Of a stretch of 64,000 bases of DNA, positions 1 through 64,000 are shown in pieces. Under the pieces are notes generated by a model that was given only the letters and a program-made list of their open reading frames with translations, was not told the origin of the DNA and searched no databases. The stretch comes from Oryzomonas japonica (GTDB lineage: Bacteria; Desulfobacterota; Desulfuromonadia; Geobacterales; Pseudopelobacteraceae): assembly GCF_008802365.1 (NCBI RefSeq), contig NZ_VZQZ01000011.1:129501-193500 (forward strand), in the 5' to 3' direction. How positions within the stretch are numbered: the first letter of the stretch is position 1; every line of letters begins with the position of its first letter. The position numbers were made by a program, and so were the translations under genes.

Positions 1-468
1 TGCCCTGAGGGCGGCCTTCACTTCCGGCGGCACAAACCGGTCGATGTTCCCGTTCAGCAGACAGACCTCCTTGACGATGGAGGAGGAGAGATAACCGTAT
101 TGCAGCGATGTCATCATGAACAGCGTCTCGACGCCTTGCCCGATCGTGCTGTTCATCTGGGCGATCTGAAACTCGTATTCAAAGTCCGATATGGCGCGCA
201 GCCCCCGGATGATGACATGTGCCCGCCGTGAGGACACATAATCTATCAGAAGGCCGCTGAAGGTGTCAACAACCACCCGCGGCTCCTCCCTGAACACATC
301 GCGGATCAGGGCGACCCGTTCGTCGATGGAAAACAGGGGGTTCTTCTGGGAGTTGGCGGCCACCGCCACCACCACCTGATCGAAGATCTTCAAGCCGCGG
401 TTTATGATATCCACGTGACCGTAGGTGATGGGATCGAAGGAACCGGGATAGACAGCGATCTTTTTCAT
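1..468 (-). CDS. coaD: phosphopantetheine adenylyltransferase CoaD. C-terminal few residues lie beyond the window start
   Basis: Reverse-strand translation MKKIAVYPGSFDPITYGHVDIINRG... shows the nucleotidyltransferase HxGH motif. The ATG at 468..466 overlaps the rsmD stop (ATGA). The ORF runs to position 1 without a stop. Confidence 0.85.
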   Translation of the reverse strand, partial: MKKIAVYPGSFDPITYGHVDIINRGLKIFDQVVVAVAANSQKNPLFSIDERVALIRDVFREEPRVVVDTFSGLLIDYVSSRRAHVIIRGLRAISDFEYEFQIAQMNSTIGQGVETLFMMTSLQYGYLSSSIVKEVCLLNGNIDRFVPPEVKAALRA

Positions 469-1040
469 GCGTCCTCCAACATAAAGAACTCCAGTGCCGT
501 GTCACCGTAAACCCGGCGATCACACTTGATAAGCGTCCCTACCCGTTCGGGCAGTGGATTGCGCGCCGCGCATTCCACGATCAGCACCCCGTCATCCGCC
601 AGCAGGGACAGGCCGCCTACCGCCTCCGGCACGGTATTGTAAAGGGCAGAGGCATAGGGGGGATCAAAGAACGCCACATCGAAGCGCCGTCCTTGTGACG
701 CCAAGAGACGCAAGGCCTTGAGACAATCGAGGGTAAGGACCTGAGACCGGGCGGTAAGGCCGGTGGCCTCCAAATTTTTTTCCAGAACCGCCTGTACGTT
801 CCTATCATGCTCCACAAAACAACAAAAGGCCGCCCCCCGGCTGAGGGCTTCGACCCCCAGGCTCCCGGTTCCCGCGCAGATATCCAGCACTTGGGCATCT
901 TCAAGGTCACGGCGGCTCGTAACGATGCTGAAAAGTGCTTCACGGACCCGGTCGGCTGTAGGACGGGTTTGCATCCCGCGGGGCGCCGCAAGCTTCATTC
1001 CCCGCACACTGCCCGCAATTACGCGCATTTTCGGCGTCAC
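465..1040 (-). CDS. rsmD: 16S rRNA (guanine966-N2)-methyltransferase RsmD
   Basis: 191-aa ORF with the N6-adenine/N2-guanine methyltransferase DPPY motif (FFDPPYASALY) and the SAM-binding DICAGTGSLGVEALSRGA. The coaD-rsmD pairing is conserved in many bacteria. Confidence 0.8.
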   Translation of the reverse strand: MTPKMRVIAGSVRGMKLAAPRGMQTRPTADRVREALFSIVTSRRDLEDAQVLDICAGTGSLGVEALSRGAAFCCFVEHDRNVQAVLEKNLEATGLTARSQVLTLDCLKALRLLASQGRRFDVAFFDPPYASALYNTVPEAVGGLSLLADDGVLIVECAARNPLPERVGTLIKCDRRVYGDTALEFFMLEDA

Positions 1041-1209
1041 CTTTCCTGTATACTCTATCTGGCGAAAGCTACATTAAAACAGTATAGGCGTCAAGTCGGA
1101 AGCACTCCAGGCAAAAAATGACGCGCTGCGGAAAAAACAGTTGAAAACAAACCATGCTCCAGTACAATGGCGCAGTCGGGCTTATCCTTGAAAATGTTAA
1201 GGAATTCAC

Positions 1210-2144
1210 GTGAACACAGGACGAGCACTACCATACCGTTTCGTGCGCCTCATGGTGCTGGCGGCCTCACTGAGCGTTATTCTTCAGGGGACTGCGGCGG
1301 CTGTCCAATGGCGCCCCCTGGCCCGTACGGCGCGTCATGACGTCGCCGTTGATATGGATTCCCTGAAACTGACCCCCCTGGGCAGGGTGACCGTCTGGCT
1401 CAGGTTCACCCCCCTCGGCGAACCGCAGCGCAAACTGGCTGCCGGCGAATATGGCGAAAAACAGTACCGCCTCCACCTGGAATATTACGAAATAGATTGC
1501 AGTGAACAGACCGATATCCTGGGACTCATCGACATCATTGGACCGGATGGAAAACGGTTGGCGAGGATGAAGGGGGGGGGGCGCTGGCAGCCATCTTCCC
1601 CGGCTCGGCGCTCGACCTGGCCGCCAAACAGGTCTGCCCGTCATTTGAGGATGAAACCGTTTCGGACGATGAGATGGAAACGCCGGACAGCAACGACACG
1701 GCGGAGGCGACCACACAACAGGTCCCTGAAGAGGTCCGCACACGCATTGCCGCGGCGCTCCAGAAGACACAACGGGAACCGGGCGATCAGGCAGCCTGGC
1801 GCGAGCTGGGAAATGCCTATTACGACGGCGACCAGCCCCAGCAGGCCATTGAGGCCTATGACCGGGCACTGGCGCTCACCCCCGACGATGCGGACATACT
1901 TAACGACCAGGGGGCTATGTACCGTCAGCTAGGCGATTTCACGCGAGCCCTGGCAAATTTCGAGAGGGCGCTCAAGATCGCGCCCTATAACCTGGAAAGC
2001 CTGTATAACGTCGGATACGTCAATGCCTTTGACCTGAACCGCATGGACAAGGCGCGGGAGGCGTGGCGCCGTTACCTGGAACTTGACCGGACCAGCGAGA
2101 CCGCCCTCCAGGTTCAGGGGTTCATCGAACGTTACAACAAATAA
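1210..2144 (+). CDS. secreted signal-peptide protein with C-terminal TPR domain, interrupted by a +1/-2 frameshift at a G10 homopolymer (1572-1581)
   Basis: The ORF at 1210 (signal peptide MVLAASLSVILQGTAAA) turns into Arg-rich nonsense right after the G10 tract. A different frame reads cleanly through the tract (..GEDEGGGALAAIFPGSALDLAAKQVCPSFEDE..) into the TPR ORF 1674..2144 (AYYDGDQPQQAIEAYDRALALTPDDADILNDQGAMY). Inserting one G would fuse both into a protein of about 310 aa. Confidence 0.5.
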
Positions 2145-2246
2145 GTCACCATTGCAGTGGGCGGCAAGAACCGGGCAACTTAATCATTTCCGCGCTGTTG
2201 CTAATTTTGCGTCATGTGATATCTTAGTAAGCAAGGGGGTAATGCC

Positions 2247-2732
2247 ATGACGATACGCTATCTTGCACGCGCGCTTTTTGCCCTTCTCGTTACCACAGCC
2301 TTCGGTTGCGGCGGAGGCGGTGGAGGAGGAAGTACTGCTCCCGTAAACCCCACGAAGGCCACCCTCACCTTGAGCATACCGAGCCTACCCGCAAACACCC
2401 TGGTGTCGTCAGCTATATTCACCATCAAGCTGCCGCAGGGAGTGTCGCCAGCCGTTCTCTCTGGTACCGATGCATGGGGATCGGTGACCTTGACCGGGGG
2501 AGCTGTCGGGAGCCTCTCTATTGCCAATTTCAGTTCTTCCCAGATAACGTTCGGCAGCGTAACCCTGAACGGCTTCGGCCCGGGCAATTTTATGATCGTG
2601 AACTGTGTTATCAGTTCCGGGACGACCGTCACCGCAAGTGACTTTTCGCTTTCGAATATTCAAGTGTATGACTCACCAAGTGCCACTCTGATACCTACAG
2701 CGACCATCAGCATGGCGGTTCAGTTGTCATAA
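2247..2732 (+). CDS. lipoprotein, hypothetical
   Basis: Signal peptide plus lipobox (LVTTAFGC) followed by a GGGGGGGS linker. Ser/Thr-rich beta-like body. RBS GGGGGTAA upstream. Confidence 0.6.
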   Translation: MTIRYLARALFALLVTTAFGCGGGGGGGSTAPVNPTKATLTLSIPSLPANTLVSSAIFTIKLPQGVSPAVLSGTDAWGSVTLTGGAVGSLSIANFSSSQITFGSVTLNGFGPGNFMIVNCVISSGTTVTASDFSLSNIQVYDSPSATLIPTATISMAVQLS

Positions 2733-2741
2733 TCTCGGTAT

Positions 2742-2818
2742 GCGCCCGTAGCTCAGCTGGATAGAGTCCCTGGCTTCGAACCAGGTTGTCGGGAGTTCGA
2801 ATCTCTCCGGGCGCGCCA
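2742..2818 (+). tRNA. tRNA-Arg (anticodon TCG)
   Basis: Cloverleaf folded by hand. Acceptor GCGCCCG/CGGGCGC, D-arm GCTC-AGCTGGATA-GAGT, anticodon stem CCTGG/CCAGG with loop CTTCGAA, T-arm GGGAG-TTCGAAT-CTCTC, discriminator G plus encoded CCA. Confidence 0.8.
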
Positions 2819-2828
2819 AACCTCATTG

Positions 2829-2867
2829 AATCTGAGTACTTCAGCTGGAGTGCTCAGATTCTTTTTT
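2829..2867 (+). terminator. rho-independent terminator after tRNA-Arg
   Basis: Inverted repeat AATCTGAG...CTCAGATT followed by CTTTTTTCC. Confidence 0.5.
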
Positions 2868-3269
2868 CCCGCCGTAGACTTTACGGCTCCCACCAGTGAC
2901 CGTAAGCTTCCCTGTCAAGTAGACAGATTTAAAGTAGAGTTTCTGGTGTAGTTTTCCATGTACCTGAGAACATGCCTTTCGTCATCAATTGAAAACCATG
3001 CAAGTTTCACAAAGTAGCCCTAACATCGTCCGTCATATATGGAAGTTTTGTCAGATATGATAGATTCCGCTGCTGATCTTCTCTTCTCTCTGCACCCTCT
3101 CTTTTCATTTATCCCTGCACAATCAAGCCGTTGCACTCTTAGTACCCACAGATATTCATTGGCGTGTTAGTTGCTAATTAATTGATGCGGATTTCAAATA
3201 ACGAATGCTCCACAACGGGCGTTTCATTAAGCCCAATTATCAACCATTAACCAGGTAAAGGAGGATGTC

Positions 3270-4202
3270 ATGAAACAAATTGCTTTTGCAATGTACCTGA
3301 TCTCGGCGGTAGTCGTCTTTGCACTAAACGGTTGCGGTGGAGGAGGTGGCGGAAGCGGTACCCCAACTGTTTCTGGGGTCGCAGCTAGCGGAGCGCCTAT
3401 GAGCGGCACTGTATTTATGAAGGATTCTGCAAATAATCCCGAAATGAGTACTACGATCAATGCACAAAGCGGAGCATTCTCGTTCAATGTTAGCGGTAAA
3501 ACGGCCCCTTACATGCTAAGAGCTGGTACGCTCTATTCAATGAGTAGCGGTCCGGGAACGGCCAACATTAACCCTCTGTCGCACCTGATGGTGGCGGATG
3601 CGGCAGGATTTGCCAATATGTCATCCATGAATGCCTTCTATAATAATCCGAATGGAACGCAAATGGGCACCATTTCGGGAAACATCGGTACAGCCAGGCA
3701 ACATATGCAACAAAAGATGGCGCCATTGCTAAGCGCATATGGCGTTGCCAATGTAGACCCAATTACGGGATCTATAACAATTGGTTTGGGGCTTGATAGA
3801 ATGTTTGATGACGTGAAAATGACTATCGATGCCGGCGGCAACGTATCCATGATGTATGTGAATGGTACTAGCGTATATACGGGATCAATGGCAAGTATGT
3901 CGTCCGGCACTATGATGGCAGGAAATATTGTCACGCCGGCTACAACGCCGACGGCTAGCGGCATAACCATAACGCCTAGTGTCGCCAAAATGCAGATAAA
4001 CGGACCAACACAACAGTTTACGGCCAATATTTCCGTGACGTGGTCGGTGATAACTCCGAACGGTGGCACTATTACACCCGGCGGACTTTATACGGGACCC
4101 GCTAGGCAGGGGATGTTTCTCGTTAAAGCTACCAGTACTGTTGACCCGACTAAATCATCGACAGCTATTGTTCTGATGGGAAGCGGTGGAATGATGATGT
4201 AG
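3270..4202 (+). CDS. lipoprotein with C-terminal Ig-like (Big_2-type) domain, hypothetical
   Basis: Lipobox ALNGC followed by a GGGGGGSG linker. Met/Ser/Gly-rich body. C-terminal segment ITITPSVAKMQINGPTQQFTANISV...TPGGLYTGPA resembles bacterial Ig-like group-2 domains. RBS AGGAGG 7 nt upstream. Confidence 0.65.
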   Translation: MKQIAFAMYLISAVVVFALNGCGGGGGGSGTPTVSGVAASGAPMSGTVFMKDSANNPEMSTTINAQSGAFSFNVSGKTAPYMLRAGTLYSMSSGPGTANINPLSHLMVADAAGFANMSSMNAFYNNPNGTQMGTISGNIGTARQHMQQKMAPLLSAYGVANVDPITGSITIGLGLDRMFDDVKMTIDAGGNVSMMYVNGTSVYTGSMASMSSGTMMAGNIVTPATTPTASGITITPSVAKMQINGPTQQFTANISVTWSVITPNGGTITPGGLYTGPARQGMFLVKATSTVDPTKSSTAIVLMGSGGMMM

Positions 4203-4236
4203 TAACCATCCAACGCATGACTGTTGGGAGAAGCAC

Positions 4237-5862
4237 ATGTCTGTGATGATCGGCCCGGCTAAAAGAAATCTGCGGCGAGTGATGCCGCGACTCATGCAAA
4301 TTATGCGTGTGCTTGCCCGGCACAAGTTCCTGGGCGCCCTACGCGGCAAGGGACATTGGCCTCCACCGAAAGAGGTCCGGGAAACCTTCGAGGAACTGGG
4401 ACTCACCTTTCTTAAATTCGGACAAGTACTCGCGATGCGACGAGATCTGCTGCCGGACGCCTACATCGATGAGTTGGAATTGCTGCATGACCAGTTGCCG
4501 GCGATGAGCACGAGCACAATGCGCGCCAGAATTGAAATAGAACTTGGCGCGCCATGGACGAAATTGTTCGCCTCGTTCAATGAAACGCCGATAGCTTCTG
4601 CCACCATTGCCCAGGTGCATGAAGCGACACTGCTGGACGGGCGTCACGTGGCCGTGAAGGTGCAGCGGCGCGGCCTTGAAAAGATGATCTCCACGGATAT
4701 CGCGGCAATGACCTATCTGGTAGCATTGGTGGAAAGTTTCTTTCCTCGTTTAATTGCGCTCGACCTCCCTGTTCTGGTGCAAGAATTTGCCAAAAGTCTG
4801 AAAAGGGAAACCGATTTTCAACGTGAAGCGCGCTCCATAGTGCTCTTTCGCACTGCGCTGGCGGATATTCCTGACCTCTGGATTCCGGATGTCGTGTCTG
4901 AGTTCTCGACCGGAAACATTCTCACAATGGAGTTCTCTGCTGGTGAACGTGTAGATATCTACGCAAAACAACAACCTGAAGCTATGCCGCGGGCGATCAA
5001 CACCCTGGTTAGGCTTATGCTACAAACTATTTTCGAAGAGGGATTGTTCCACGCAGATCCGCATCCCGGCAATGTGTTGGTTCTGCCCGATGGACGGCTC
5101 TCCTTGCTTGATTTCGGGATGACGGGTGAGCTTGACGAGTCGATGCGCGAATCGCTGACGCTCCTGCTCGAAGCGGTCGTGAAAGGCGATGCCCGGGCCG
5201 CCAAAGAGGCGTATCTTGAAATGGCACCGCAGGGGAGCGAAAAGGTCGATCGTGCGGAGTTGTTGATGGACATAAAGGCCGTACTCACTGAAATTCACAG
5301 GAGCGATCTTGCTGTTGTTTCGGTCGGGGAAGTGTTCGATTCGCTGCTGCGCGCCGGGAGCCGAAACGGAGTCCACAATCCCCCCGAGTTTTTCCTGCTG
5401 ACGCGTGCCTTCGTCATCCTGGAATCGTTGATACGTCAACTCGATCCGGGCCATAACTACATGGGATCGTTTCGAGAAGAAATCAAACGCCTGACCGCGC
5501 AGCATTTTTCACTGGGGCGGATAAAGGAAAAAACAAGCAAGCTGGCGCGCGAAATGGAACGCTTGATGAATGATGCGCCCGGTGACACGCGACGTGTCCT
5601 CCGACGTATCGCTGAAGGCAACCTGGGCCGCTTTCAGGCTCCGGCTATTGAAGCATTAGGGGGTCGTGTCAGCCGCAACCTAGAACTGCTCACCAGCGCC
5701 ATCATTTCTGCGGCGCTTATGGTCGCTGGAGCGTTGATGGTGAGTACACCACCGGACGCCGGATTGCATCATAATGCCGGCGAAGTAATGGTTACCGCCG
5801 GAATCTTTAGCACGATCTTTATTGCTGTCAAAGCAATACGTCGCGACCGTGGCCGACGCTGA
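4237..5862 (+). CDS. ubiB: ABC1/UbiB-family atypical protein kinase (ubiquinone-biosynthesis-type)
   Basis: 541 aa. aarF/ABC1 signature FNETPIASATIAQVHEATLLDGRHVAVKVQRRG, catalytic HADPHPGNVLV and two C-terminal TM helices. Confidence 0.75.
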   Translation: MSVMIGPAKRNLRRVMPRLMQIMRVLARHKFLGALRGKGHWPPPKEVRETFEELGLTFLKFGQVLAMRRDLLPDAYIDELELLHDQLPAMSTSTMRARIEIELGAPWTKLFASFNETPIASATIAQVHEATLLDGRHVAVKVQRRGLEKMISTDIAAMTYLVALVESFFPRLIALDLPVLVQEFAKSLKRETDFQREARSIVLFRTALADIPDLWIPDVVSEFSTGNILTMEFSAGERVDIYAKQQPEAMPRAINTLVRLMLQTIFEEGLFHADPHPGNVLVLPDGRLSLLDFGMTGELDESMRESLTLLLEAVVKGDARAAKEAYLEMAPQGSEKVDRAELLMDIKAVLTEIHRSDLAVVSVGEVFDSLLRAGSRNGVHNPPEFFLLTRAFVILESLIRQLDPGHNYMGSFREEIKRLTAQHFSLGRIKEKTSKLAREMERLMNDAPGDTRRVLRRIAEGNLGRFQAPAIEALGGRVSRNLELLTSAIISAALMVAGALMVSTPPDAGLHHNAGEVMVTAGIFSTIFIAVKAIRRDRGRR

Positions 5863-5889
5863 CGCTCCCCCCAAAATCCCAGGCTACCT

Positions 5890-6279
5890 TTGCGGCTATT
5901 GGTTGGTTTTTTTGCGGCCATAATGTTAGCGGGTTTCGTTATGAACGAAATCTGGGAAATGGCACAGATGCCCGCTTACGTCGAAACGGCGGAATATTCT
6001 TGGACGAGCACGCTCGGTTTATGCACGCGGGCGGCGGTGGGTGATGTGGGAATCATTCTGGGCCTTTATGCGTCCGGAGCGCTGGCTGCTGGCGATCCCC
6101 GATGGGGCTTACGCGCCAGATGGAACAGGTATGCCACGGCGGCAGCTGTTCTGGGGCTGACGTATGCGGTGCTGGTGGAACATGCGGCGCTAGACGCCGG
6201 ACGCTGGGCGTACAACGAGCAGATGCCCATAGTGCCTATGTTTGTTGGCACGGGCCTGTGGCCGCTACTCCACAAATGA
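5890..6279 (+). CDS. small integral membrane protein, hypothetical (start uncertain, TTG at 5890 or ATG 5923)
   Basis: 129-aa ORF with four hydrophobic helices. No recognisable family. Confidence 0.35.
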   Translation: MRLLVGFFAAIMLAGFVMNEIWEMAQMPAYVETAEYSWTSTLGLCTRAAVGDVGIILGLYASGALAAGDPRWGLRARWNRYATAAAVLGLTYAVLVEHAALDAGRWAYNEQMPIVPMFVGTGLWPLLHK

Positions 6280-6352
6280 CGCTGCTGCCTCCGTTCACAT
6301 TCTGGATTGCCAAACGACTGGCCGGTCGCAGCGCAACCAAAGGAGGATCTTT

Positions 6353-6478
6353 ATGATGGACCATACAGGCGGATGGATGGGTGGATGGGCTGGCGGACAG
6401 ACGTGGTTTTGGGCAGCGCTCGCCGTACTGGTGGTGCTGGTCGTAGTGTTTAAGAGTCTGTCCAGGAAAAATAAGTGA
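6353..6478 (+). CDS. 41-aa single-TM peptide (MMDHTGGWMGGWAGGQTWFWAALAVLVVLVVVFKSLSRKNK)
   Basis: Strong RBS AAGGAGG 7 nt upstream of ATGATG. Gly/Trp-rich N-terminus then one TM helix. Confidence 0.35.
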   Translation: MMDHTGGWMGGWAGGQTWFWAALAVLVVLVVVFKSLSRKNK

Positions 6479-6516
6479 GTTCACTACTCGTCCATGAAAT
6501 CCACTAACTATCCATA

Positions 6517-6858
6517 ATGAAGCAGTTCAAAGATGTCAATACGGTCCGGATTCTAACAGAAGGGCAAGCAAAAGCTCTTGATGTTCAGGGAGCTGACGAC
6601 AAGGCCGTCTCGGCAATCTCGCCTCCCCGGCTGTTGAGTATCACGGCAGTTAAGGACAAGGGCGCCAAGGAAGTTGAAGAGGTTAACGCCTTCTTTGACC
6701 GGCCTGTTGATGTGAAAGAGCTGCGGATGACCTTGCAGGACGGCACTCCCCTTGAAGGCGACATCTACCTCTCTGTCTTTGACATGGCAGCGGTATTGAA
6801 GCCCAAAACTCCATTATTGTTCAAGGAAAGTTTGCCATCAAAGTGCGATGGAAGGTGA
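6517..6858 (+). CDS. hypothetical protein
   Basis: 113-aa ORF with coding-like composition and no family recognised. Confidence 0.5.
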   Translation: MKQFKDVNTVRILTEGQAKALDVQGADDKAVSAISPPRLLSITAVKDKGAKEVEEVNAFFDRPVDVKELRMTLQDGTPLEGDIYLSVFDMAAVLKPKTPLLFKESLPSKCDGR

Positions 6859-6953
6859 TAGATAAACTTGGTAGGCCAGCGGAAGGCGACACCGTGATGC
6901 CGCTTGAAGTGAAACAGCACGAGCATTGAATATCACAGCTTGGGGAGGAAATC

Positions 6954-7373
6954 ATGAGACTACAAACTTCATATGCGTTCGGTGTATCACTAGATGGCTC
7001 TTTCGATGCAGTGGAGAAAAAGGTCCGCGAAGAGCTGGCCAAGGAAGGTTTCGGCGTCCTGACGGAGATAGACGTAAAACAGACTTTTCAGAAGAAACTG
7101 GGCCGGCAATTCCGTGATTATGTCATCCTGGGGGCCTGTAACCCTACGCTGGCCTGGGAAGCCTTCGATAGCGAAATCAACATAGGGACCCTACTCCCCT
7201 GCAATGTAGTCGTTTATCAGGGAGATGACGATAAAACCGCCGTGATGGTCATGGACCCGGTCGCAGCTCTGGGAATGATCGCAAATGACCAGCTTACGAA
7301 GGTCGCTGGCCAGGTACGCGCCACGATGGAGCGGGTTCTCGATGCGCTCTGTAGTGAGCAGGATGACGTTTAG
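6954..7373 (+). CDS. DUF302-domain protein
   Basis: 139 aa with the ILGACNP motif and overall DUF302 pattern. RBS GGGGAGG upstream. Confidence 0.65.
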   Translation: MRLQTSYAFGVSLDGSFDAVEKKVREELAKEGFGVLTEIDVKQTFQKKLGRQFRDYVILGACNPTLAWEAFDSEINIGTLLPCNVVVYQGDDDKTAVMVMDPVAALGMIANDQLTKVAGQVRATMERVLDALCSEQDDV

Positions 7374-7516
7374 CCGTAATCAGCCCTTGAGTTGAGAAGG
7401 GAGGTGAAACGGCTGGGGTAGTAACTGGTTTAAAGCACAAGTAATAGTAGTATACTATTTTTTTAGCACCCGGGATAAAAGATGCGCAAATATATACAGG
7501 AAGATAGGGCTCTATT

Positions 7517-7876
7517 ATGAAAAGAATAATCAACATTCTCACCCTTCTCAGCCTCTCGGCCATATTGGCTATCCCCGTTGTCACCCAGGCCGCTGAGAAA
7601 AAAGCCAAAAACGAAATCGTCATGAAGATGGGCAGCAAAGTACATCTGTTTCACAGCAGCGATGTAGAGGCACAGAAGGAAATCGCGGTAAACGACGTAC
7701 TTCCGGTTTACCGTATGAACATGAAGACCCGACAGGAGACAGAAGTCGGAGCGGTGAAGGTGCTATCGTTCATGGGGAAGCATTACTTCGAGGCAGAAAT
7801 CATCAAGGGAGAGGTTAAGATCGGTGACATCGCTAAGAAGGCTGATGCTTCATTACTGGTACAGCCGGCAAAATAG
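7517..7876 (+). CDS. secreted hypothetical protein
   Basis: Signal peptide MKRIINILTLLSLSAILAIPVVTQAAEKK. 119 aa. Confidence 0.55.
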   Translation: MKRIINILTLLSLSAILAIPVVTQAAEKKAKNEIVMKMGSKVHLFHSSDVEAQKEIAVNDVLPVYRMNMKTRQETEVGAVKVLSFMGKHYFEAEIIKGEVKIGDIAKKADASLLVQPAK

Positions 7877-8149
7877 AAACGAGACAAAAAGCGACGGGCC
7901 AACGATGTCTCGACGCTTTTGAGCCTTCAGCAAGTTTTTTGCAATTGAGGAGATAATATGATTGCCGTCAAATTTAGTGACGATGTCTCAACCGTGCGCG
8001 AGCTCGCAGTAAATGGCAATTTCGGATCTGCCAAAGAGGCGTTTGGCAAATTTGAAAATCGATGTGCGGAATGCCATACAAAGTTCAGGGATTGAAACCG
8101 ATCTTTCACCAAGTGATTTTCGCCTCAACTCTGGCCGGGTAACATCCCC

Positions 8150-8650
8150 ATGCTCAAAAAGATTCTACTTTTTGCCGGGGCCGGCGTTTCAATATTTCTT
8201 ATATGGTTCGCCGTCAGCGATTATCGTGGCTCCGGTCCCCATGGCAGAAGATCATCTCAGCGGCCTGGCCCACTCACTATCAGCGGCCATGGAAAACAGC
8301 GCCATGCACGACCCTTCACTGCTTTCTCTCGCCACGTTCACCACCCATGACATCGCTTATTTTGCGCTGATAGACAAATCAGGAAGATACCGTTTCCATT
8401 CCAATCCGGACCTGATCGGCACTGCTGTTCAGGACCCTGAAGCTGTGGAGATGGCCCTCAATGGCATAACAAAGGCCGGTCGGGTGATGTTGAAACGGGT
8501 GAAGAAGTCTACGAATTCATCGCCCCACTCTATCTTCCTGGCGAGATGCTCGGACTCCGTCTCACCCTGCAACCCGACACGAACATGTCGTCCGCCTTCA
8601 GAGGCGGAATAATGGAGGGACCTCGGGTACGACCACCGGTGGCATGATGC
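8150..8650 (+). pseudogene. Cache-type periplasmic sensor domain remnant (frameshifted, truncated)
   Basis: Three consecutive fragments lie in different frames. The first is a TM/signal part (MLKKILLFAGAGVSIFLIWFAVSDY, 8150-8230). The second is a Cache-like core (HDIAYFALIDKSGRYRFHSNPDLIGTAVQDPEAVEMALNGITKAGRVMLK). The third is GEEVYEFIAPLYLPGEMLGLRLTL (8500-8650). No kinase or output domain follows. Confidence 0.45.
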
Positions 8651-8897
8651 CTTAGCAATAATGTGAATTGGGTTACTGAACGGTCGTTTGCTATGCAGAC
8701 GACCGTTTATACTTATAGAGGGGCTCAACACAGAAAACGGAGAAAATTTCTATTGCGGATGTGAAGGAAATTTGACGGAAAAATTGCAATGGGATAGTTA
8801 CTGAGCTTCGACGAGAGGACTACGCCCTCACATGACGGGAATTTGGGGGGGTGATGCGGGCTAACATGTGGATTTAAACTTGTGTTAATTCAGCCTC

Positions 8898-9218
8898 TTG
8901 GCCCTTAGAATGGGAGCACCAACCCACTTCGGGCTGGTGAGGATTGAAATCAGTGGCCCTGATTTTAAGCTTGTTGCCCTACAGCAAAAGGTGAAGGAGC
9001 CGGGAAGCCAAATTGGTTCTGACGTGATATCAAAAAAAATACGTGACATGATCCGAGCGAATCCAATTACCGCAACATACAAGACAGTGTTTGCATGTGA
9101 TAAAAAGGAACGGATGGTAACCGGCCGCAAAGCTACTAACTATTCTTTCTATGTCTGCTCCACCATTGCCCCCAGTGACTATTTGTCGGCATGGCGTGAA
9201 GAATTAATATTTCGCTAA
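8898..9218 (+). CDS. hypothetical protein (orphan, low confidence)
   Basis: 106-aa ORF in a gene-poor, lower-GC stretch. Confidence 0.3.
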   Translation: MALRMGAPTHFGLVRIEISGPDFKLVALQQKVKEPGSQIGSDVISKKIRDMIRANPITATYKTVFACDKKERMVTGRKATNYSFYVCSTIAPSDYLSAWREELIFR

Positions 9219-9447
9219 TACTGGCTATCTATTTTACGCTGACCACTTTTCTCTGCCGCTGCACCGCTCTCTGACGTCATAATGAAAACGGCACTGTTCC
9301 GTGCCTAGATTTGGACAGAGCCGGATTCTAATCATATACACTAAAATACAGCTGGACTTCAAATAGACCAATGAACAGTTATATCCGGCTGATATCAAGG
9401 CATATTTTTCAGTACTGATTTTCATCATAACCGGCGCGCCATTACAT

Positions 9448-9477
9448 CAAGGGCTTAGGCTTTATTGCCTAAGCCCT
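9448..9477. other. perfect 12-bp-stem hairpin (AAGGGCTTAGGC-TTTATTG-GCCTAAGCCCTT), terminator-like
   Basis: Seen directly. T-rich sequence flanks both sides. Confidence 0.4.
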
Positions 9478-9866
9478 TATTGCTTCTTATATCCCCTGGT
9501 GGATACGCTAGTTATCTTGTGGGGGAAAGGAAATGCGCACAAAGACGATGTATCTCAAAGTAGATCGATATCAGGAAGCAAGTTTTGTCGTGCACAGATG
9601 GCTTGTCCTGATGGCGGCCAGCATTGTAAGGCGATAAGTTTTATGGTTGCTCTAAGGTTGAGCCAATATTGTTTCTGTTCAAATAATTTAATTCTGTTTT
9701 TCTTGACCCTGCCATCAAACTGGTGGCAATATCCGTGTCGATGGTGTTCAAATCAAAAGTCCGACAACACTGACAATTCATATTGAGGAGTTCCGGGGGA
9801 CACCTCGCTCTGCAAAACGAGCCCACGGCAGTTTCCCCGAGGCTCTCTGGTTACAAGGATATAGGA

Positions 9867-10592
9867 ATGCTCACACGAAGACAGTTTATTGCGGCTGGCG
9901 CCGGATTATTGTTGGTGCCGCACAGCTCGCTGGCAAAGGCGCTCATGAAGCACACCGCTTCCACAGGAATCAGCGACCTCGTCGAGAACGGCGACATCCC
10001 AAAGGACATCGCCGTTGGTCCGAACATAACCGCCGAGCAGTTCATTGCCGCCCAACGCGACGAAAAGGCCCTCGAAAGCCTGGTGGGCGGCCTTGTTGAG
10101 CGCAAGATAAAGGGTCAGCCTTTGTTCAACGAGGGGAAGATCATTCTCTATAACACACACTTCAAGGAACGGTACCTCTTCAAGTTCAGAAACGGCTACG
10201 GGGAGTATGATCCCAAGATCCTCGGCTCGCTCAACTATTTCATGCGCTGCAATTATGACAACAAATACACTGATATGGACATTGCAACCATAGAGATGAT
10301 CAACTACGTTGCACAACTCCTCGGGGTCAAGGAGATCTACATCAACTCAGCCTACCGGACGCCGGAATACAACGCCATACTCGCCAGGAAAAGCGAGAAC
10401 GTGGCGCGCAACTCGTTCCACATGCAGGGCAAGGCGGTGGACTACTCCATACCTGGCGTGCCGATCAGCAAAGTGTGCCAGTATGCCCAGCTGGCGCGCA
10501 ACTATTTCGGCTACGGCGGCGTCGGCTATTATCCGCGGCAGAACTTCGTGCATAACGACAGCGGACCGCTTCGCAACTGGGCGAAGAAGTAG
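9867..10592 (+). CDS. Tat-secreted YcbK/DUF882 family peptidase M15A-like protein
   Basis: Tat motif MLTRRQFIAAGAGLLLVPHSSLA. YRTPEYNAILARKSENVARNSFHMQGKAVDYSIPGVPI...GVGYYPRQNFVHNDSGPLRNW matches the YcbK family. Confidence 0.8.
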   Translation: MLTRRQFIAAGAGLLLVPHSSLAKALMKHTASTGISDLVENGDIPKDIAVGPNITAEQFIAAQRDEKALESLVGGLVERKIKGQPLFNEGKIILYNTHFKERYLFKFRNGYGEYDPKILGSLNYFMRCNYDNKYTDMDIATIEMINYVAQLLGVKEIYINSAYRTPEYNAILARKSENVARNSFHMQGKAVDYSIPGVPISKVCQYAQLARNYFGYGGVGYYPRQNFVHNDSGPLRNWAKK

Positions 10593-10785
10593 CCGTCACA
10601 CTCCAGAGCAGATCATTTGCAAATAACTATCTAATATTTACTGATGTTCCCCACTACTCCTTTTCATCTCTCGTGGCACGTCACTATAGGGTAAAGGTAT
10701 TTGTACGGTTACTGATGCCGGTATCATTGTTTCAGGCCCATAGCCCACAAGTTGCACACGTCAAAACCGGCGGGAGGTTTAACCC

Positions 10786-11250
10786 ATGATTTTTCAGAGT
10801 GGCACAAAGGAGACCGTCTTGGCCAACCACACCGAGTTCCCGGTGGGAGAACTGCTTCTCCGTACCTATGCAAAGCCGAGCGATACGAACGCGAATGGAG
10901 ATATCTTCGGGGGATGGATCATGTCGCAGATGGACATCGCCGGCGGCATGTTGGCAATAGAGATCACCGGCGGCCGGGCCGTGACTATTGCGGTGGACGC
11001 GATGAAATTCATCAAACCGGTAAAAACCGGCGATATTGTCTGTTGCTTCGGCAAAGTTACAAGGATCGGGAACACCTCCATCACCATCAGGCTGGAGGTT
11101 TGGGTTAAGCCGAGCCTGAGGGAAGCACCGACCGACAAGGAAAACGCATTGTACTTGGTCACGGAAGCTTCATACACCTATGTGGCCGTTGACCAGGAAG
11201 GGCGCAAACGGCAGTTCCAGAAACCGGCTGCTCGCCAACACGAGCAATAG
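10786..11250 (+). CDS. acyl-CoA thioester hydrolase (YciA/hotdog family)
   Basis: ANGDIFGGWIMSQMDIAGG...AVTIAVDAMKFIKPVKTGDIV is a hotdog-fold thioesterase signature. Confidence 0.75.
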   Translation: MIFQSGTKETVLANHTEFPVGELLLRTYAKPSDTNANGDIFGGWIMSQMDIAGGMLAIEITGGRAVTIAVDAMKFIKPVKTGDIVCCFGKVTRIGNTSITIRLEVWVKPSLREAPTDKENALYLVTEASYTYVAVDQEGRKRQFQKPAARQHEQ

Positions 11251-11459
11251 AGCCCCCCCTCACGGCACCACCTTCGGCATGCCGTAAAGGCCGAAGTACC
11301 ATCGGGCGGCTGCTTTTTCCGTGGGGATTGCGATATCGAGCGACGCAATATCGTAATTACCTTTTGAAATCATAATTTAAATCCAATAAACCAATTTGAC
11401 CTTGACCGGTTAACACTTTAGGATGCTCCTCCGCTAACTAATGCCGAGGGAGCTTTTTC

Positions 11460-11876
11460 ATGAAATATGTATCCGCACTGTTCGTACTCCTGATTCCTTC
11501 CCTCCTGTTTGCCGACCAGATTCCAACCGTGTGCCACAACGAACTGTCGTCATGGATCAAGGCCAATAAGAAGCTTTCCATAGTGGATATCCAAAATGCC
11601 GAAGGGTTTCGCGCCCACAATTACGACCACTCGCTCGCCGCGGGTAACGACCCGGCATTTTTGAAAAAAATCGCCGCCAGATTGCGTTCGACCAAAGGCA
11701 GGGTGATTGTGGTCAGCGCAACAGGCGGCAGCGACGCCGTGCATGCCGCGGAGTCGCTCGAACGCGGGGGCGTTCAACATTCCCGGCTCCTGGTGCTGGA
11801 GGGGGGGATGGAGGCAGCGGCCAAGAATGCGGCCTGCGAATGCTGCAAGCCGGCCCAATCAGGTAAAACAGAATGA
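11460..11876 (+). CDS. secreted rhodanese-domain protein
   Basis: Signal peptide then a rhodanese-like fold (IVDIQNAEGFRAHNYDHSLA, VIVVSATGGS). Stop overlaps the next start (ATGA). Confidence 0.65.
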   Translation: MKYVSALFVLLIPSLLFADQIPTVCHNELSSWIKANKKLSIVDIQNAEGFRAHNYDHSLAAGNDPAFLKKIAARLRSTKGRVIVVSATGGSDAVHAAESLERGGVQHSRLLVLEGGMEAAAKNAACECCKPAQSGKTE

Positions 11877-14302
11877 GTTCGATCCAGAGTGAAACCGGGA
11901 CGTTGCGGCCGCAACTGGCGGCGCTGCTTGCGGACGAAATCAGCGGCTGCACCGGGTGCGGCGTCTGCGTCGGGGAGTGCGGATTCCTGAAACTCTACGG
12001 CTCCCCCCGGGATATTGCCCGTTCCTACGATCCGGATGACCCGAAAAAAAATGTCGTCTGTTTCGAGTGCAGCCTCTGCGGACTCTGCTCGGCCGTCTGC
12101 CCCTCCGGCGTCAAGCCCCAGGCCCTCTTTCTGGAGATGCGGCGCGAGGCGATCGACCGGGGCTTTGGCTCGTTCCGCGAGCACAAGGGGCTTCTCGGGT
12201 ATGAGAGGACCGGCACATCCCGCCGTTTCAGTTGGTACGGCTTGCCGGAAGGATGCACCACGATCTTTTTCCCGGGCTGTGCCTTGCCAGGCACGCGCCC
12301 CAGCGTAACCGTCGCGGTCTATGAGCGGCTGAAAGAGGCGTTTCCCGACCTCGGCCTGGTGTTGGACTGCTGCACCAAACCGTCCCACGACCTGGGGAGG
12401 GAACAGTATTTCTCCCAGATGTTCGGCGAGATGGTGGCCTGGCTGGAATCCCACGGGATACAACGGGTCCTGGTGGCCTGCCCCAACTGCTACAAGGTCT
12501 TTACCGAATACGCCCCCCAGTTTCAGACGGAAACGGTCTACGAAAGGCTTGCCGGGATCATGCCGGAGACAACGGCGGAGGCGACATCTTCTCCGGTGGC
12601 CATCCACGACCCCTGCGTGATCAGGTTCGCCTCCGCGCCGCAGGAAGCGGCCCGTGGACTGGTTTCCCGATCCGGCCGCGTGATCGCAGAGATGTCGCAC
12701 ACACGCACAAGAACACTCTGCTGCGGTGAGGGTGGGACCGTGGGGGCCCTGGCCCCCGACCTGGCCGATGCCTGGGGAGAACTCCGGGTGGGTGAAGCCG
12801 CGGGCCGTCAAGTTGTCACCTACTGTGCCGGCTGCGCCAACCACCTCGGGAAACGGCTGAAGGTCAGCCATGTCCTCGACCTTCTTTTCAACGCGTCGAA
12901 ACCGTCATCGGGGCCGATCACCTATGTCAATCGCCTGCGGCTCAAATCCCGGTTCAAGAGAATCGTGCCCGCCGTCATAAGCCGGGAGAGGACCGTCCCC
13001 GGCGGCGGGTCCGGGATGCTCCGGCCGCTCCTCTTTCTGGGCGTCATGATCGCCGCCATAGTTCTGGTGCGGGCGAGCGGGGCCGGCCAGTACCTGGAAC
13101 CGGAACGGCTGCGTGCCCTGTTTAGCGGCTTCGGCATCGTGGCGCCGCTGGTGTACATCGCCATCTATACGGTCGCTCCCGCCCTGATGCTGCCCGGCCT
13201 CCCCCTCAGCATGGCCGGAGCAACAGTTTTCGGGCCGGTCTGGGGGGTGGTCTACACGATCATCGGGGCCACCCTGGGGGCCTGTGCGGCTTTCCTGATC
13301 GCCCGCTATGCCGCCCGGAACTGGGTAGAACGGCAACTGGTCGGTTCGCGGTGGAACAAACTTGACAGCGAAACCGCCCAGAACGGCTGGAAAGCGGTGG
13401 CCTTTACCCGGTTGATCCCCCTGTTCCCCTTCAACCTGCTCAATTTTGCCTTCGGCCTGACGAAGATATCGTTTCCCCAGTATGCCGTGGCAACCTTTAT
13501 CTTCATGCTGCCCGGCACCATCGCCTTTATCACGTTTTCAAGCTCGTTGCTGGGATTGCTCAAGGGGAAGGTCTCCTGGGAGTTTTTCGTCGGCATAGCC
13601 CTCATCGTCGCGGTGTCGCTGATCCCCAGGCTGGTAAAATGGTACCGGAACCGTGAGCGCAGGGAGCCACGGCCGGAAGTCCCATGGAGTTTGCGGAGAA
13701 GCTTGCAGCTCAAGGCCATTGCGGCCGCGGCGCTCGCCGTGACCGCCGCGGCTTGCTATGGCGTGGTTCTGAAGTATTTCTGGGCCCTCAATGCCTATCT
13801 CTATACCCTTGAATTCAACCTGCTCTTTGTGGCTCACCGCCTCCGGGATGGTGATCTGGCCGGTTTCGTCGAATATCTGAAACCCATGTCAAGCGCCCGT
13901 GCCGCCGGGATCGCCCTGGTCTGTCAGGCGATGCACACGTTTGCCTTTCCCTTTTCTCCCCTGAGGACAACGGCTGCCTTTGCCGCGGCTTTCGGTACGC
14001 CGACAGGCCTGGCATACGTCGGCTGCGCCGGTCTGGTCGTCACCGGTCTGAGCGCTCTGCTCGGCCGCTTCTGTCTGGGTGATCTTGCGCCGCTCCACTA
14101 CCGGCACAGGGGGCTGGCGCCACGTACGCCCCCCCCCGCGTGGGCCGTCTGGTGCGCCGGGGCAATGGCGGCGATACCGGGTTTTCCCCTGTTATTGTGC
14201 GGCCTGTGGATCGGGGGATTCCGTATCCAGCCGGGCCGCTCCGTTGCCGCGATCACGGCAGGGCTTGTTGTCCGCATGCTTCTTTCGCTTGCAGCATACT
14301 AA
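11873..14302 (+). CDS. fusion protein with N-terminal HdrD/GlpC-like (Fe-S)-binding oxidoreductase (2x[4Fe-4S] plus two CCG domains), central DedA/TVP38/TMEM64 membrane domain and C-terminal extra TM region
   Basis: Ferredoxin motifs CTGCGVCVGEC and CFECSLCGLCSAVCP. CCG-type Cys clusters (PGCALPG...DCCTKP; DPCVIRF...LCCGEGG...YCAGC). Then RLIPLFPFNLLNFAFGLTKISFPQYAVATFIFMLPGTIAFI, typical of the DedA/TVP38 family. Single uninterrupted 809-codon ORF. Confidence 0.7.
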   Translation: MSSIQSETGTLRPQLAALLADEISGCTGCGVCVGECGFLKLYGSPRDIARSYDPDDPKKNVVCFECSLCGLCSAVCPSGVKPQALFLEMRREAIDRGFGSFREHKGLLGYERTGTSRRFSWYGLPEGCTTIFFPGCALPGTRPSVTVAVYERLKEAFPDLGLVLDCCTKPSHDLGREQYFSQMFGEMVAWLESHGIQRVLVACPNCYKVFTEYAPQFQTETVYERLAGIMPETTAEATSSPVAIHDPCVIRFASAPQEAARGLVSRSGRVIAEMSHTRTRTLCCGEGGTVGALAPDLADAWGELRVGEAAGRQVVTYCAGCANHLGKRLKVSHVLDLLFNASKPSSGPITYVNRLRLKSRFKRIVPAVISRERTVPGGGSGMLRPLLFLGVMIAAIVLVRASGAGQYLEPERLRALFSGFGIVAPLVYIAIYTVAPALMLPGLPLSMAGATVFGPVWGVVYTIIGATLGACAAFLIARYAARNWVERQLVGSRWNKLDSETAQNGWKAVAFTRLIPLFPFNLLNFAFGLTKISFPQYAVATFIFMLPGTIAFITFSSSLLGLLKGKVSWEFFVGIALIVAVSLIPRLVKWYRNRERREPRPEVPWSLRRSLQLKAIAAAALAVTAAACYGVVLKYFWALNAYLYTLEFNLLFVAHRLRDGDLAGFVEYLKPMSSARAAGIALVCQAMHTFAFPFSPLRTTAAFAAAFGTPTGLAYVGCAGLVVTGLSALLGRFCLGDLAPLHYRHRGLAPRTPPPAWAVWCAGAMAAIPGFPLLLCGLWIGGFRIQPGRSVAAITAGLVVRMLLSLAAY

Positions 14303-14321
14303 CTACCGCAGGAGGTTTCAT

Positions 14322-15062
14322 ATGAACCGATTCGCACTTCGCACCATGCTGGCAGCCTTACTTTGCTGTGCCCTTGCCCTGCCTGCCGGAGCGGCCAAGC
14401 ACAAATCGGGCGGGGTAACGACCGTCAAATCCGGTACCGACACCATGACGGTCGATCTAAAGGCCCGGGAGGTCCGCGTTACCTCCACGGTGCTCAAAGA
14501 CTGCTCCCAACCATCGGTATGCGACTGGGGACGTCGCTTCCAGGCCTTTTTCGGCAGCAAGAGCGGCAAGATGGCTTCTTTCTTCATCTTCTCCACGGAG
14601 GTAAACCGGACCGATATCGACAAGGCCATCAAGTCTGTCGGCATCAAGTCCCGACGCCAGATCCCCATGACCGAGGTCAAGCAGCGCACCGGCCTGAAAT
14701 CCACCACCAGGAAGGAGGACTATCTCGACGGCGATCCGGTGCTGGTGTCCGTACGCTGGAAAAAGAACGGTAAAATGGTCGAGGTGGCAATTGAAGATCT
14801 GATCGAAGAAAAGATTGCGGTTGACGGCAAGGACGTCGTCAAACCCTATACCCCGCATTTCGTCTACCACGGCACGGCCGAGGCGATCAACTTTGCATCG
14901 GGCTGTATCGTCTGCCCATCCGGGTGCAACGGGGGGATCATCGCCGACAATTCACTTCCCCTGAAGGAGACAAAGAATTATTACCGTTTTGACTGGAGCA
15001 AGATGCCGGCGCCCGGAACAAAGGCCGAAATCGTAATCAAGTCGATTTACGGTACTAAGTAA
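14322..15062 (+). CDS. secreted hypothetical protein (Cys-containing C-terminus)
   Basis: RBS AGGAGG 6 nt upstream. Signal peptide MNRFALRTMLAALLCCALALPAGAA. 246 aa. Confidence 0.6.
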   Translation: MNRFALRTMLAALLCCALALPAGAAKHKSGGVTTVKSGTDTMTVDLKAREVRVTSTVLKDCSQPSVCDWGRRFQAFFGSKSGKMASFFIFSTEVNRTDIDKAIKSVGIKSRRQIPMTEVKQRTGLKSTTRKEDYLDGDPVLVSVRWKKNGKMVEVAIEDLIEEKIAVDGKDVVKPYTPHFVYHGTAEAINFASGCIVCPSGCNGGIIADNSLPLKETKNYYRFDWSKMPAPGTKAEIVIKSIYGTK

Positions 15063-15339
15063 TACAAGAAACGAGAGAAGTTCACCGACCGATTCAGCAC
15101 ACACGCGACAAAAACGGAAAGAGGAACCGCACGACAGCGGTTCCTCTTTCCGTTTACTCCATCATCCCAATCGAATTTTTCTCTTTTTTGTACACCAATT
15201 ACAAAATCGCTTCACATCAATTCAACCTGAGGTATACTTTATGCCTGTGCTAAACATTATCCTCCTATCTCCATAGGTAGTGGGGCGCAGTCCATCACGT
15301 GGGCTCATTGTTCAAAGATTCCACAATCCGGGAGTGTAC

Positions 15340-17376
15340 ATGAAAAGGCGTTTCCTGATCGCACCCTGTCCGGCGAAATCCTGTTCATCGTTCCCGAGCA
15401 TCTTGTTCGGCATCATTCCCCTGGCGGCCTTTTTCCTCCTTCTCCTCCGCCCTGCCCTGCTTTTGGCCGGCACTACCGTGCTGACGCCGGTCACCCTGCA
15501 ATTGAAGTGGAAACACCAGTTTCAATTCGCCGGATATTATGCCGCCGTGGAAAAGGGCTACTACCGCGATGCCGGGCTGATGGTAACGCTCCGTGAGGCG
15601 GCCCAGGGGAGCGATCCCGTGGACGCGGTTCTGAACGGTGAGGCCCAGTTCGGGGTGGGAGGCAGCTCTCTGGTCCTGATGCGGGCTGAGGGAAAACCGG
15701 TCGTCGCCCTTGCCGCCATCCTGCAGCATTCGCCCCTGGGCATCCTCTCCCTCAACGCAAATAACATCAAAAATGTCCATGATCTGGCGGGCAAACGGGT
15801 CATGCTTGAACCGATGCCGGCCGAGGTCATGGCGCTCTTCAGGGCGGAGGCGGTACCCGACGACGCGATCAGGGTCGTTCCCCACGAATTTTCCCTCGAA
15901 AAGCTCCTGAACGGCGAGGTTGACGCCGCCTCTGTCTACAGCACGACCGAACCCTATCAGCTCGAAAAACGAAGAATCGCCTATTCCATTATCTATCCCG
16001 AGCGGAGCGGAATCGATTTCTACGGCGACACGCTCTTCACGCGCCAGGAGGTGGTACAAAAGCAACCCGAGGTGGTGCGGCAATTTCGCGATGCAAGTCT
16101 GCGCGGCTGGAAATACGCCCTTGAACATCAGGATGAAATGATCGACCTCATCCTGAAACGTTACAACACCGGCCGCCTCACCAGGGGGCAGCTTGCCTAC
16201 GAAGCGGGAGAGCTGCAAAAGCTGATCAGACCGGACCTGGTGGAAGTCGGCTACATGAACCCCGGCCGGTGGCAGCACATCGCCGACACCTATTCCCAGC
16301 TGGGGATAATCCCGGCATCGAAACCGTTCCCCCTGGAAAGCTTCCTCCATGCCGGCGAACAGCCACGGCTCCCGGATTGGCTTTACGGGGCCTTGGGCGG
16401 GGCCATGGTGATCATCATCGCCGTCTCTGTGGTAGCCATCCGCTTTCACTACCTTAACGCGGCGCTCAACGATCAGATGCAGTTGCGCGACAAGGCCGAG
16501 GCAAAGCTGCGGAAGCTGTCGGCGGCCATCATTCAAAGCCCGGTTTCGATCGTTATCACCGACACGACCGGCGCAATCGAATACGTCAACCCCAAGTTCT
16601 GCGAGCTTACCGGCTATACGGCGGAGGAGGTCGCCGGCCAGAATCCCCGCATCCTGCGCGGCAGCATCCTGCCCCCCGAATTCTACGATGATCTCTGGCG
16701 GACCATTCTCGCCGGCGGACTCTGGCATGGGGAGTTTCTGAACAAGAAGAAGAATGAGGAGCTGTTCTGGGAACATGCCACCATCGCCCCCATCTGGGAC
16801 ACACAAGGCGAGCTCACCAACTTCATCGCCATCAAGGAGGATATCACCGAGCGCAAGATGTTGCAGGAAAAGCTCAATCACATGGCCCATCACGACGAAC
16901 TGACCGGCCTGCCCAACCGGGCGCTCTTCTTTGACAGGATCGGGCAGGCGCTGGCCCATGCCAAAAGGAATCAGACGGGATTCGCCCTGCTGTTCGTGGA
17001 CCTGGATGGTTTCAAGACGATCAATGATACCTACGGGCATGACAGCGGCGATGCGCTGTTGCGGGAGACGGCCCGGCGCCTTTCGGGGTGCGTCAGGGAC
17101 TCGGATACGGTCGCGCGCATGGGGGGAGACGAATTTGCGGTCATGCTGCTGGATGTTGCCGCTCTCGGGCATATCACCCAGGTGGCGGAGAAGATGCTGA
17201 CGCTTCTTTCGATGCCGTTCATGTTCAAAGGGCTCGAGTGCCATGTGGGGGCGAGCATCGGCATCAGCATCTTCCCCCAGGATGGCGACGCCGTGGACAC
17301 CCTCATGAACACGGCCGACATGGCCATGTACCGCGTCAAGCAAGGCACCAAAAACAACTATGCCTTTGCCTCATAA
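15340..17376 (+). CDS. sensor diguanylate cyclase with periplasmic NMT1/SsuA-like substrate-binding domain, TM, PAS and GGDEF
   Basis: N-terminal signal/TM. NMT1-like fold (VTLQLKWKHQFQFAGYYAAVEKGYY...). TM helix (YGALGGAMVIIIAVSVVAI). PAS (SPVSIVITDTTGAIEYVNPKFCELTGY). GGDEF motif (RMGGDEFAV). Confidence 0.85.
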   Translation: MKRRFLIAPCPAKSCSSFPSILFGIIPLAAFFLLLLRPALLLAGTTVLTPVTLQLKWKHQFQFAGYYAAVEKGYYRDAGLMVTLREAAQGSDPVDAVLNGEAQFGVGGSSLVLMRAEGKPVVALAAILQHSPLGILSLNANNIKNVHDLAGKRVMLEPMPAEVMALFRAEAVPDDAIRVVPHEFSLEKLLNGEVDAASVYSTTEPYQLEKRRIAYSIIYPERSGIDFYGDTLFTRQEVVQKQPEVVRQFRDASLRGWKYALEHQDEMIDLILKRYNTGRLTRGQLAYEAGELQKLIRPDLVEVGYMNPGRWQHIADTYSQLGIIPASKPFPLESFLHAGEQPRLPDWLYGALGGAMVIIIAVSVVAIRFHYLNAALNDQMQLRDKAEAKLRKLSAAIIQSPVSIVITDTTGAIEYVNPKFCELTGYTAEEVAGQNPRILRGSILPPEFYDDLWRTILAGGLWHGEFLNKKKNEELFWEHATIAPIWDTQGELTNFIAIKEDITERKMLQEKLNHMAHHDELTGLPNRALFFDRIGQALAHAKRNQTGFALLFVDLDGFKTINDTYGHDSGDALLRETARRLSGCVRDSDTVARMGGDEFAVMLLDVAALGHITQVAEKMLTLLSMPFMFKGLECHVGASIGISIFPQDGDAVDTLMNTADMAMYRVKQGTKNNYAFAS

Positions 17377-17404
17377 GGCGACGTGGTAGTAGGCCTCCAG
17401 CAGG

Positions 17405-17600
17405 CTGTTGAAAAAACCTGGTTGTTCAAAAATAGTCAGATCGTCGCACCCGCAGGAAGCCCCGCGGAGGCGTAGCAGCGCTACGCCGCACAATTTCACT
17501 CGAGAAATTGGACCGCGAAGGCGCCCGAAGGGTGAGGCCGCAGGCCGAAGTCACAAGGAGGCTTTCGAGGACGCGGCGAGATGGCTGTTTTTCAACAACC
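17405..17600 (+). repeat. MITE-like intergenic repeat, copy 1 (196 bp; carries an extra internal insertion of about 60 bp)
   Basis: Shares CTGTTGAAAA..CAGGTTGTTCAAAAATAGTCAGATCGTCGCACCCGCAG, the hairpin GGCGTAGC-AGC-GCTACGCC, and the 3-prime end GAGATGGCTGTTTTTCAACAACC with copies at 19359, 22248 and 52389. Termini are inverted repeats (GGTTGTTCAAAAA / TTTTTCAACAACC). Confidence 0.8.
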
Positions 17601-17602
17601 TG

Positions 17603-18517
17603 TCAGGCCTCCAGAGCCCCGATCAGGCTCTTCACATCTTCAACGCCGTTTTCCGCCAGCCACTTTTCCATGCCTTCAGCGATTTCCTGCGCAGCACCCG
17701 GATTGATGAAACTGGCGGTCCCGACCTGCACCGCCGTCGCCCCGGCCAGGATGAATTCCAGGGCGTCGCGGGCGTTCATGATGCCGCCGATGCCGATGAT
17801 CGGCAGGGAAACGGCTCGAGCCACCTGCCAGACCATGCGCAACGCCACCGGCTTGACCGCCGGGCCAGAGAGGCCGCCGGTAATGTTGGCCAGCACCGGC
17901 CGGCGGCGCTCCAGGTCGATGGCCATGCCGGTCAGGGTGTTGATCAGCGACAGGGCGTCGGCCCCCGCATCGGCGCAGGCCTTGGCCATGGAGACGATAT
18001 CCGTGACATTGGGCGAGAGCTTGACAATCAGCGGCTTGATGGTGGCCTCGCGGCAGGCCGTGACCACCTGGAAGGCACACTGGGGATCGGTGCCGAAAAC
18101 GATGCCCCCCTGCTTGACATTGGGGCAGGAGATATTCACCTCCAACCCGGCGATCTCGGGGATGGCGTCCAGACGGCGGGCCAGTTCGGCGTACTCGTCG
18201 ATGGTGTTGCCGAAGAAATTGGCAATGGCCGGGGTGGCGACCGAGCGGAGGAAGGGGACCTTTTTCTCGATAAAAGCGTCGATGCCCACGTTCTGGAGGC
18301 CGATGGCGTTCAGCATGCCGCCCGGCGTCTCCACGATGCGCGGCGTGGGATTGCCGGCCCGGGGCCTGAGGGACAGCCCCTTGGTCACGAAGGCGCCGAT
18401 AGTTTCCAGGTCCACGTATTCCGCAAATTCCTCGCCATAGCCGAAGGTACCCGAGGCGGTCATCACCGGGTTGCGCAGTTCCAGCCCTGCAATGGATACA
18501 GACAGGTCAGGTTTCAT
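17603..18517 (-). CDS. pyrD: dihydroorotate dehydrogenase, class 1B catalytic subunit
   Basis: [31 protein letters not shown]... is the typical PyrD-1B N-terminus. Lies immediately downstream of pyrK. Confidence 0.85.
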
Positions 18518-18521
18518 GGTT

Positions 18522-19340
18522 TCAGGCCTCCCACTTCAGTTCGGCAGCGTCGAAGACCGGTCCATCCGCACAGACGCAGCGATAATCGGGTGTTTCGTTG
18601 GAATGATGGTGGCCGGGGGTGACACACCCCAGGCAGGCCCCCATGCCGCAGGCCATATACCCCTCAAGGGAGACCTGACAGGGTATGTTCCTCTGGGCGG
18701 CGATGCCGGCCACGGCGTTCAGCATGCCATGGGGGCCGCAGGCAAAGATGCGCGGCGTACCGTCGCAGACAGCCAGCCGTCTGACCAAGGCCTCGGTCAC
18801 CAGGCCACATTCCCCCAACGACCCATCCTCGGTGGCCACATAGCACTCCACCCCCAGGCGCTCGAATTCGGTAATGCAGAGGACGTCGTCCCGCGTCCTG
18901 CCGCCGACAAAGAGTCGCACCGGCGACTGTTTCACCAGTTCCTTGGCTAACAGGTAGAGCGGCGCCAGCCCAACGCCCCCCCCCACGATAATCTTTTCCT
19001 CCTTGGGAGAGCCGAGCTCGAAGCCCTTCCCCAAAGGCCCTAAGACATCCAGCAGATCGGTGTCATGCAGCGCCGAAAGCATGCCGGTCCCCTTCCCCAC
19101 CACCCGGTAGAGCATCTCCAGGTAGGGTTGGGATGCGGCGCCGGTCTGGGCCGGGGTATGGACACCCACGTCGAAGATGCCGAAAGGACGCCGCAGGAGC
19201 GGATCGATGGCATCATTCACCCGCACCATCACGAACTGCCCCGGTTGGGCCGCGGGGAACTCGGAGGGAGCGGTCATGCGCATGCGCCAGTAGCCGGGCG
19301 AGACCTCCACGTTGGATATGATCATGGATTTGAACTGCAT
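18522..19340 (-). CDS. pyrK: dihydroorotate dehydrogenase electron-transfer subunit
   Basis: FAD/NAD-binding ferredoxin-reductase-like fold with a C-terminal 2Fe-2S Cys cluster (CGMGACLGC). Adjacent to pyrD. Confidence 0.8.
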
Positions 19341-19358
19341 CTAACTGTCTCCTTGGAA

Positions 19359-19494
19359 GGTTGTTGAAAAACAGCCATCTCGCCGCCATCCTCGAAAGCC
19401 CTTTCGTGCGGCGTAGCGCTGCTACGCCTCCTCAGGGCATTCTGCGGGTGCGACGATCTGACTATTTTTGAACAACCTGAGTTTTTCAATAGCC
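19359..19494 (-). repeat. MITE-like intergenic repeat, copy 2 (inverted orientation)
   Basis: Reverse complement aligns with copies 1, 3 and 4 across the whole length, including the GGCGTAGCGCTGCTACGCC hairpin. Confidence 0.8.
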
Positions 19495-19504
19495 TGTCAG
19501 GCTC

Positions 19505-19954
19505 TTATAGTGTTTTTTCCATCAACAGCGCGTCCTCGACGCCTTCGTAGTACTTCGTCCGCATCCCGGTCCGGGAGAAACCGAACCGTTCGTAGAGGGC
19601 GATGGCTGCCCGGTTGGAGGCGCGGACTTCCAACCTCATGATCCCGGCCTGTTTCCCTTGGGCGATGGCAACGGCATGCTCCAGCAGCGCCCGGGCGATA
19701 CCCCGCCCCCGCAAGTGCGGCGCCACGACGATGTCCAGAATCTCGGCCTCTTCGAAAAGCGACATCAGGCAGACATAACCGCCCACCGCGCCTTCGATGA
19801 CGGCGACGAACGGAAACGAATGGGGTGACGCAAGTTCGTGCAGGAAATGTTCATAGCGCCAGGGATGGGGAAAGGAGGCCTGCTCAATGGCCAGCACGCT
19901 CTCCAGATCGGCCTTGGTCATGGGGCGGATATCAACGGTTCCCGGTGCAGACAT
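19505..19954 (-). CDS. rimI: ribosomal-protein-alanine N-acetyltransferase (GNAT family)
   Basis: GNAT motifs (ILDIVVAPHLRGRGIARALLEHA; ASNRAAIALYERFGF). Start chosen at MSAPGTVDIRPMTKADL. The longer ORF to 20098 lacks an RBS and looks like an extension artefact. Confidence 0.7.
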   Translation of the reverse strand: MSAPGTVDIRPMTKADLESVLAIEQASFPHPWRYEHFLHELASPHSFPFVAVIEGAVGGYVCLMSLFEEAEILDIVVAPHLRGRGIARALLEHAVAIAQGKQAGIMRLEVRASNRAAIALYERFGFSRTGMRTKYYEGVEDALLMEKTL

Positions 19955-20183
19955 GGGAAAATATGATAGGCAAACAACCGGGTAAAGTAAACGATTTTGT
20001 ACGGCCAGGGTCTGCATCGGTCCCACAATCCCGCCCCATGAATCGCCCTGCGCCACGCAAGGCGCATATTTCGGCAAAAAGCACCGTCTGAACGGCAAAA
20101 CCGGCGTATAATACTATCCAGAGGTAGAGCACGAGCCGGTTCAGGGAGACGACGTCGCCGTTTGCCGGCAGAGGAGGTGTGCC

Positions 20184-20546
20184 ATGAAAGGACGTGAGAT
20201 ACTGACAACCGTCAAGGAGCGGGCAACAGCGGATCATTGCTTCGTCAAGTGGTGGCGCAAGGAAGAGGATTTTCTCGATTACGAACTGCTTGACCGGTTC
20301 CTGGAACATGCCACGGAAAGTGAAGAGATCGGCGGCCTGCAACTATTGACCATGAACGAGATGCGGGATGAAGTCAAACGGATCGGTGGGACACGGGTGA
20401 AGTTCATCCATGAGGCGTCCGGAGACAAAATCGAATGGGTGCATCGGGCCAAGGAAGGTGTGCGTACCCACATCTGCGCCTATACGCCCGAGGCGCTGAT
20501 GACGATCTTCGACGTGGAGACCCACGGCAATCCGGTCGATTCCTGA
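20184..20546 (+). CDS. hypothetical protein
   Basis: 120-aa ORF. RBS GAGGAGG upstream. Confidence 0.5.
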   Translation: MKGREILTTVKERATADHCFVKWWRKEEDFLDYELLDRFLEHATESEEIGGLQLLTMNEMRDEVKRIGGTRVKFIHEASGDKIEWVHRAKEGVRTHICAYTPEALMTIFDVETHGNPVDS

Positions 20547-20667
20547 GATATGCCCGGACCTGAAGGCTGCCGGCCGATGATCGGCAGCCTTTTTTATGCC
20601 GATGCCTGACGCGGGACAGCGTCCAGGAGCATCGACTTCATGCGGCAACCACTAAGGAGAATCATCC

Positions 20668-22086
20668 ATGACAACCGGCAGCACACCCGACCTGATCATC
20701 CTTGGCTCCGGCTCCACCGCCTTTGCGGGGGCGTTGCGCGCCACCTCCCACGGCGCGCGGGTACTCATGTTCGAAAAGAGCGTTCTGGGAGGCACCTGCA
20801 TCAATTGGGGCTGTATCCCCAGCAAGACCCTCATCCACGCGGCCCTGTTCAATCACGAGGCTCATCTGGGGATGAGGCTCGGGCTCGGGCTTGAGGATGG
20901 CAGGCAGGGCGTCGCTTGCGAGACGCTCTTCGCCCACCGGGAAAAGGTCGTGCACAAACTCCGCCAGGAGCGCTACCTGGACGTGCTCAAAAACATGTCC
21001 GGCCTGGAACTCGTCAAGGGGACCGCACGCTTTATCGACCCGCACACCATCGAGGCCAACGACAAGCGGTATCGCTGCGACCGTTTTCTTGTCGCGGTGG
21101 GTGGCAAGCCGCGCATCCCCCCTATTCCGGGGATCGAAGGGTGCAACTATCTGACGAGCCGGAGCGCCCTGCTGATGAAAGAGCTTCCCCAATCCCTGGT
21201 CATAGTGGGGGGCGGCGTCATTGCCGTCGAACTGGGGCAGATGTACCATCGCTTGGGCAGTCGTGTGACGATCCTAGAACACGGACCGCGCCTCTTGCCG
21301 ACCGTGGAGCGGGAAGTGGCCGAAGCGCTTCGCGCGGTGCTGATGGGGGAAGGCATCAAGGTGGTGACGGATGTGACCATCTGTTCGGCCGATCGTGCGG
21401 GGGATGTGAATGTACTCTCCGCCGATGTGTGCGGCAGGCGCCACGAATACACCGCCCAACGGCTGCTCCTGGCGGTGGGGACCGGACCGGCCACGGAAGG
21501 GCTCGGCCTGGAACAGGCGAACGTGGGGACGGACCCGAAGGGCTTTATTGTCACCGATGGGCGCATGCGCACCTCAACCGATGGCATCTGGGCGGCCGGG
21601 GACGTGACCGGCAAGATGCTGATCGCCACGGTGGGAGCCCGTCAGGCCATCGTGGCGGTCGACGACATGTTCAACGAGGGGTGCGGCTGCACCATGGACT
21701 ACCTGTCGGCCCCCATGGCGGTCTTCACGGACCCGGAGATCGGCATGGTGGGCCATACCGAGGAGAGCGCCCGGCAGGCCGGTTTTGACGTGGCGGTCAA
21801 TACCATGCCGGTCAGCGCCATCCCCAAGGCCCACGTCACCGGCCATACCGCCGGGGTGATCAAGATGATCGCCGACCGGCCGACCGGGCGGCTCCTGGGG
21901 GTGCACCTGGCCTGCCACCGGGGGGCGGACCTGATCAATGAGGCGGCCCTGGCCCTCCACCTGAAGGCGACCGTGGCGGATCTGGCCACCACCATGCACG
22001 TCTACCCTTCCATCGGCGAGGGGTTGAAACTCTGCGCCCAGGGGTTCGATAGGGATATCAGCAGGCTCTCCTGCTGCGCCGAGTGA
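20668..22086 (+). CDS. class I pyridine-nucleotide-disulfide oxidoreductase, MerA-like (C-terminal CC pair, no N-terminal HMA domain)
   Basis: FAD site GSGSTAFAGAL. Redox disulfide GGTCINWGCIPSK. C-terminal ..RLSCCAE, as in mercuric-reductase-type enzymes. Confidence 0.75.
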   Translation: MTTGSTPDLIILGSGSTAFAGALRATSHGARVLMFEKSVLGGTCINWGCIPSKTLIHAALFNHEAHLGMRLGLGLEDGRQGVACETLFAHREKVVHKLRQERYLDVLKNMSGLELVKGTARFIDPHTIEANDKRYRCDRFLVAVGGKPRIPPIPGIEGCNYLTSRSALLMKELPQSLVIVGGGVIAVELGQMYHRLGSRVTILEHGPRLLPTVEREVAEALRAVLMGEGIKVVTDVTICSADRAGDVNVLSADVCGRRHEYTAQRLLLAVGTGPATEGLGLEQANVGTDPKGFIVTDGRMRTSTDGIWAAGDVTGKMLIATVGARQAIVAVDDMFNEGCGCTMDYLSAPMAVFTDPEIGMVGHTEESARQAGFDVAVNTMPVSAIPKAHVTGHTAGVIKMIADRPTGRLLGVHLACHRGADLINEAALALHLKATVADLATTMHVYPSIGEGLKLCAQGFDRDISRLSCCAE

Positions 22087-22247
22087 TCCAGCACCCGTCT
22101 TCACGGCATCTTCGCCCCGCCCTCAATCGCACAATCCTCGACGTAGCGCTGCTACGCCTGCGGTCTTGCTCAATCGGCCAGGGCAAATCTTCCGCAAATC
22201 CGGGCGCGGTCCTGGTGGCAGTTATTTATGGATAAGCTCTAAAAAGG

Positions 22248-22381
22248 TTATAGAAAGACTCAGGTTGTTCAAAAATAGTCAGATCGTCGCACCCGCAGAA
22301 TGCACCGAGGAGACGTAGCAGCGCTACGCCGCACGAAAGGGCGTTCGAGGATGGCGGCGAGATGGCTGTTTTTCAACAACC
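22248..22381 (+). repeat. MITE-like intergenic repeat, copy 3
   Basis: About 90% identical to copy 4 over 134 bp. Confidence 0.8.
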
Positions 22382-22388
22382 TGTTCCA

Positions 22389-23843
22389 TCAGATACCGCC
22401 CATGCAGAGGTACTTGATCTCCAGGAAGTCATCGACGCCGTACCGGGAACCCTCCCGGCCGACCCCCGATTCCTTCACCCCGCCGAAGGGGGCGACCGCG
22501 GACGAGATGAGGCCGGTATTGATGCCGACAATCCCGTATTCCAGGGCCTCCGCGACCCGCCAGACCCGGCCCATGTCCCGGCTGTAGAAGTAGGAGGCCA
22601 GCCCAAACTCGGTGTCGTTGGCCATGCCTACCGCCTCTTCGTCGGTGGTGAAACGGAACAGGGGCGCCAGGGGGCCGAAGGTCTCTTCCCGGGCCACCGC
22701 CATGGCTGGGGTGACATCGGCCAGAATGGTGGGCTGGAAGAAGCTGCCGCCAAGTTCGTGCCGCCCTCCGCCGGTGACGATGCGCGCCCCCTTGGCGAGT
22801 GCGTCGGCGATGTGTTCTTCCACCTTCTCCACGGCCTTCATGTCGATCAGCGGCCCCTGCTGGGTCTCCCCCTTGAGCCCGTCGCCCACCTTCAGCCTGG
22901 CCACGGCAGCGGACAATTTTTCCGCAAAGGCGTCGTAGACGCCGGCCTGCACGAGGAAGCGGTTGGTGCAGACGCAGGTCTGGCCGGTGTTGCGGTACTT
23001 GGAGGCGATGGCCCCCTCCACCGCGGCATCCAGGTCGGCATCGTCGAACACAATAAAGGGGGCGTTGCCGCCCAACTCCATGGCCACCTTCTTGACCGTC
23101 CCGGCGCACTGCTGCATGAGCAGCTTGCCGATTTCCGTCGAGCCGGTGAAGGTCAGCTTGCGGACAATGGGGTTGGCGGTCATCTCGCCGCCGATGGCGC
23201 CGGAGACCCCGGTGACCACGTTAAACACCCCGGCCGGGATACCGGCCCGCTCGGCCAACACAGCCAGCGCCAGAGCCGAATAGGGGGTCTGGCTGGCCGG
23301 TTTGAGGACCATGGTGCAGCCGACGGCCAGGGCGGGTCCGGCCTTGCGGGTGATCATGGCGGCGGGGAAGTTCCAGGGGGTGATGGCGGCGCAAACGCCG
23401 ATCGGTTCCTTGATGACAACGATCCGCTTGTCGTTCTGAACCGTGGGGATGGTGTCGCCGTAGACCCGCTTTCCTTCCTCGGCAAACCATTCGATGAACG
23501 AGGCGGCATAGGCGATCTCGCCCCGGGATTCGGCCAGCGGCTTGCCCTGTTCGGCGGTCATCAGGATCGCCAGGTCCTCCTGGTTTTCCAACAGCAACTC
23601 GTACCAGCGGCGCAGGAGCCGGGAACGATCCGCAGCGGTCCTGGCCCGCCAGGCCGGATAGGCCGCGTTGGCCGCCTCGATGGCGGTGCGGGTCTCAGCC
23701 CCCCCCATCCTGGGAACCGTGCCGATGACCTCGTCGGTGGCGGGATTATTGACCGAAATGGTGCCACCGTCCGCGGCATGAAGCCACTGGCCGTCGATAT
23801 AGCATTGCTGGCGAAAAAGGGTCGGGTCTTGTAAGGTGAGCAT
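22389..23843 (-). CDS. gabD: succinate-semialdehyde dehydrogenase (NAD(P)+), aldehyde dehydrogenase family
   Basis: 484 aa. ALDH catalytic region (FTGSTEIGK; LGGNAPFIVF; QTCVCTNR) and an N-terminus typical of GabD. Confidence 0.8.
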   Translation of the reverse strand: MLTLQDPTLFRQQCYIDGQWLHAADGGTISVNNPATDEVIGTVPRMGGAETRTAIEAANAAYPAWRARTAADRSRLLRRWYELLLENQEDLAILMTAEQGKPLAESRGEIAYAASFIEWFAEEGKRVYGDTIPTVQNDKRIVVIKEPIGVCAAITPWNFPAAMITRKAGPALAVGCTMVLKPASQTPYSALALAVLAERAGIPAGVFNVVTGVSGAIGGEMTANPIVRKLTFTGSTEIGKLLMQQCAGTVKKVAMELGGNAPFIVFDDADLDAAVEGAIASKYRNTGQTCVCTNRFLVQAGVYDAFAEKLSAAVARLKVGDGLKGETQQGPLIDMKAVEKVEEHIADALAKGARIVTGGGRHELGGSFFQPTILADVTPAMAVAREETFGPLAPLFRFTTDEEAVGMANDTEFGLASYFYSRDMGRVWRVAEALEYGIVGINTGLISSAVAPFGGVKESGVGREGSRYGVDDFLEIKYLCMGGI

Positions 23844-24233
23844 GATGTCAATCCTCCGTCGGGATAGTCAGGGGCACGCCGGCACTGCCGGTGGCTGCTA
23901 TTTTACCCCAAAGCCTTGTGAAGTAAAGTGTTGGATAACGCCAGGGCTGAAGCATGCCGAGCAAGAGGAGCCATTCATGCTTTTGTATTTCAGAGCGACC
24001 TGAATCCGTGGTGCCGGAACGGTGGAGTGAGCGACATGCCGGAGTCAAACACCGCCCGTGAAGCACCATGCCGCCAGTGTCGTGTGTACTCCGTCACGGA
24101 GAAGCCCCGGCCGGCACAGCGAAGACTGAGGCATGCCCAGCGAGTGGAGCCGTGAGGGCGCCACGGATTCAAGGCACTTAAAGCTTGCCCCCCACGTCAT
24201 TTCGGCCACAGTTTCATCCTGTGACAATTCCCC

Positions 24234-24262
24234 TTGACACATTAGACCGACCGGTCTATTTT
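24234..24262 (+). promoter_or_regulatory. sigma70-like promoter (TTGACA -35) overlapped by TetR-type operator palindrome TAGACCG-ac-CGGTCTA
   Basis: Seen directly, 12-36 nt upstream of the tetR start. Confidence 0.45.
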
Positions 24263-24269
24263 TACTCCC

Positions 24270-24857
24270 ATGAAAAAGAAAGACACACGAGGCGAGATCA
24301 TTCGGATCGGCACCGAGATGATCGCCCGCCAAGGATACAACGCCACCGGCATCGACGCCGTTCTGAAGGAGGCCGGCGTCCCCAAGGGGTCGTTCTACCA
24401 CTACTTCAGGAGCAAGGAAGATTTCGGCTTGGCGGTGATCGATCACTTCGCCGAACGCTTCGAACGACGCATGGAGGAGTTCCTCAGCAACGAGCACCTT
24501 GCGCCGCTCGACCGCATCCGCGATTTTTTTGAGAGCGGCCTGACGCGCGTAACCCAGAACCAGTGCACCAAGGGATGCCTGATCGGCAACCTGGGGCAGG
24601 AACTGGCAGACCTGAACGAGCGCTTCCGCGCCCGGCTGGATGAGATCTTCGGCATGTGGCGGGAACGCTTTGCCGCCTGCCTGCGCGAGGCCCAGAACCG
24701 GAGCGAGCTTTCCGGCGCTGTCGATCCGGCGATAACCGCCGGTTTCATCCTTTCCGGCTGGGAAGGTGCGATCCTGCGGGCCAAGGTGATGAAATCGCCC
24801 CAGCCGATGCGGGACTTCGTCGATCTCCTCTTCAGCGCCATCCTGGGGCAGAAGTAA
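24270..24857 (+). CDS. TetR/AcrR family transcriptional regulator
   Basis: N-terminal HTH (GYNATGIDAVLKEAGVPKGSFYHYFRSKEDF). Confidence 0.8.
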   Translation: MKKKDTRGEIIRIGTEMIARQGYNATGIDAVLKEAGVPKGSFYHYFRSKEDFGLAVIDHFAERFERRMEEFLSNEHLAPLDRIRDFFESGLTRVTQNQCTKGCLIGNLGQELADLNERFRARLDEIFGMWRERFAACLREAQNRSELSGAVDPAITAGFILSGWEGAILRAKVMKSPQPMRDFVDLLFSAILGQK

Positions 24858-24877
24858 GCCCTTTATTTATCCCAAAT

Positions 24878-24896
24878 ATAGTTGACCGGTCTATTA
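24878..24896 (+). promoter_or_regulatory. second operator-like half-site pair (ATAGTTGACCGGTCTATTA) upstream of the flavin reductase gene
   Basis: Shares the core GACCGGTCTA with the site at 24243-24258. Confidence 0.35.
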
Positions 24897-24930
24897 TCGT
24901 CAGATTGGCGAACCAACCAAGGAGGAACCG

Positions 24931-25515
24931 ATGAAACAATCCGTTGGAGCAAAGACACTGGCCACCCCAACACCGGTGTGGCTGGTTGGCACCTATGATG
25001 AAGCAGGCACGCCAAACATCATGACCGCTGCCTGGGGCGGCATCTGCTGTTCCCAGCCCCCCTGCCTGGCGGTATCCCTGCGCAAGGCGACCTACAGCCA
25101 TGCCGCCATCGTGGCGCGCAAGGCCTTCACCGTCAGCATCCCGTCCCAGGCCCAGGTGGCGCAGGCCGACTATGTGGGGACCGTATCGGGCCGCGACGGA
25201 GACAAATTCGCCGCCTGCGGCTGGACGGCGGTGCGGAGCGACCTGGTGGACGCCCCCTACGTGGACGAGGTACCGCTGGTGGTGGAGTGCCGCCTGTTGC
25301 ATATCCATGAACTGGGCCTGCACACCCAGTTCGTGGGAGAGATCGTGGACGTCAAAGCGGACGAGGCGCTTATCGGTGCCAAGGGATACCCGGACATCAC
25401 CAAAGTCAGGCCGATAATCTGGGACACGGCCCACATGGGGTACTACGGCCTGGGGGAATTCCTGGGCAAGGCGTGGGAGATCGGCAAGACCATCACAACG
25501 GAGGGAATGAAATGA
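24931..25515 (+). CDS. flavin reductase-like (FMN-binding split-barrel) domain protein
   Basis: LVGTYDEAGTPNIMTAAWGGICCSQPPCLAVSLRK is a flavin-reductase-like domain signature. Confidence 0.7.
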   Translation: MKQSVGAKTLATPTPVWLVGTYDEAGTPNIMTAAWGGICCSQPPCLAVSLRKATYSHAAIVARKAFTVSIPSQAQVAQADYVGTVSGRDGDKFAACGWTAVRSDLVDAPYVDEVPLVVECRLLHIHELGLHTQFVGEIVDVKADEALIGAKGYPDITKVRPIIWDTAHMGYYGLGEFLGKAWEIGKTITTEGMK

Positions 25516-26081
25516 AAATCGTTTGTCTGCTGGGAAGCCCCCGCACCAAGGGGAGCAGTGCCACCATCGCCAACCATCTCCTGAAAACCGCCGGGAATCT
25601 GGGGGCAGAAACGCGATCCTTTGAATTGAACCGTCTTGCCTACCGCGGTTGCCAGGCGTGCTATGCCTGCAAGACCAAGCTCGACCGATGCGCGCTCAAA
25701 GACGATCTGAGCGAGGTATTGGCCGCGGTGAGCGAGGCGGACGCGGTGGTGCTAGCCTCACCGGTCTATTACGGCGACATCACCAGCCAGCTCAAGGGTT
25801 TTATCGACCGCAGCTACTCCTACCTGGTCCCCGATTATATTACCAACCCGCAGCCAAGCCGCCTGGCGCCCAAAAAACTGGTCTTCGTCCAGACCCAGGG
25901 GCAACCGGAAGAGACGGCATTTTCCGATATCTTCCCGCGGTACGAAGGGTTCCTGAAATGGATGGGGTTCAGCGAAACCACACTGATCCGCGCCTGCGGC
26001 ATCGGCCCCGGTAGAACCGACGTCGTTCCGGGACATATCCTGCAACAGGCCGAGGAAGCGGCACGCGCCTTGATGGCATAG
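25512..26081 (+). CDS. NADPH-dependent FMN reductase / flavodoxin-like (iron-sulfur flavoprotein type)
   Basis: MKIVCLLGSPRTKGSS...CQACYACK...VVLASPVYYGDITSQLKGFIDR. Start overlaps the upstream stop. Paralogue of 27904..28557. Confidence 0.7.
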   Translation: MKIVCLLGSPRTKGSSATIANHLLKTAGNLGAETRSFELNRLAYRGCQACYACKTKLDRCALKDDLSEVLAAVSEADAVVLASPVYYGDITSQLKGFIDRSYSYLVPDYITNPQPSRLAPKKLVFVQTQGQPEETAFSDIFPRYEGFLKWMGFSETTLIRACGIGPGRTDVVPGHILQQAEEAARALMA

Positions 26082-26104
26082 GCCCGGGAAGAAAGGAGAC
26101 GGGG

Positions 26105-26944
26105 ATGGAAGAGCGCATCCGCACCATGATCTGCCGCTTTGTCGGGGAAAGTCCGGCCGGCCGCTTTCCCGAGAGCGATGAGCCGTATTTCGATGAACCG
26201 CTGGTCGGCTATGCCGCTGCCGACGACCCACTCTTCGATGACTACAAACGGATCATCGGAGCGTTTCACCGTACGCCGCACGAGGTGATGGAGATCGGTT
26301 TCGGCACCGGCGTGCGGGCGTCCACGGTCATTTCCTGGATTCTGCCCATCACCCAGCCGACGCGGGACAGCAACCGCCGGGAAACGGTCTATCCCTCCCC
26401 GGCCTGGGCCCGTACCCGGAACTTCGGCGAGCAACTCAACGCCGCGTTGCGCCGCCATGTGACGGAGTGGCTGGCCGAACAGGGACACCGCGCCGTGGCG
26501 CCCCAACTGGAAGCGACCTGGCGCGAATACCCCGAAACCCCGGTCGGGAGGGCCTCTACCTGGTCGGAGCGCCACGCCGCCTATGCAGCCGGCTTGGGCA
26601 CCTTCAGCCTGAACGACGCCCTGATCACCCCCCGTGGGATCGCCCATCGCTGCGGCAGCGTCATTACCGACCTGCCCCTGACGCCGAGCCCGCGCCCGTA
26701 CCCCGACCACTATCACAACTGCCTCTATTACCGGGAGAAGAGTTGCGGCGCCTGCATCGGACGTTGCCCGGCCGGGGCTATTTCGCACCAGGGACACGAT
26801 AAGGACGCCTGCAGCCGTTACGTCTACGGCACGGCGGTGGCGGCGGTCGCGGAGAAATACGGCGTGGCGCAGACCGGGTGCGGCCTCTGCCAGACCAGGG
26901 TCCCGTGCGAGGGGCAAATCCCGGCCGGAACGAACGACGCTTGA
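26105..26944 (+). CDS. QueG/reductive-dehalogenase-like 4Fe-4S protein (epoxyqueuosine-reductase-like C-terminal module)
   Basis: WSERHAAYAAGLGTFSLNDALITPRGIAHRCGSVITDLPL then CLYYREKSCGACIGRCPAGAI and a second Cys cluster. Paralogous to 44837..46198. Confidence 0.55.
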   Translation: MEERIRTMICRFVGESPAGRFPESDEPYFDEPLVGYAAADDPLFDDYKRIIGAFHRTPHEVMEIGFGTGVRASTVISWILPITQPTRDSNRRETVYPSPAWARTRNFGEQLNAALRRHVTEWLAEQGHRAVAPQLEATWREYPETPVGRASTWSERHAAYAAGLGTFSLNDALITPRGIAHRCGSVITDLPLTPSPRPYPDHYHNCLYYREKSCGACIGRCPAGAISHQGHDKDACSRYVYGTAVAAVAEKYGVAQTGCGLCQTRVPCEGQIPAGTNDA

Positions 26945-27017
26945 CTTCACGGAACACGAACGTCCGCCGTGAGCATTCTGCAGTTCCAACAGCAGGTTTC
27001 ACTTCAAGGAGGAAAGA

Positions 27018-27821
27018 ATGAGTCTGGTAACGATTGATCACAGCACCTGCCGGCGTGACGGCATGTGCAGCGAAGTATGCCCGCCGGCGCTTTTTGAGGT
27101 GGATGGGGAGGGATTTCCCGTTTTCCGTGCCGGTGGAGAGCAGGACTGCATCACCTGCGGTCACTGTGTCGCCGTCTGTCCCCAGGGGGCGGTTCACCAC
27201 GAAAAAATTCCCCTGGAGGAGTCGCTCCCCATCGATCCCGCCCTGACGGTTTCCGTCCCGGCCCTGAACCAGCTCGTGAGGAGCCGCCGTTCGGTCAGGG
27301 AATTCCGGGATGAGCCGGTGCCCCAGGCCCTGGTCAAGCAGGTTATCGAAGTGGCCCGGTGGGCCCCCTCGGCCGTGAACCGCCAGCCGGTGCACTGGCT
27401 GGTGATCCAGACTCCGTCCGAGGTGAAGCGCCTGGCCGGACTGGTGATCGATTACCTGCGCCAGAGCAACAAGCTGGAACCGCGCTACACCCGGTATATC
27501 GACTTGTGGGAACAGGGCAAGGACCCGATCCTACGCAATGCGCCCCACCTGGCCGTTATCCACGCCCCGGACGAATGGCTCTGGAGTTCGGTGGACAGCA
27601 CCATCGCCCTGACCCAGTTTGAATTGGCGGCCGTCGCCCAGGGCATCGGCACCTGCTGGGCCGGCTTCCTGATGCGTGCGGCCAACGGGCATCCTCCGCT
27701 CAAGGAGACGCTCGGCATCCCCGAGGATCACAGCGTCTACGGGGCGCTGATGTATGGTTTTCCCCGCTATCGTTACCCCCGCGTCCCACCGCGCCAGGAG
27801 GCGCGAATCCAGTGGAGATGA
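27018..27821 (+). CDS. ferredoxin-nitroreductase fusion (N-terminal 2x[4Fe-4S] ferredoxin, C-terminal nitroreductase)
   Basis: CRRDGMCSEVCP and CITCGHCVAVCP, then RRSVREFRDEPVPQALVKQVIEVARWAPSAVNRQP. Confidence 0.8.
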   Translation: MSLVTIDHSTCRRDGMCSEVCPPALFEVDGEGFPVFRAGGEQDCITCGHCVAVCPQGAVHHEKIPLEESLPIDPALTVSVPALNQLVRSRRSVREFRDEPVPQALVKQVIEVARWAPSAVNRQPVHWLVIQTPSEVKRLAGLVIDYLRQSNKLEPRYTRYIDLWEQGKDPILRNAPHLAVIHAPDEWLWSSVDSTIALTQFELAAVAQGIGTCWAGFLMRAANGHPPLKETLGIPEDHSVYGALMYGFPRYRYPRVPPRQEARIQWR

Positions 27822-27903
27822 TCGGGCTGCCGGCGCTGATGTCGAACAAAAGGAAACATGACGTGAAAATCTCAAAAAAAGTCCTAGTGCGGAGGTGTAA
27901 CTG

Positions 27904-28557
27904 ATGAAGGTCATTGCCATAAACGGAAGTCCGAGAAAAAAATGGAACACGGCGACCCTGCTGGGCAAGGCCCTGGAAGGGGCCGCCGCGCAGGGGGCCG
28001 AGACCGAGCTTGTCCACCTCTACGACCTTGACTACAAAGGGTGCGTGAGCTGTTTCGCCTGCAAGACCCGAGGGGGCAAGAGTTACGGCACTTGCGGTTT
28101 CACCGACGGCTTGACGCCGGTCCTGAACAGGATCATCGAGGCCGACGCCCTGATCATCGGGTCGCCGATCTATTTCGGCTCGGTGACCGGCGAGACCCGC
28201 TCCTTCCTTGAGCGCCTGCTGTTTCCCTACCTGACCTACACCCTGCCCTATGCATCCATAGCCCCCAAGCAGATCGCCACCGGGTTCATCTATACGATGA
28301 ATGTCACGGACGAACAGAGCACGACGTACGGCTACGAGCACCTTTTCAACTCCCATGCCCGTTACCTGCAACTGATCTTCGGGCAGCAGCCCGAAACGTT
28401 GTGCAGCTTCGACACTTGTCAGGTCAGCGATTACTCCAAGGTGCTGATCGAGAGTTTCGACCCCGTTCACAAGGCAAAGCGGCGCGAGGAGGTATTTCCC
28501 CAGGACTGCCAGCAGGCGTATGACTTGGGGGCCAGGCTTGCCGGGAAGGGGCAATGA
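27904..28557 (+). CDS. NADPH-dependent FMN reductase / flavodoxin-like protein (paralogue 2)
   Basis: MKVIAINGSPRKKWNT...CVSCFACK...LIIGSPIYFGSVTGETRSFLERL. Confidence 0.7.
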   Translation: MKVIAINGSPRKKWNTATLLGKALEGAAAQGAETELVHLYDLDYKGCVSCFACKTRGGKSYGTCGFTDGLTPVLNRIIEADALIIGSPIYFGSVTGETRSFLERLLFPYLTYTLPYASIAPKQIATGFIYTMNVTDEQSTTYGYEHLFNSHARYLQLIFGQQPETLCSFDTCQVSDYSKVLIESFDPVHKAKRREEVFPQDCQQAYDLGARLAGKGQ

Positions 28558-28558
28558 C

Positions 28559-28987
28559 ATGACGGAGCAGGCGAAGAACTTCACAGCAGCCCATATCGGC
28601 CCGTTGGAAGGCCTTTTGAACCACGACTTCCGCGGACTCAAGGGCAAGTATTTCATCGGCGGGGAGTTGGGACTTACCGGCTGCGAGGCTTCCCTCAACC
28701 GGCTTCCGGCCGGCAAGGCCATGCCTTTTGTCCATGCCCACAGGAAAAACGAAGAGCTCTACATCGTGCTGCGCGGCAACGGCACGTTCTTCGTGGACGG
28801 CGACGAATTCCCGGTCCAGGAGGGAAGCTTGGTACGGGTGGCCCCCCAGGGCGAGCGGTCGTGGAAAGCCGGCGATGAGGACCTGTACTTCATCTGCATC
28901 CAGGCCGAGGAAAGCAGCCTGAGCCAGGCCACCCTGGAGGATGGATTTCGCATCCCGACGGCCAAGGCGTCCTGGATGGCGGAGTAG
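28559..28987 (+). CDS. cupin-domain protein
   Basis: HAHRKNEELYIVLRGNGTFFVDGDEFPVQEGSLVRV is a cupin beta-barrel motif. Confidence 0.6.
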   Translation: MTEQAKNFTAAHIGPLEGLLNHDFRGLKGKYFIGGELGLTGCEASLNRLPAGKAMPFVHAHRKNEELYIVLRGNGTFFVDGDEFPVQEGSLVRVAPQGERSWKAGDEDLYFICIQAEESSLSQATLEDGFRIPTAKASWMAE

Positions 28988-29220
28988 GCCCAAACCGGAC
29001 AGGATTGTTGCGGCATTACCTGCAAAAGCCCCGTTTCCCGGATGGGAGGCGGGGCTTTTGCGCGCCAGGTGGTACGCGCCCAGCCTCGTGACGCTTTTCA
29101 TGCTCAGCAGGCCGGAAAAACCATACGACGGCTACCGACCTTCCGGGCGGCAGTTCCTCCCTTGGAGGGGACCATAAGAACCCCTTGACAGGCCATTGTA
29201 AACATTATAAATTGGCCACA

Positions 29221-29240
29221 TTGAATGACCATTCATTCAA
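29221..29240 (+). promoter_or_regulatory. candidate TetR operator, perfect 8-bp inverted repeat TTGAATGA-ccat-TCATTCAA
   Basis: Seen directly, 26 nt upstream of the second tetR start. Confidence 0.4.
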
Positions 29241-29265
29241 TTCCAACGGGATTGGGGTCAGGAAC

Positions 29266-29844
29266 ATGGCAAAACTTGATAAGCGTAGTGAAATAGTGCG
29301 TGCGGCGGTGCAGATCATCGCCGACCAGGGATTCCATGGCTCCCCCATGGCCATGATCGCCGAGCGGGCCGGGGTGGCGGCCGGGACGATCTACTGCTAC
29401 TTCGAGAGCAAGGACATCCTCATCAAGGAGTTGTATCGGGAGATAGAGGGGAAATTACTGGAGGCGCTCCGGGTTGGCTACCAGACGGAACGCCCCATCA
29501 GGGAGCGTTTTCTGCACCTCGGCATCAACTTCCTCAAGTACTTCGTTGCCCACCCCCTCGAATCCAAGTACATGGAGCAGTTTCACAACTCCCCCTATGG
29601 AGTGGACCTGCGCCGGGGCAGGTTTGCCAAAGAATTCAAGGACGACGACCTCCTGTATCTGGAGTTGTTCGAGCAGGGAGTCGCCCAGCAGGTCATCAAG
29701 GACCTGCCCACTATCTTACTCTTTGCCCTGGCCTTCGGACCAGTGATCACCCTGACCCGGGACCATATTCTCGGGTTTATAGAACTGGACGACGCGCTCA
29801 TTGAGAAGACCATCGCGGCATGCTGGGACGGCATCAAACGATAG
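29266..29844 (+). CDS. TetR/AcrR family transcriptional regulator
   Basis: HTH region (AVQIIADQGFHGSPMAMIAERAGVAAGTIYCYFESKD). Confidence 0.75.
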   Translation: MAKLDKRSEIVRAAVQIIADQGFHGSPMAMIAERAGVAAGTIYCYFESKDILIKELYREIEGKLLEALRVGYQTERPIRERFLHLGINFLKYFVAHPLESKYMEQFHNSPYGVDLRRGRFAKEFKDDDLLYLELFEQGVAQQVIKDLPTILLFALAFGPVITLTRDHILGFIELDDALIEKTIAACWDGIKR

Positions 29845-29881
29845 GCCGGCGTTGTCAAAAAAACCGCATGAAGGACCCGAT

Positions 29882-32521
29882 ATGACAGAAACTGCCCATA
29901 CCACCATTCACCGTCACGATTACCGTCCGCCCGACTATACCGTTGAAAGCGTCGATCTCCGCTTTGAGTTGGGGGAGGACACGACGCTCGTCCGCTCCCG
30001 CCTTGCCCTGCGGGCGGCTTATGACCGCTCCGGGGGAGAGCGGCCGTTGGTTCTGGACGGCCACCGTTTCGTACTGCGCAGCCTCTCCCTCGACGGGACG
30101 CCCCTTGCCCCGGAGGCCTTCCAGGTGTCGGCAGAGACGCTCGTCGTGCCGTCGGTTCCCGCCAGCTTCACCCTGGAGGTGGAAACCGAACTGCGCCCCC
30201 AGGACAATACCTTTCTCGAAGGGCTCTATCGCTCCAACGGGATGTTCTGTACCCAGTGCGAGGCCCAGGGTTTCCGCTCCATCACCTACTACCCGGACCG
30301 TCCCGATGTCCTTTCCATCTTCACCGTCACCGTCGTCGCCGACCGCGAGCGCTACCCGGTGCTTCTGTCCAACGGCAACCCGCTGGACAGGGGCGAACTG
30401 CCGGATGGCCGCCACTTCATCACCTGGCACGACCCGTTCAGGAAGCCGAGCTACCTCTTCGCCCTGGTGGCCGGCAGGCTGGCCTGCATCGAGGACTCTT
30501 TTACGACCTGCTCGGGCCGGGAGGTGAGCCTGCGGCTCTATCTCCAGGAGGCCAACCGCAACAAGGGTGGGCACGCCCTCCGTTCCCTGAAAAAGGCCAT
30601 GCGCTGGGACGAGGAAACCTTTGGCCGGGAATACGACCTGGACTGCTACATGATCGTGGCGGTGGACGATTTCAACATGGGGGCCATGGAAAACAAGGGG
30701 CTCAACATCTTCAATTCCTGCTACGTCCTGGCCACCCCCGAAACCGCCACAGATACGGACTACCAGGCCATCGAGGAGGTCATCGGCCACGAGTATTTCC
30801 ATAACTGGAGCGGCAACCGGGTTACCTGCCGCGACTGGTTCCAGCTCTCCCTCAAAGAGGGGCTCACCATCTTCCGCGACCAGGAGTTTTCCGCCGACAT
30901 GGAATCGCGCGGCGTGAAGCGCATCGCCGATGTCCGCTACCTGCGCACCGCACAGTTCGCCGAGGATGGCGGCCCGCTGGCGCACCCGGTCCGCCCCGAA
31001 TCCTACATGGAGATCAACAACTTCTACACCGCGACCGTCTACAACAAGGGGGGTGAGCTGATCCGCATGCTCCGCACCTTGCTGGGCGCAGAGCGTTTCA
31101 GAAAGGGTATGGACCTCTACTTCGAACGCCATGACGGGCAGGCGGTCACGATTGAGGACTTTGTCCAGGCCATGGCCGATGCGAGTAATATGGACCTCGG
31201 TCAGTTCCGCCTCTGGTACAGCCAGGCCGGAACGCCGCTTATGGAGGCATCGAGCTCATTTGAAGCGGCCGACGGCGTCTTCACTCTGACGGTGCGCCAG
31301 TCCTGCCCCCCCACCCCTGGGCAGCCGGATAAACAACCGTTCCACATCCCGCTGGTCGTCGGCCTCCTGGACCGGGCCGGCCGGGAGCTTCCCGTCACCC
31401 TGTTCGGCGAACCGGCGCCCGGCCCCACCACCAGGATTCTCGAGGTGAACAGGGCCGAACAGACGTTTCACTTCTCCGGTCTGGACAGCGAGCCGGTGCC
31501 GGCCCTGCTGCGCGGCTACTCTGCCCCGGTAAAGCTGGATTACCCCTACCGCCCTGACGACCTCGTACTTCTCATGGCCCACGAGACCGATCCGTTCTGT
31601 CGCTGGGAAGCGGGCCAGCAATTGGCGGCGCAGGTCATTCTCTCCCTGGTGGCCGACCAGCAGGCCGGCCGGGAACTCAAGCCGGACCAGGCGTTCGTGG
31701 CGGCCTACCGAGCCGCCCTTACCAGTGGGGAGCCGGATCGAGCCTTTCTGGCCGAGGCGCTCACGCTGCCGTCGGAGAAATACTTGGCCGAACTGATGCC
31801 GGTCATTGACCCGGAGGCCATCCACATCGCCCGCAGGTTCATGATCCACACCCTGGCGACGCAGTTGCGGAGCGATTTTCTGGCGGTGCGCGAGGCGTGC
31901 CGCAGTGCGCTCCCCTACGGGGTGGACGACGGCCGTTCGGGAGAACGCCGCCTGGCCAACCTCTGTTTGGCCTACCTGATGAGTCTGGAAGAGCAGGCCA
32001 TCACCGAACTCTGCATCCAGCAGTACCGCACATCGGACAACATGACCGACACCATGGGGGCGCTTGGGCCGCTGGCCTCGTGCGACTGCCCCGAGCGCAG
32101 CCAGGTGCTGGAGGATTTCTACCGTCACTGGCAGGGAGATCGCCTCGTGGTGGACAAGTGGTTCTCGCTCAGAGCCCTGTCGGATCTCCCCGGCACCCTT
32201 GACGACGCCCGGGCGCTCATCGGCCATCCGGCTTTCGAACTTGCCAATCCCAACCGTTTCCGCGCCCTGGTAGGAGCCTTCAGCCAGAACCAGCCCCACT
32301 TCCATGCCCCCGACGGCGCAGGTTACCGGTTTCTGGTCGATCAACTGCTCCGCCTCATCCCGCTCAACCCCCAGGTTTCCGCCCGCCTGCTTGCGCCGTT
32401 GACCACTTGGCGGCGCTTCGAGCCGGGGAGACAGGCGCTCATGCAGCAGGAGTTGAGACGGATCCAGGCACTTCCCCAATTGCCCAGGGATGTCTATGAG
32501 GTCGTAGAAAAGAGCCTGTAA
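29882..32521 (+). CDS. pepN: aminopeptidase N (M1 family)
   Basis: Gluzincin HEYFHNWSGNRVT...LKEGLT motif and GAMEN exopeptidase motif. 879 aa. Start at MTETAHTT chosen over the upstream in-frame ATG. Confidence 0.9.
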   Translation: MTETAHTTIHRHDYRPPDYTVESVDLRFELGEDTTLVRSRLALRAAYDRSGGERPLVLDGHRFVLRSLSLDGTPLAPEAFQVSAETLVVPSVPASFTLEVETELRPQDNTFLEGLYRSNGMFCTQCEAQGFRSITYYPDRPDVLSIFTVTVVADRERYPVLLSNGNPLDRGELPDGRHFITWHDPFRKPSYLFALVAGRLACIEDSFTTCSGREVSLRLYLQEANRNKGGHALRSLKKAMRWDEETFGREYDLDCYMIVAVDDFNMGAMENKGLNIFNSCYVLATPETATDTDYQAIEEVIGHEYFHNWSGNRVTCRDWFQLSLKEGLTIFRDQEFSADMESRGVKRIADVRYLRTAQFAEDGGPLAHPVRPESYMEINNFYTATVYNKGGELIRMLRTLLGAERFRKGMDLYFERHDGQAVTIEDFVQAMADASNMDLGQFRLWYSQAGTPLMEASSSFEAADGVFTLTVRQSCPPTPGQPDKQPFHIPLVVGLLDRAGRELPVTLFGEPAPGPTTRILEVNRAEQTFHFSGLDSEPVPALLRGYSAPVKLDYPYRPDDLVLLMAHETDPFCRWEAGQQLAAQVILSLVADQQAGRELKPDQAFVAAYRAALTSGEPDRAFLAEALTLPSEKYLAELMPVIDPEAIHIARRFMIHTLATQLRSDFLAVREACRSALPYGVDDGRSGERRLANLCLAYLMSLEEQAITELCIQQYRTSDNMTDTMGALGPLASCDCPERSQVLEDFYRHWQGDRLVVDKWFSLRALSDLPGTLDDARALIGHPAFELANPNRFRALVGAFSQNQPHFHAPDGAGYRFLVDQLLRLIPLNPQVSARLLAPLTTWRRFEPGRQALMQQELRRIQALPQLPRDVYEVVEKSL

Positions 32522-32604
32522 CCTGAGCCCTGGCAAAACGGCCGGGCACTATTCGAGACAACACGGGTTTGAAGGATTGGAGCAACAGGCTGCGGGGAGG
32601 ATTC

Positions 32605-33017
32605 CTACCCGAGGCATTCCGGCAGTGAATATCCGGGATTGATAGGGATATCGAAATGTATCCCCGTTGAAAACTCCATGATTTTCTCGATCCGGACCAT
32701 GAACCTGGTCAAGGCGGGGGTAACGTCCAGTGGCCTAGGGACGGCGCGCTCTCCTTCGACCATATCGTCGTGGGGCTTGACGACCCGGCCGATCAACTGA
32801 TAGCCCGTCTTCGATCCGGGCGCGGCCACAACAACCGCAACATGGGTGTTGCGGGTAATATTGTGCAGCGTCACCGGGCAAAACCAGTTTTCGAACACCA
32901 GAAGCGACCCGCCACTCACGGTCAGATGATTACCGGCTGCTACGTGAGGATGTCCCTTTGCATCCGCAGAAGCCACATAGACCACGGGAGTGCTTTCAAT
33001 GAACTGGCGCAGCGCTT
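32605..33017 (-). CDS. pyridoxamine 5-prime-phosphate oxidase-like FMN-binding protein
   Basis: 137 aa from MISEALRQFIESTPVVYVASADAKGHPHVAAG... Typical split-barrel. Upstream in-frame extension lacks coding character. Confidence 0.6.
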
Positions 33018-34154
33018 CCGAAATCATGTCGGCACCTCTTCTTGCAGCAACGCTCCCGAACACACAATGCGTATCAACTCTCACCACTCTTACAATACAT
33101 CGCAGGATACGCGCCAACAACACAACAAAAAAATAGCGCAATTAAATAAGCATATTGCAGCATCCGCCCAATCCTCTGCAATCAGGGGGAGTGCAATAAA
33201 ACTTGCAGCGGAAGCACGCATGAAACGAGTAATGGGCCTGAAAATGGCAATTTGCGGGGCGAGTACATCTTTATTGCTTATGCAACAAAGATTGCTGAAT
33301 ATGGGGCAGCGTCTGGGACGAGAGGACGACGGCCTGATCCTGCGGCGAAGGATACCTTACAGGCGCCTGCCGATGGCGCAGGCTTCCCTCCACACAACAA
33401 CGGTTCTACTGACGCACGTTGGCTCCCTTCTACCTGCGGCTCAAAAACTTAGCCTGCGCTCCTCACCCGCACCGGTTCGGAAAGTTCCTTTACCTGGAAG
33501 CGGGATGAATTGGCCGACCTTGGCGACAACGTCTGCTCGGCACTCCCCGGGGCATGGAAGAAATTGTCCGATGAAGACAATCCATTCTTGGTAAAAATCC
33601 CCCTGGTGGTTTTGTAAACAGAACAAATCAATGGCTATATAATGCCCACCCCGGCCATTGGTGCGTTCAATCCGCCAGCGCCTATGACGTTGCGCACCCA
33701 AAGGATCTTCATAGTTATGCGTGCCGACTTTCTCCCCCTCTTCATACAATGCTACCAACCTCATAACTAACGAACACGACTATCGCATAGATGCTGAGGT
33801 CAAAGAGCCCCACGCATACTGTCAGGTGTGTAGCTCCACCGATATCGTCGGCCTTGACCGCAATAAGCGGTTGGCGAGCGATCTGCCTATATACGGTAAA
33901 CGAGTTGGAATCTATGTGGATACCGATTTTTTACTGCGTCAAAAAGATACAAATGAAGGGCGAAAGATATGCTTTCGGTGTTATGTTTTTATATAAAAAC
34001 AGATAGATAGGCATATTATACAAGCATGTTAATTATTTTAACACTTTGAAATTACATTGTGATTTTGTTTTCTGTCATGTAGAAGAAAGTATATTTTCAA
34101 TGATAAGCAATAGCCATCTAGTTGAAACGCGGAACATCACCTAGGAGGAACCTC

Positions 34155-36686
34155 ATGTACGATGCTGTAGCCCTCTTTTCCTGGATTGCCCATCATTACT
34201 ACTACTTTCTCGCCTTTACCGTCCTTGTCATCCTGCTCTGGAACTCGGTGGTGGTGGTCGGCGGCAACGAGATCGCCCTTATCGAACGCAGGTGGTTCGG
34301 CAGCAAGATGCCCCAGGGACGGGTCGTGGCCCTGGGCAAAGAGGTCGGCATCCAGGCGCGGACCCTCGGCCCCGGCCTGCATTTCCTGATTCCATTCATC
34401 TACAAGGCAACCAAGAGCGTCTTTACCGAGATTTTGGAGAACGAGATAGGCCTGATCGAGTCAGTGGATGGCTCGGCCATCCCCTCCGGACGAATTTTTG
34501 CCACGGTGGTGGCCGGCCATAACTCCTTTCAGGACGGCGAAACCTTCATCAAAAACGGCGGCCAGAAGGGGCCACAGATCGAGGTGCTGCCTCCGGGCAA
34601 ATACCGGATTAACCCCTACCTGTTCAAGCTGACCAAGGGGAGTGTCACCGAGATCAAGGATTTCGAGATCGGCATCGTGGAGTCGGTTGACGGCGTCGCC
34701 ATCCCGGAGGGAAAGATCTTTGCCCAGGCAGTGGCAGGCCACTCGTCCTTTCAGAACGGCGAGGCATTCATCACCAACAGCGGCCAGAAGGGGCCACAGA
34801 TCGAGATCATCCCGCCGGGCAACTACCGTATCAACCCCTATCTGTTCAAGGTAACAAAAGGCGAGGCCACCAAGATCAATGAAGGGGAGATCGGCCTGGT
34901 CGAGTCTGCCGATGGTTCTGCTATACCGGCCGGCCGCATCTTTGCCAATGTGGTGCCGGGACACAACTCCTTCCAATCCGGCCAGGATTTCATCAAGAGT
35001 GGCGGCCAGAAAGGGCCTCAGACAGAGATTCTGCCGCCGGGCGTCTACCGTATCCATCCGAATCTCTTCAAGATCACCAAGGCCGCAGCCGTGGTAATCG
35101 CCAAAGGCGAGGTCGGCATGGTCACGGCCCAGGACGGCGCCCCCATCCCCATGGGGCGGCTCCTGGCCCAGAGCGTACAGGGACACTCCAATTACGAAAA
35201 CGGCGAGGTGTTCCTGAAGAACGGCGGCCAGAAGGGCCCCCAGATCGACGTGCTGCTGCCGGGCACCTATCGCATCAACCTGAACCTGTTCCAGGTGCAG
35301 GTTGCTCCCGCCGTGGTCATCGAGGCCAACAAGGTCGGCCTGGTAACCGCCCTGGACGGCATCCCGCTGCCGGAACGGGAATACGTGGCCTCCCCCATCA
35401 GTGGCCACAACGATTACCAGGACGGTTCCGCCTTCCTGACCAAACAGGGACAACGCGGCCCGCAATTGGACGTGCTGCGGCCGGGCACCTATTACATCAA
35501 CCCGTTCATGTTCAGCGTAGAACTCGATGATGTGGCCGTGATCGAACGCGGTCAGGTCGGGGTCGTGGTGTCGAACGTGGGCGAGGACCCCACGGAGGAA
35601 ATGAAGAAACGGCTCGGTTCCTCACAGAATGGCGCCACTGAGGAAGAAGGCAAGGAAAAGTATGTCGTGCCCACGGGATTCCGCGGCATCCAGGAGGAGG
35701 TGGCCGGTCCGGGGCGCTATTACCTCAACCGCCGGGCTTTCATGGTGTACGTGATCGACACCACCAACATCACCATCGACTGGGACGACCAGGAAGACAC
35801 CCGCTTCGACCAGTTGACGGTCATTTCCAAGGACGGCTTCCCGATCCAGGTTTCGGTCAAGGTCGTGATCCGCGTGCGTCCGGACCAAGCCCCCTACATG
35901 GTGGCCAAGGTCGGCTCCATCGACAACCTGATCCAACACGTCATCCACCCCATGATCGACTCATCGTTCCGTAACCAGGCTTCCACCGCCTCGGCCATGA
36001 ACTTTCTCCAGAGCCGTTCGGAGGAGCAGACCAAGGCCGAAAACCGTGCCCGGACAGATCTTGAGCGCTATCACGTTGAGTGCGTGTCGGTCCTGATCTG
36101 CCAGATCCGCCTGCCCGAGGAATTGATGCAGACCCAGACCAAGCGGATCATCGCCGAGCAACAGCAGGAGATGTACAAGATGGAGCAAAGGTCCCAAGCG
36201 GAGCGCACCGAGATGGAGAAAATGCGCGCCACCGCCGACCAGCAGCCCACCCTGGTGGCATCGGAGATTGCCGTGAAGGTGGCCACCCAGAAGAAGACCG
36301 AGATGATCACCCTGGCCGAAGGCACGGCAGAGTCCAAGGCCTTGGAAGGCGTCGGCGAGGGCAAGCGGCTGAAGGCCATCGGCGACGGCGAAGCGTCCAA
36401 GATCGCGGCCATCGGTGAGGCGACCGCCCAGGCCTACAGCAAACAGCAGGAGGCCATCGGCGAAGAGGCCATCAAGCAGATCAAGATCGTTGAGCTGATC
36501 TCCACCGCCATCCAAAACGGCAACATCAAGATCGTCCCGGATGTCTTGGTCACGGGCGGCGGCAATGCCACGGAAGGGCTGATGGGGATGCTGACGAAAC
36601 TGCTGCCCGGAGTGGATATACCGGCGTTGGTGAAACAATCCGCACCATCTGCCGCGATAGGGCGACCGGAGTCGGGGCGGGCGTAA
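34155..36686 (+). CDS. flotillin/SPFH (band-7) family protein with N-terminal TM and five tandem 74-aa repeats
   Basis: RBS AGGAGG 6 nt upstream. TM anchor. Repeated SPFH-N-like units (EIGxVESxDG..IP.GrIFA..V.GH..FqnGe.F...GGQKGPQ.e.LpPG.YRINP.LF). C-terminal flotillin coiled-coil/EA-rich region (EQQQEMYKMEQRSQAE...). Confidence 0.8.
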   Translation: MYDAVALFSWIAHHYYYFLAFTVLVILLWNSVVVVGGNEIALIERRWFGSKMPQGRVVALGKEVGIQARTLGPGLHFLIPFIYKATKSVFTEILENEIGLIESVDGSAIPSGRIFATVVAGHNSFQDGETFIKNGGQKGPQIEVLPPGKYRINPYLFKLTKGSVTEIKDFEIGIVESVDGVAIPEGKIFAQAVAGHSSFQNGEAFITNSGQKGPQIEIIPPGNYRINPYLFKVTKGEATKINEGEIGLVESADGSAIPAGRIFANVVPGHNSFQSGQDFIKSGGQKGPQTEILPPGVYRIHPNLFKITKAAAVVIAKGEVGMVTAQDGAPIPMGRLLAQSVQGHSNYENGEVFLKNGGQKGPQIDVLLPGTYRINLNLFQVQVAPAVVIEANKVGLVTALDGIPLPEREYVASPISGHNDYQDGSAFLTKQGQRGPQLDVLRPGTYYINPFMFSVELDDVAVIERGQVGVVVSNVGEDPTEEMKKRLGSSQNGATEEEGKEKYVVPTGFRGIQEEVAGPGRYYLNRRAFMVYVIDTTNITIDWDDQEDTRFDQLTVISKDGFPIQVSVKVVIRVRPDQAPYMVAKVGSIDNLIQHVIHPMIDSSFRNQASTASAMNFLQSRSEEQTKAENRARTDLERYHVECVSVLICQIRLPEELMQTQTKRIIAEQQQEMYKMEQRSQAERTEMEKMRATADQQPTLVASEIAVKVATQKKTEMITLAEGTAESKALEGVGEGKRLKAIGDGEASKIAAIGEATAQAYSKQQEAIGEEAIKQIKIVELISTAIQNGNIKIVPDVLVTGGGNATEGLMGMLTKLLPGVDIPALVKQSAPSAAIGRPESGRA
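34443..35552 (+). repeat. intragenic tandem repeat, 5 x 222 bp (encodes the 74-aa units of the flotillin-like protein)
   Basis: Units begin EIGLIES, EIGIVES, EIGLVES, EVGMVTA and KVGLVTA with conserved GGQKGPQ..LPPG.YRINP cores. Degenerate copies flank on both sides. Confidence 0.7.
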
Positions 36687-36742
36687 CAGGTTGCGATGCC
36701 TATGATATCACGAGGAATGTTTTCAGGCGGAGACGGAGCACC

Positions 36743-37483
36743 ATGATCTGCCCCAAATGCACCCATGAACAGCCTGACGGCTCCGACCACTGCCTGCGTT
36801 GCGGCGTTATCTTCGCCAAGGTGCATTCTGCGCCGCAACTGGTAACCGTTGAAGTCGCCGCAACGCCTACCGCTACCTTGTCAGGGGTGACCGGTCCGTT
36901 CAAAGAACGACTGTTCGCGGTTGAGGCGGAGGAAAACCGGCTATTGCTGGCGGGACGTTTCTGCCTCTGGCTGGGCCTCGCCGTATGGGGAGTCCGGTTC
37001 ATGACGGCGCCAATCAGCGGGGAGTTTTTCAACCAATCGTTCATGCACCTGATCAACCTCCCTTTCCACGAGGCGGGTCACCTCTTTTTCTCTCCCTTCG
37101 GCAGATTTCTCCAGGTCCTGGGCGGTACCCTGGGGCAATGGATCATACCGTTAGTGGTAACAGTGGCCTTCCTTCTCAAGACGGACCGGTTTGCCGCCTC
37201 GGTCGGCCTCTGGTGGCTCGGCCAGAGCTTCATGGACATCGCGCCCTACATGGACGACGCCCGGGCCGGGCAGTTGATGCTCCTGGGCGGGGTTACCGGG
37301 AGCGAGGTGGCGGATTACCACGACTGGGAGATCATCCTGACCCGCCTGGGGTGGATGCGGTACGACCACCTCATCGCACGCCTCTCCTTCGGCTGCGGCG
37401 CGGTCCTGATGCTTGCGGCGCTCCTGTGGGGCGGCTGGGTGCTGTACCGCCAGAAGGGCGCGGGCGTATCGAGGCGTTCATGA
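36743..37483 (+). CDS. zinc-ribbon plus polytopic membrane protein with HEAGH (HExxH) motif
   Basis: N-terminal CPKC...CLRCG zinc ribbon. Then 5-6 TM helices with HEAGH in the first hydrophobic region. Stop overlaps the plsY start. Confidence 0.6.
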   Translation: MICPKCTHEQPDGSDHCLRCGVIFAKVHSAPQLVTVEVAATPTATLSGVTGPFKERLFAVEAEENRLLLAGRFCLWLGLAVWGVRFMTAPISGEFFNQSFMHLINLPFHEAGHLFFSPFGRFLQVLGGTLGQWIIPLVVTVAFLLKTDRFAASVGLWWLGQSFMDIAPYMDDARAGQLMLLGGVTGSEVADYHDWEIILTRLGWMRYDHLIARLSFGCGAVLMLAALLWGGWVLYRQKGAGVSRRS

Positions 37484-38082
37484 CACAAACCATTATCGCC
37501 ATAACCGTCGCCTACCTGCTGGGCTGTTTCGCCACCGGCTACTACCTGGTGCGGTTTTTGACCGGCCAGGATATCCGCGCCACTGCCAGCGGCAACCTGG
37601 GGAGCCGCAACGTGGGGCGTCTGTTGGGCACCAAAGGTTTTATCCTCACCTTTCTCGGCGATGCCGGGAAGGGGCTGCTGGCGGTCTGGCTGGCCCGTTA
37701 CCTGAGCCCCGCCCCGTGGCTTCCCTGCGCCGCCCTGCTGGCGGCTGTTGCCGGGCACATCTGGCCGATACAGCTCGGCCTGCGCGGCGGCAAGGGGTTC
37801 GCCACCTTCGCGGGTGGAATGATCCTGCTCAAGCCGCTGGTGCTGCTGACCGGCCTGGCCCTCTGCGCCGTGGCCTATCCGTTTCTGCGCGGCACCACCA
37901 AGACCGGCCTGGTGGCCCTGGCCTGCTCCCCCCTGTTTGTCGTAGCAGGGCATCTGCGGAGCGGCACCCCACCCGTATCGGTGGAAACGACGCTCTACTG
38001 CCTGCTGGTGCTCGTGGTCCTCTACGCCCACCGTACCAACATCCGCAAGGAATTTTTCAATCGCGGCGGCTGTTTGGGATAA
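37479..38082 (+). CDS. plsY: glycerol-3-phosphate acyltransferase PlsY
   Basis: SGNLGSRNVGR (SGNxGxxN) motif. Five-TM, 200-aa protein. Confidence 0.85.
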
Positions 38083-38131
38083 TACCGGAGGCTCCTGATT
38101 TGTGCAAAACTGCCAACACACGGATATCACC

Positions 38132-39274
38132 ATGACCGGCACCACCGGTAAACGGCAAAAAATCGCCATCCTGAGCGTCTCGGCCGGCGCCGGCCACGTG
38201 CGGGCCGCCCAGGCGCTCCAGGCCGCGGCGGAGAAATGGTATCCCAACCTGGAAACGGTCCACGTGGACCTGATGGCGCTGGTGCCCAAACTGTTCAAGA
38301 CCATCTACGCCGACACCTATATCAAGGTGGTGGAACGCCACCCGGCCTTTTGGGGCTACCTCTACGACAAGACCGACCGCGACAAGGTGGATTCGGCCCT
38401 GAGCCGCCTGAGGAGCGCCATCGAGCGGCTAAATACCCGGAAGCTGAAACGGGTGCTGGCCGAGATCGCCCCGGACCATGTGATCTGCACCCACTTCCTG
38501 CCGGCCCAACTGCTGGCGCGCCAGATCCGCAAGGGAGAGTTCAAACGGCCGGTCTGGGTACAGGTGACCGATTTCGACGTGCATGCCCTCTGGATTCACG
38601 AGGGGTTGAACGGCTACTTCGCCGCCCACGACGAGGTGGCTTGGCGCATGGCCGAGCGGGGTATCCCGGCGACCGGCGTTCGGGTGACCGGCATCCCGAT
38701 CATGCCGGCTTTCGGACAAAAATTGGACCGCGCCACCTGCGCCGCTGAACTGGGGCTCGATCCCGGCCGGAAAACGTTCTTGATGATGTCCGGCGGCGCC
38801 GGTGTGGGGAGTATCCAATTTCTGGCCGAACGGCTGCTCAAACTGGAGGGGGATTTCCAGATCGTGGCCCTGGCGGGAAAAAACGAGCGACTGCTGGCCG
38901 ATCTCCGGGCCATGGCCCACCACCATCCGGGCCGGCTCTTCCCCCTTGGGTTCACCAAGGTGATCGAGCGGGCCATGGCGGCTAGCGACCTGGCCATCAC
39001 CAAGCCGGGCGGCCTGACCACCTCGGAATGCCTGGCCATGGGGCTGCCCATGATCGTGGTATCGCCGATCCCGGGCCAGGAGGAACGCAACGCCGATTTC
39101 CTGCTGGAAAACGGTGCGGCCATGAAGGCCTGCGACGCCGGTGCCCTGGCCTGGCGGGTTGATATGCTGCTGCACGAGCCGGAGCGTCTGGCGCGCATGG
39201 GGGAGAAGGCCCTGGGGCTGGGGCGGCCGGATGCGGCCCGGCAGGTGTTGGAGATCGTTCAGGGCACGTTCTAA
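38132..39274 (+). CDS. MGDG-synthase/MurG-like glycosyltransferase (diacylglycerol glycosyltransferase family, GT28)
   Basis: N-terminal ILSVSAGAGHVRAAQAL and C-terminal GT-B fold (KPGGLTTSECLAMGLPMIV). Confidence 0.7.
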   Translation: MTGTTGKRQKIAILSVSAGAGHVRAAQALQAAAEKWYPNLETVHVDLMALVPKLFKTIYADTYIKVVERHPAFWGYLYDKTDRDKVDSALSRLRSAIERLNTRKLKRVLAEIAPDHVICTHFLPAQLLARQIRKGEFKRPVWVQVTDFDVHALWIHEGLNGYFAAHDEVAWRMAERGIPATGVRVTGIPIMPAFGQKLDRATCAAELGLDPGRKTFLMMSGGAGVGSIQFLAERLLKLEGDFQIVALAGKNERLLADLRAMAHHHPGRLFPLGFTKVIERAMAASDLAITKPGGLTTSECLAMGLPMIVVSPIPGQEERNADFLLENGAAMKACDAGALAWRVDMLLHEPERLARMGEKALGLGRPDAARQVLEIVQGTF

Positions 39275-39315
39275 ATCCTTTTCCCCGCACAAACAAGCTG
39301 AAGGTGAAACCGTCT

Positions 39316-39822
39316 ATGAAAAAAACCCCTTGGTCCCACGCAGGGCACCTGTTGCTCCTCATCACCTGGGTAACACTCCTGGGGCTGTTCTTTGCCATGA
39401 CCGAAATCCAGATCGAGGGGGCTAACGGCTGGGCCGCTTCCCTGCCCACCTGGCGCGTCGAAAAGCATTGGCTGCTGGACCTTTTCTGGGGCGGCCGGGC
39501 CATGACCGGCTACCACGCCTGGGTATTTTCCTTCATGTGCCTGGTCTTCCACCTGCCCCACGCCATCGTGGGACGGATCACCTGGCGTCAGGAGGCGCGG
39601 TGCCTCGGTTCGTTGATGATCTTCTGGATCATCGAGGACTTCCTCTGGTTCGTTATGAACCCGGCCTTCGGCATCGCCCATTTCAGGCCGCAATTCATCC
39701 CCTGGCACAAACATTGGGCCGTGGGCGTGCCCACGGATTATCTACTCTTCACCGCGGTGGGATCCCTGCTCCTCATGGCTTCTTTTTCAGGATTGCGCTC
39801 GAACGAGAGAGTACAGCCGTGA
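39316..39822 (+). CDS. integral membrane protein, hypothetical
   Basis: 4-5 TM helices. An alternative GTG start lies at 39304. Confidence 0.5.
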   Translation: MKKTPWSHAGHLLLLITWVTLLGLFFAMTEIQIEGANGWAASLPTWRVEKHWLLDLFWGGRAMTGYHAWVFSFMCLVFHLPHAIVGRITWRQEARCLGSLMIFWIIEDFLWFVMNPAFGIAHFRPQFIPWHKHWAVGVPTDYLLFTAVGSLLLMASFSGLRSNERVQP

Positions 39823-39930
39823 ACTGAATCACAGAGTTTTCCTTTCCTTACTGCGCTCGCCTTTCATTAATTGCCTATTGAAATTCCCCTCACAACTTGA
39901 GAAAATGAATCGAGAAGGAGGTACGCGATT

Positions 39931-40389
39931 ATGATACGCAAAGCGCTACTGCTCATGGGAGCCCTGTTCCTGCTGGGAGGGTTCACGTCGCTCCCGGACC
40001 GGCTCAGGGAACAACTAAAAACGTCACCACAGCATTATTCCCAGTTTGATGTGAATATGGGGTGGGATGTGAAAGCGGAGAAGGGCATCACCGCCATTAA
40101 CGGCGTTATCCAGAATGTCCGTTATGCAACGATGGAAGATATTGAGATCTGGGTATCGTCGATTGACGCCAGCGGCAAGGTCGTCAGCCGGTCAGTGGGT
40201 TATGTGATCCCGCGGACCCTGGAGAAGGACGGTCTTACCACCTTCGGCGTCACGTTGCCGACCATGGCGGCGCCGGGCACAAAACTTATTTTCACCTACA
40301 AATACAGTGGGAGTGACGACGGCGGCTCGGATGGCGGCGGCACCAAGTGGATGCAATCGTTTGAATCGATCGTTTCTCCCCCTGCATAG
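39931..40389 (+). CDS. secreted hypothetical protein
   Basis: Signal peptide MIRKALLLMGALFLLGGFTS. RBS GGAGG upstream. Confidence 0.55.
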   Translation: MIRKALLLMGALFLLGGFTSLPDRLREQLKTSPQHYSQFDVNMGWDVKAEKGITAINGVIQNVRYATMEDIEIWVSSIDASGKVVSRSVGYVIPRTLEKDGLTTFGVTLPTMAAPGTKLIFTYKYSGSDDGGSDGGGTKWMQSFESIVSPPA

Positions 40390-40569
40390 AGACGGGAAGC
40401 AGGGAGCACAGAAAAGCCCACCCCGAAAGAGGTGGGCTTTTCTGTGCCTGGTCGCGGCGCGTGGAATTTCCGGATAATATGAATAATTTGACGTACGTCA
40501 TGCATAAGGTGAATGCAGGGGGGTATGCTGCTCTCGGATAGCGACACACCAATTCAGGAGGAGCAGACT

Positions 40570-40860
40570 ATGTGCGATTGTGGACCAAACGGAGGACCGG
40601 GAGCAGGGCCGTTTGCCACCGGCAGAGAACTTGTGGAATTCGTGCTTGCAGCCCATGGCGGTGCTCTAGCAGCGTCACCCCTACCCAATGGCGGGCTGAC
40701 GGCAACGTGCCAGGGATGCGGCGCATCCTTTTTACTGGTGTCGTTCGTCCAGGCCTGCCCGGAGTGCGGCGGCGTGCATGCCGTATCGCCGCCTCGCGCC
40801 GCAGACCCGGCTGCCATCCAGTTTGCCGGGGCCAATTTCGTCCTGCCGACGGTGCCGTGA
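40570..40860 (+). CDS. small Cys-rich (zinc-ribbon-like) protein, 96 aa
   Basis: RBS AGGAGG 8 nt upstream. CDC...CQGC...CPEC Cys pattern. Confidence 0.5.
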   Translation: MCDCGPNGGPGAGPFATGRELVEFVLAAHGGALAASPLPNGGLTATCQGCGASFLLVSFVQACPECGGVHAVSPPRAADPAAIQFAGANFVLPTVP

Positions 40861-40893
40861 ACCTACGGCGACTCTGGGGGAAAGGAGCATGTA

Positions 40894-41046
40894 ATGGTCA
40901 CCACAAGTGAAATCGTCGTTACGGCAACCATCTGGGTGCTGACCGCAACCGGCGGGTTCTTCGGGATGCGCGCCGCGGTGCGTAGGAAACGAGAAAAACG
41001 CGCCGGGCTGGATGCAGACAAGGCGATGCGCAGAAATAGCATCTAA
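40894..41046 (+). CDS. 50-aa single-TM peptide (low confidence)
   Basis: RBS AAGGAG 6 nt upstream. MVTTSEIVVTATIWVLTATGGFFGMRAAVRRKREKR... Confidence 0.3.
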   Translation: MVTTSEIVVTATIWVLTATGGFFGMRAAVRRKREKRAGLDADKAMRRNSI

Positions 41047-41049
41047 AAG

Positions 41050-41616
41050 CTAGAGCCAATGTTTGGGGTACGAGCGATGATACACCACGTTATTGGTAAA
41101 GATCGCCGTTGCCAGAAGGATCAACGCCCCTGCCAGCACCGGCATCAGGATGAAGCTCGGGCCCACCGCCCCCTGTACGCCGATCAGGGCGGTGGCTCCG
41201 CCGGGAGGATGGGTTGTGTGGGTCACGTTCATCACGAAAATGGCCAGCCCCACCCCAATGGCCATGGTCACCGGCGAGGAGCCGAAGAGGGCGACCACAA
41301 CCACCGCCACCGTGGCGGAGACAAGGTGCCCTCCGACCAGGTTGCGCGGCTGCGCCAGCGGCGAATCCGTGGCGCCGAACAGGAGAACCGCCGAAGCGCC
41401 GAACGAGCCGATCAGCAAGGGATGGCCGACCAGGGTAGTCACCTCGCAAATAGCAAGAATACCCAGGGTGGCGCTGATGAAGCTCCAGACGGCATAGCGC
41501 AGCGACATGGGCGGGCGCGGCCCCCGGAGCGGGGCTTTGCAGTTGCGGGGCAGCCTGGCAAGCCTCTTATTGATCGCAAGGTGCCTTCTCACAAAGATTG
41601 AAATGCGTTTTTTCAT
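41050..41616 (-). CDS. HPP-family membrane protein
   Basis: HPPGGA motif and four TM helices. Confidence 0.75.
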   Translation of the reverse strand: MKKRISIFVRRHLAINKRLARLPRNCKAPLRGPRPPMSLRYAVWSFISATLGILAICEVTTLVGHPLLIGSFGASAVLLFGATDSPLAQPRNLVGGHLVSATVAVVVVALFGSSPVTMAIGVGLAIFVMNVTHTTHPPGGATALIGVQGAVGPSFILMPVLAGALILLATAIFTNNVVYHRSYPKHWL

Positions 41617-41826
41617 TCAGCCGATGCCTCCGATTTCATGACCAAGATACGTTTCAGGCGGTATGCGCCGCTGACAACCGGGCTCAGTGCCCGCAAAAGA
41701 TGGTGCTGGAGCGTGCATTCGGAACACGTCAAAGGTAGCATAAATCACCGGCATGGCTTTGACTCAGATCAAAAATGCCGTGATGCGGGGCCATGAATGG
41801 CCGTGTCGTGCGCGGGAGAGATGGCC

Positions 41827-41870
41827 GGGAAAAGGAAAACCCGCTCAACCCTCGGAAGGGTGGGCGGGTT
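41827..41870 (-). terminator. rho-independent terminator downstream of the nifK-like gene
   Basis: On the minus strand, the GC hairpin AACCCGCCCACCC-TTCCGA-GGGTTGAGCGGGTT is followed by TTTTCCTTTTCC. Confidence 0.5.
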
Positions 41871-41916
41871 CACGATGCGACGTCTGGAGCGGTATCACCC
41901 CGGTGCCGGAAGGAGT

Positions 41917-43260
41917 CTACCTCCCCGCCACAACAGCGCTGAGGATATCCTCGGTCAGGCGCAGTCCTCCGCGGAAACCGGTGTAGCCCCGGTCGAGCAC
42001 GGCACGGTTGGACACCGGGAAACTGACCGACAGGTGGGGAGCGCCGATGGTCTGGGCCAGTTCCCGCTCCAAAGAGCTGCCGATGACAAAGGCCGGGCTG
42101 AAGGCGTTATGGTACTTTTGGCCACCGGCCGGCGGCCATTTCTTCTGCAGGTGTTCGATGGCGCGGCTGCCGTCGGTCTCGAAGACCAGCGTGCTCTTGT
42201 AGCGCGACTCCAGAACGTTCAATTGGCTGGTCAGCCGGTCCTTTTCCTCGTCCTCCAAGGGGTCGGTGCAGACGGTCAGTTCGGGGAGCCATCCCAGGTC
42301 GTCGGCCAGGAACTTGGTCAGGGCCGTGGCATAGTTGGCGTCGCCCACGACGATGGCGTAACGTTGCAGGTCCAGGTCGTTGAGGCAGTCGGTCAGCGGT
42401 TCGAGGAAGCGGAAGTAGGCCTGTTTCTCCCGGCTGAGGACCGTGTTGACCTTCTGCCGGGAAATCTTCAGGGCCTTGCCCACGCTCCGCAGGAAGGCTT
42501 CCGAGGCGCTGGCGCCCACCGGCAACGACAGGCTCAGAAAGGGTGTGCCGTGGATATCTTCGAACAGCTTGGCAGCCTCAACCCCGTAGACGTGGGACAC
42601 GACGATGTTCAATGAGGCCGCCCCGGCCCCGCGGATGTTCTCTATGGTGTCTTCCGAGGTAAAGAACGAGTTGACGGTCAGCCCCAGGGCCTCCAGCAGA
42701 CGGCGCACCCCTTCCAGGTTGCCGCGCCAGAACGGGTCTGCCGACGGCACGACGCCCCACAGGTTGACGCTGTTTTTGACCTTTGCCGCGCCGCGCTCCA
42801 CGAATTCCCGGAACAGGGACTGCAAGGCCAGATCGTATCCCCAGTAGGAGTTTCCCTTGAATCCCCCGGTCTCGGCGCCGATGATCGGAACATTCTGATC
42901 GCGGAAATCGGAAACCACCGTCTTGATGTCGTCGCCGATCACCTCGGTGACGCAGCCGGTCAAGATGGCGTAGATCTGGCCGTCCATGACCTTGAGGGTA
43001 CTTTCGACCTGTTCCCTGAGGCGCGCATCGCCGCCGAAGACCACCTCCCGTTCCTGGACGTTGGAACTGGGGATGGAGAGGGGCCCGCAATACCCCCCCA
43101 CCTGGAGACCCGAGCCGCCGTTCTGGGCCCAGGCGAAGTTGCCGGCGCAGCCCGAGGCGGAATGAAGGATGGGGATGCCTCCGGGAAGGGCCGCGATGGT
43201 TGCCGCAGCACCGCCAAGTGCGCACACGTAACGGGGCCGTTCGATAAAATTGTCGCTCAT
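41917..43260 (-). CDS. nitrogenase component-1-type oxidoreductase, beta (NifK/NifN/MarK-like) subunit
   Basis: 447 aa. Nitrogenase component-1 fold (ALGGAAATIAALPGGIPILHSASGCAGNF; ILTGCVTEVIGDDI). Start overlaps the upstream stop by 4 nt. Confidence 0.8.
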   Translation of the reverse strand: MSDNFIERPRYVCALGGAAATIAALPGGIPILHSASGCAGNFAWAQNGGSGLQVGGYCGPLSIPSSNVQEREVVFGGDARLREQVESTLKVMDGQIYAILTGCVTEVIGDDIKTVVSDFRDQNVPIIGAETGGFKGNSYWGYDLALQSLFREFVERGAAKVKNSVNLWGVVPSADPFWRGNLEGVRRLLEALGLTVNSFFTSEDTIENIRGAGAASLNIVVSHVYGVEAAKLFEDIHGTPFLSLSLPVGASASEAFLRSVGKALKISRQKVNTVLSREKQAYFRFLEPLTDCLNDLDLQRYAIVVGDANYATALTKFLADDLGWLPELTVCTDPLEDEEKDRLTSQLNVLESRYKSTLVFETDGSRAIEHLQKKWPPAGGQKYHNAFSPAFVIGSSLERELAQTIGAPHLSVSFPVSNRAVLDRGYTGFRGGLRLTEDILSAVVAGR

Positions 43261-44777
43261 GCCGCTGTACCTCCACGTTGATCGATATGGGAAAAGGGGT
43301 CCGCTGTGTACCAGGCATCGCTGTAGGGAAGCCGGAGGTTTTCGCCCAGCTTGCGGTTATAGATCGGATTTTTGAGCTGGCGGTACAGGCGGCGGGCGAC
43401 CTCGTAGACCCCCCGGTAACCGATGTAAGCCAGTCCGGTGTTGTAGATGACATGGGTGGGAATGCCCAGTTTGGCGGCGGTGCCGTTGCCGTTGGCATGC
43501 CCCAGAAACAGGTCCGGCTTGATCCTTTTCAGCAGGTTGGCCTCCTCGAAGGGCTGTACGTTGGCGATATCGATCACATAATCGTCCTTGCTGGAATTGG
43601 CCAGTTTCCGATATTCCCCCTCGGCGAATTCGTCGTGGTGGAAGGAGCGGATGCCAGAGACCGTGAGCCCCAGCTCTTCCAGCAGACGGGCCGTTGCCAG
43701 GGCGCGGAACTCGCCGGCGCTGATGAAGACCCGCTTCCCCTCGAACAAGGGGCGGAAGACCTCAAGCGCCTCCCGCAGTTCCCGTTCCTCATGCTCTATG
43801 ATCCGCTCCGCCTTCTCCTCTTCGCCGAAACGGGCCGCCACGTCCCGCAGCCAGAGGCCGGTGTTCTCGATGCCGATCGGCATGTGGCGGATCAGGGAGG
43901 GGACGCCGAAACGCTCCTCCAGATAGCCGAGGAAATAGTCGTCATGGGTCGGGCAGGTGCTGACCGACAGTGCCGCCTGGGTGGCCTTGACCATGTTCTC
44001 GGGATGGGCGAAGACCGGGAAGACGTTGACATCCAGACCGAGGGTGGTCAGGAGGCGTTCCAGCTCCACCTCGTCGACACGCCCCATGGAGGACACGTTC
44101 ATAAGGTTGACGGTGCGGGGCAGCCGCTCCAGCCCCTTGAAGGGCGCCAGGCCGTCCTCGGTCGGGGCCTGTTCACCTTCCCGAAGCAGGGTACGGCCGA
44201 TGCCGTGGTAGACCGCATCGTAGGCCGTGGCCCAGATCTTGGTTTTGAAACCTTCACAATGCACCGGTAGCAGTTTGGCGGTCACCTGGGGCTGGACCCG
44301 TTGCACCACGCCGTCGATATCGTCGCCGATGATGCCGGGTACACAGCCCGCCACCACGGTGATGCTGAAGGGGCGGTACCGCCGGTCGGCCTCGATGATG
44401 GCCTTTTCCAGTTTTTCTTCGCCGCCGGTGATGACATCGGTTTCATCCATGGCCGTGGAGAGCCAGACGCCGTCCTTGGGGCGTCCCCAGCGCGCATTGC
44501 TGCCGAAGCGCACATTGGTGTTCTGGGAGTGGGTGCAGCCGCCGCAGCCGATGGCGCTGTGCAGCAACACCACATTGTCCGGAAGGGTGTTGAGCATGGC
44601 CAGGGCCGGCAGGATCAGGCAGATGGACCCTTGGGTGAAGGAGCGTTCGCCGTCGTCGTGCAGGCAGGACTTCTTGCCCTTGGCGCCGGCCATTTCGCAG
44701 ATCGTGCCGCCGTGGGCGATGCAGGCCTTGAGGCGGTCTTCACGCTTTGGGGGGGATTTCAGGTCGATAGAGCTCAT
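43257..44777 (-). CDS. nitrogenase component-1-type oxidoreductase, alpha (NifD/NifE/MarD-like) subunit
   Basis: 506 aa from MSSIDLKSPP.... CIAHGGTICEMAGAK; VLLHSAIGCGGCTHSQ; VVAGCVPGIIGDDI; HCEGF. These are hallmarks of the NifD/NifE family. Confidence 0.8.
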   Translation of the reverse strand: MSSIDLKSPPKREDRLKACIAHGGTICEMAGAKGKKSCLHDDGERSFTQGSICLILPALAMLNTLPDNVVLLHSAIGCGGCTHSQNTNVRFGSNARWGRPKDGVWLSTAMDETDVITGGEEKLEKAIIEADRRYRPFSITVVAGCVPGIIGDDIDGVVQRVQPQVTAKLLPVHCEGFKTKIWATAYDAVYHGIGRTLLREGEQAPTEDGLAPFKGLERLPRTVNLMNVSSMGRVDEVELERLLTTLGLDVNVFPVFAHPENMVKATQAALSVSTCPTHDDYFLGYLEERFGVPSLIRHMPIGIENTGLWLRDVAARFGEEEKAERIIEHEERELREALEVFRPLFEGKRVFISAGEFRALATARLLEELGLTVSGIRSFHHDEFAEGEYRKLANSSKDDYVIDIANVQPFEEANLLKRIKPDLFLGHANGNGTAAKLGIPTHVIYNTGLAYIGYRGVYEVARRLYRQLKNPIYNRKLGENLRLPYSDAWYTADPFSHIDQRGGTAA

Positions 44778-44836
44778 GGTTGTTCCTTTCTCCGTTTTTC
44801 CAGATGTTTTCATCTCGTTCCCGCTCAGGTATGGCG

Positions 44837-46198
44837 TTACAGCGTTTTTCTGATCTTTGCCGGAATCCCCCGCGAGCAGGGGATATTGGTGGAGCAATGA
44901 CCACAAGAGCCGTAATTCCATTCCTTGAAATGTTCCTTGTTGCCGTGGGTCTCGCACCTTCCGGGCAACTTGCCGGCATCGGTGACGGCCCCGGTGGGGC
45001 AACGCCTGATACAGGCATCGCAGCTTCCGTCAAAGGCATACAGACAGTAGCCGTAGACCTCCGTGTAGTTCCTTTCCGTCGGGGTCAGGTGCAATGTGGT
45101 GACGACACTGCACAGCCGCCCCAGGCATCCCTTTTCGGAGATGAAATTCTGGTGCAGGCCGAAGGTGCCGAGTCCGGCGGCGAAAGCGGCATGCCGCTCC
45201 GACCAGAACGGCCGCCAGTTATCGGAATCGTAGCGGGGGTCGATATTGGGCGCGACAGCCTTGCCACCATGCTGCGCGGCAAAACGGATCAAGGCCCGGC
45301 GGACCACGTTGAGAAACTTTGAGCCGTTCCATTTGCCGGACGAAAATTCGATGGCGGAATAACGCTGCTCCCTGGAGTAGTTGGCCGATATATGCTCCGT
45401 GAACGGCAGAAAGACGCTGATGACCGAACGGGCTCCCGGCAGCCATTCATAGGGGAGCCGGTGCCCCGGGCCGACCACCTCCGGGTCCTGAAAACGCTCG
45501 AACAACGAGTCATGGGCGGAAGCGATGCCGATCAGCGGTTCAGCCCAGATCGGCGGGTTTGTCCCTTCCGGGAGCGCGTTGCGGAAATCGGTCTTCACCA
45601 GATGAGCCACAAAATGCAACAGTTCATCGTACGGGACATCGGGCCGAACCTTTCCGTCAATCACATTTTTCGGCACGGGATCGGGCTGGAAGAACAAGGG
45701 GTTGATCCCGTTCTTGATCTCCCGCCCCCTGGTCTTCTGCTCGGGGTTGGGATGGGGCGATCCCTTGACGATCAGAGGGACGTCAAAGGGTTTTCTGAAG
45801 CCGGGGGGCGACCCCTTGGTGAAGTCATAGGCGGTCCAGATATAAAGTTGTTCGTAGATATTTTCCAGCAACTCCTCGGCCAGTTCCGTCGCGCTTTGCC
45901 CATCGTTCAGGCGGGTGGCCCCCTCTTCCGGGAACAGTTCTCCCTCTATGAAGTAGTAGACCTCCTGGCGGATGGGGATGCTGGCGTTGCGCAGGGTGGC
46001 GGTCCGGTCCGAGGTTCGCACGGCAAGTACCTTGCGCCGGTCGGGCCTGTATTCATAAAGGTTCGCCTGGAGGATGTAGTCTTTCAGGCATTCGAATACC
46101 GACTGGCGATTGAGGATATTCGGGTACGGTTCGCCCCACTTGGGGATCTCGTTGACAAACAGCGAAGTGCTTTCGGATGATAAATTTTTGCCGGACAT
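44837..46198 (-). CDS. QueG/reductive-dehalogenase-like 4Fe-4S protein (paralogue of 26105..26944 with long N-terminal extension)
   Basis: WSERHAAFAAGLGTFGLHQNFISEKGCLGRLCSVVTTLHL...CDACIRRCPTGAV...CGHCSTNIPC. Start chosen at MSGKNLSS. Confidence 0.6.
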   Translation of the reverse strand: MSGKNLSSESTSLFVNEIPKWGEPYPNILNRQSVFECLKDYILQANLYEYRPDRRKVLAVRTSDRTATLRNASIPIRQEVYYFIEGELFPEEGATRLNDGQSATELAEELLENIYEQLYIWTAYDFTKGSPPGFRKPFDVPLIVKGSPHPNPEQKTRGREIKNGINPLFFQPDPVPKNVIDGKVRPDVPYDELLHFVAHLVKTDFRNALPEGTNPPIWAEPLIGIASAHDSLFERFQDPEVVGPGHRLPYEWLPGARSVISVFLPFTEHISANYSREQRYSAIEFSSGKWNGSKFLNVVRRALIRFAAQHGGKAVAPNIDPRYDSDNWRPFWSERHAAFAAGLGTFGLHQNFISEKGCLGRLCSVVTTLHLTPTERNYTEVYGYCLYAFDGSCDACIRRCPTGAVTDAGKLPGRCETHGNKEHFKEWNYGSCGHCSTNIPCSRGIPAKIRKTL

Positions 46199-46208
46199 GA
46201 CGGTCTCC

Positions 46209-46973
46209 TTACCGTTTCCCTGTCCAGTACAGGGCTCTGCGCTGGATCGCATCGAAAATTTCCATCATCAGGATGATGAAGATGGACATGAAGATCATGC
46301 CTGCCAGGACACGGGGATAGTCGGAGAAGTCCGAATAATACTGAATGAAATACCCCATGCCGGATTTGGCCCCGAACATCTCCGCAACCGTCAGCAGGAT
46401 GAAGCTGAAGACCAGCGCCATCCCGGCCCCGGCAAAGATATGGGGGAGCGCCCCCGGAAAGACCACCAGTCGGAACAGGCGGTTGCCATGGAGCCCCAAC
46501 GCCCTGGCGTTATCCAGATAACGTTCCTCCAGCAGCACTACCCCATGGATGGTCCCCATCAGGATGGGCCAGAAGGCGCCCACAAAAACGATGAATGCCG
46601 ACGAGAGCCAGAACGTGGGCAGTACGGAGATGGCGTAGGGGATCAGCATCGTGGGTGGGATCGGGCTGATGCCCCTGAAGAGGGGCATCAGCGTGGTCCG
46701 CACGGCCTGGTGATAGCCGACGAAAAGCCCTAGGACGACACCCAGGACCAAAGCCAGGAAATAACTGGGCAGCAGCAGGCCGAAGGAGCTCAACAGGCCT
46801 TCGAGGAGCTTGGGGAGCGCCTCGGCAAATGCCGGGAGAATCCTGGAAAGCCCGGGGAACAGGACCGGTTCCAGCCATCCCGTGATATCGGTAGCCAGTT
46901 CGAAGATGGCTACGAAGATCAGGATGATGATGACTGTCCCGGTGTATTTTTTAACGTTTGTGGTCAGTAACAC
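46209..46973 (-). CDS. ABC transporter permease, NitT/TauT (sulfonate/nitrate/taurine) family
   Basis: SsuC/TauC-type permease with EAA-like loop (LEERYLDNARALGLHGNRLFRLVVFPGALP). Confidence 0.8.
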   Translation of the reverse strand: MLLTTNVKKYTGTVIIILIFVAIFELATDITGWLEPVLFPGLSRILPAFAEALPKLLEGLLSSFGLLLPSYFLALVLGVVLGLFVGYHQAVRTTLMPLFRGISPIPPTMLIPYAISVLPTFWLSSAFIVFVGAFWPILMGTIHGVVLLEERYLDNARALGLHGNRLFRLVVFPGALPHIFAGAGMALVFSFILLTVAEMFGAKSGMGYFIQYYSDFSDYPRVLAGMIFMSIFIILMMEIFDAIQRRALYWTGKR

Positions 46974-46985
46974 GGGCTATTCCCT

Positions 46986-48035
46986 CTAACTGTTCTGCTT
47001 TTCAAAGTGTTTTTTCGCATTCAGGTAATAACGGTCCTTGGGATTGCGGCGGATCAATTCACCGAGCGCGTCGCGGTACAACTGGGTGTTGATGTAGCGA
47101 TTGATATCCAGTTCCGACGTGACATAGTTGATCTCCTTCAGCTCATGCCACATCTGCTTGACCCGGTGCTTGTCGGGATCGACGCTGACGTGCTGGTGCG
47201 GTTCACTCACGAAGGTGGCAGCCAGGTTGTCGTCGATATTCATATAGCGCTTGGTTATGTTCTGGGCCAATTTGGGGTTGGTGTCCTTGATCTTTTCGGC
47301 TTGCAGCAGAGCCCGCAGGAAAGCCCGGTAGACGTCCGGGGCGCCGTTGACCGCCTTGCCCTTGGCGACGATGCGGCAGCAGGGATGCTGCGGGAAAAAA
47401 TCGTTGCTCCACCCGACGATCGCGAGGCCGGATTCCTTGGCTTGCAGGAAGATGGACGACGCACCGATACCCACATCGACCTTGCCCGATTTGACCGCTT
47501 CCAGCACAGCAGGCGGATTTTTCAGTTCTATGATCTTCAGATCTTTGTTCGGGTCGAGTCCGGCGCGTTTGAGCGCCCCGCGCCAGACCACGTCCGCCGT
47601 ATAGAGCCGGGGAACGGCAACCGTTTTCCCCTTGAAGTCCCTGATGGTTTTAAATTGCCCGGCCCGCGCGGGAAGGGCTATTACCGGATGCCCCCCTGCC
47701 AGGGCCCCGCCGATGATAGTAAAGTCGGATCCCTTGGAGATAAAGGTCAGCGGCGCCGCCGTGCCGAAAGAGATCCCGATGTCGATCTTGCCGCTGTTGA
47801 GCGCATTCAGGCCGTCGCCGGTGCTGCTGAACTGCACCAATTCGACCTCGACGCCCTCCTTGGTAAAGAGCTTCTGATCCTGGGCGACAAAGGCCAGGAT
47901 GCTGGCGCCGCCGGGGGTATAGCCAACCTTGAGTTTTCCCTGCTGTTTGGCCTGTGCCTGGGTCATGGTCAGCAGCAGCGCGACCAGCACCAGGGCAATA
48001 ATGTTGCCTGCCAGTACCACTTGTTTCAACCTCAT
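46986..48035 (-). CDS. ABC transporter substrate-binding protein (NMT1/SsuA-like)
   Basis: Signal peptide then an NMT1-type periplasmic binding fold. Confidence 0.75.
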   Translation of the reverse strand: MRLKQVVLAGNIIALVLVALLLTMTQAQAKQQGKLKVGYTPGGASILAFVAQDQKLFTKEGVEVELVQFSSTGDGLNALNSGKIDIGISFGTAAPLTFISKGSDFTIIGGALAGGHPVIALPARAGQFKTIRDFKGKTVAVPRLYTADVVWRGALKRAGLDPNKDLKIIELKNPPAVLEAVKSGKVDVGIGASSIFLQAKESGLAIVGWSNDFFPQHPCCRIVAKGKAVNGAPDVYRAFLRALLQAEKIKDTNPKLAQNITKRYMNIDDNLAATFVSEPHQHVSVDPDKHRVKQMWHELKEINYVTSELDINRYINTQLYRDALGELIRRNPKDRYYLNAKKHFEKQNS

Positions 48036-48072
48036 CTGATTCTCCTTTAAGTAATATGAAAATGGACTAAAG

Positions 48073-48975
48073 TTAGTTCCGCCACCTCAGTAAATGGCGT
48101 TCAAGCCGTTCCGTGCCGAAGGTAATGACCAGCACCACCAGACTTATGAAGATGATGCCCACGACCACCCGCGGGTAGTCGGCAAAGTCGGCGAAGTTCT
48201 TCACATACCAGCCGATGCCCGAGTTGGCCCCGATCAGTTCGGCGGCGGTCAACAGCACGAAGGCAAAGACCAGTGCAAGCGTAGCCCCGGTGCAGATGGA
48301 GGGCATGGCACCCGGCAGGATGACCCGCAGCAGCAAGGTATGCTCCTTCAAGCCCAGTACCCGGGCGGAGTCCAACAGCCCCTTGGGGATGTTGAAGACA
48401 CCGTTGACCGTGTTGATGAAAATGGGCCAAAAAGCGCCGATGAAGATCACGAAGATCGAGGCAGCACGGAAGCTCGGCAACAGGGCAATGGCGTAGGGAA
48501 TATAGACAATGGGCGGAATGGGCCCCAGCACCTTGGTGAACGGGTTGACGGCATGGAACAGGCGGACCCGCCAGCCGACCAGAAGCCCCAGCGGCAGGGC
48601 GGTTGCCACAGCCAGCAGATACCCGCTCACCAACAGGATCAGGGAGTTCACCAGCCCCTTGAGCATGTCCGGCAATTCGGCCACGAACAGCGTCAATACC
48701 GCTTCCGGCTGGGGGAAGAGCATCTTGTCCAGCACAATGAAGCGGGAGGTGGCCACGTACCATGCCAGAAGAATGGCAAGGATGATGGCGCTCACATCGC
48801 TGGATCCCCGACGCGATGCTTCATTTTTGACGGTAGCCAGCATGATCAGATCAATGGCCTTGACCACAATGGCCACGGTCAGGAGGTGCCAGGGGACCGG
48901 CCCCGCCGACGGCCAGAGAATGGCTGCCAGCAGGGTGATAAAGAGCAGGTTTGAAGTAGTTGTTACCTGGTTCAT
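48073..48975 (-). CDS. ABC transporter permease, NitT/TauT family (second)
   Basis: SsuC-type six-TM permease (LDSARVLGLKEHTLLLRVILPGAMP). Confidence 0.8.
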   Translation of the reverse strand: MNQVTTTSNLLFITLLAAILWPSAGPVPWHLLTVAIVVKAIDLIMLATVKNEASRRGSSDVSAIILAILLAWYVATSRFIVLDKMLFPQPEAVLTLFVAELPDMLKGLVNSLILLVSGYLLAVATALPLGLLVGWRVRLFHAVNPFTKVLGPIPPIVYIPYAIALLPSFRAASIFVIFIGAFWPIFINTVNGVFNIPKGLLDSARVLGLKEHTLLLRVILPGAMPSICTGATLALVFAFVLLTAAELIGANSGIGWYVKNFADFADYPRVVVGIIFISLVVLVITFGTERLERHLLRWRN

Positions 48976-49034
48976 GGGTTATATCCTGATAGGTATGAAT
49001 GTGCGGTTCCGAATCGCAGCCCTGGAATGCCTTC

Positions 49035-50063
49035 TCAATTGTTCTTTTTGTAGAAGCTCAGCATCTGCTGATAGACCTTGTCCTTAGGATTTTTCTTGAT
49101 GACCGAATCAAGCGCCTGCTTGTAGATGTCGGTGTTGATATGCTTATCGATCGGGTAGTCCTGAGGGATGTAGCCCGCTTCACGGATATGCTGCCAGAAA
49201 TCCAATATTCCCTTGCGGAGCGGGTCGGGGTTCGATTCGGACACCTTTTTCACGTACGTTTCATTGCGGACGATGCCTTCGTCGATCTTCAGGGACTTGG
49301 TATAGATCCTGACCGTCTCTTCGGGGTTGGTTTTATAGAACCTGTAGGCACGGATCAGCGCGGCCAGGAAACGGCGATAGGTATCCTTGTCGGCATTCAG
49401 TTTGGCCGTGGGGGCAACGATGCGGCAGCAGGTGTATTTGGGGTAGTATTCTTCAAGGTAGTGGGCAACCTTCAAGCCGCTGTTCTTCTCGGCCAGTGAA
49501 AAGTGAGGCGGCCACAGGAGTCCGGCATCCACAGAACCTTTCTTGATCGCCTCCACCACCGCCGTGGCCGAGCCCAGCTCAACGAACGTGATATCCTTTT
49601 TCCAGTCGATGCCGGCTTTTTTCAGGGCGCCCTTGAAGATGACATCACCGGTGGAAAGCTTCACTAGGCCGATCTTTTTCCCTTTGTAGACCTTGAGGTT
49701 TTTACCCGCAAGTTCGGCCAGACGATCCGGACGGGTGACAATGGCCTGTCCGCCGATCATCATGCCGCCGAAGAAGGTGAAGTCGGACCCTTTGGAAATG
49801 AACAACAGCGGCGCGGTGGTGCCGAAGGTGCCCACGTCCAGTTTTTCAGCCTTGAGCGCAGCTATGCCCTCGGAGGCGCTGCCGAACTGGAACAACTCCA
49901 CGTCAACCCCTTCTTCCTTGAAGTAGCCCTTTTCCTTGGCCACGAAGTACAACCCGTGGGCCGGCTCAGGGACATACCCCACCCGAAGCTTGGGCAGGTT
50001 CGCGGCAACAGCGACGGACATCATGAACATTGACAGCAGGAAAGCGGCGATGATCCTCTTCAT
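49035..50063 (-). CDS. ABC transporter substrate-binding protein (NMT1/SsuA-like, second)
   Basis: Signal peptide MKRIIAAFLLSMFMMSVAVAA. NMT1 fold. Confidence 0.75.
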   Translation of the reverse strand: MKRIIAAFLLSMFMMSVAVAANLPKLRVGYVPEPAHGLYFVAKEKGYFKEEGVDVELFQFGSASEGIAALKAEKLDVGTFGTTAPLLFISKGSDFTFFGGMMIGGQAIVTRPDRLAELAGKNLKVYKGKKIGLVKLSTGDVIFKGALKKAGIDWKKDITFVELGSATAVVEAIKKGSVDAGLLWPPHFSLAEKNSGLKVAHYLEEYYPKYTCCRIVAPTAKLNADKDTYRRFLAALIRAYRFYKTNPEETVRIYTKSLKIDEGIVRNETYVKKVSESNPDPLRKGILDFWQHIREAGYIPQDYPIDKHINTDIYKQALDSVIKKNPKDKVYQQMLSFYKKNN

Positions 50064-50881
50064 TGGGTACTACCTCCTTGTAACGTAAATAGTCTGCCGG
50101 AATTGGCCGGGCAGCAATTGGGCGTGCAGACCGCCTTGGAGAACAGCTCTTGCAGGACAGGGTCCATGGGACCAATCAACAGGCGATCCAGCGCATCACA
50201 GTAAATCTCTTCATAGACATGGTTTGCCAGGAAATCACCCGGCATAGCGGCATCCTGGAGGCCGAGCCCTTGCCAGATGCGGAGCATGCGCCAATAGTCA
50301 GGATTGGGGTCGAAATGGATATTCGGGACGGTTGCACCTTGCGATAGCTTCTGCAGCGTCGCCTGCCTGACTACCGGTGATTGTTGCTGCAACGTGCGGT
50401 GGGCCCGGATCAGGGCGGCGGTCAAGCCGATGATGGAGCCCTTTTCGGCCACCGGCCGGTTTGCCGGTACGAGCACGACAATCCCCCTGCGCTCCTGCTC
50501 ACCCTGGTGGTTTTCGTCCAGGCTTGCCAGCGGCCCCGTGTCGGTGGGGGTCCCGCCTCCGGCAATGATGCGAAATCCCTTTCCTTTGGCTATCTGCCCC
50601 AGCGCCTCTCCGACCATGAAGGCCCCGGCGTCGATGGAGCCCGCTTCAAGGGCGGCCAAGCCGCTGGCGGTATCCTGAAATTTGACCAGCTTGACCTGCA
50701 ATCCTTCTTCGCGAAAATGCCCGTGTGTTGCGGCAACGCGGCACAGGGCGCTGCCGGGGTGGTCCAGATAGCCCAAGCGGAAAAATTTTCCCGCCGCATG
50801 GCACGGCATGACGCCGGAGACCAGCAACAGTACCGCCATGAGAGACGGTGCCGCTATCCGGTGGACATGCCCGAAATTCAT
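50060..50881 (-). CDS. ABC transporter substrate-binding protein (NMT1-like, third, shorter)
   Basis: Signal peptide then KFFRLGYLDHPGSALCRVAA... Confidence 0.65.
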   Translation of the reverse strand: MNFGHVHRIAAPSLMAVLLLVSGVMPCHAAGKFFRLGYLDHPGSALCRVAATHGHFREEGLQVKLVKFQDTASGLAALEAGSIDAGAFMVGEALGQIAKGKGFRIIAGGGTPTDTGPLASLDENHQGEQERRGIVVLVPANRPVAEKGSIIGLTAALIRAHRTLQQQSPVVRQATLQKLSQGATVPNIHFDPNPDYWRMLRIWQGLGLQDAAMPGDFLANHVYEEIYCDALDRLLIGPMDPVLQELFSKAVCTPNCCPANSGRLFTLQGGSTQ

Positions 50882-51693
50882 ATCCCATCCCCCTGGGATG
50901 CGACTATCTGACCGGCATCCAGCTCGGAGAGGATGTTTTCGTACAGCACCGTGACCAGCCGGTCCCGCAGCGTCTGGAAGGTCTGGTTGTGGTACAGTTC
51001 CTGGCGGATGCGGGGACGGGGTAGGTCCACCTCGAATACTCCCTTTATGGTACCGGGATTGACACCCAGCACAACGATGCGGTTGGCCAGCAGGATGGCC
51101 TCCTCCACGTCGTGGGTAACGAAGAAGACGGTCTTGCGCTCGTCCTGCCGCTGCTGCCAGAGCTGGAGAAGCAGGTCCTGGAGCCGAGCGCGGGTGATGG
51201 CGTCCAGCGCGCCGAAGGGCTCATCCATCAGGAGCACCGGCGCGTTGATGGCAAAGGCCCGCGCAATGGCCGCCCGCTGGCGCATCCCGCCGGAAAGCAG
51301 GCCGGGGAGCTTGTCATAGGCATCCGCCAGGCCGACCATTTCCAGGTAGCCGGCCGCCGTCTCCCGGTACTCATCTTTCTTCTTTCCGGGGAAGGCCTGT
51401 TCCAGGGCCAGGACGATATTCTGCCCGGCGGTCATCCAGGGAAACAGGGAGTAATCCTGAAAGACCACGCCCCGGTCCAGGCCGGGACCGCTGATCTGCT
51501 TCCCGTCCAGGGTTATACCGCCTGACGACGGAAAGGAAAGGCCCGCCAGAAGCCGCAAGAGCGTGCTCTTGCCACAGCCGGACGGCCCCAGCAGGCAGAC
51601 GAAATCTCCCGGTTCGGCGGTAAAGGTGATGTCCTGTAGGACCCGTTGGTCACCGTAGGAATAATTGACGTTGGACAATGTTACTTCATACAT
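50878..51693 (-). CDS. ABC transporter ATP-binding protein (SsuB/TauB-like)
   Basis: Walker A LLGPSGCGKST, signature LSGGMRQR and Walker B LLMDEPF. Start at MYEVTLSNV. Confidence 0.85.
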   Translation of the reverse strand: MYEVTLSNVNYSYGDQRVLQDITFTAEPGDFVCLLGPSGCGKSTLLRLLAGLSFPSSGGITLDGKQISGPGLDRGVVFQDYSLFPWMTAGQNIVLALEQAFPGKKKDEYRETAAGYLEMVGLADAYDKLPGLLSGGMRQRAAIARAFAINAPVLLMDEPFGALDAITRARLQDLLLQLWQQRQDERKTVFFVTHDVEEAILLANRIVVLGVNPGTIKGVFEVDLPRPRIRQELYHNQTFQTLRDRLVTVLYENILSELDAGQIVASQGDGI

Positions 51694-51703
51694 GGAAATA
51701 TCC

Positions 51704-52360
51704 TCACAGATCCCGTTTATCGGCCAGCCGCTTGTAGTACGAGTGACTGGTGTACAGCGCGCCGACCGGGTTATGGGCCAGCACGCGGTCCTTGACCACA
51801 AGGTAGGTTACCGGCGCTTCGGAATATTTTATGAACATGGAATCGTGGCCGACACACAGGCCGACGATTATGTTCAAATCGGTTTTTTCCCTGGCCAGGA
51901 TGCGGGCCTGAAGCACCGGGTTGCAGGCCGATTCGTGCTGCCCTTTGTTGATCTTGAACTCTTCAGGAATACCCAATTCGGTCTTGTCCACCGAACCGAC
52001 CTTGCAGGCCACGGTATAGCTCTGGATTCCCTGGGCATCGAGAAACTTGATGAAGTTTTTGGTCTCGTTGATCAGGCCGACGCAGGTGGCGATGCCGACC
52101 TTCTTTGCCTTGATGCGGCGCGCAAAGGCGGCCACTTCCTCCACGCGGGTCAACCTGCCGTAGTAGGTCCCTTCGACCTCTGCGGCGGCGTTGGAAATTT
52201 TCGAAACCAACGGATCTTCGCGATAAATGCGGTTGACCTCCTCAATTTCCTGTTTATCCTCGGCCTCGGTCAGGCAGAAGGCGGGAAAAACGGAGGTCCG
52301 CGAGTTGCAGTTGATGGTGGCGCAGTCGCCACAGGTCAGTACGTTCTTTTTCTTGGCCAT
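51704..52360 (-). CDS. Cys-rich metal-binding protein, DUF1847-like
   Basis: LTCGDCATINCNSRTSVFPAFCLTEAE...GLCVGHDSMF is a DUF1847-type Cys pattern. 218 aa. Confidence 0.5.
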   Translation of the reverse strand: MAKKKNVLTCGDCATINCNSRTSVFPAFCLTEAEDKQEIEEVNRIYREDPLVSKISNAAAEVEGTYYGRLTRVEEVAAFARRIKAKKVGIATCVGLINETKNFIKFLDAQGIQSYTVACKVGSVDKTELGIPEEFKINKGQHESACNPVLQARILAREKTDLNIIVGLCVGHDSMFIKYSEAPVTYLVVKDRVLAHNPVGALYTSHSYYKRLADKRDL

Positions 52361-52388
52361 GATTCTCTCCGAAGTAGGGTATTTGCGA

Positions 52389-52522
52389 CTGTTGAAAAGC
52401 TCAGGTTGTTCAAAAATAGTCAGATCGTCGCACCCGGAGAAGGCCCTGAGGAGGCGTAGCAGCGCTACGCCGCACGAAAGGGCTTTCGAGGAGGGCGGCG
52501 AGATGGCTGTTTTTCAACAACC
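52389..52522 (+). repeat. MITE-like repeat, copy 4 (inserted inside the nif-like operon between the nifH-like and DUF1847 genes)
   Basis: Aligns end-to-end with copy 3. Confidence 0.8.
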
Positions 52523-52524
52523 TC

Positions 52525-53400
52525 TTAGATGCTTGCCCCGCTGCTGCGGACCTCCCCGGCCTCAACGGCCAGGATCTGATCGGACCAGTCGGCGGCCCAC
52601 TTGCGCAGCGCCTCCGCGCTCAGCGGCTCCGGCACCCTGGATTCCGTGTGGTTGGCGATCCGGTCGGCAAGCTTCTTATAGACCTGGGCCTGCTCGGAAT
52701 CGGGGAAGGCCTCGATGGTGGTCTTACCCTGCAACTCGGCCTGGGTGACGGTGATCGAACGAGGTACATACTCCATCACCTGGGTGTTGGTGCGTGCCAC
52801 GAAGTCGTCGATGATATGTTTGGCATAGGGTGCATTGACGGAGTTGGCGATCACGCCGCCCAAAAGTGCCCCACCGTTGTTGGAGTACTTCTTGATGCCG
52901 GTGAACAGATTGTTTGCGGCGTAAATGGCCATAAAGTCCGACGACGACACCGTGAAAACGTGCTCGGCGATCCCTTCCCGGATCGGTACGGCAAAGCCGC
53001 CGCAGACCACGTCCCCCAGGACATCGTAGATTACGTAATCCAGGTCCAGTTCCTCGAAAACCCGTTGCTGTTTGAGCAGCTCAATGGCGGTGATAATGCC
53101 GCGACCAGCGCAGCCGACCCCCGGCGCGGGGCCGCCGGCCTCCACGCAGTGGACGCCGTTGAAACCGGAGAAGACCACCTCGCTGGCCTTGGCGCTCTTC
53201 TTTTCCCGCAGGGTGTCAAGGATAGTGGGTATATAGTTGCCCCCCCGCAGGGTGACGGTGGAGTCGTTCTTGGGGTCGCAGCCGACCTGCATGACCTTGT
53301 AGCCTGCTACCGACAGGGCGGCGGTGATATTGGAGGTGGTGGTGGATTTACCGATGCCTCCCTTGCCATAGATCGCTATCTGTTTCGGTTTTTTTGCCAT
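52525..53400 (-). CDS. nitrogenase Fe-protein-like ATPase (NifH/BchL/CfbC/MarH family)
   Basis: P-loop [15 protein letters not shown], switch [10 protein letters not shown] and both 4Fe-4S ligand cysteines (GVGCAGRG; DVVCGGFA) are conserved. 291 aa. Confidence 0.85.
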
Positions 53401-53412
53401 CTGTTCCTCCGA

Positions 53413-53757
53413 TTATTTGATGTAGGTAAAACGCTTCGACGCCCGCAATGTTTCCAGGGCCTCGTCAATGGGGCCACCCATGGTGAAGGCCAGAATCCGG
53501 TGGCCGATGAGGGCGTCGATGGCGCCGGGGCCGACCTGGGCGGCCACGACCCCTCGGCAGTCGGAAATGAGTTGTGCCGCCTGGTCCAGAACATCGTCGT
53601 CGTGCTGCTGCCCCCCGCAGACCGGGGTATTTTTCCGCAGTTCCAGGAATTCATGCCCTTCGTCGTGCAGCCGGTAGATGCGGAAGGCCTGCGCCCTGCC
53701 GAAATGCTCGTTTATTGTCGTCCCGTCGCTGCTTGCCACGGCGATCTTTACATCCAT
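53413..53757 (-). CDS. dinitrogenase FeMo-cofactor-binding-like domain protein (NifX/NafY/NifB-C-terminal family)
   Basis: MDVKIAVASSDGTTINEHFGRAQAFRIY...VVAAQVGPGAIDALIGHRILAF matches the NifX/NafY-type domain. RBS GAGGAG upstream. Confidence 0.7.
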   Translation of the reverse strand: MDVKIAVASSDGTTINEHFGRAQAFRIYRLHDEGHEFLELRKNTPVCGGQQHDDDVLDQAAQLISDCRGVVAAQVGPGAIDALIGHRILAFTMGGPIDEALETLRASKRFTYIK

Positions 53758-53780
53758 GAGCCAGCTCCTCGTTGGGGTAG

Positions 53781-53834
53781 AAAATAAAAAAAGAGGTCAA
53801 GGTATGGGCGAAATTCTCGCCCAGCCTTGACCTC
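53781..53834 (-). terminator. strong intrinsic terminator/attenuator 24 nt upstream of the nifX-like start codon
   Basis: On the minus strand, the nested GC hairpin GAGGTCAAGG-CTG-GGCGAGAATTTCGCCC-ATAC-CCTTGACCTC is followed by TTTTTTTATTTT. Next come CTACCCCAACGAGGAGCTGGCTC and the ATG. Confidence 0.55.
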
Positions 53835-54129
53835 CAGTGTATCTGGTCGGCCGTTGCCGGTATGATTGTGTGAAGCTGAAACAGTTGGACAGAGTTCTTG
53901 ACTTAAGTGGTGTTGCTTAAGTGATGGTCAAGTTAACATTTACAGGTGGCTCCGTCAACAAAAAAATAATATTATGTCTATCTATTTTATATTTTATTTA
54001 AATATTCGTAGAAAAGTGGCAAAAACGCACCCGCTTTCAGACTCATTTTGTTGAGTAATCAAGGGGATAATCATTGAATGCGGAGAACGTGGCGCAAGCG
54101 CGGTTCAGCGGAGGGCGTACAGGGCCGGG

Positions 54130-54975
54130 CTACGTATTCAGAAAATGGGACAAAACCTGCTCCTTGAGACCCTGAACGGCAACAGTCTGATGCCGTCGCG
54201 GCCGGGGAACGTCAATGGCAACCCGACCACGAATCGCTCCAGGCGCAGGGGAAAAGACGTAGACCTCGTCGGACAGGCAGACCGCTTCGCCCACATCGTG
54301 AGTCGCCAGAACAATAGTTATGCCACTGGTTTCCCAGAGACGCACCAGATCGTCCTGGAGCTTTTCCCTGGTCAGGGCGTCAACGGCTGCAAAGGGCTCA
54401 TCCATTAGGATGATCCCGGGTTCCGCGGAAAAGGCCCGCGCCAGGGCCAGCCGCTGACGCATGCCGCCCGACATGTGGGCTGGGTAGCTGTTGGCGGCCT
54501 CCTCCAGTCCGACCATAGCCAGATAGTGGCGGGCCAGTTTTTCACGCTCACCCCGGGGGACGCCGCGCAGCCCCAAGACGAATTGTACGTTCTGGCGGGC
54601 GGTCATCCAGGGGAAGACGGCGTAGTCCTGAAAGATCATGGCGATGTCGTGCCGGGGTTTGTTGCGGAAGAGGCTGTTGGCGATGGGCGAGAGAAAGCGG
54701 TGTTTTTTGCGATACGCTTTAATCCCGGACGGTGTGTTGGGTAGCGGCTCCAAGAGCCGAGTCCCGTCGATGCGCACCTCGCCGTGGGACGGCGCCTGGA
54801 GACCGGCCAGAATTTCCAGGAAGGTGGACTTGCCGCAGCCGGTCGGACCGACCAGGGACACAAAGGCGCCGTCCCCGATGGTGAGCGACACCGACTGCAG
54901 CACCGTCTTGTCCGTCGTACGCCCCTGCCCGCTTGAAATGGGAAAGGTTTTGGTGATAGCGACCGCCTCGATCAT
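54130..54975 (-). CDS. ABC transporter ATP-binding protein (NitT/TauT family, second system)
   Basis: Walker A LVGPTGCGKST, signature MSGGMRQR and Walker B ILMDEPF. Confidence 0.85.
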   Translation of the reverse strand: MIEAVAITKTFPISSGQGRTTDKTVLQSVSLTIGDGAFVSLVGPTGCGKSTFLEILAGLQAPSHGEVRIDGTRLLEPLPNTPSGIKAYRKKHRFLSPIANSLFRNKPRHDIAMIFQDYAVFPWMTARQNVQFVLGLRGVPRGEREKLARHYLAMVGLEEAANSYPAHMSGGMRQRLALARAFSAEPGIILMDEPFAAVDALTREKLQDDLVRLWETSGITIVLATHDVGEAVCLSDEVYVFSPAPGAIRGRVAIDVPRPRRHQTVAVQGLKEQVLSHFLNT

Positions 54976-54979
54976 GGCG

Positions 54980-55822
54980 TCACCGTTCGATGCGCCATAC
55001 GGCCAGCTTCAACTCGGCGTATTTCATGATTTCGGTCATAAGCCATCCCGCCGCGCCCAGGATCAGCATGCAGACCACCATCCGGTCGATCTGAAAATAT
55101 TCCTTGCCCCGCAACAGCAAATAGCCTATTCCGCTGCCGCCGCTCTGCATTTCGGCCACCACCAACATGACCAGCCCCAGGGCGATGCCGATCCTGATCC
55201 CCATGATAACCGAACCAAGGGCGTGCCAGATATGGACGTGGGTGATGATGGTAAATTCACTGGCGCCAAAGACGCGGGCCGAGGCGATGTACCGGGGGTT
55301 GGTTTCACTGATTCCCTGGTAAGTACTAAACAACACCGGATAGAAAACCCCCAGGAAGATGAGGAATACCTGCATCGGCAGGCCGATACCCAGCACGATT
55401 ATGGTGACCGGCACCCAGGCCGGCGGCGGGATCGGCGCCAGGATCTGGAACAGAGGCAGGCAGTGCTTGCGGATGAACCGGTTCCACCCCATCACCACCC
55501 CGAGGGGAAAAGCGGTCGCCACCGCCAGGGCGAAGCCGAGCAAGAATCGGAGCGCGCTCTCGCCCAGGTGTGCCAGCAGGTGTTGTTTCTGAAACATCTG
55601 GCTGCAGGCGGAAACAAGTGTTGAGGGTGGCGGGACCAGGGATGCGGGCACCAGGCCGAGCAGGGGCAGGACCTCCCAGAAGATCAGCAGCGGAACCAAA
55701 ACGGTCAGGGATTCCCGGGACAACAGGCTGCCGAAGGATGACCGCCAGAAGAGCCGCACCTCAACCAACAGCCGCCGCCAGCGACCTTCAGCCTCACCCG
55801 CAATCAGCGGAGTACCAGGCAT
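54980..55822 (-). CDS. ABC transporter permease (NitT/TauT family, second system)
   Basis: SsuC-type permease (ISETNPRYIASARVFGASEFTIITHVHIWHAL). Confidence 0.8.
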   Translation of the reverse strand: MPGTPLIAGEAEGRWRRLLVEVRLFWRSSFGSLLSRESLTVLVPLLIFWEVLPLLGLVPASLVPPPSTLVSACSQMFQKQHLLAHLGESALRFLLGFALAVATAFPLGVVMGWNRFIRKHCLPLFQILAPIPPPAWVPVTIIVLGIGLPMQVFLIFLGVFYPVLFSTYQGISETNPRYIASARVFGASEFTIITHVHIWHALGSVIMGIRIGIALGLVMLVVAEMQSGGSGIGYLLLRGKEYFQIDRMVVCMLILGAAGWLMTEIMKYAELKLAVWRIER

Positions 55823-56718
55823 CGCCCATCTCCCAACTCCTTGCGCAGGTCATCGCCCACCGTCACGAAGTTTGCCGCCGGCAGCCGCTCCAGGTCTTCC
55901 CGGGAATAACCGAGCCTTTTGCTTACCGCCTTGCGTAGTTCGGCAGGGGGCAGTGCGCTGGCCGCCAAAAGGGACTGCACCACCGGCTTGAGCGCCTCCA
56001 CGGCCCCTCCCCTGACCACCAGAAAATAATCGCTCTGGGCCAGGGCCGCCGGGCAACATTCGTCGCCGGCCTTGATGTCCCAATTCTGGTAGAGCACCTT
56101 GTGCCCCAGATGCTCGGCGAGTACCGCGTAGGAGCCCTTTACCAGCACGGCATCGACCTTGCCCGCCTCCAGAGCGGGCACCATCTCGTCGAAAGACATG
56201 AATCGGGTATGTATGCGATCCACATCGACGCCCAGTCGCTTGGCGTCCCTCCTGAACTGGTGGAGCAGCTTGCAGTCCGGCTCCTGGGCCGCAATGGTCC
56301 TGCCGGCAAGATCCCCCAGGCGGATGTTCAGGTCCTTGCGGATCACCAGCGTCGCGCCGTAGGGAAACTGTACGGCCCCGGCCACCTTGAGGGTCTCGCC
56401 TCCGGGTGCCTTGAGCAGCTTGACCGCCTTGTTGGTCTCCACGAATCCGGCGTCGATCTTGCCCGAGATTAGGGAATAGCCGATGTCGCCACCACTACCG
56501 ATGGGGACCGCTTGCCAGGTGTGCGGCCGGCCTGTCTGGCGTTCATCGGCTGCGTAGATCGGTCCCAGCAGGGGGCTGTCCCCGTAGCCGATACGGAGCA
56601 CCGGTGACGACGAGGCGGAACCCTGGGGAGGATTCTGCTTTTGGCATGCCGCACACAGTAGTATCGTTGTGAAGAGCAGCGCAAACCATGGGGCACGTGA
56701 TTGTAGTTTCCGGTTCAT
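55804..56718 (-). CDS. ABC transporter substrate-binding lipoprotein (NMT1/SsuA-like)
   Basis: Lipobox LLCAAC. NMT1-like fold. Confidence 0.7.
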   Translation of the reverse strand: MNRKLQSRAPWFALLFTTILLCAACQKQNPPQGSASSSPVLRIGYGDSPLLGPIYAADERQTGRPHTWQAVPIGSGGDIGYSLISGKIDAGFVETNKAVKLLKAPGGETLKVAGAVQFPYGATLVIRKDLNIRLGDLAGRTIAAQEPDCKLLHQFRRDAKRLGVDVDRIHTRFMSFDEMVPALEAGKVDAVLVKGSYAVLAEHLGHKVLYQNWDIKAGDECCPAALAQSDYFLVVRGGAVEALKPVVQSLLAASALPPAELRKAVSKRLGYSREDLERLPAANFVTVGDDLRKELGDGRCLVLR

Positions 56719-56755
56719 CAGTTAGTAATCCTCCGCGGCTCCGTAGTGAATATGG

Positions 56756-57706
56756 TTAATGGACACGACCCCAGGTAATTCCCTTGAATGCTGGGGCATA
56801 CAGGTTATCCTTCGGGTTTTCCCGGATTTCCCTCAGGGACGCCAACTCCTCACCCAGGGTGTTTAAACCTTTTTCATTGATCCTGTCGCTAAACGTAAAA
56901 CGACGAGCGGCACGCGTGATCGCCTGCTGCGGCGCCCCGGTGTATTTCAGGGCTATCTCCGCGACCTGTCGGGAGGCAGGGGCTTTGTTGATAAAGCTAT
57001 TGGCCTCCCGGATGGCCGCGACCAGGCGCTTGAGCGCGTCCGGGTTTTCCTTGAGATAGGCCGTGCGTACATTGATGGTTCGGCAGGGGAACTTTTGGGG
57101 GGCATCTCGCAGGACCACCCGATATCCTTTGATCTCGGCAATGGCGAGGTGTGGGTCCTCCAGGATGGCGCCATCCACCTTGCCGGCATCCAGTGCAGCT
57201 ATGGCCTGCCCTCCGGCCAACTTTTCCAGGACAAAGCGGGCGCCGGTTTCACGGGCCTTTTTCTCGTAGGCAATGACCGCCTCGCAGGCCGGGGAACTGC
57301 CGGCAATGCGTTTCCCGTTCAAATCCTTGTAGGACTTGATGGGAGAACCTTTCGGAACGACGAGCAGCGAGGAGCAGGGGGCCTTGACCTGGGCAATTAT
57401 CTTGAGCGGTGCGCCGTTGGCGATGGCCGAGACAGCCACCGACGGGCACGACCAGAAAACATCGGCTTGGCCTGAGATCACCAAATCGCGGGCCAGGGCC
57501 GGGTCCCTGGCCTCCACAATGGCGACGTCAAGCCCGTGTTTCCGGAACAACCCGCGTTCCTGGGCCACATACAGGTTCAGGTGGTTGGTTGTTTTGGCGT
57601 CGGCAACGATGATTCTGGCGGGGGCAGCGCCCTGGCGGGCCGCGACAGCCCCCGCCAGGACCGCAGAAACGCCAACAACAATAATCCCGGTTCTCCACAT
57701 GCCCAT
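56756..57706 (-). CDS. ABC transporter substrate-binding protein (NMT1/SsuA-like, second of system 2)
   Basis: Signal peptide MGMWRTGIIVVGVSAVLAGAVAA. RBS AAGGGGA. Confidence 0.7.
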   Translation of the reverse strand: MGMWRTGIIVVGVSAVLAGAVAARQGAAPARIIVADAKTTNHLNLYVAQERGLFRKHGLDVAIVEARDPALARDLVISGQADVFWSCPSVAVSAIANGAPLKIIAQVKAPCSSLLVVPKGSPIKSYKDLNGKRIAGSSPACEAVIAYEKKARETGARFVLEKLAGGQAIAALDAGKVDGAILEDPHLAIAEIKGYRVVLRDAPQKFPCRTINVRTAYLKENPDALKRLVAAIREANSFINKAPASRQVAEIALKYTGAPQQAITRAARRFTFSDRINEKGLNTLGEELASLREIRENPKDNLYAPAFKGITWGRVH

Positions 57707-57734
57707 ATCGGTTTCCCCTTTGTTCCTGTTACCG

Positions 57735-59114
<1,380 letters not shown>

Positions 59115-60089
59115 CTAACGGGCTTCCGCCAATCGGGCACCTTGCGGCGCTCCCTGCGCCAGCGGGAGCGCGGTGTCTTTCGACCAGCCGATCCACGAAC
59201 TGTCGTAGTTGTGCAGCTTCTCCAGCGGCCAGCCGGCGAGGTACAGCGCAAAGAGTGCCTGGGTGGAGCGCACCCCGGACTGGCAGTAGAAGTACTGTTC
59301 CTTATTCCTGTCGTAGCCGAGCGTGTGCAGCAGGTGCTCAAGTTCGGCGGCATTCAGCCACTCGGCCTGATTATCCTTTTTCTTGAACAGTGCCCAGTTG
59401 CTGTGGTTGCTGCCCGGAATCCGGCCGGCGCGGTAGGCGCCCTTCTTCAGCTCCTCGCCGGTAAACTCCTTCAGGTCCCGGTTATCCCACAACTGGGCGG
59501 TTGCACTACCACGCTTGGCATTGATCTCAGGGGTATCAACCCGCAGCCGCGGCTCGGCGATGCGGGCGGCAAAACCACCTCTGCGGGCCCGGGCGTCCGG
59601 GGCCAGGATATCGACCGGATACCCGGCCGCACGCCACGCCTTGACGCCGCCGTCCAACACCCTGACATCCCTCTTCCCGTAATAGGTGAAGGCCCACCAG
59701 AGGCGGGTGGCGTCGTACTTTGTGTCATAGACCACCACAACAGAGTTCTGGTCGATACCGAGCCCCTGAGCCAATCTGCTGAAACCGGCGGCATCGATGA
59801 TATTGCCGGTGACGCCGTTCTGGGTCTCCGGGGGCGCCTCAATGGCCGGGCGATCCACCTGGCGCGAACCGGGGATGTGTCCCAGGCGGTATTCCACGTT
59901 GTTTTCAGCCGCCAGGATCACCAGTTTCGGGTTGTGGACATCGATCAAGCGCTTCAGTTCCTGGACGCTGATCAAAGCGTTCCCCCGGGGGTACCCCTTG
60001 TAGCCGGCCTCTCCGGCAAAGGCACTGGCCAGCGTCAGGTTCAGCAGGGCCAGGATCGTGAAAATAATACGGATCGGTTTTGTGTTCAT
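59115..60089 (-). CDS. periplasmic tandem-rhodanese sulfurtransferase (thiosulfate/3-mercaptopyruvate sulfurtransferase-like)
   Basis: Signal peptide. Two rhodanese modules. Active-site loop YCQSGVRS. Confidence 0.75.
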   Translation of the reverse strand: MNTKPIRIIFTILALLNLTLASAFAGEAGYKGYPRGNALISVQELKRLIDVHNPKLVILAAENNVEYRLGHIPGSRQVDRPAIEAPPETQNGVTGNIIDAAGFSRLAQGLGIDQNSVVVVYDTKYDATRLWWAFTYYGKRDVRVLDGGVKAWRAAGYPVDILAPDARARRGGFAARIAEPRLRVDTPEINAKRGSATAQLWDNRDLKEFTGEELKKGAYRAGRIPGSNHSNWALFKKKDNQAEWLNAAELEHLLHTLGYDRNKEQYFYCQSGVRSTQALFALYLAGWPLEKLHNYDSSWIGWSKDTALPLAQGAPQGARLAEAR

Positions 60090-60224
60090 GGCACGTCTCC
60101 TTTTGAATGGAAAAAGGCCGGGAAATGCCCATGATTATGGGACATTGAACCCGGCCTCCGGTTTTTCCGGTCAGCACAGAATCGTTTGTCGCAGGCCGTG
60201 GGGGCCTGTTCTGTAGTTACGGGC

Positions 60225-60770
60225 TTACGCCCGGTCCATCTGGTAGATGGCAGCCACCGCATGGCTGCGGTAATAATGGCTGATGCGCCGCAGGCCATGG
60301 GGCGCCAGAAGGGTATCGAGTTCCTCGTGGGTAAGGGTCTTGGAGCATTCCGCACACGAGAAATAGTCGTTGCAGGTCGTGTCGCAGCGTTCCTGCGGCT
60401 TGCGGCACCGCACCTCCATCAACAGGTAACCGCCCGGCCTCAGGTTGGCGACGGCGTTTTTCAGGTAGGCGTGCCGTTCGGCGCTGTTCATGATGATGTT
60501 GAACACATAGGTGGACAGCACCAGATCCACGTTCAGGTCGCTGCGGGGCAGTTCATCGGTGGCAAGCAGGCGCTCCACATGGTGAATGGCCGGACACCCT
60601 TCCAGCTTCTCCACCTGTTCCGGCAGGTCGGCGGCATAGACCTGAAACCCTTCCTGTGCCAGGTAAAGGGCGTTGCGCATGGTGCCGGTCCCGTAGTCCA
60701 GAACCTTCGCGGCATTCTGTTTTTTGAAGAAACGACTATAACGTTTCACACTCTCGGCTACGGCTGCCAT
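60225..60770 (-). CDS. class I SAM-dependent methyltransferase (small, TehB/thiol-methyltransferase-like)
   Basis: VLDYGTGTMRNALYLAQEGFQVYAADL is SAM-binding motif I. 181 aa. Confidence 0.65.
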   Translation of the reverse strand: MAAVAESVKRYSRFFKKQNAAKVLDYGTGTMRNALYLAQEGFQVYAADLPEQVEKLEGCPAIHHVERLLATDELPRSDLNVDLVLSTYVFNIIMNSAERHAYLKNAVANLRPGGYLLMEVRCRKPQERCDTTCNDYFSCAECSKTLTHEELDTLLAPHGLRRISHYYRSHAVAAIYQMDRA

Positions 60771-61105
60771 TGCGCCCCCCTTGTTTAAAATATAATAACT
60801 ATAAATTTAATAGATTAATAACATGCAGAAACAAAACCTGTCAAGAAGAATAATCGACATATCCCTTAAGCAGGCATGTTTTGACCGAAATCCCATTGTC
60901 TCCACAAAACCGGTTCAACACCCGGTTGCCTGCCAAGTCCACAACACTCACCTGATGATGCCACGTTCCACCCCTTGCTGTAGATGGCACAACACTTCAA
61001 ATGCAGCTTTCTGGCTGATGGTACGGTTTTTTGAATTACATTGATCGTTTTTATTAATTATATCAATTGGACTGTCGTTTCGAATTAGGTTAGTTTACCA
61101 ACGAT

Positions 61106-61181
61106 GGGCACATAGCTTAGCTGGTAGAGCAGCCGACTCTTAATCGGCAGGTCGTCGGTTCGATCCCGACTGTGCCCACCA
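61106..61181 (+). tRNA. tRNA-Lys (anticodon CTT)
   Basis: Acceptor GGGCACA/TGTGCCC, D-arm GCTT-AGCTGGTA-GAGC, anticodon stem GCCGA/TCGGC with loop CTCTTAA, T-arm GTCGG-TTCGATC-CCGAC, discriminator A plus CCA. Confidence 0.85.
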
Positions 61182-61232
61182 TCTCTTCCCGCCACACTTC
61201 CCTACGCAACGCTATCACCTGCGACCTTACGG

Positions 61233-62105
61233 TCAAATCGCAGCCCCATCGGTAACCAGGCCGTTTTCAAGAGCATAGATCCGGTCTCCCCACGTTCGCG
61301 CCCATGCCCGCAGTTCTTCGGGCTGCATCGGCACAGACGGGCCCGGCTGGGACGCAGCCTCGTCAACGATCTGATTGGCCAGTCTGCGGTAGAAATAGGA
61401 CTGGTTGGAGAGGGGCGACGCCTCGATGACGGTCTTGCCGTACAGTTCGCACTGTCTGACCATCAGGGAGCGGGGGATGCGCCCCATGGTGCGGGTGCGG
61501 GTCTGAACGGCAAAATCGGCGATAAACGATTCCTCGAACGAACTGCTGATGCTGTTGGGGATCAGTCCGCCCACCGGTACCGGCACATTCGATTCGCCAT
61601 AACGGTCCAACATCTTGAAGATGGCGTTGGCGGCATGCAGCGACATGAAATCGGCCGTTGTCACCACAAACACCCGCCGGACCCCGATCTGCTGGACCGG
61701 GGTATAGAAGCTGGAGCAGGTGCTGTCGCCGGAGATGTCGTAGAGCACGAAGTCAGGAGCGACGGCCTCGAACAGGTCGATCCTCTTCAGTTCTGCAAGC
61801 GCGCGGGCTATCTCGGACGATCCGCATTGGCCCGAGCCGAACGGATCACCCAACTCGACGCAGGTGACCCCCTTGAACCCCTTGTGGGCAACGGCATCAA
61901 CAGAGATCTCGCCCCGTTCCCGCAAAAGATCGAACACCGTCGGGATGGGATCGCCGTTGTTGAGGAGGCTGCACGAGTCGCCTTTCGGGTCACATCCAAC
62001 CTGCAGGACGCTGAAACCGGCTTCTGCCAGGGCGGCGCTGAGGTTGGAGGTCAAGGTGGATTTGCCCACTCCCCCCTTGCCGTATAATGCGATGTGTTCT
62101 GTCAT
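61233..62105 (-). CDS. divergent NifH-like P-loop ATPase lacking both canonical 4Fe-4S ligand cysteines
   Basis: P-loop LYGKGGVGKSTLTSN and switch GCDPKGDS are retained. The CAGRG motif is replaced by GSGQCGSS and VVCGGF by DSTCSSF. The C-terminus (RAWARTWGDRIYALENGLV) is collinear with the 52525..53400 NifH-like protein. Confidence 0.75.
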   Translation of the reverse strand: MTEHIALYGKGGVGKSTLTSNLSAALAEAGFSVLQVGCDPKGDSCSLLNNGDPIPTVFDLLRERGEISVDAVAHKGFKGVTCVELGDPFGSGQCGSSEIARALAELKRIDLFEAVAPDFVLYDISGDSTCSSFYTPVQQIGVRRVFVVTTADFMSLHAANAIFKMLDRYGESNVPVPVGGLIPNSISSSFEESFIADFAVQTRTRTMGRIPRSLMVRQCELYGKTVIEASPLSNQSYFYRRLANQIVDEAASQPGPSVPMQPEELRAWARTWGDRIYALENGLVTDGAAI

Positions 62106-62287
62106 GGGTCGCCTCGTTTCCCATCCGGCAATCCGTCGCGGGACTCCGAACGTTTGAAAAGCAAGAGGCCGGGGCTGCCCATGGAAGGGACATGAACCCC
62201 GGCCTCCGGTTTATCCGGTCAGCGCGGAAAAGATGATTGATCGTTGTTCAAAGTTGCGAACGGAACCCCGTCGCCGCCGTTTGAGGA

Positions 62288-62470
62288 TTAAATCCCGCCG
62301 CCGTCCACATATCCGGTTTTGTTGAGCCGGATCTTCTCGCTCTTGTCTACCTGGATCACCCGGCCGTCCTGCACCACCAGGGTCACCGTGCCGAAACGGA
62401 TCGAGCTCAGCGCCTCACGCACGACCTGCTCCAGATCCCGGCTCCATGGTTCAGGGGGCGGGGCGGCCAT
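62288..62470 (-). CDS. YezD/DUF2292 family small protein
   Basis: FGTVTLVVQDGRVIQVDKSEKIRL matches the YezD signature. Start overlaps the cysK stop. Confidence 0.65.
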   Translation of the reverse strand: MAAPPPEPWSRDLEQVVREALSSIRFGTVTLVVQDGRVIQVDKSEKIRLNKTGYVDGGGI

Positions 62471-63423
62471 CAGATGCCCTCGAACAGCGGCGTGGAGAGG
62501 TAGCGTTCAGCCGCGTCGGGAAGGATGGCGACAATGGTCTTGCCGGCAAATTCGTCCAGTTTGGCGAGTCGCACCGCGGCGGCAGCCGCGGCACCGCTGG
62601 AGATACCCACCAGGAGGCCTTCTTCGCGGGACAGCCGCTTGGCGAATTCGATGGCTTCGTTGCTCTCCACCGGTTCGACCCGGTCGATTACCTTGAGGTC
62701 AAGGGTGTCGGGGATGAAACCGGCGCCGATGCCCTGGATCTTGTGGGGAGCCGGTTTAATTGCCTGGCCGGCCAAAAACTGGGTGATGACCGGGCTCTCC
62801 TTGGGCTCCACCGCCACGGAGATGATCTTCTTCCCCTTGGTGTTCTTGATGTACCGGGAGATGCCGGTGATGGTGCCGCCGGTGCCGACCCCCGCCACGA
62901 CCACGTCCACTGCGCCGTCCGTGTCGTTCCAGATCTCAGGGCCGGTGGTCTTCTCGTGGATCTCCGGGTTGGCCGGGTTCTTGAACTGCTGGGGGATGAA
63001 GTATTTCTTGGGATCGGAGGCGGCGATCTCCTCGGCCTTGGCAATGGCCCCTTTCATCCCTTCGGCACCCGGGGTGAGGATCAGGTTGGCACCCAGGGCG
63101 GCCAATACCCGGCGGCGTTCGATGCTCATGGTCTCGGGCATGGTCAGGGTCAGTTTGTAGCCCCGGGCCGCAGCCACGTAGGCCAAAGCGATGCCGGTGT
63201 TGCCGCTGGTCGGCTCGATGATCTCCACGCCCGGCTTGAGCACCCCGCGCTTCTCGGCATCCCAGATCAGGTTGGCCCCGATGCGGCACTTGACCGAGTA
63301 GGCCGGGTTGCGCCCTTCGACCTTCACCAGGACCGTGGCCTTGGCCCCGTCAACGACGTGGTTCAGTTTGATCAGCGGTGTGTTACCGATGGATTGGGAG
63401 TTGTCTGCGTAGATGGTGCTCAT
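62470..63423 (-). CDS. cysK: cysteine synthase A (O-acetylserine sulfhydrylase)
   Basis: PLP Lys motif (NPAYSVKCR), [10 protein letters not shown] and [10 protein letters not shown]. Confidence 0.9.
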
Positions 63424-63485
63424 GGTTATTCTCCTTTCAGATGTTTACTGCCTATAGAAATACTAGATAAAAAGGGCAAAAAAAT

Positions 63486-63947
63486 TCAGATGCTGAAATC
63501 CAGCACGTTTGCCCGCTTGCTCCGCTCGGTCTCGCTTCGCTCAAGCATGTCCGCTAGGGTCAGGCTGTCCAGCACCTGGGCCAGGGCCTTGTTGACATCC
63601 ACCATCACCAGCCGGATGCCGCAGATTGCCTCGTCGTCGCATTCGTCGCACTTGGCGTAGTTGGTCTCGCTCAAGCACTGCACCGGCGCCAAGTCACCCT
63701 CAAGGATCCGTACCACGCTGCCCAGGGTAATCTTGGCAGGCGGGGAGGCCAGGTAGTAGCCGCCCCCCTTGCCGATCCTGCTCTGGAGGATGCCCCCCTT
63801 GCGCAGGGACAGGAGGATGAACTCCAGAAACTTCTTGGGGATGTTCCCGGCCTTGGCCAGGTCCGAAATCAATACCGGCTGGGAGGTGGGCTGCCCGGCC
63901 AGATGATAGAGCGCCTTAAGCGCGTATTTGGTCTTTTTCGATATCAT
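63486..63947 (-). CDS. Rrf2-family transcriptional regulator (CymR/IscR-like)
   Basis: N-terminal Rrf2 HTH (SKKTKYALKALYHLAGQ...ISDLAKAGNIPKKFLEFILLSLRKGGIL). C-terminal Cys cluster (CDECDDEAIC) suggests Fe-S sensing. Confidence 0.8.
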   Translation of the reverse strand: MISKKTKYALKALYHLAGQPTSQPVLISDLAKAGNIPKKFLEFILLSLRKGGILQSRIGKGGGYYLASPPAKITLGSVVRILEGDLAPVQCLSETNYAKCDECDDEAICGIRLVMVDVNKALAQVLDSLTLADMLERSETERSKRANVLDFSI

Positions 63948-64000
63948 GTCTAGTTGAACTATAGATAAAATAAATATACCCGGACGTCAAGGACTTTTTT

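Follow-up and report, generated by a model that had tools for sequence, protein, structure and literature searches.

The 164-nt gap between the nifH-like gene and the DUF1847 gene of a nif-like operon appears to be not a regulatory region of a nitrogenase-like cluster, but a lineage-specific insertion of a common repeat. The inserted repeat (copy D, Table 1) is probably a non-autonomous, MITE-like element that entered at a YTAR target formed by a stop codon, with tolerated read-through as the likely outcome for the operon.

We set the boundaries of copy D by homology to the family consensus and by comparison with an empty orthologous site in a related contig (L087). The best-folding strand of the element is called here its + form; at copy D this strand is antisense to the operon. 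The window (the whole 64-kb stretch of DNA that was analysed) contains four full copies, A to D, which are 91-96% alike, copy D matching copy B at 96% over 135 nt and copy C at 92% over 133 nt. A 29-mer from copy D had 2 matches in the window versus 0.00 in shuffled sequences. A covariance model from other genomes, whose alignment holds 32 members with copy D among them, gave copies B, C and D 97-99 bits (E ~1e-26; 48-50 bits for the opposite strand), the match to copy D covering 52402-52524 at 99.2 bits. Copy D has no coding capacity, as just shadow reading frames cross its 139 nt.

An earlier note, made from the sequence alone, had reported a MITE-like hairpin repeat, present in dispersed copies, within a co-directional nif-like cluster. 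This was borne out by the four copies in the window and by at least 85 loci elsewhere, which we found by scanning one genome per species for both termini at a spacing of 78-108 nt. The element that it placed at 52389-52522 is real, but the true span is 52386-52524, so that the ends were 2-4 nt off. The description of the element as filling the entire gap was overstated, because copy D makes up 139 of the 164 nt and 25 nt (52361-52385), with the DUF1847 ribosome-binding site, are left over.

Table 1. Positions in the window of copy D, its parts, its sister copies and the neighbouring genes.
Feature	Position	Strand	Remarks
nifH-like gene	52525-53400	-	upstream in operon; Pfam Fer4_NifH, E = 3.9e-100
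nifH-like stop codon TAA	52525-52527	-	directly adjoins right end of copy D
Presumed target site	52525-52528		CTAA on -, TTAG on +; stop codon TAA plus one base
Repeat element copy D	52386-52524	+	139 nt; family-consensus homology, four-copy alignment, empty site in L087
Left extension	52386-52403	+	18 nt, outside hairpin; degenerate direct copy of left terminus
Sigma-70-like match TTGAAA-17-AATAGT	52392-52420	+	antisense into nifH-like gene; consensus match only
Left terminus GGTTGTTCAAAAA	52404-52416	+	5' arm of outer stem
Apical palindrome GGCGTAGCAGCGCTACGCC	52453-52471	+	reads GGCGTAGCGCTGCTACGCC on - strand, equal to motif GRCGTAGCGCTGCTACGCC
Right terminus TTTTTCAACAACC	52510-52522	+	3' arm of outer stem
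Presumed second, decayed copy of target duplication	52382-52385	-	CAAA, versus CTAA at the other end
Original intergenic spacer	52361-52385	-	25 nt; homologous to whole 21-nt L087 spacer
DUF1847 ribosome-binding site GGAGAG	52365-52370	-	upstream of ATG at 52358-52360
DUF1847 gene	51704-52360	-	downstream in operon; Pfam DUF1847, E = 2.7e-62
D-like gene product	43257-45002		scores far below nitrogenase cut-offs
K-like gene product	41917-43260		scores far below nitrogenase cut-offs
Copy A	17401-17602	+	full copy, ~63-nt internal insert
Copy B	19358-19508	-	full copy
Copy C	22232-22384	+	full copy
Fifth element in window	~22095-22201		81% identical to Gmet_R1003

The core of copy D (52403-52524) folds as a single long, imperfect hairpin. 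Its outer stem (GGTTGTTC/CAACAACC) contains a conserved C/C mismatch; the other three parts are an A5/T5 stretch, a lower stem interrupted by a tandem G·A internal loop, and the G+C-rich apical palindrome. The two termini, which are complementary at 12 of 13 positions with one conserved C/C mismatch, were found in all copies. Across the 32 diverse aligned members the left terminus is invariant, the search pattern itself having selected for this terminus. The left extension, with the family consensus CAGGCTGTTGAAAAACTCAG, is carried by 30 of the 87 listed family members.

The strong internal hairpin reported in the earlier note was confirmed by folding of the 164-nt gap, which gave -75.0 kcal/mol (z = -6.5) for the + strand and -55.9 kcal/mol (z = -3.8) for the - strand, that is, the mRNA sense. 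The structure is conserved: in the consensus of 32 members less than 90% identical to each other, 92.6% of cells pair, and 150 cells are changed on both sides versus 53 in shuffles, with none of 500 shuffles as high. The two strands are, however, not equivalent. Predicted pairs in the same diverse members include 89 G·U versus 9 A·C, and G·U exceeds A·C in 30 of the 32. The + form is the more stable in 79 of 84 members by RNA parameters and in 80 of 84 by DNA parameters, the mean fold by RNA parameters being -61.1 versus -51.1 kcal/mol. Clearly, one strand of the element has been selected to fold. This strand is usually antisense to the flanking genes, and so it is at copy D; the operon mRNA therefore carries the weaker hairpin. 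The suggestion that orientation matters was thus well founded, since the strands differ by ~19 kcal/mol at copy D and by ~10 kcal/mol on average.

The family of copy D is common in Geobacteraceae. Among the matches listed, near-identical copies occur in Oryzomonas, Pelotalea and Geobacter, and the same termini and size occur in Nitrospira, Myxococcales/Myxococcota, Desulfovibrionaceae, Bdellovibrio, Nitrospinota, Planctomycetes and Clostridia; elements outside the Geobacter group differ in interior sequence and are alike in architecture. Complete genomes with copies include those of Pelotalea chapellei DSM 13688, Geobacter sp. OR-1, Geobacter sp. SVR and Bdellovibrio bacteriovorus Bd5. Copies adjoin unrelated genes (pyrD, pyrK, gabD-like, two-component, RND and ABC). 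Rfam 15 at gathering scores returned two tRNAs only for the whole window and no match for the element family, and nothing meaningful was obtained for 52300-52620 at E up to 10. A full-text literature search with the terminal 12-mers yielded unrelated primer matches only.

Members of the family were nevertheless recorded earlier, as Gmet_R1001-R1024, the "predicted short RNA elements" of G. metallireducens (Aklujkar et al. 2009, BMC Microbiol 9:109, Figure S1; PMC2700814). That set was defined by BLAST matches, and the 2009 paper presents it without a structure model, evidence of mobility or a function (PMC2700814). One member lies between dapAB and dapL, which the authors call co-transcribed with dapAB; this element and a leader feature upstream of dapA are on the + strand with rising coordinates, and the element is aligned in its weak form (PMC2700814). 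It presumably has the same orientation as copy D. Copy D and the Gmet elements have the central palindrome GRCGTAGCGCTGCTACGCC in common. Over its interior, copy D shares 87% identity with Gmet_R1019 (91 columns) and 84% with R1006 (89 columns), the sizes are close (~112-115 nt versus the 122-nt core of copy D), and both are intergenic, multicopy and also found within operons (dapAB-dapL). In contrast, the outer ~14 nt on each side do not align (GCGGCTTTT... versus GGTTGTTGAAAAA at copy D). An interior that is alike, with outer ~14 nt that differ, suggests that interior and termini have recombined between subfamilies. Copy D is a new member of a repeat family previously recorded in Geobacter genomes, and its finding is, therefore, ordinary. 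Of interest are rather the cross-phylum reach of a family that is absent from Rfam and mentioned only in the 2009 genome paper, with termini and architecture that recur across phyla, the modular relation of termini and interior, and the folding strand, which is usually not the transcribed one.

To place the insertion in time, we compared the junction in contigs of close NifH-like protein homologues (DNA identities are over the 876-nt gene, relative to the window). The contig of L086 (NifH protein 99%, DNA 96.3%) ends inside the same element, directly after the TAA. In L087 (protein 96%, DNA 87.2%) the order is nifX-like, nifH-like, DUF1847, ABC, and a 21-nt spacer, TAATTCCATCCTTCGGAGATATAC, precedes the ATG; the spacer that follows the element in the window aligns with it (AAATACCCTAC with TAATTCCATCC). 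Both the element and DUF1847 are absent from L089 (protein 95%, DNA 86.6%) and L094/95 (protein 96%, DNA 88.9%). The element is likewise absent from L096 (protein 94%, DNA 86.4%), where the spacer of 192-265 nt looks, by its sequence, like a decayed DUF1847 gene, and from L097 (protein 94%, DNA 86.4%), which has an L096-like spacer. L088 (protein 96%, DNA 87.2%, and 100% to L087) carries an unrelated 176-nt hairpin element with a TAATTC duplication, of a family with no copy within the window. Finally, an element of the same family, in the orientation and at the spot of copy D, is found in L092/93 (protein 96%, DNA 85.4%) and in L090/91 (Geobacter sp. SVR; protein 88%, DNA 81.6%).

In the matrix of nifH DNA identities the window groups with L086 at 96.3%, every other relative being at or below 89%. 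Copy D is a lineage-specific insertion, one of the possibilities that had been raised: it is present in L086 and absent from L087, L089, L094/95, L096 and L097, and the same site is therefore not occupied by it in all relatives. The insertion is younger than the split of the window's lineage from L094 and L087, and older than the split from L086. The further proposal, that an insertion here had split an ancestral BHDK arrangement, did not hold. L087 shows the same gene order with a spacer of just 21 nt, and in L089 and L094 transporter genes lie between H and the D/K-like gene where the element is absent. In element-free relatives, nifH-like is separated from D/K-like by DUF1847, by sulfonate-type ABC transporter genes, or by both. 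The placement of transporter genes between H and D/K in the operon is older than the insertion.

A single ancient insertion common to the window and L092 was considered and judged unlikely. The two elements have ~7 differences in their first 62 nt (~89% identity, counted by eye), versus 62% identity at third codon positions of nifH, and both L092 and L090 split off outside the empty-site lineages. For these reasons a single ancient event is, as judged from sequence comparison, less likely than independent insertions at the junction. The position directly behind the nifH-like stop codon is an insertion hot spot: at least two further lineages were hit there independently, and one insertion is of another kind of hairpin element.

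These junctions also bear on whether the element has been selected at this site as a cis-regulatory RNA module, be it an attenuator, a processing site or a stabiliser, which would set the ratio of the nifX-like and nifH-like products to DUF1847, the transporter and the D/K-like products. Such a role would fit the finding of the same family in the same orientation after the nifH-like stop in the window and L086, in L092/93 and in L090/91, lineages that do not group together, as well as a structure conserved with covariation. The 2009 authors, too, took the family to be RNA elements (PMC2700814), and Correia and ERIC repeats change mRNA fate via RNase III and RNase E (review PMC10969869). However, the relatives L087, L089 and L094 have the operon without the element, and L088 has an unrelated hairpin at the same spot next to a nifH identical in DNA to that of the empty-site L087, which looks like a hot spot and not like a requirement. 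The diversity of genes that copies adjoin (listed above), and the fact that the strand selected to fold is antisense at copy D, also speak against a dedicated module, and we consider this explanation quite unlikely. Filled, empty and differently filled versions of one junction thus occur naturally, in the case of L087 and L088, both from metagenomes, beside identical nifH DNA, and such junctions would offer a clean test of the effects of hairpin repeats on polycistronic mRNAs.

The flanks of the element point to how it may have been inserted. The right flank, 3 nt past CAACAAC, is a reverse-complement stop codon in 44 of the 87 listed members, versus a 3% background, and is YTAR in 33 of the 87; left flanks of extension-bearing members are likewise rich in YTAR. 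Left and right 4-mers of the same element agree at 68 positions versus 54.2 when permuted (p = 0.002), with identical flanking 4-mers in just 4 of 30 scored members. For example, L025 and L082 have CTAA/CTAA, and L029 has TTAA/TTAA; L036, whose right boundary is off by one base, is flanked by ATAGA on either side. The pair at copy D, CTAA/CAAA, is imperfect. The flanks fit a short target duplication at YTAR or TA, for which the 2-bp TA and 4-bp versions look alike. Targets of the YTAR/TA kind are typical of IS5-group and IS630-type DDE transposons, and stop codons are obvious YTAR sites in G+C-rich intergenic DNA. In the reading that we favour, the element would have inserted at the YTAR-type target formed by the nifH-like TAA, the target duplication would have kept the nifH-like stop codon, and the spacer with the DUF1847 ribosome-binding site would have been pushed 139 nt downstream. 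This would have happened in the common lineage of the source organism and L086, after its split from the relatives with a 21-nt spacer.

The family also has the hallmarks of a MITE: a length of 139 nt at copy D, no coding content, inverted termini, dispersed copies, and filled and empty orthologous sites. We infer that its mobility is transposase-mediated. A search for a parent insertion sequence across 85 loci of 8 kb each revealed no two termini at a spacing of 0.7-3 kb, and solitary or widely spaced termini in the same loci turned out to be just more ~120-nt copies. BLAST of the element against PLSDB plasmids gave no match. All-against-all BLASTP of 327 neighbouring proteins revealed no recurrent travelling gene, the largest clusters being two-component, P-type ATPase, RND and ABC proteins; the lack of a protein family recurring beside the element is as expected for a non-autonomous element. 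An integron attC site was rejected, since the termini, read by eye on either strand, fit neither core site RYYYAAC/GTTRRRY, and copies lie between housekeeping genes and not in cassette arrays.

The strand asymmetry might alternatively reflect single-stranded DNA mobility, of the REPIN/RAYT or IS200/IS605 kind, in which the substrate is a hairpin formed by a single strand and the direction of replication accounts for the orientation bias. The excess of G·U over A·C pairs (89 versus 9, with more G·U than A·C in 30 of 32 members), the greater stability of the + form in 80 of 84 members with DNA parameters, the orientation bias relative to genes, the GTAG...CTAC in the apex, and a conserved interior with termini exchanged between subfamilies would all be in line with this. 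Against it, similar YTAR tetranucleotides on both flanks resemble a target duplication, and HUH single-strand transposition is not known to make one. Moreover, the folding strand is mostly the non-coding strand, whereas the opposite strand preference is expected for IS608 if genes follow replication, and copies B and D, which are separated by 33 kb, point in opposite directions. We regard this kind of mobility as unlikely.

Whichever way it moved, the element is placed in a particular manner with respect to genes. Among Geobacter-type copies between co-directional genes, the weak form is in the mRNA sense in 22 and the other form in 5 (binomial p = 0.0015), counts made with a home-made and still error-prone codon-score gene caller that left non-Geobacter loci mostly uncalled, over loci that are partly orthologous and not independent (for example L010 and L041). 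The distance to a stop codon is exactly 3 nt in 19 cases for the right end, and 3-5 nt in ~25; the left end adjoins a stop codon in 4-5 cases. Copy D has the orientation of the family majority, so that the operon mRNA receives the weak form, which has A·C mismatches at the G·U positions of the other strand. Its inner hairpin is predicted at -38.3 kcal/mol in the mRNA sense versus -54.7 kcal/mol for the opposite strand, and the stem beside the U-run at -8.7 versus -18.9 kcal/mol. Before the UUUUU, 4 nt are unpaired in the mRNA sense, whereas the opposite strand has its stem running right up to the U-run.

The weak stem and the four unpaired nucleotides before the U-run make copy D a poor intrinsic terminator, and the earlier idea of an internal terminator is unlikely to apply to this copy; going by the modelled folds, it is probably not a terminator in its present orientation. 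That it is a true Rho-independent terminator of the nifX-like/nifH-like transcript, as the long hairpin (z = -3.8 in the mRNA sense) and the U5 run where the inner stem ends on its 3' side might suggest, seems highly improbable. Two C·A mismatches lie in the mRNA-sense stem next to the U-run, 4 nt being unpaired there in the minimum-energy fold, and a consensus scan, whose 8-nt loop limit would miss long hairpins, gave no match. Further, DUF1847 and nine more co-directional genes follow copy D with promoter space of just 25 nt, and a family member is found inside the dapAB-dapL unit, called co-transcribed (PMC2700814). The orientation bias is what purging of strongly terminating intra-operon insertions would give, and we infer selection on the orientation of the element.

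For copy D, modelling of the folds indicates tolerated read-through as the likeliest consequence, and the ~20-bp outer stem would have no more than a mild attenuating effect or serve as a site where a double-strand-specific RNase cleaves. It is a possible RNase III substrate, in analogy to the hairpins of Correia elements (PMC10969869). The nifH-like stop and the DUF1847 start, once 21 nt apart, are now 164 nt apart and separated by a stable hairpin, and close translational coupling of the two genes has probably been lost. The DUF1847 ribosome-binding site has a predicted unpaired probability of 0.42 when the element is present and 0.54 when it is removed; for the empty-site L087 the value is 0.23. 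Masking of this site by the left extension (CUUUUC) was considered and set aside, the predicted accessibility of 0.42 versus 0.54 showing no clear effect.

The element might also act through an outward promoter, which at copy D would give rise to an RNA antisense to the nifH-like 3' end and at copy B would drive pyrK. The sigma-70-like match (Table 1) has its -35 part within the left extension, a segment that 30 members conserve, and at copy B the motif faces pyrK, with a ribosome-binding site 5 nt and an ATG 17 nt past the element. However, the match covers just 9 of 12 consensus positions, the region contains 2 such sites versus a mean of 0.9 in shuffles, and many members read AACGGT where copy D has AATAGT, or are without the extension. 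An outward promoter is, in our opinion, very unlikely.

A plain cut-and-paste MITE leaves unexplained the cross-phylum interior structure and the strand selected to fold. These elements may instead form a cross-phylum superfamily of ~120-nt hairpins that are more than decayed transposons, with an undescribed mobility through a single-stranded intermediate or a host-level function of the folded strand; we view this as possible but doubtful. Its pointers are the 13-nt termini identical across phyla, the compensatory changes, the single folding strand, and the preference for one orientation, with one end exactly 3 nt away from a stop codon; a further one is the exchange of termini and interior as modules between subfamilies.

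Several known repeats resemble copy D in part. ERIC (~127 bp) is likewise an imperfect palindrome of ~120-130 bp that forms a long hairpin once transcribed, and is intergenic, often at gene 3' ends. A review (PMC10969869) and a table in PMC3184786 describe its effect on mRNA as orientation-dependent, with RNase E involved in Yersinia. Unlike copy D, with which it has no sequence similarity, ERIC belongs to different host phyla. We know of no report of ERIC with cross-phylum invariant termini or abutting stop codons at a fixed 3 nt. The Correia elements of Neisseria (NEMIS/CREE) are similar in being MITEs of 104-157 bp with inverted termini and a TA-containing target, and they are co-transcribed with genes, the hairpin of their termini being cut by RNase III (PMC10969869). 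They differ in having no sequence similarity to copy D and in being confined to one genus. Correia elements carry functional promoters and an IHF site.

Within Geobacter, the Chunjie MITE of G. uraniireducens Rf4 (Chen et al. 2008) shares a very stable RNA fold with copy D (PMC3184786, PMC10969869), but has a length of 178-235 bp, a high A+T content, termini of 21 bp and direct repeats of 9 bp, whereas copy D is 139 bp long and G+C-rich, with 13-nt termini and ~4-bp YTAR flanks. REP/REPIN (RAYT) sequences are also extragenic palindromes that form single-strand hairpins and often touch or supply stop codons, GTAG REPs being reported to provide TAG stops (PMC3733652), and the strand asymmetry of copy D would fit them. 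REPs are, however, units of 20-40 nt with a GTAG/CGTC tag at one end, while the GTAG of copy D is inside the apex of a 122-nt hairpin, and the duplication-like flanks of copy D argue against membership of REP/REPIN.

As for the surrounding genes, the nifH-like product scores 403.8 bits against TIGR01287, for which the cut-off is 394.35. A homocysteine synthase gene lies near the D-like and K-like genes. The cluster resembles what we take to be the methylthio-alkane reductase type of nitrogenase-like sulfur-salvage cluster.

Insertions at the junction after the nifH-like gene differ between close relatives of the window. Two metagenome contigs, L087 and L088, have nifH-like DNA that is 100% identical, yet they differ in a 176-nt hairpin element belonging to another family. 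In L088 this element lies 3 nt past the nifH-like stop codon, the same stop codon as in L087, and it has termini GTTTCCGTCCGGAAA, the apex GGCGTACCGATGTACGCC and a TAATTC duplication; its predicted fold has an energy of -75.6 kcal/mol (z = -7.1). The difference looks like a very recent polymorphism. At two further nifH-like junctions (L092 and L093), a member of our own family follows the stop codon and is broken at its apex, which is split by a second palindromic repeat, …CCCTCTCCCATAGGGAGAGGGC…. This arrangement is a nested insertion.

The state of the DUF1847 gene at this junction also differs between close relatives (L087–L090, L094, L096 and L097). The gene is intact in the window, L087 and L088, and absent from L089, L094/95 and Geobacter sp. 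SVR (L090). In L096 and L097 the nifH-like gene is followed by 192-265 nt of spacer that looks like a DUF1847 remnant.

Coordinates of the elements and motifs described in this part
Feature	Location	Strand	Remark
Copy A	window 17401-17616		
Fifth, diverged relative of the hairpin element	window 22095-22201 (approx.)		immediately left of copy C
TTGAAA-17-AATAGT, sigma-70-like	copy D, window 52392-52420	+	consensus match
TTGAAA-17-AATAGT, sigma-70-like	copy B, window, about 19466-19494	-	
176-nt hairpin element, other family	L088:1711-1886		compared with L087:3877-3897
Family element after nifH-like stop codon, broken at apex	L092:2377-2469 and L093:1221-1412		
133-nt sequence with the family's 13-nt termini	L040:3326-3463		unclassified MAG chromosome

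Within the window, the interior of copy A contains an insert of ~63 nt (about 17478-17540, including …GCGCCCGAAGGGTGAGGCCGCAGGCCGAAGTC…), a module also present in the element at locus L053. Near both ends of this copy is a 10-nt direct repeat, AGGCCTCCAG (17392-17401 and 17605-17614), longer than the ~4-bp flanks found at other copies; its left occurrence shares a base with the first aligned position. The fifth relative has the apex GACGTAGCGCTGCTACGCC and termini that do not match those of copies A-D. It is only a weak match to the covariance model (14.8 bits). With Gmet_R1003, a predicted short RNA element of Geobacter metallireducens, it shares 81% identity across 107 columns.

The 133-nt sequence in L040 has an interior unrelated to the family and does not form the family hairpin, which suggests that the 13-nt termini can function as an independent unit. 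In copies B and D, the left terminus and the left extension together make up the sigma-70-like match. In copy D this match is directed antisense into the nifH-like gene; in copy B it faces pyrK, whose ribosome-binding site starts 5 nt, and whose ATG lies 17 nt, past the element.

The window holds other repeats. A 222-nt unit in four tandem copies of 68-83% identity (34392-35297) probably encodes an in-frame protein repeat. A 43-nt direct repeat of 86% identity occurs at 60139-60181 and 62187-62229, with 2 kb between the copies, the first ~0.9 kb ahead of a tRNA gene (61106-61178).

Follow-up and report, generated by a model that had tools for sequence, protein, structure and literature searches.

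The stretch of DNA analysed here, hereafter the window, comprises 64,000 nucleotides of an Oryzomonas japonica contig (NZ_VZQZ01000011.1, positions 129,501 to 193,500) and holds three copies of a short RNA motif, situated ahead of three sulfur-related transcription units (Table 1). Copy 3 precedes an operon whose first gene encodes a 114-aa Nitro_FeMo-Co (NifX/NifB C-terminal) protein, hereafter NifX-like. The operon further encodes a NifH-like protein, a DUF1847 protein, an ABC ATPase, SsuA-like binding proteins and permeases, as well as a QueG-like Fe-S protein and the products of MarD-like and MarK-like genes. The NifD-like protein is closest to MarD of R. rubrum (PDB 9FMG and 9D9U, E-value of 1e-66 versus 5e-35 for the next). 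Since this D subunit is nearer to MarD than to NifD, VnfD, AnfD or BchN, and since sulfur genes surround it (Ssu-like ABC transporters, an OAH sulfhydrylase and a rhodanese), the cluster probably encodes a nitrogenase-like enzyme of the methylthio-alkane reductase (Mar) type with a predicted role in sulfur salvage. Copy 2 lies before a rhodanese-OAH sulfhydrylase-ABC transporter operon (ATG at 60089), and copy 1 before a second NifH-like gene (ATG at 62105; Fer4_NifH). A yezD gene, 8.4 kb upstream of copy 3, ends 67 nt before copy 1. It appears to share one operon with the genes of an Rrf2-family regulator and a CysK-like enzyme.

Table 1. Features of the window, in order of position.
Feature	Position	Strand	Details	Evidence
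Copy 3-controlled operon	41917..53757	-		annotated genes
RBS and start codon of the NifX-like gene	53755..53770	-	GAGGAG 53770-53765; ATG 53757-53755	
Intrinsic terminator, copy 3	53781..53835	-	hairpin 53835-53793; U7AU4 53792-53781	sequence, folding
Antiterminator hairpin, copy 3	53829..53852	-	P1a GGCC/GGUC; internal loop GA/A; P1b CCAG/CUGG; loop AUACA	covariance model, folding
Direct repeats at the predicted transcript start	53902..53923	-	CACTTAAG-N6-CACTTAAG	candidate operator
Putative sigma-70 promoter	53930..53958	-	-35 TTGACG 53958-53953; 17-nt spacer; extended -10 TGtTAACTT 53935-53930	conservation
Conserved AT-rich block upstream of the -35	53967..53994	-	AAATATAAAATAGATAGACATAATATTA, contains TAGACATAATAT	
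Copy 2	60111..60175	-	hairpin 60175-60154 (GCU-GA-CCGG-AAAAA-CCGG-A-GGC); terminator/U-run 60158-60111	37.8 bits, E = 2e-8
Copy 1	62157..62223	-	hairpin 62223-62202; terminator and interrupted U-run 62207-62157	33.6 bits
yezD (DUF2292), 60 aa	62291..62470	-		Pfam PF10055, 62.8 bits
Rrf2-family regulator and CysK-like PALP enzyme	62470..63947	-	63947-63486; 63423-62470	

The intergenic region ahead of the copy 3 operon (53758-54129) measures 372 bp. An earlier sequence-only reading called it AT-rich, which holds for its centre (GC content 0.28-0.29 versus approximately 0.6 in the flanks). That reading treated all 372 bp as a leader, but only about 166 nt would be leader and the remainder promoter and operator DNA. 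The putative promoter is kept as TTGACA-N17/18-TAnnnT in loci L001-L003, and its pair of -35 and extended -10 elements is conserved in four genomes. It scores below the threshold of a promoter scanner, which missed the weak -10. Transcription would start near 53923. The TTGACC previously pointed out as -35-like is present at 53931-53926, but the conserved -35 is the TTGACG further upstream. The two direct repeats of CACTTAAG were seen correctly (53923-53916 and 53909-53902); they are conserved with variation (CACGTAAA / CACGTACG) in L001-L003 and are possibly an operator. A box from the conserved AT-rich block ahead of the -35, TAGACATRATAT, is found again over the start of the Rrf2 gene (63952-63941), giving two sites where 0.1 were expected. 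From the predicted start to the copy 3 hairpin, there is no ATG, GTG or TTG. With no start codon in the leader, leader-peptide attenuation is ruled out for copy 3.

Just before the NifX-like gene, the minus strand encodes the strong nested GC hairpin and U-run that the sequence-only reading had described. The hairpin reads GGAGGUCAAGG-C-UGGGCGA-GAAUU-UCGCCCA-UA-CCUUGACCUC(U) and is directly followed by UUUUUUUAUUUU; a G+C-rich stem with an immediately adjacent U-run marks an intrinsic terminator. Its 18 bp are spread over two helices, an inner one of 7 bp and an outer one that had been put at 10 bp and measures 11 bp with one G.U pair included. In context, the folding energy is -36.7 kcal/mol (z = -4.66), and none of 200 shuffled sequences was as stable. 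The RBS and the nearby start codon are where they had been placed, with a gap to the start codon of 23 rather than 24 nt. The stem sequence differs between relatives with compensatory changes. A simple promoter and terminator scanner did not call the bulged hairpin because of its internal bulges.

Overlapping the terminator on its upstream side is a second, smaller hairpin, which is the conserved part of the motif. Its 24-nt consensus is 5'-(N)GCU-GA-CYRG-AAAA(A)-CYRG-A-GGC(N)-3', that is, a lower stem of 3-4 bp, a GA/A internal loop, an upper stem of 4 bp and an A-rich loop. The copy 3 version (GGCCGACCAGAUACACUGGAGGUC) folds into this structure on its own (-9.0 kcal/mol, versus -31.1 kcal/mol for the terminator). 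It matches a covariance model built from homologous copies with 28.3 bits (R1; E = 1.2e-5 for the window), which makes a chance origin very improbable and places it in the YezD/DUF2292-associated hairpin-terminator family that we propose below. After the three copies, the next-best match in the window reaches 11.9 bits. The 3' strand of the hairpin (GGAGGUC) doubles as the base of the terminator stem in copy 3, so that the first seven nucleotides of the terminator (53835-53829) are common to both structures: the GG of P1b provides the first two bases of the terminator 5' arm (53835-53825), and the GGUC of P1a also lies within this arm. This sharing identifies the two hairpins as an antiterminator/terminator pair. 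The depth of the overlap varies among copies, as the terminator takes the last G of the AGG of the motif in 146 of 179 folds and reaches into P1b in 13.

The comparative alignment that had been suggested as a check revealed covariation in this stem. We collected 213 unique copies of the motif from Desulfuromonadota, Bacillota and phages. Among 115 unique hits to a pattern that leaves four positions free as Y or R, and is hence unbiased for pairing, the two inner P1b pairs comprise 112 Watson-Crick and three G.U combinations and no mismatches, where about 27 mismatches per pair were expected. As G-C, A-U or U-A, the pair -3:+1 is formed in 95 of 100 copies, where 70.5 would be expected. Across 99 copies, four base pairs covary with changes on both sides, and 94.7% of the cells are paired, versus 84.4% in shuffles (0 of 500 shuffles reached the observed value). 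G.U pairs occur and A.C pairs never do, which points to recognition as RNA rather than DNA. No conservation was found in the aligned copies upstream of the motif or inside the terminator. In Geobacterales loci that were found through the NifX-like protein, and thus independently of the motif, the core 5'-GCUGACYRGAAAACYRGAGGC is joined to terminators of unrelated sequence. The alternative helix that overlaps the 5' arm of the terminator is thus itself under selection, and sequence, folding and covariation together show an attenuator in which the terminator is stronger than the antiterminator. The layout proposed from the sequence, a terminator inside a 5' leader, is further supported by the putative promoter, which is conserved upstream of it, and by the presence of the module at more than 100 loci. 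Two other readings of the structure were rejected. Pairing of a GACC with the GGUC of the terminator, along with the upstream CTTGAC/GTCAAG repeats, shows no covariation, as the GACC is invariant while its partner is GGCC, GGCU or AGCU. A K-turn reading of UGA...AGG is ruled out by strand order.

At these more than 100 loci, the module precedes sulfur genes, including cysH, cysJI, cysK, metY, metK, sulfate and sulfonate transporters, rhodaneses and NifB/X/H-like genes. The regulon thus groups PAPS reductase, rhodanese, NifB/X/H-like proteins, Cys/Met PLP enzymes and ABC transporters. In the literature that could be searched, neither the motif nor a function for YezD is described, and we appear to be dealing with an undescribed, widespread RNA switch that would control operons for sulfur acquisition as well as late genes of phages.

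We compared the element with known RNA classes. A scan of the whole window with Rfam 15 at the gathering thresholds yielded no matching family, and permissive E-value scans of the three window copies and three related loci yielded only sub-threshold miRNA-like hairpins, while a SAM-I positive control in locus L204 scored 84.8 bits. The earlier view that this is no SAM-I riboswitch and that another signal is sensed therefore holds, and extends to SAM-II-VI, SAM/SAH, T-box, HMP-PP and the other Rfam 15 families. ANTAR target RNAs reportedly consist of two tandem hexaloop hairpins (A1, G4), the second of which overlaps the terminator. The present element does not qualify, being a single hairpin with an A-rich loop of 4-5 nt and nothing conserved upstream. 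A GnfR-type leader was likewise rejected: the consensus CAGGCAANGGCGCC had four matches in the window with up to two mismatches (4.1 expected), none of them at the three terminators. The sequence-only reading had left a choice between a protein antiterminator and a novel RNA element. Its core is borne out by the comparative data, and of its two options a protein antiterminator is more likely than a metabolite aptamer, since the conserved sensor of about 24 nt is very small for the latter.

The best candidate for such a protein is often encoded next to the motif itself. A DUF2292/YezD gene ends 0-70 nt before many copies, both in sulfur operons and ahead of phage late genes. In the examined loci, the motif starts between -2 and +67 nt from the stop codon of 43 of 52 DUF2292-like ORFs, a position that 3.6% of random ORF stops share. 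Most metagenome loci were fetched by the motif pattern, so these adjacency counts are biased, and protein-first samples are few. In the protein-first sample, the motif lies at or after the stop codon of six of the eight YezD proteins (those from Dorea, Neobacillus, a gut metagenome, Robertmurraya, Roseburia and Anaerobacillus) and within 0.7 kb of the other two. The same gene-then-hairpin layout was found in phages, where at least 34 of 68 unique copies on IMG/VR contigs are located -6 to +12 nt after a YezD/XtrA-like ORF (about 47 when judged by eye), and in the Streptococcus satellite phage Javan724. The phage ORFs match PF10055 and, weakly, PF17356 (XtrA), and precede genes for sigma-like late regulators and for the small subunit of the terminase. 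That the pair of protein and RNA recurs in a phage context unrelated to sulfur argues for a protein ligand.

We therefore favour factor-dependent antitermination, with YezD as the predicted RNA-binding factor, as the best explanation, to which we assign a probability of about 0.5. On this model, transcription would begin at the intergenic promoter, and the nascent RNA would first fold the small hairpin. Without a factor, the terminator would win (-31 versus -9 kcal/mol) and transcription would end 23 nt before the start codon. A factor that clamps the hairpin would block the bottom 4-7 bp of the terminator, and the shortened stem that is left would not be close enough to the U-tract, so that RNA polymerase would read into the operon. 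The factor would most likely be the 50-60-aa YezD/DUF2292 protein from the Rrf2-cysK-yezD operon. As YezD has no obvious ligand-sensing feature, the sulfur signal would have to enter through its expression, under control of a SAM-I riboswitch or an Rrf2 or LysR regulator, as gene order suggests. Sulfur limitation would then derepress Rrf2-cysK-yezD, and YezD would open all three window copies in a two-step cascade. It is assumed to act in trans, since copy 3 and many other copies have no adjacent yezD. In phages, an XtrA-like homologue and the same hairpin may time late-gene expression. More tentatively, YezD/DUF2292 and the XtrA-like proteins of phages, PBSX-like elements and satellites could form an unrecognised, widespread family of very small RNA-binding antiterminators, whose cognate RNA would be the 24-nt bulged hairpin overlapping an intrinsic terminator. 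Such a family might provide a second tier of sulfur-starvation control in at least two phyla (cysH, cysJI, metY, sulfonate and sulfate transporters, Mar-type enzymes) and an early-to-late switch in phages.

Could the RNA dispense with a protein? The GA/A and A-rich loops, possibly with the base of the terminator, might form a very small riboswitch that binds a metabolite or ion reporting sulfur status directly, for instance O-acetylserine, cysteine, sulfide or thiosulfate. The unpaired positions beside the covarying stem show strict conservation in two phyla, the downstream regulon is coherently sulfur-related, and many copies, copy 3 included, lack a nearby yezD. In Neobacillus, the motif stands in series with a SAM-I riboswitch, like a second checkpoint. 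The HMP-PP riboswitch (PMC6478431) sets a precedent for a tiny aptamer embedded in a terminator. Even so, we consider a riboswitch unlikely, as the conserved part spans only about 24 nt, has no extension upstream or inside the terminator, and matches no Rfam family. No validated natural aptamer of so small a size is known to us. Moreover, the same invariant bases precede phage and satellite late genes unrelated to sulfur, and these copies are almost always paired with a YezD/XtrA-like gene.

That pairing also bears on the idea, which we rate as rather improbable, that another RNA-binding regulator or a general factor operates the hairpin, with YezD being no more than a sulfur protein under the same control or an element acting in cis. 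YezD is approximately charge-neutral, and neither an RNA-binding fold nor a basic surface can be recognised in it. The architecture would fit known protein-dependent antiterminators, and annotation covers part of the window and nothing of the genome beyond it. However, the annotated two thirds of the window contain no ANTAR or other RNA-binding regulator, the small phage genomes that bear the motif share the XtrA/YezD-like ORF as a constant neighbour, and a host factor would leave the conserved spacing of 2-5 nt between gene and hairpin unexplained.

This tight spacing could instead reflect coupling of translation to the switch in cis, with the yezD or xtrA ORF as a long leader or arrest peptide. 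A ribosome that reaches its stop codon or stalls there would mask the antiterminator's 5' strand and thereby decide on termination. In Bacillota and phages, most copies lie -2 to +15 nt from the stop codon, which in at least eight loci is the motif's own UGA, and UGA-C is a weak stop context. YezD is conserved only in its C-terminal 25-30 residues, roughly what the ribosomal exit tunnel holds. In Geobacterales, by contrast, yezD has a C-terminal extension and ends 35-67 nt before the motif. Window-type copies carry C for U and so lack the UGA, no ORF ends at any of the three window copies, and the copy 3 leader has no start codon. Orphan copies would also remain unexplained. Such coupling is hence a poor candidate for the main mechanism and at best an extra layer in Bacillota.

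Finally, it is barely credible that the hairpin is a plain terminator of the upstream ABC-transporter operon with independent expression downstream. It does follow the ABC ATPase gene (stop at 54130) with no other terminator evident in between, and it would also halt read-through from upstream. Yet the stop codon of that gene is 295 nt away, and the 23 nt up to the next start codon are too few to hold a promoter. The putative promoter, conserved among relatives, lies upstream of the hairpin, the antiterminator covaries, and other 5' leaders contain the fused hairpin although the upstream gene is divergent (as in L004-L006) or absent; behind a divergent gene, the module cannot be a 3' terminator.

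Factor-dependent antitermination by a small protein has several parallels. In phage lambda, the small N protein binds boxB of nut in the nascent RNA, a short hairpin whose loop (GAAAA) is rich in purines and above all in A, lets polymerase pass terminators and times the later genes. N, together with Nus factors, is processive and works on terminators at a distance, whereas the present hairpin overlaps one terminator and simple competition suffices; there is no sequence or fold relation between the two systems. BglG, SacY and LicT stabilise an imperfect hairpin with internal loops (RAT), the 3' half of which overlaps the 5' arm of a terminator. The RAT differs in its length of about 29 nt, its two internal loops and its consensus, and its proteins carry CAT and PRD domains under PTS control. 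In the hut and pyr operons of Bacillus subtilis (compare PMC2425495), the gene for HutP or PyrR comes first and is directly followed by the controlled terminator. Both proteins bind leader RNA; HutP binding destabilises the terminator, while PyrR binding decides whether it forms, and further target sites occur elsewhere in the operon or regulon. The order of a regulator-like gene and then a terminator is shared with the present element, but HutP reads spaced UAG triplets, PyrR has an anti-antiterminator as its target and favours termination, and both sense a ligand directly. Here, the target is a single bulged hairpin whose loop is A-rich, and no ligand is evident.

The HMP-PP (thiS) riboswitch (PMC6478431) also has few conserved nucleotides packed against a terminator, easily overlooked by motif searches, as here. 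It binds a metabolite, has its conserved bases in the terminator stem and close to it, and is in Rfam, unlike the present element. The closest parallel by taxonomy is GnfK/GnfR of Geobacter sulfurreducens, from the same bacterial order, where the ANTAR protein GnfR binds a conserved sequence overlapping the terminators in nif leaders (Ueki and Lovley 2010, PMC2995071). Nitrogenase-family enzymes are controlled in both cases, and several operons have in their leaders a short conserved RNA just upstream of an intrinsic terminator and overlapping it. As would hold for YezD, a transcriptional regulator first induces the antiterminator in a cascade. GnfR is a response regulator for nitrogen, while the present candidate is a 60-aa DUF2292 protein with a sulfur regulon. 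The recognition sequence CAGGCAANGGCGCC is unrelated to the present motif, and the ANTAR hexaloop hairpin pair is absent here.

For anaerobic organosulfur assimilation by nitrogenase-like Mar enzymes, control is known only in the form of a LysR regulator in Rhodospirillum, the sensor being unknown according to a 2026 review (PMC13474568). The element would add a post-initiation layer, common to Mar-like clusters and the classical cysH, cysJI, cysK and metY genes of Desulfuromonadota and Bacillota, including gut Lachnospiraceae. It offers a testable function for DUF2292/YezD and XtrA, two families without a known one, and suggests how late transcription may be gated in streptococcal satellites, PBSX-like elements and many prophages of Firmicutes. 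Since the RNA is short and modular, a 24-nt oligonucleotide and a 50-60-aa protein would suffice to assay it easily, and the module, if confirmed, could serve as a compact part for synthetic gene control.

The 372-bp minus-strand spacer at 53758-54129 separates an ABC-transporter ATPase gene from a NifX-like gene, and its AT-rich centre has a GC content of 0.28-0.29, compared with about 0.6 on either side. The sequence-only reading had placed an intrinsic terminator directly ahead of a ribosome-binding site here and interpreted it as a candidate attenuator or riboswitch. The observation proved real and the interpretation essentially right. A nested hairpin, an interrupted U-run, GAGGAG and the start codon follow one another; the CACTTAAG repeats and the TTGACC it named are both in the spacer as well. 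The hairpin sequence occurs once in the window; folded within 96 nt of context it reaches -36.7 kcal/mol (z = -4.66), a value equalled by none of 200 shuffles. The terminator is part of a widespread hairpin-terminator module linked to the small protein YezD (DUF2292, PF10055) and its phage counterpart XtrA.

Alignment of the spacer with three related genomes revealed a conserved putative promoter, with CAC(T/G)TAAG repeats at the predicted transcript start, followed by variable sequence, the hairpin motif and the terminator. This gives a predicted leader of about 166 nt, with no start codon ahead of the hairpin in this copy. Two minus-strand sites in the window carry the 12-mer TAGACATRATAT, where 0.1 would be expected. 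One (53980-53969) lies a short way ahead of the NifX-like operon's -35, and the other (63952-63941) overlaps the start codon of an Rrf2 regulator gene. The 12-mer may be a shared operator for the Rrf2 regulator.

Features of the leader, the sulfur island and related loci (L numbers, motif-bearing or homologous loci from other genomes or contigs)
Feature	Position	Strand	Remarks
AT-rich block	53994-53967	minus	alignment; kept in relatives
-35 TTGACA/G	53958-53953	minus	alignment; 17-18 nt spacer after
Extended -10 TGnTAnnnT	53935-53930	minus	alignment
Small (antiterminator) hairpin	53852-53829	minus	before NifX-like gene
Nested hairpin GGAGGUCAAGG-C-UGGGCGA-GAAUU-UCGCCCA-UA-CCUUGACCUC	53835-53793	minus	
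U-run U7AU4	53792-53781	minus	
RBS GAGGAG	53770-53765	minus	start codon next
ABC-transporter ATPase gene	stop codon 54130	minus	
Nitro_FeMo-Co (NifX/NifB C-terminal) gene	ATG 53757	minus	114 aa
Motif copy GACCGGAAAAACCGGAGG	60172	minus	before rhodanese operon
Motif copy GACCGGAUAAACCGGAGG	62220	minus	before NifH-like gene with ATG 62105
Rrf2 regulator, CysK-like enzyme, DUF2292/YezD	63947-62291	minus	
NifH-like gene (first in island order)	62105-61233	minus	
Methyltransferase gene		minus	after first NifH-like gene in island order
Rhodanese, O-acetylhomoserine sulfhydrylase, two SsuA-like binding proteins, permease, ATPase	60089-54130	minus	
NifX-like, NifH-like, DUF1847, Ssu-like ABC components, QueG-like Fe-S protein, NifD-like, NifK-like	53757-41917	minus	
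Tandem/third motif copies	L004:3658-3690, L005:3702-3734, L006:3659-3691; also near 3030-3096	minus	strand given for the first three ranges; one divergent NifB-like/NifX-like intergenic region, two copies in tandem on one strand and a third on the other
tRNA-Cys (GCA)	L201:2241-2310 (Dorea acetigenes contig); also L213, L137, L187, L193		ARAGORN; Rfam tRNA 44 bits
SAM-I riboswitch	L204:1828-1929 (Neobacillus)		order SAM-I, yezD, hairpin/terminator, cysH
Two SAM-I elements	L215 about 1350-1440, about 1810-1900 (Clostridium)		by eye only

With no RNA pattern involved, we collected 80 loci through the NifX-like protein. In most Geobacterales loci, a block (G)CUGACCAGA(A/C)A(A/C)ACUGGAGG lies upstream of the NifX-like gene, fused to terminators whose locus-specific stems show compensatory changes (GGUCAAGG/CCUUGACC, GGCUGAGA/UCUCGGCC, GGCUACGGAG/CUCGUAGCC, GGCCAGGGA/UCCCUGGCC). 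These loci hold extra copies before NifB-like, NifH-like and Fe-S genes. In L004-L006, divergent NifX-like and NifB-like genes are separated by copies pointing both ways, two of them in tandem on one side; these are stacked attenuators. A covariance model found exactly three copies in the window (37.8, 33.6 and 28.3 bits; next best 11.9). Named hosts include Oryzomonas, Geomonas, other Desulfuromonadales, Pelotomaculum (a weaker match), Dorea, Roseburia, Clostridium, Neobacillus, Robertmurraya and Anaerobacillus.

The covariation that the sequence-only reading proposed to look for is present in the motif stems. A metagenome scan with four stem positions left free as Y/R matched at least 120 contigs. 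The inner two upper-stem (P1b) pairs occurred as C-G/U-A and A-U/G-C in all four combinations, and among the 115 unique matches listed 112 were Watson-Crick, three G.U and none mismatched, where about 27 mismatches per pair were expected. That G.U is tolerated and A.C never occurs indicates selection at the RNA level. Anchored profiles showed conservation of G(-3), C(-2), U(-1) and C(+1), and none further upstream. Positions -3 and +1 pair in 95 of 100 copies (70.5 expected; 68 G-C, 17 A-U, three U-A and six wobble), and -4 and +2 in 63 of 100 (44.7 expected). The partner of -2 is the last G, with U-A replacing C-G in one Bacillota locus (L055); that of -1 is the middle G, paired as U.G, or as C-G in the window's copy. 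In a 99-sequence alignment, the eight-pair structure ....((((..((((......)))).))))...... was 94.7% paired against 84.4% in shuffles (0/500 reached it), four pairs varied on both sides (covariation score 0.383 against 0.189) and all slid registers collapsed. As these copies were chosen with P1b pairing required, the 115-match count is the unbiased figure for that stem. From covariation and conservation together, the element is therefore 5'-(N)GCU-GA-CYRG-AAAA(A)-CYRG-A-GGC(N)-3'.

The lower stem's 3' strand and the G and A before it double as the opening bases of the terminator's 5' arm; of 179 stable folds, 146 have the last G of AGG in the terminator. Thirteen copies have a longer 3' terminator arm (CCUCCGGUUUU), which pairs with the upper stem and its loop too. 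Folded on their own, the window's three hairpins take up the proposed shape, with energies of -9.0 to -9.8 kcal/mol. As the terminators fold far more strongly (-27 to -32 kcal/mol), termination is the predicted default state, and for read-through the small hairpin would have to be kept in place by something. A factor stabilising it would cost the terminator its bottom 4-7 bp and permit read-through.

The minus strand of the window carries a sulfur island that begins at about 64 kb and reaches to 41.9 kb. Its NifD-like protein is nearest to Rhodospirillum rubrum MarD (PDB 9FMG, 9D9U; E = 1e-66, with the next structure at 5e-35), so the operon encodes a nitrogenase-like enzyme resembling methylthio-alkane reductase (Mar), presumably for organosulfur salvage. 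The NifX-like protein and YezD share 96% and 98% identity, respectively, with their closest named relatives, in Oryzomonas (Geobacteraceae). Both NifH-like genes of the island, the second at 52525-53400 (-), have their own attenuator copy, and the first is parted from the rest by the methyltransferase gene and a plus-strand tRNA-Lys (61106-61181). The 164-bp minus-strand gap between NifH-like and DUF1847 (52361-52524) held no motif by the covariance model; its best sub-threshold hit lies within DUF1847 (52279-52256).

Matching the first ORFs downstream of 83 copies to Pfam gave, among others, PAPS reductase, rhodanese and NifB-like radical SAM proteins (six each), NifX-like proteins (five), Cys/Met PLP enzymes (four), NifH-like proteins and ABC ATPases (three each), and corrinoid proteins and DUF2292 (two each). 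Sulfite reductase subunits, CysK, MetK and a sulfate-binding protein were added by eye. In Lachnospiraceae loci, a tRNA-Cys (GCA) lies between yezD-motif-terminator and the NifB-like, NifX-like and NifH-like genes; being beyond the attenuator, it would be co-transcribed only after read-through. Three copies within 1 kb (L081:4947, 5170 and 5864), two with unusual loops (UGAAA, ACGGA), precede genes for a YHS-domain protein and a B12-binding corrinoid protein, a hint that the regulon may include systems of methyl-sulfide methyltransferases. Genes of about 800 aa for immune inhibitor A (InhA, peptidase M6) also follow the motif (L091:2793, L124:7049, L136:1756). A sulfur role for these secreted proteases is not obvious; the link could be amino acid or sulfur supply.

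Many motif copies lie immediately behind a yezD gene. The motif with its U-run falls -2 to +67 nt from the stop (median about 10 nt) in 43 of 52 unique DUF2292-like ORFs in the collected loci, whereas 3.6% of ORF stops drawn at random from this DNA have it there, a count biased towards the motif through which most of these loci were retrieved. We therefore added a protein-first sample of eight YezD proteins, in which the motif lay at or just after the stop in six (Dorea, Neobacillus, an abundant gut-metagenome protein, Robertmurraya, Roseburia and Anaerobacillus). In one Clostridium it was 630 nt downstream of yezD, past a 72-aa ORF, and in one Geomesophilobacter 370 nt off on the opposite strand. 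One locus (L099, minus, about 3353-2979) has tandem yezD paralogues with the motif and terminator in between. A SAM-I riboswitch precedes yezD in Neobacillus and Clostridium, which suggests two control points in series. In the window, Dorea and Roseburia, yezD comes after cysK; in the first two of these, a regulator gene of the Rrf2 or LysR type stands ahead of the pair. As every such layout has a sulfur- or methionine-related control element upstream of yezD, we infer, from gene order only, that its expression responds to sulfur.

Overlap of the conserved and covarying hairpin with a strong intrinsic terminator is seen before phage late genes as well as in sulfur-operon leaders. In phage-like metagenome loci, a 50-70-aa ORF matching PF10055, and weakly PF17356 (PBSX XtrA) and phrog_1551, ends 2-6 nt short of the motif, and the genes downstream encode sigma-like regulators (DUF1492, Sigma70_r4) and the small terminase subunit. 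Among sequenced phages, tblastn placed a YezD/XtrA-like ORF in four satellite phages of Streptococcus. The stop codon of the Javan724 ORF directly adjoins the motif (32.9 bits), and the genes that run up to the portal protein gene follow downstream. An IMG/VR scan yielded 115 contigs with 68 unique copies (65 Watson-Crick, two G.U, one mismatch), of which at least 34 by HMM, and about 47 by eye, lie -6 to +12 nt after such an ORF.

YezD is our best candidate for the stabilising factor, acting in trans and, on the copy behind its own gene, in cis, a reading to which we give a probability of about 0.5. The yezD-hairpin-terminator layout resembles hutP-terminator-hutH and pyrR, and the GnfR cascade of Geobacter nif leaders (PMC2995071). 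Because gene and hairpin travel together into a phage setting that is not about sulfur, the ligand is probably a protein and not a sulfur metabolite. This co-travel is the main argument against a very small riboswitch, which we consider unlikely; the Rfam scan that had been proposed detected its SAM-I control, and no Rfam 15 model fits any motif copy. Slightly less likely again is a protein other than YezD. Counted against YezD are that it is not basic and that its AlphaFold model (helix plus beta-hairpin, pLDDT 78) bears no likeness to known RNA-binding folds. Coupling to a ribosome or arrest peptide at the end of yezD, whose stop codon in several Bacillota is the motif's own UGA, is improbable and fails to account for the orphan copies in the window. 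That the hairpin is no more than an operon terminator is very improbable; at L004-L006 the genes are divergent, so the hairpins there cannot be 3' terminators of upstream genes.

Competition between antiterminator and terminator is a well-known kind of mechanism; the RNA motif, its regulon, its use by phages and the proposed protein partner appear new. The motif is absent from several motif-discovery papers and from a Geobacter regulon reconstruction, and a 2026 review of nitrogenase-like enzymes gives SalR as the only Mar regulator (PMC13474568). The library searched held no functional literature on DUF2292, YezD or XtrA, though other journals may hold a description.

Elsewhere in the window, a plus-strand gene (15280-17376) encodes a 698-aa protein with NMT1/SsuA-like periplasmic binding, PAS and GGDEF domains, which could be a diguanylate cyclase sensing sulfonates or thiamine precursors.

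Follow-up and report, generated by a model that had tools for sequence, protein, structure and literature searches.

A Probable Mosaic Sulfur-Limitation Locus Linking a Nitrogenase-like Operon to Sulfur Genes in Oryzomonas japonica

Gene Content of the Locus

The window analyzed here is a 64,000-nucleotide stretch of DNA from Oryzomonas japonica, a Geobacter-family bacterium, and contains a 22 kb block of sulfur-metabolism and nitrogenase-like genes. Pfam and NCBIfam profiles locate all 11 protein genes named in an initial annotation at the coordinates it gave, on the minus strand. Its calls of cysK, yezD, a divergent nifH-like gene, a SAM methyltransferase, metY, and a NitT/TauT importer with two binding proteins all stand on the profile matches given below. 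The statement that every gene is on the minus strand holds for the protein genes (and for the leader copies below), but a tRNA-Lys(CTT) gene absent from that reading lies on the plus strand (61106-61181), between the NifH-like and methyltransferase genes. Genes of the block are separated by gaps of 182, 462, 135, 90, and 372 bp; visual inspection shows two promoter-like sites in them, and three leaders with terminators also fall there. Because these intergenic gaps interrupt the block, it comprises at least three mRNA transcription units in addition to the tRNA gene. A MITE-like insertion is also present in the region.

Module A, rrf2-cysK-DUF2292-nifH2, serves cysteine synthesis and is conserved; its regulator gene comes first. 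The Rrf2-family protein (63486-63947; 153 aa; 127 bits) contains four clustered Cys residues (C90, C99, C102, C108), and since such clusters are typical of Fe-S Rrf2 regulators, it is assigned to the Fe-S type. The earlier description of this protein as CymR-like does not hold, as its CymR equivalog score (74.7 bits) is below the cutoff of 195; thus, an Rrf2-family gene adjoins cysK as in the CymR-CysK system of Bacillus, but the regulator itself is different. CysK, an O-acetylserine sulfhydrylase (62470-63423; 317 aa), scores 469 bits with TIGR01139 (cutoff 351). The start of the DUF2292/YezD-family gene (62288-62470; 60 aa; 62.8 bits) overlaps the cysK stop, and this translational coupling is reminiscent of the OscA/YezD sulfur-starvation genes, although the small protein is below the NCBIfam OscA equivalog cutoff (33 versus 85 bits). 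NifH2 (61233-62105; 290 aa) is a divergent MarH-like Fe-protein paralogue that scores 235 bits with the nifH model (cutoff 394), shares 43% identity with the NflH of the operon, and retains the Walker A motif and both cluster Cys residues.

Module B is the gene for a small SAM-dependent methyltransferase (60225-60770; 181 aa), which matches Methyltransf_23 and is weakly TehB-like. The remaining module (C/D, approximately 18 kb) relocates as a whole and consists of rhodanese-metY-ABC importer 1 followed by nifX-nflH-DUF1847-ABC importer 2-QueG-like-nflD-nflK. The rhodanese (59115-60089; 324 aa) was previously called a periplasmic tandem rhodanese; the tandem domains are present, with a CQSGVRS active-site loop, while secretion is predicted only from a signal-peptide-like N-terminus. 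MetY, an O-acetylhomoserine sulfhydrylase/homocysteine synthase (57735-59024; 429 aa), exceeds the cutoffs of both NF006096 (729 versus 726 bits) and TIGR01326 (687 versus 495 bits). O-acetylhomoserine sulfhydrylase reportedly uses methanethiol, according to a 2020 Science paper. ABC importer 1, of the NitT/TauT type, occupies 54130-57778 and includes two SsuA-family binding proteins (a, 56756-57778, with a true start probably at 57706; b, 55804-56718, a weak SsuA/NMT1 match), a permease (54980-55822), and an ATPase (54130-54975).

The Nitrogenase-like Operon

The operon begins with a NifX-like cofactor carrier (53413-53757; 114 aa) and NflH (52525-53400; 291 aa), a MarH-type Fe protein that scores 487 bits with MarH versus 279 bits with NifH. 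These are followed by a Cys-rich DUF1847 protein (51704-52360; 218 aa) and ABC importer 2 (46209-51801), which comprises an ATPase (true start about 51693), three SsuA-family binding proteins, and two permeases. A QueG/RdhA-like protein (44837-46252; 452 aa counted from 46198) has two 4Fe-4S motifs and matches no Pfam family. The last genes encode NflD (43257-44813; probable start 44777) and NflK (41917-43260; 447 aa).

The C-S-cleaving kinship proposed for this enzyme was borne out, as it is related to methylthio-alkane reductase (Mar). A search of solved structures returned the MarD, MarK, and MarH chains (9fmg/9d9u) as best matches of NflD (E 1e-66; runner-up, a nitrogenase alpha chain, E 5e-35), NflK (E 9e-80), and NflH; 9FMG is the Rhodospirillum rubrum MarDK2H2 complex. 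Across the 121 clade members, 120-121 share the NflD residues Cys65, Cys90, and Cys157 (P-cluster), Cys287 (equivalent to the L-cluster ligand Cys270 of MarD), and His439; the last is offset by one residue from MarD His429 in both alignments. The three P-cluster Cys residues of NflK align with those of MarK. NflD is 32% identical to MarD, far below the 52-65% identity found among the R. palustris homologues MarDK1, MarDK2, and NflDK3; consequently, the substrate may differ greatly.

The enzyme resembles R. rubrum MarBHDK (Group IV-C) and R. palustris Mar1/Mar2/NflDK3 in being a three-component H/D/K system with conserved P-cluster and L-cluster Cys ligands and an invariant His beside the His429 position. 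The neighborhoods are also alike (metY, a nifX-like gene, sulfonate-type transporters), and by analogy the enzyme is expected to serve the anaerobic acquisition of sulfur. In contrast to Mar, the 22 kb contain no NifB/MarB gene; an ABC importer, DUF1847, and the QueG-like Fe-S protein sit between H and DK; the enzyme occurs in Desulfuromonadota, in a clade that extends to Firmicutes; and regulation is apparently by an Rrf2 protein and RNA attenuators rather than by the LysR-type SalR. The nitrogenase-like enzyme belongs to a separate clade without marB. NifB is able to replace MarB. Methanethiol is given as the MAR product (PMC12552129).

IsrBHDK of Rhodobacter capsulatus (Group IV-F) is likewise encoded at a sulfur-starvation locus joining a nitrogenase-like enzyme, ssu/tau ABC importers, and a rhodanese. 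That locus also has cysE, a cysteine desulfurase, and a 'major membrane protein' (SrpI-type), and the same partners are found in relatives of the window. In IsrDK, however, few of the P-cluster Cys residues remain and neither Cys270 nor His429 has a counterpart, while the P-cluster Cys and the Cys270 equivalent are invariant here, and IsrB, a BciD-like radical-SAM enzyme, has no counterpart in the present locus.

Leader RNA Motif and Candidate Operator

Three leaders share an RNA motif made up of GCUGA, a covarying 4-bp hairpin, AGG, a terminator hairpin, and a U-tract. The first copy (62156-62230; 71.2 bits) is 50 nt before nifH2, the second (60105-60182) is between the methyltransferase and rhodanese genes, and the third (53784-53858) is 27 nt before nifX, downstream of a promoter-like AT-rich region. 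Three copies occur in the window versus 0.05 expected by chance, and orthologous leaders of Geobacter sp. FeAm09 and O. sagensis bear the same motif. A covariance model finds 32 matches in relatives with 98.3% of cells paired, a value reached in none of 500 shuffles, and the motif has no Rfam match. Among anaerobes it recurs widely in front of sulfur and methionine genes, and in metagenomes it stands before NifH-family, NifX, corrinoid-protein, MetK, MetY, CysK, and SsuA-type genes. The common leader before nifH2, the rhodanese gene, and nifX suggests, from sequence, that these parts of the block are co-regulated. As in the HMP-PP 'thiS' riboswitch and RAT/LicT-type protein antitermination, a very short conserved element lies against an intrinsic terminator, overlapping its base, and is positioned in 5' leaders and intercistronic gaps. 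The present motif differs from these elements in sequence and fold, and it accompanies sulfur and methionine genes rather than thiamin or sugar genes.

A candidate operator, the near-palindrome ATCTAT-N7-ATAGAT, is found directly upstream of rrf2 (63948-63966; two mismatches), upstream of cysK (63450-63468; three mismatches), and just downstream of a -10-like hexamer in the methyltransferase promoter (60797-60815; one mismatch). Within the window alone this box is statistically weak (12 matches versus 7.6 expected at up to three mismatches); the copy upstream of rrf2 has counterparts at orthologous positions in relatives.

Gene Order in Relatives

The order of genes is identical in O. sagensis, with 92% DNA identity over 49135-63925. 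In FeAm09, the closest complete genome, rhodanese-to-nflK is contiguous (86-90% DNA identity with 41917-60177), and the block common to that genome has its left end at the second leader copy. The DNA missing from this site in FeAm09 has its right boundary at about 61049, next to the tRNA-Lys gene; in that genome module A is core DNA beside tRNA-Lys and an HPP gene, approximately 100 kb from the rhodanese-to-nflK block. Order is largely kept in Geobacter sp. SVR, with nifH2-MTase-rhodanese-ABC1 first, next cysK-DsrE-TusA-encapsulin-cysteine desulfurase-cysE, and then nifX-nflH...nflDK. Metagenome contig L034 has metY-nifX-nflH...nflDK-DsrE-cysE-encapsulin-cysteine desulfurase-TusA-cysK-sulfite reductase, and in Geobacter sp. 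AOG1 and contig L038 module A lies beside sulfate-assimilation or unrelated genes.

The block had been read as a single 22 kb island, to be refuted by loss of synteny in relatives carrying the nitrogenase-like genes. Linkage of the enzyme with metY, the rhodanese, and sulfonate-type importers is kept in O. sagensis, FeAm09, and SVR, as well as in a metagenome contig with 95% identity, so that refutation fails for this part. The single island itself is not supported, as module A is detached in FeAm09 and the tRNA gene splits the block. Since module A sits elsewhere in FeAm09, AOG1, and L038, the coupling to CysK is regulon-level at best.

Proposed Function and Alternative Interpretations

Taken together, the 22 kb block is likely a mosaic sulfur-limitation locus of three modules. 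Sulfur limitation would derepress promoters carrying the ATCTAT-N7-ATAGAT box and permit readthrough of the terminator-type leaders before nifH2, the rhodanese gene, and nifX. The two SsuA-type importers would import one or more polar organosulfur compounds. NflH would deliver electrons, with ATP hydrolysis, to NflDK, which would contain a P-cluster and an L-like [Fe8S9C] cluster supplied by the NifB of the cell via the NifX-like carrier. NflDK would then reductively cleave a C-S bond, and the sulfur would leave in reduced form, as methanethiol or sulfide, for capture by MetY and CysK. The rhodanese, predicted to be secreted, would mobilize sulfane sulfur outside the cytoplasm. Roles for NifH2, DUF1847, the QueG-like protein, and the methyltransferase are likewise putative.

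It is possible, though unlikely, that the enzyme is instead an isethionate-reductase-type sulfonate reductase, which would liberate sulfite from a sulfonate taken up by the cell, and not a thioether reductase yielding methanethiol. Five SsuA/TauA-family binding proteins and two NitT/TauT importers lie in or beside the operon, import is not obviously needed for the volatile MAR substrates, a close relative has an assimilatory sulfite reductase just downstream, and the R. capsulatus Isr neighborhood (ssuABC, tauABC, cysteine desulfurase, cysE, rhodanese) is very similar. However, R. palustris Mar loci also bear sulfonate-type transporters, so the transporters do not discriminate between these activities. 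The ligands that IsrDK lacks have invariant counterparts here (the His offset by one residue), an IsrB-type radical-SAM gene is absent, and the travelling partner of the operon in Oryzomonas and FeAm09 is metY, not sulfite reductase.

Even less probable is an accidental grouping of independent cysK, metY, and importer genes beside a nitrogenase-like operon that has another function, for example in a nitrogen-related reduction or in the maturation of cofactors or tetrapyrroles. The distant module A of FeAm09 is compatible with this, as is the occurrence of DUF1847 in many genomes without nearby nflDK, and the plus-strand tRNA gene and MITE-like insertion indicate that the region rearranges. Yet rhodanese-metY-ABC1-nifX...nflDK is contiguous in all close relatives examined, and the more distant relatives examined swap in cysE, cysK, DsrE, TusA, cysteine-desulfurase encapsulin, and sulfite reductase, never nitrogen or tetrapyrrole genes. 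Additionally, one leader motif precedes both nitrogenase-like and sulfur genes, and the nearest characterized enzyme is a C-S reductase. Selenium or tellurium handling (methyl-selenide salvage or detoxification) is very improbable: in SVR the block has a corrinoid methyltransferase (mlp) cluster as its neighbor and most mlp clusters are linked to selenium, but Kountz and Balskus place Mar-like genes specifically with a non-selenium mlp clade, the weak NCBIfam matches to tellurite methyltransferase TehB (34-37 versus 218-303 bits), selenite/tellurite-operon rhodanese ExtH (72 versus 200), and SaoX/SaoB binding proteins of selenium-associated operons (SaoX, 56 versus 300) are far under curated cutoffs, no selD/selA/selB or selenoprotein signatures were seen within the block, and the conserved partners are CysK, MetY, CysE, and sulfite reductase.

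The preferred reading, a mosaic sulfur-limitation locus, has comparable sulfur loci on record for Mar of R. palustris and Isr of R. capsulatus; in these purple bacteria, sulfur limitation induces loci that contain metY, sulfonate transporters, rhodanese, and cysE. Nitrogenase-like genes adjoining O-acetylhomoserine sulfhydrylase and cysteine synthase genes were noted by Dos Santos et al. (2012), with Geobacter sp. FRC-32 among the examples. An association of nitrogenase-like genes with metY and cysK was thus already known in outline, and the locus adds to it what is apparently a previously undescribed leader RNA element.

Gene content of the block

Every protein gene named in the initial annotation was recovered in place and on the minus strand by an ORF listing and profile searches (Pfam, NCBIfam) of the window, on which the gene calls are based. 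The statement that all genes lie on the minus strand holds for the protein genes and fails for tRNA-Lys(CTT), which is on the plus strand (61106-61181) within the 462-bp gap between nifH2, a second and divergent NifH-like gene, and the methyltransferase gene. The first gene encodes an Rrf2 protein (63947-63486; Pfam Rrf2, 127 bits) that had been described as CymR-like. The CymR identity was rejected because the protein scores 74.7 bits against a curated cutoff of 195 (equivalog NF047409), and this score together with four clustered cysteines (C90, C99, C102, C108) points to a regulator of the Fe-S-sensing type. Next is cysK (63423-62470), an equivalog-level match to TIGR01139 (469 bits, cutoff 351), followed by a 60-residue DUF2292/YezD-family protein (62470-62288). 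The earlier yezD assignment stands at the level of family membership (Pfam DUF2292, 62.8 bits, cutoff 22) and does not extend to OscA, an identity rejected at 33.1 bits against a curated cutoff of 85 (equivalog NF033785). The NifH2 protein (62105-61233) scores 235 bits in the nifH model, under the cutoff of 394.

Continuing along the minus strand, a SAM methyltransferase gene (60770-60225; Methyltransf_23, weakly TehB-like) precedes a tandem rhodanese gene (60089-59115), whose product has a signal-peptide-like N-terminus and a CQSGVRS active-site loop and is 100% identical to an O. japonica sulfurtransferase, 92% to that of O. sagensis, and 89% to that of Geobacter sp. FeAm09. The metY gene (59024-57735) exceeds the cutoffs of both NF006096 (729.1 bits, cutoff 726) and TIGR01326 (687.5 bits, cutoff 495), and is followed by a NitT/TauT-type importer (importer 1, 57778-54130) made up of two SsuA-family binding proteins, a permease, and an ATPase. 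The nitrogenase-like operon consists of a nifX-like gene (53757-53413), nflH (53400-52525), a DUF1847 gene (52360-51704), importer 2 (51801-46209; one ATPase, three binding proteins, two permeases), a gene for a QueG-like protein (44837-46252), nflD (44777-43257), and nflK (43260-41917), all on the minus strand, as is the HPP membrane protein gene that lies beyond it (41616-41050). The QueG-like protein (452-471 aa; 452 aa counted from 46198) has no Pfam family, matches QueG (epoxyqueuosine reductase) weakly, and carries two C-terminal 4Fe-4S motifs. A literature search on DUF1847 found no paper.

A MITE-like repeat of approximately 135 bp, with terminal inverted repeats AGGTTGTTGAAAAACAG...CTATTTTTGAACAACCT, occurs at 52389-52528, 17405-17601, 19358-19492, and 22253-22385 in copies that are 90-96% identical. 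The copy at 52389-52528 is inserted between nflH and the DUF1847 gene, where the gap in FeAm09 is only 22 bp. Elsewhere in the window, a 698-residue protein (15280-17376, plus strand) has PAS and GGDEF domains in addition to a periplasmic binding domain of the NMT1/SsuA-like type, and is possibly a solute-sensing diguanylate cyclase.

Mosaic organization of the block

The 22 kb that had been proposed to form a single organosulfur acquisition island are a mosaic. In FeAm09, window positions 61049-64000 align at 87% and positions 38132-41618 at 85%, with approximately 270 bp between them, such that the HPP gene comes immediately after Rrf2-CysK-DUF2292-NifH2-tRNA-Lys. Approximately 19.4 kb (41619-61048) is missing from the tRNA-Lys site in this genome, and the tRNA-Lys gene adjoins the right boundary of the missing segment. 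The enzyme is found elsewhere in FeAm09, at 2.49-2.52 Mb, where window positions 41917-60177, spanning from the nflK stop codon to the leader before the rhodanese gene, align contiguously at 86-90%; the methyltransferase gene lies outside this block, which is approximately 100 kb from the cysK module (2.616 Mb). The gene order of O. sagensis is exactly that of the window, with 92% DNA identity over 14.8 kb. In Geobacter sp. SVR, an mlp-type corrinoid methyltransferase cluster and nifH2-methyltransferase-rhodanese-importer 1 are followed by cysK-DsrE-TusA-SrpI encapsulin-cysteine desulfurase-cysE, then by nifX-nflH-importer 2-DUF1847-nflDK, and finally by an integrase and a transposase. A metagenome contig (L034) encoding an NflD that is 95% identical has metY directly before nifX, and DsrE, cysE, two SrpI encapsulin genes, cysteine desulfurase, TusA, cysK, and sulfite reductase after nflK. 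Geobacter sp. AOG1 and a further contig (L038) possess the cysK-DUF2292-nifH2 core without nflDK in the 20 kb examined; the core is headed by an Rrf2 gene and lies beside sulfate transport and activation genes in AOG1, while the upstream gene in L038 encodes a sigma-54 response regulator and not Rrf2.

Taken together, these gene orders delimit leader-rhodanese-metY-importer 1-nifX...nflDK, for which synteny is conserved, as the set of genes that genuinely moves with the enzyme. The Rrf2-cysK-DUF2292-nifH2 genes, for which synteny is partly lost, are a separate, older neighbour module that is adjacent in some genomes only. Both the distance between the two in FeAm09 and the core lacking nflDK in AOG1 and L038 contradict the single island. 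An integrase-mediated island at tRNA-Lys was also rejected: the annotated genes at 41-64 kb include no integrase, and the additional DNA adjoins the 5' end of the tRNA gene. DUF1847 proved too unspecific to serve as a synteny marker: in a survey of species genomes most of 30 loci had neither nif-like nor sulfur genes nearby, which left those of Geobacteraceae as the only informative ones.

The SVR mlp cluster is of type 1 (L037 274-4978 and 7774-8838) and encodes a corrinoid protein, three URO-D-type methyltransferases, and a RACo activase; it lies directly upstream of nifH2-methyltransferase-rhodanese, with several copies of the leader motif described below among its genes. Genes for family-2 (SrpI-like, cNMP-binding) encapsulins adjoin the nif-like operon in L034 (14448-19395), in the related locus L036 (1-2965), and in SVR (L037 18337-20867), where their companions are a long cysteine desulfurase, TusA, DsrE, and cysE. 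The equivalent pair at the R. capsulatus Isr locus is sufS2 and the 'major membrane protein'.

A nitrogenase-like enzyme related to methylthio-alkane reductase

The best structural-database relative of NflH, NflD, and NflK alike is the solved methylthio-alkane reductase (MAR, MarBHDK; Group IV-C), of which 9FMG is the MarDK2H2 complex from R. rubrum. The reaction that characterises MAR is the reduction of DMS, MT-EtOH, or EMS, which yields methanethiol and a hydrocarbon. NflD matches 9fmg_A/9d9u_A with an E-value of 1e-66, the next match being a nitrogenase alpha chain at 5e-35, and NflK matches 9d9u_C at 9e-80. NflH scores 487 bits against the MarH chain 9fmg_D and 279 bits against true NifH. 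It has the Walker A motif and, with the DVVCGGF motif, both [4Fe-4S] cysteines (Cys97 and Cys133 in MarH), as is characteristic of the reductase component. The P-cluster cysteines of NflD (Cys65, Cys90, Cys157) are invariant in 120-121 of 121 clade members, and those of NflK (in YVCALGG, SGCAG, and TGCVTEVIGDD) align with MarK, completing the six-cysteine set. Cys287 of NflD aligns exactly with Cys270 of MarD and is invariant in the clade (n = 121), and His439 is likewise invariant (121/121) yet one residue off His429 of MarD in both alignments. Because these putative metal ligands are conserved across the clade, NflDK is predicted to carry P-type and L-type clusters, as in MAR and not as in isethionate reductase (ISR, IsrBHDK).

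NflD shares only 32% identity with MarD (BLASTP), while the R. palustris homologues MarDK1, MarDK2, and NflDK3 are 52-65% identical to one another. By pairwise identities NflD does not place with the MarD clade and belongs to a clade of its own, 66-95% identical internally, with members in the Geobacteraceae (Geobacter sp. SVR, Geotalea, Geomonas, Geomesophilobacter, G. hydrogenophilus) and the Firmicutes (Clostridia, Desulfitobacteriaceae, Syntrophobotulus, Pelotomaculum). A Geobacteraceae MAG locus (L006) encodes a second, more Mar-like NflDK (353 bits and 39% identity to MarD) that is adjoined by a radical-SAM gene, and the NflDK type of the window therefore appears to be a distinct paralogous lineage. 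Compared with MAR loci, the window's clade has importers, DUF1847, and the QueG-like protein within the operon and is without marB. No marB/NifB-like radical-SAM gene was detected with the Radical_SAM profile among the window ORFs at 41-64 kb, nor is one present in the operon of five related loci (L034, L036, L039-L041). In place of the NifB/MarB gene, the operon opens with the gene for the NifX-like carrier; NifB has been reported in the literature to be able to replace MarB. The QueG-like gene is directly upstream of nflD in Oryzomonas, FeAm09, L034, and a further related locus (L005), and is absent in SVR. An Oryzomonas sp. MAG protein of 953 aa (P0266), annotated as nitrogenase component 1, brings proteins of NflD length (506 aa) and of NflK length (447 aa) together in a single 90% cluster, pointing either to fused NflD and NflK or to a frameshift in the assembly.

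The main mechanistic rival is that the enzyme carries out ISR-like chemistry, converting a sulfonate to sulfite. ISR has a reduced cysteine set (only NifD Cys88 and three NifK cysteines), no equivalents of Cys270 and His429, and a radical-SAM partner, IsrB, in contrast to the six P-cluster cysteines, the Cys270 equivalent, and the histidine next to the His429 position in the window's NflDK, and to the lack of a radical-SAM gene in its operon. Assignment to the isethionate reductases themselves (Group IV-F) was consequently rejected. A bona fide nitrogenase (Nif/Vnf/Anf) was rejected as well, the nifD model giving 151.6 bits against a cutoff of 653.6 and the nifK model 86 against 427.

A divergent NifH paralogue

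NifH2 and NflH are 43% identical, and the best structural-database match of NifH2 is also MarH (E = 4.5e-73; NifH, 6e-46). The window copy keeps the Walker A motif and both cluster cysteines. Across the family (the window copy and 120 homologues, P0001-P0120; n = 121) the P-loop lysine is kept in 87 members (lost in approximately 28%), the Cys97 equivalent in 66 and the Cys132 equivalent in 69 (each lost in approximately 45%), and Arg100 in none, and the CGGF switch-II motif has decayed. These losses suggest that the family is a paralogue of the Fe protein that is diverging from an electron-transfer role. Its gene nevertheless keeps a stable linkage, either with cysK-DUF2292 or with the methyltransferase-rhodanese genes, and the leader motif precedes it in Oryzomonas, FeAm09, L006, and L038.

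A leader RNA motif

The window contains three copies of a leader RNA motif on the minus strand, before nifH2 (62156-62230), the rhodanese gene (60105-60182), and nifX (53784-53858). In the motif, GCUGA precedes a short hairpin of 4 bp (CCGG/CCGG or CCAG/CUGG), which encloses 4-5 nt rich in A. A conserved AGG then starts the 5' arm of a second, strong hairpin, and a U-tract comes after the CCU that closes its 3' arm; a ribosome-binding site and start codon follow after 10-50 nt. An 18-nt pattern derived from it occurs three times in the window, each time on the minus strand and inside the block, against a chance expectation of 0.05, and the fold z-scores of the three leader regions are -2.0, -3.2, and -5.0. 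A covariance model built from 13 copies recovered 32 strong sense-strand copies from the sulfur loci of relatives. In the alignment of these 32 copies 98.3% of cells are paired, a level of pairing or covariation reached in 0 of 500 shuffles, and sliding the pairing partner reduces pairing to 18-59%. Further compensatory hairpins (CCUG/CAGG, CUGG/CCAG, CUAG/CUAG) occur in metagenomic copies that were not chosen by the commonest 19-mer of the motif.

The orthologous leaders of FeAm09 and O. sagensis carry the motif, as do many loci from relatives and metagenomes (L001, L002, L004, L006, L007, L010-L012, L034, L036-L038, L040, L041, and L042-L121). Its commonest 19-mer is present in at least 120 metagenome stretches. 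Among the matches listed, there are 93 covariance-model hits across 80 loci, often several per locus, and a strict script places a terminator-like hairpin and U-tract after 67 of 81 occurrences. A tally of the ORFs 3' of 70 metagenomic copies, again among the matches listed, gave the NifH family (6), NifX (4), M6 peptidases (4), OmpW (3), SsuA/NMT1 binding proteins (3), corrinoid proteins (3), MetK (2), radical-SAM proteins (2), and one each of MetY, CysK, a URO-D methyltransferase, DrsE, and a glycyl-radical enzyme; those enriched among these matches are the NifH-like, NifX, corrinoid-protein, MetK, MetY, CysK, SsuA-type binding-protein, and M6 peptidase genes. Two motif copies in direct tandem were observed in one metagenome contig (L046 485-541 and 544-603).

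Rfam scans at gathering and permissive E-values returned only tRNAs and chance hairpin matches, with no sense-strand match to the conserved part of the motif at the gathering threshold or at E<=5-10, and no published sulfur-linked riboswitch that fits it turned up in literature searches. In divergent intergenic regions the motif is present in both leaders (L006 5357-5416 and 5591-5659; also L010), and is therefore a leader element and not merely the terminator of the preceding gene. In several loci it starts 10-25 nt after a sigma-70-like -10 hexamer, as read by eye. No conserved upstream antiterminator was found, complementarity to the terminator arm being 6.28 nt compared to 6.15 nt in shuffled controls. 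The motif is read as a putative conditional terminator whose effector could be a small ligand, in which case it would be likened to the terminator-embedded HMP-PP riboswitch, or an antiterminator protein, for which DUF2292 and NifH2 are speculative candidates. Among the sequence-level signals, it speaks most strongly for three units of the block being co-regulated; cysK and metY are not covered directly, and both would be reached by read-through.

A second, weaker regulatory signal is the near-palindrome ATCTAT-N7-ATAGAT. It abuts rrf2 on the upstream side (63948-63966), precedes cysK (63450-63468), and recurs at the promoter of the methyltransferase gene (60797-60815). Similar boxes adjoin rrf2 and cysK in AOG1, L004, L006, L007, and L038, and FeAm09 has one box approximately 250 bp upstream of the rhodanese leader. 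The count in the window alone is not significant (12 compared to 7.6 expected at <=3 mismatches), and the pattern was derived in part from the very sites found with it; the box is a candidate Rrf2 operator only. A consensus promoter/terminator scan of the window gave counts at chance level and was not used as evidence.

Proposed function and its alternatives

Gene identities, ligand conservation, synteny pattern, and the RNA motif are observed; from there, the most likely working of the locus is proposed as follows. Under sulfur limitation, the units would be derepressed and their leaders read through, and the SsuA-type importers would take up one or more polar organosulfur compounds. NflH would drive NflDK with ATP, and a C-S bond would be cleaved at an L-like cluster that may be made by housekeeping NifB and delivered by the NifX-like protein. 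MetY, whose gene accompanies the operon without exception in the nearest relatives, and CysK could then capture the released methanethiol or sulfide, while the exported rhodanese may mobilise sulfane sulfur. A selenium role for the locus is less likely than this route or its ISR-like variant; the corrinoid methyltransferase (mlp) clusters to which Kountz and Balskus link Mar-like genes are of the non-selenium kind. A coincidental neighbourhood is also less likely.

A broader joint reading, which we regard as tentative and somewhat doubtful, is that the leaders represent an undescribed, widespread class of sulfur/methionine-limitation attenuator RNA and that NflDK is a functionally new Group-IV reductase. 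Such an RNA, read by a small ligand or an antiterminator protein, would coordinate nitrogenase-like C-S reductases, mlp clusters, MetK/MetY/CysK, SsuA-type importers, and secreted M6 peptidases across Desulfuromonadota and Firmicutes, and the substrate of the enzyme would be an imported, non-volatile organosulfur compound.

The central idea of the initial annotation is already in the literature. Dos Santos et al. (2012), with Geobacter sp. FRC-32 as a named case, pointed out that nitrogenase-like genes encoding Cys275 are associated with O-acetylhomoserine sulfhydrylase and with cysteine synthase; a 2026 review calls the link between Group IV and sulfur 'tantalizing' and considers genetic context of little help in finding substrates; the R. 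palustris Mar loci and the R. capsulatus Isr locus have analogous neighbourhoods that are reported to be induced by sulfur limitation; and Kountz and Balskus described the mlp linkage noted above. No description was found in the literature searched of the clade architecture (importers, DUF1847, and QueG-like protein in the operon, without marB), the boundaries set here for the mobile unit, the degenerate paralogue of NifH, or the leader RNA motif, the last being the part of the locus with the most upside.

Implications

Anaerobic routes for obtaining sulfur from organic compounds are poorly known. To our knowledge, substrates have been assigned to just two of the nitrogenase-like enzymes, MAR and ISR, and both are from purple bacteria. 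The locus defines a well-conserved, uncharacterised Mar-related clade in iron-reducing Geobacteraceae and Firmicutes, in which the dedicated importers and binding proteins allow the substrate to be approached directly by experiment, and the comparison of FeAm09, Oryzomonas, and SVR bounds the genes that truly travel with the enzyme. The degenerate NifH paralogue beside cysK is an evolutionary oddity, apparently a nitrogenase Fe protein drifting from electron transfer. If confirmed, the leader RNA would provide a compact marker for a whole anaerobic sulfur-limitation regulon and a candidate for a new riboswitch or antitermination system.
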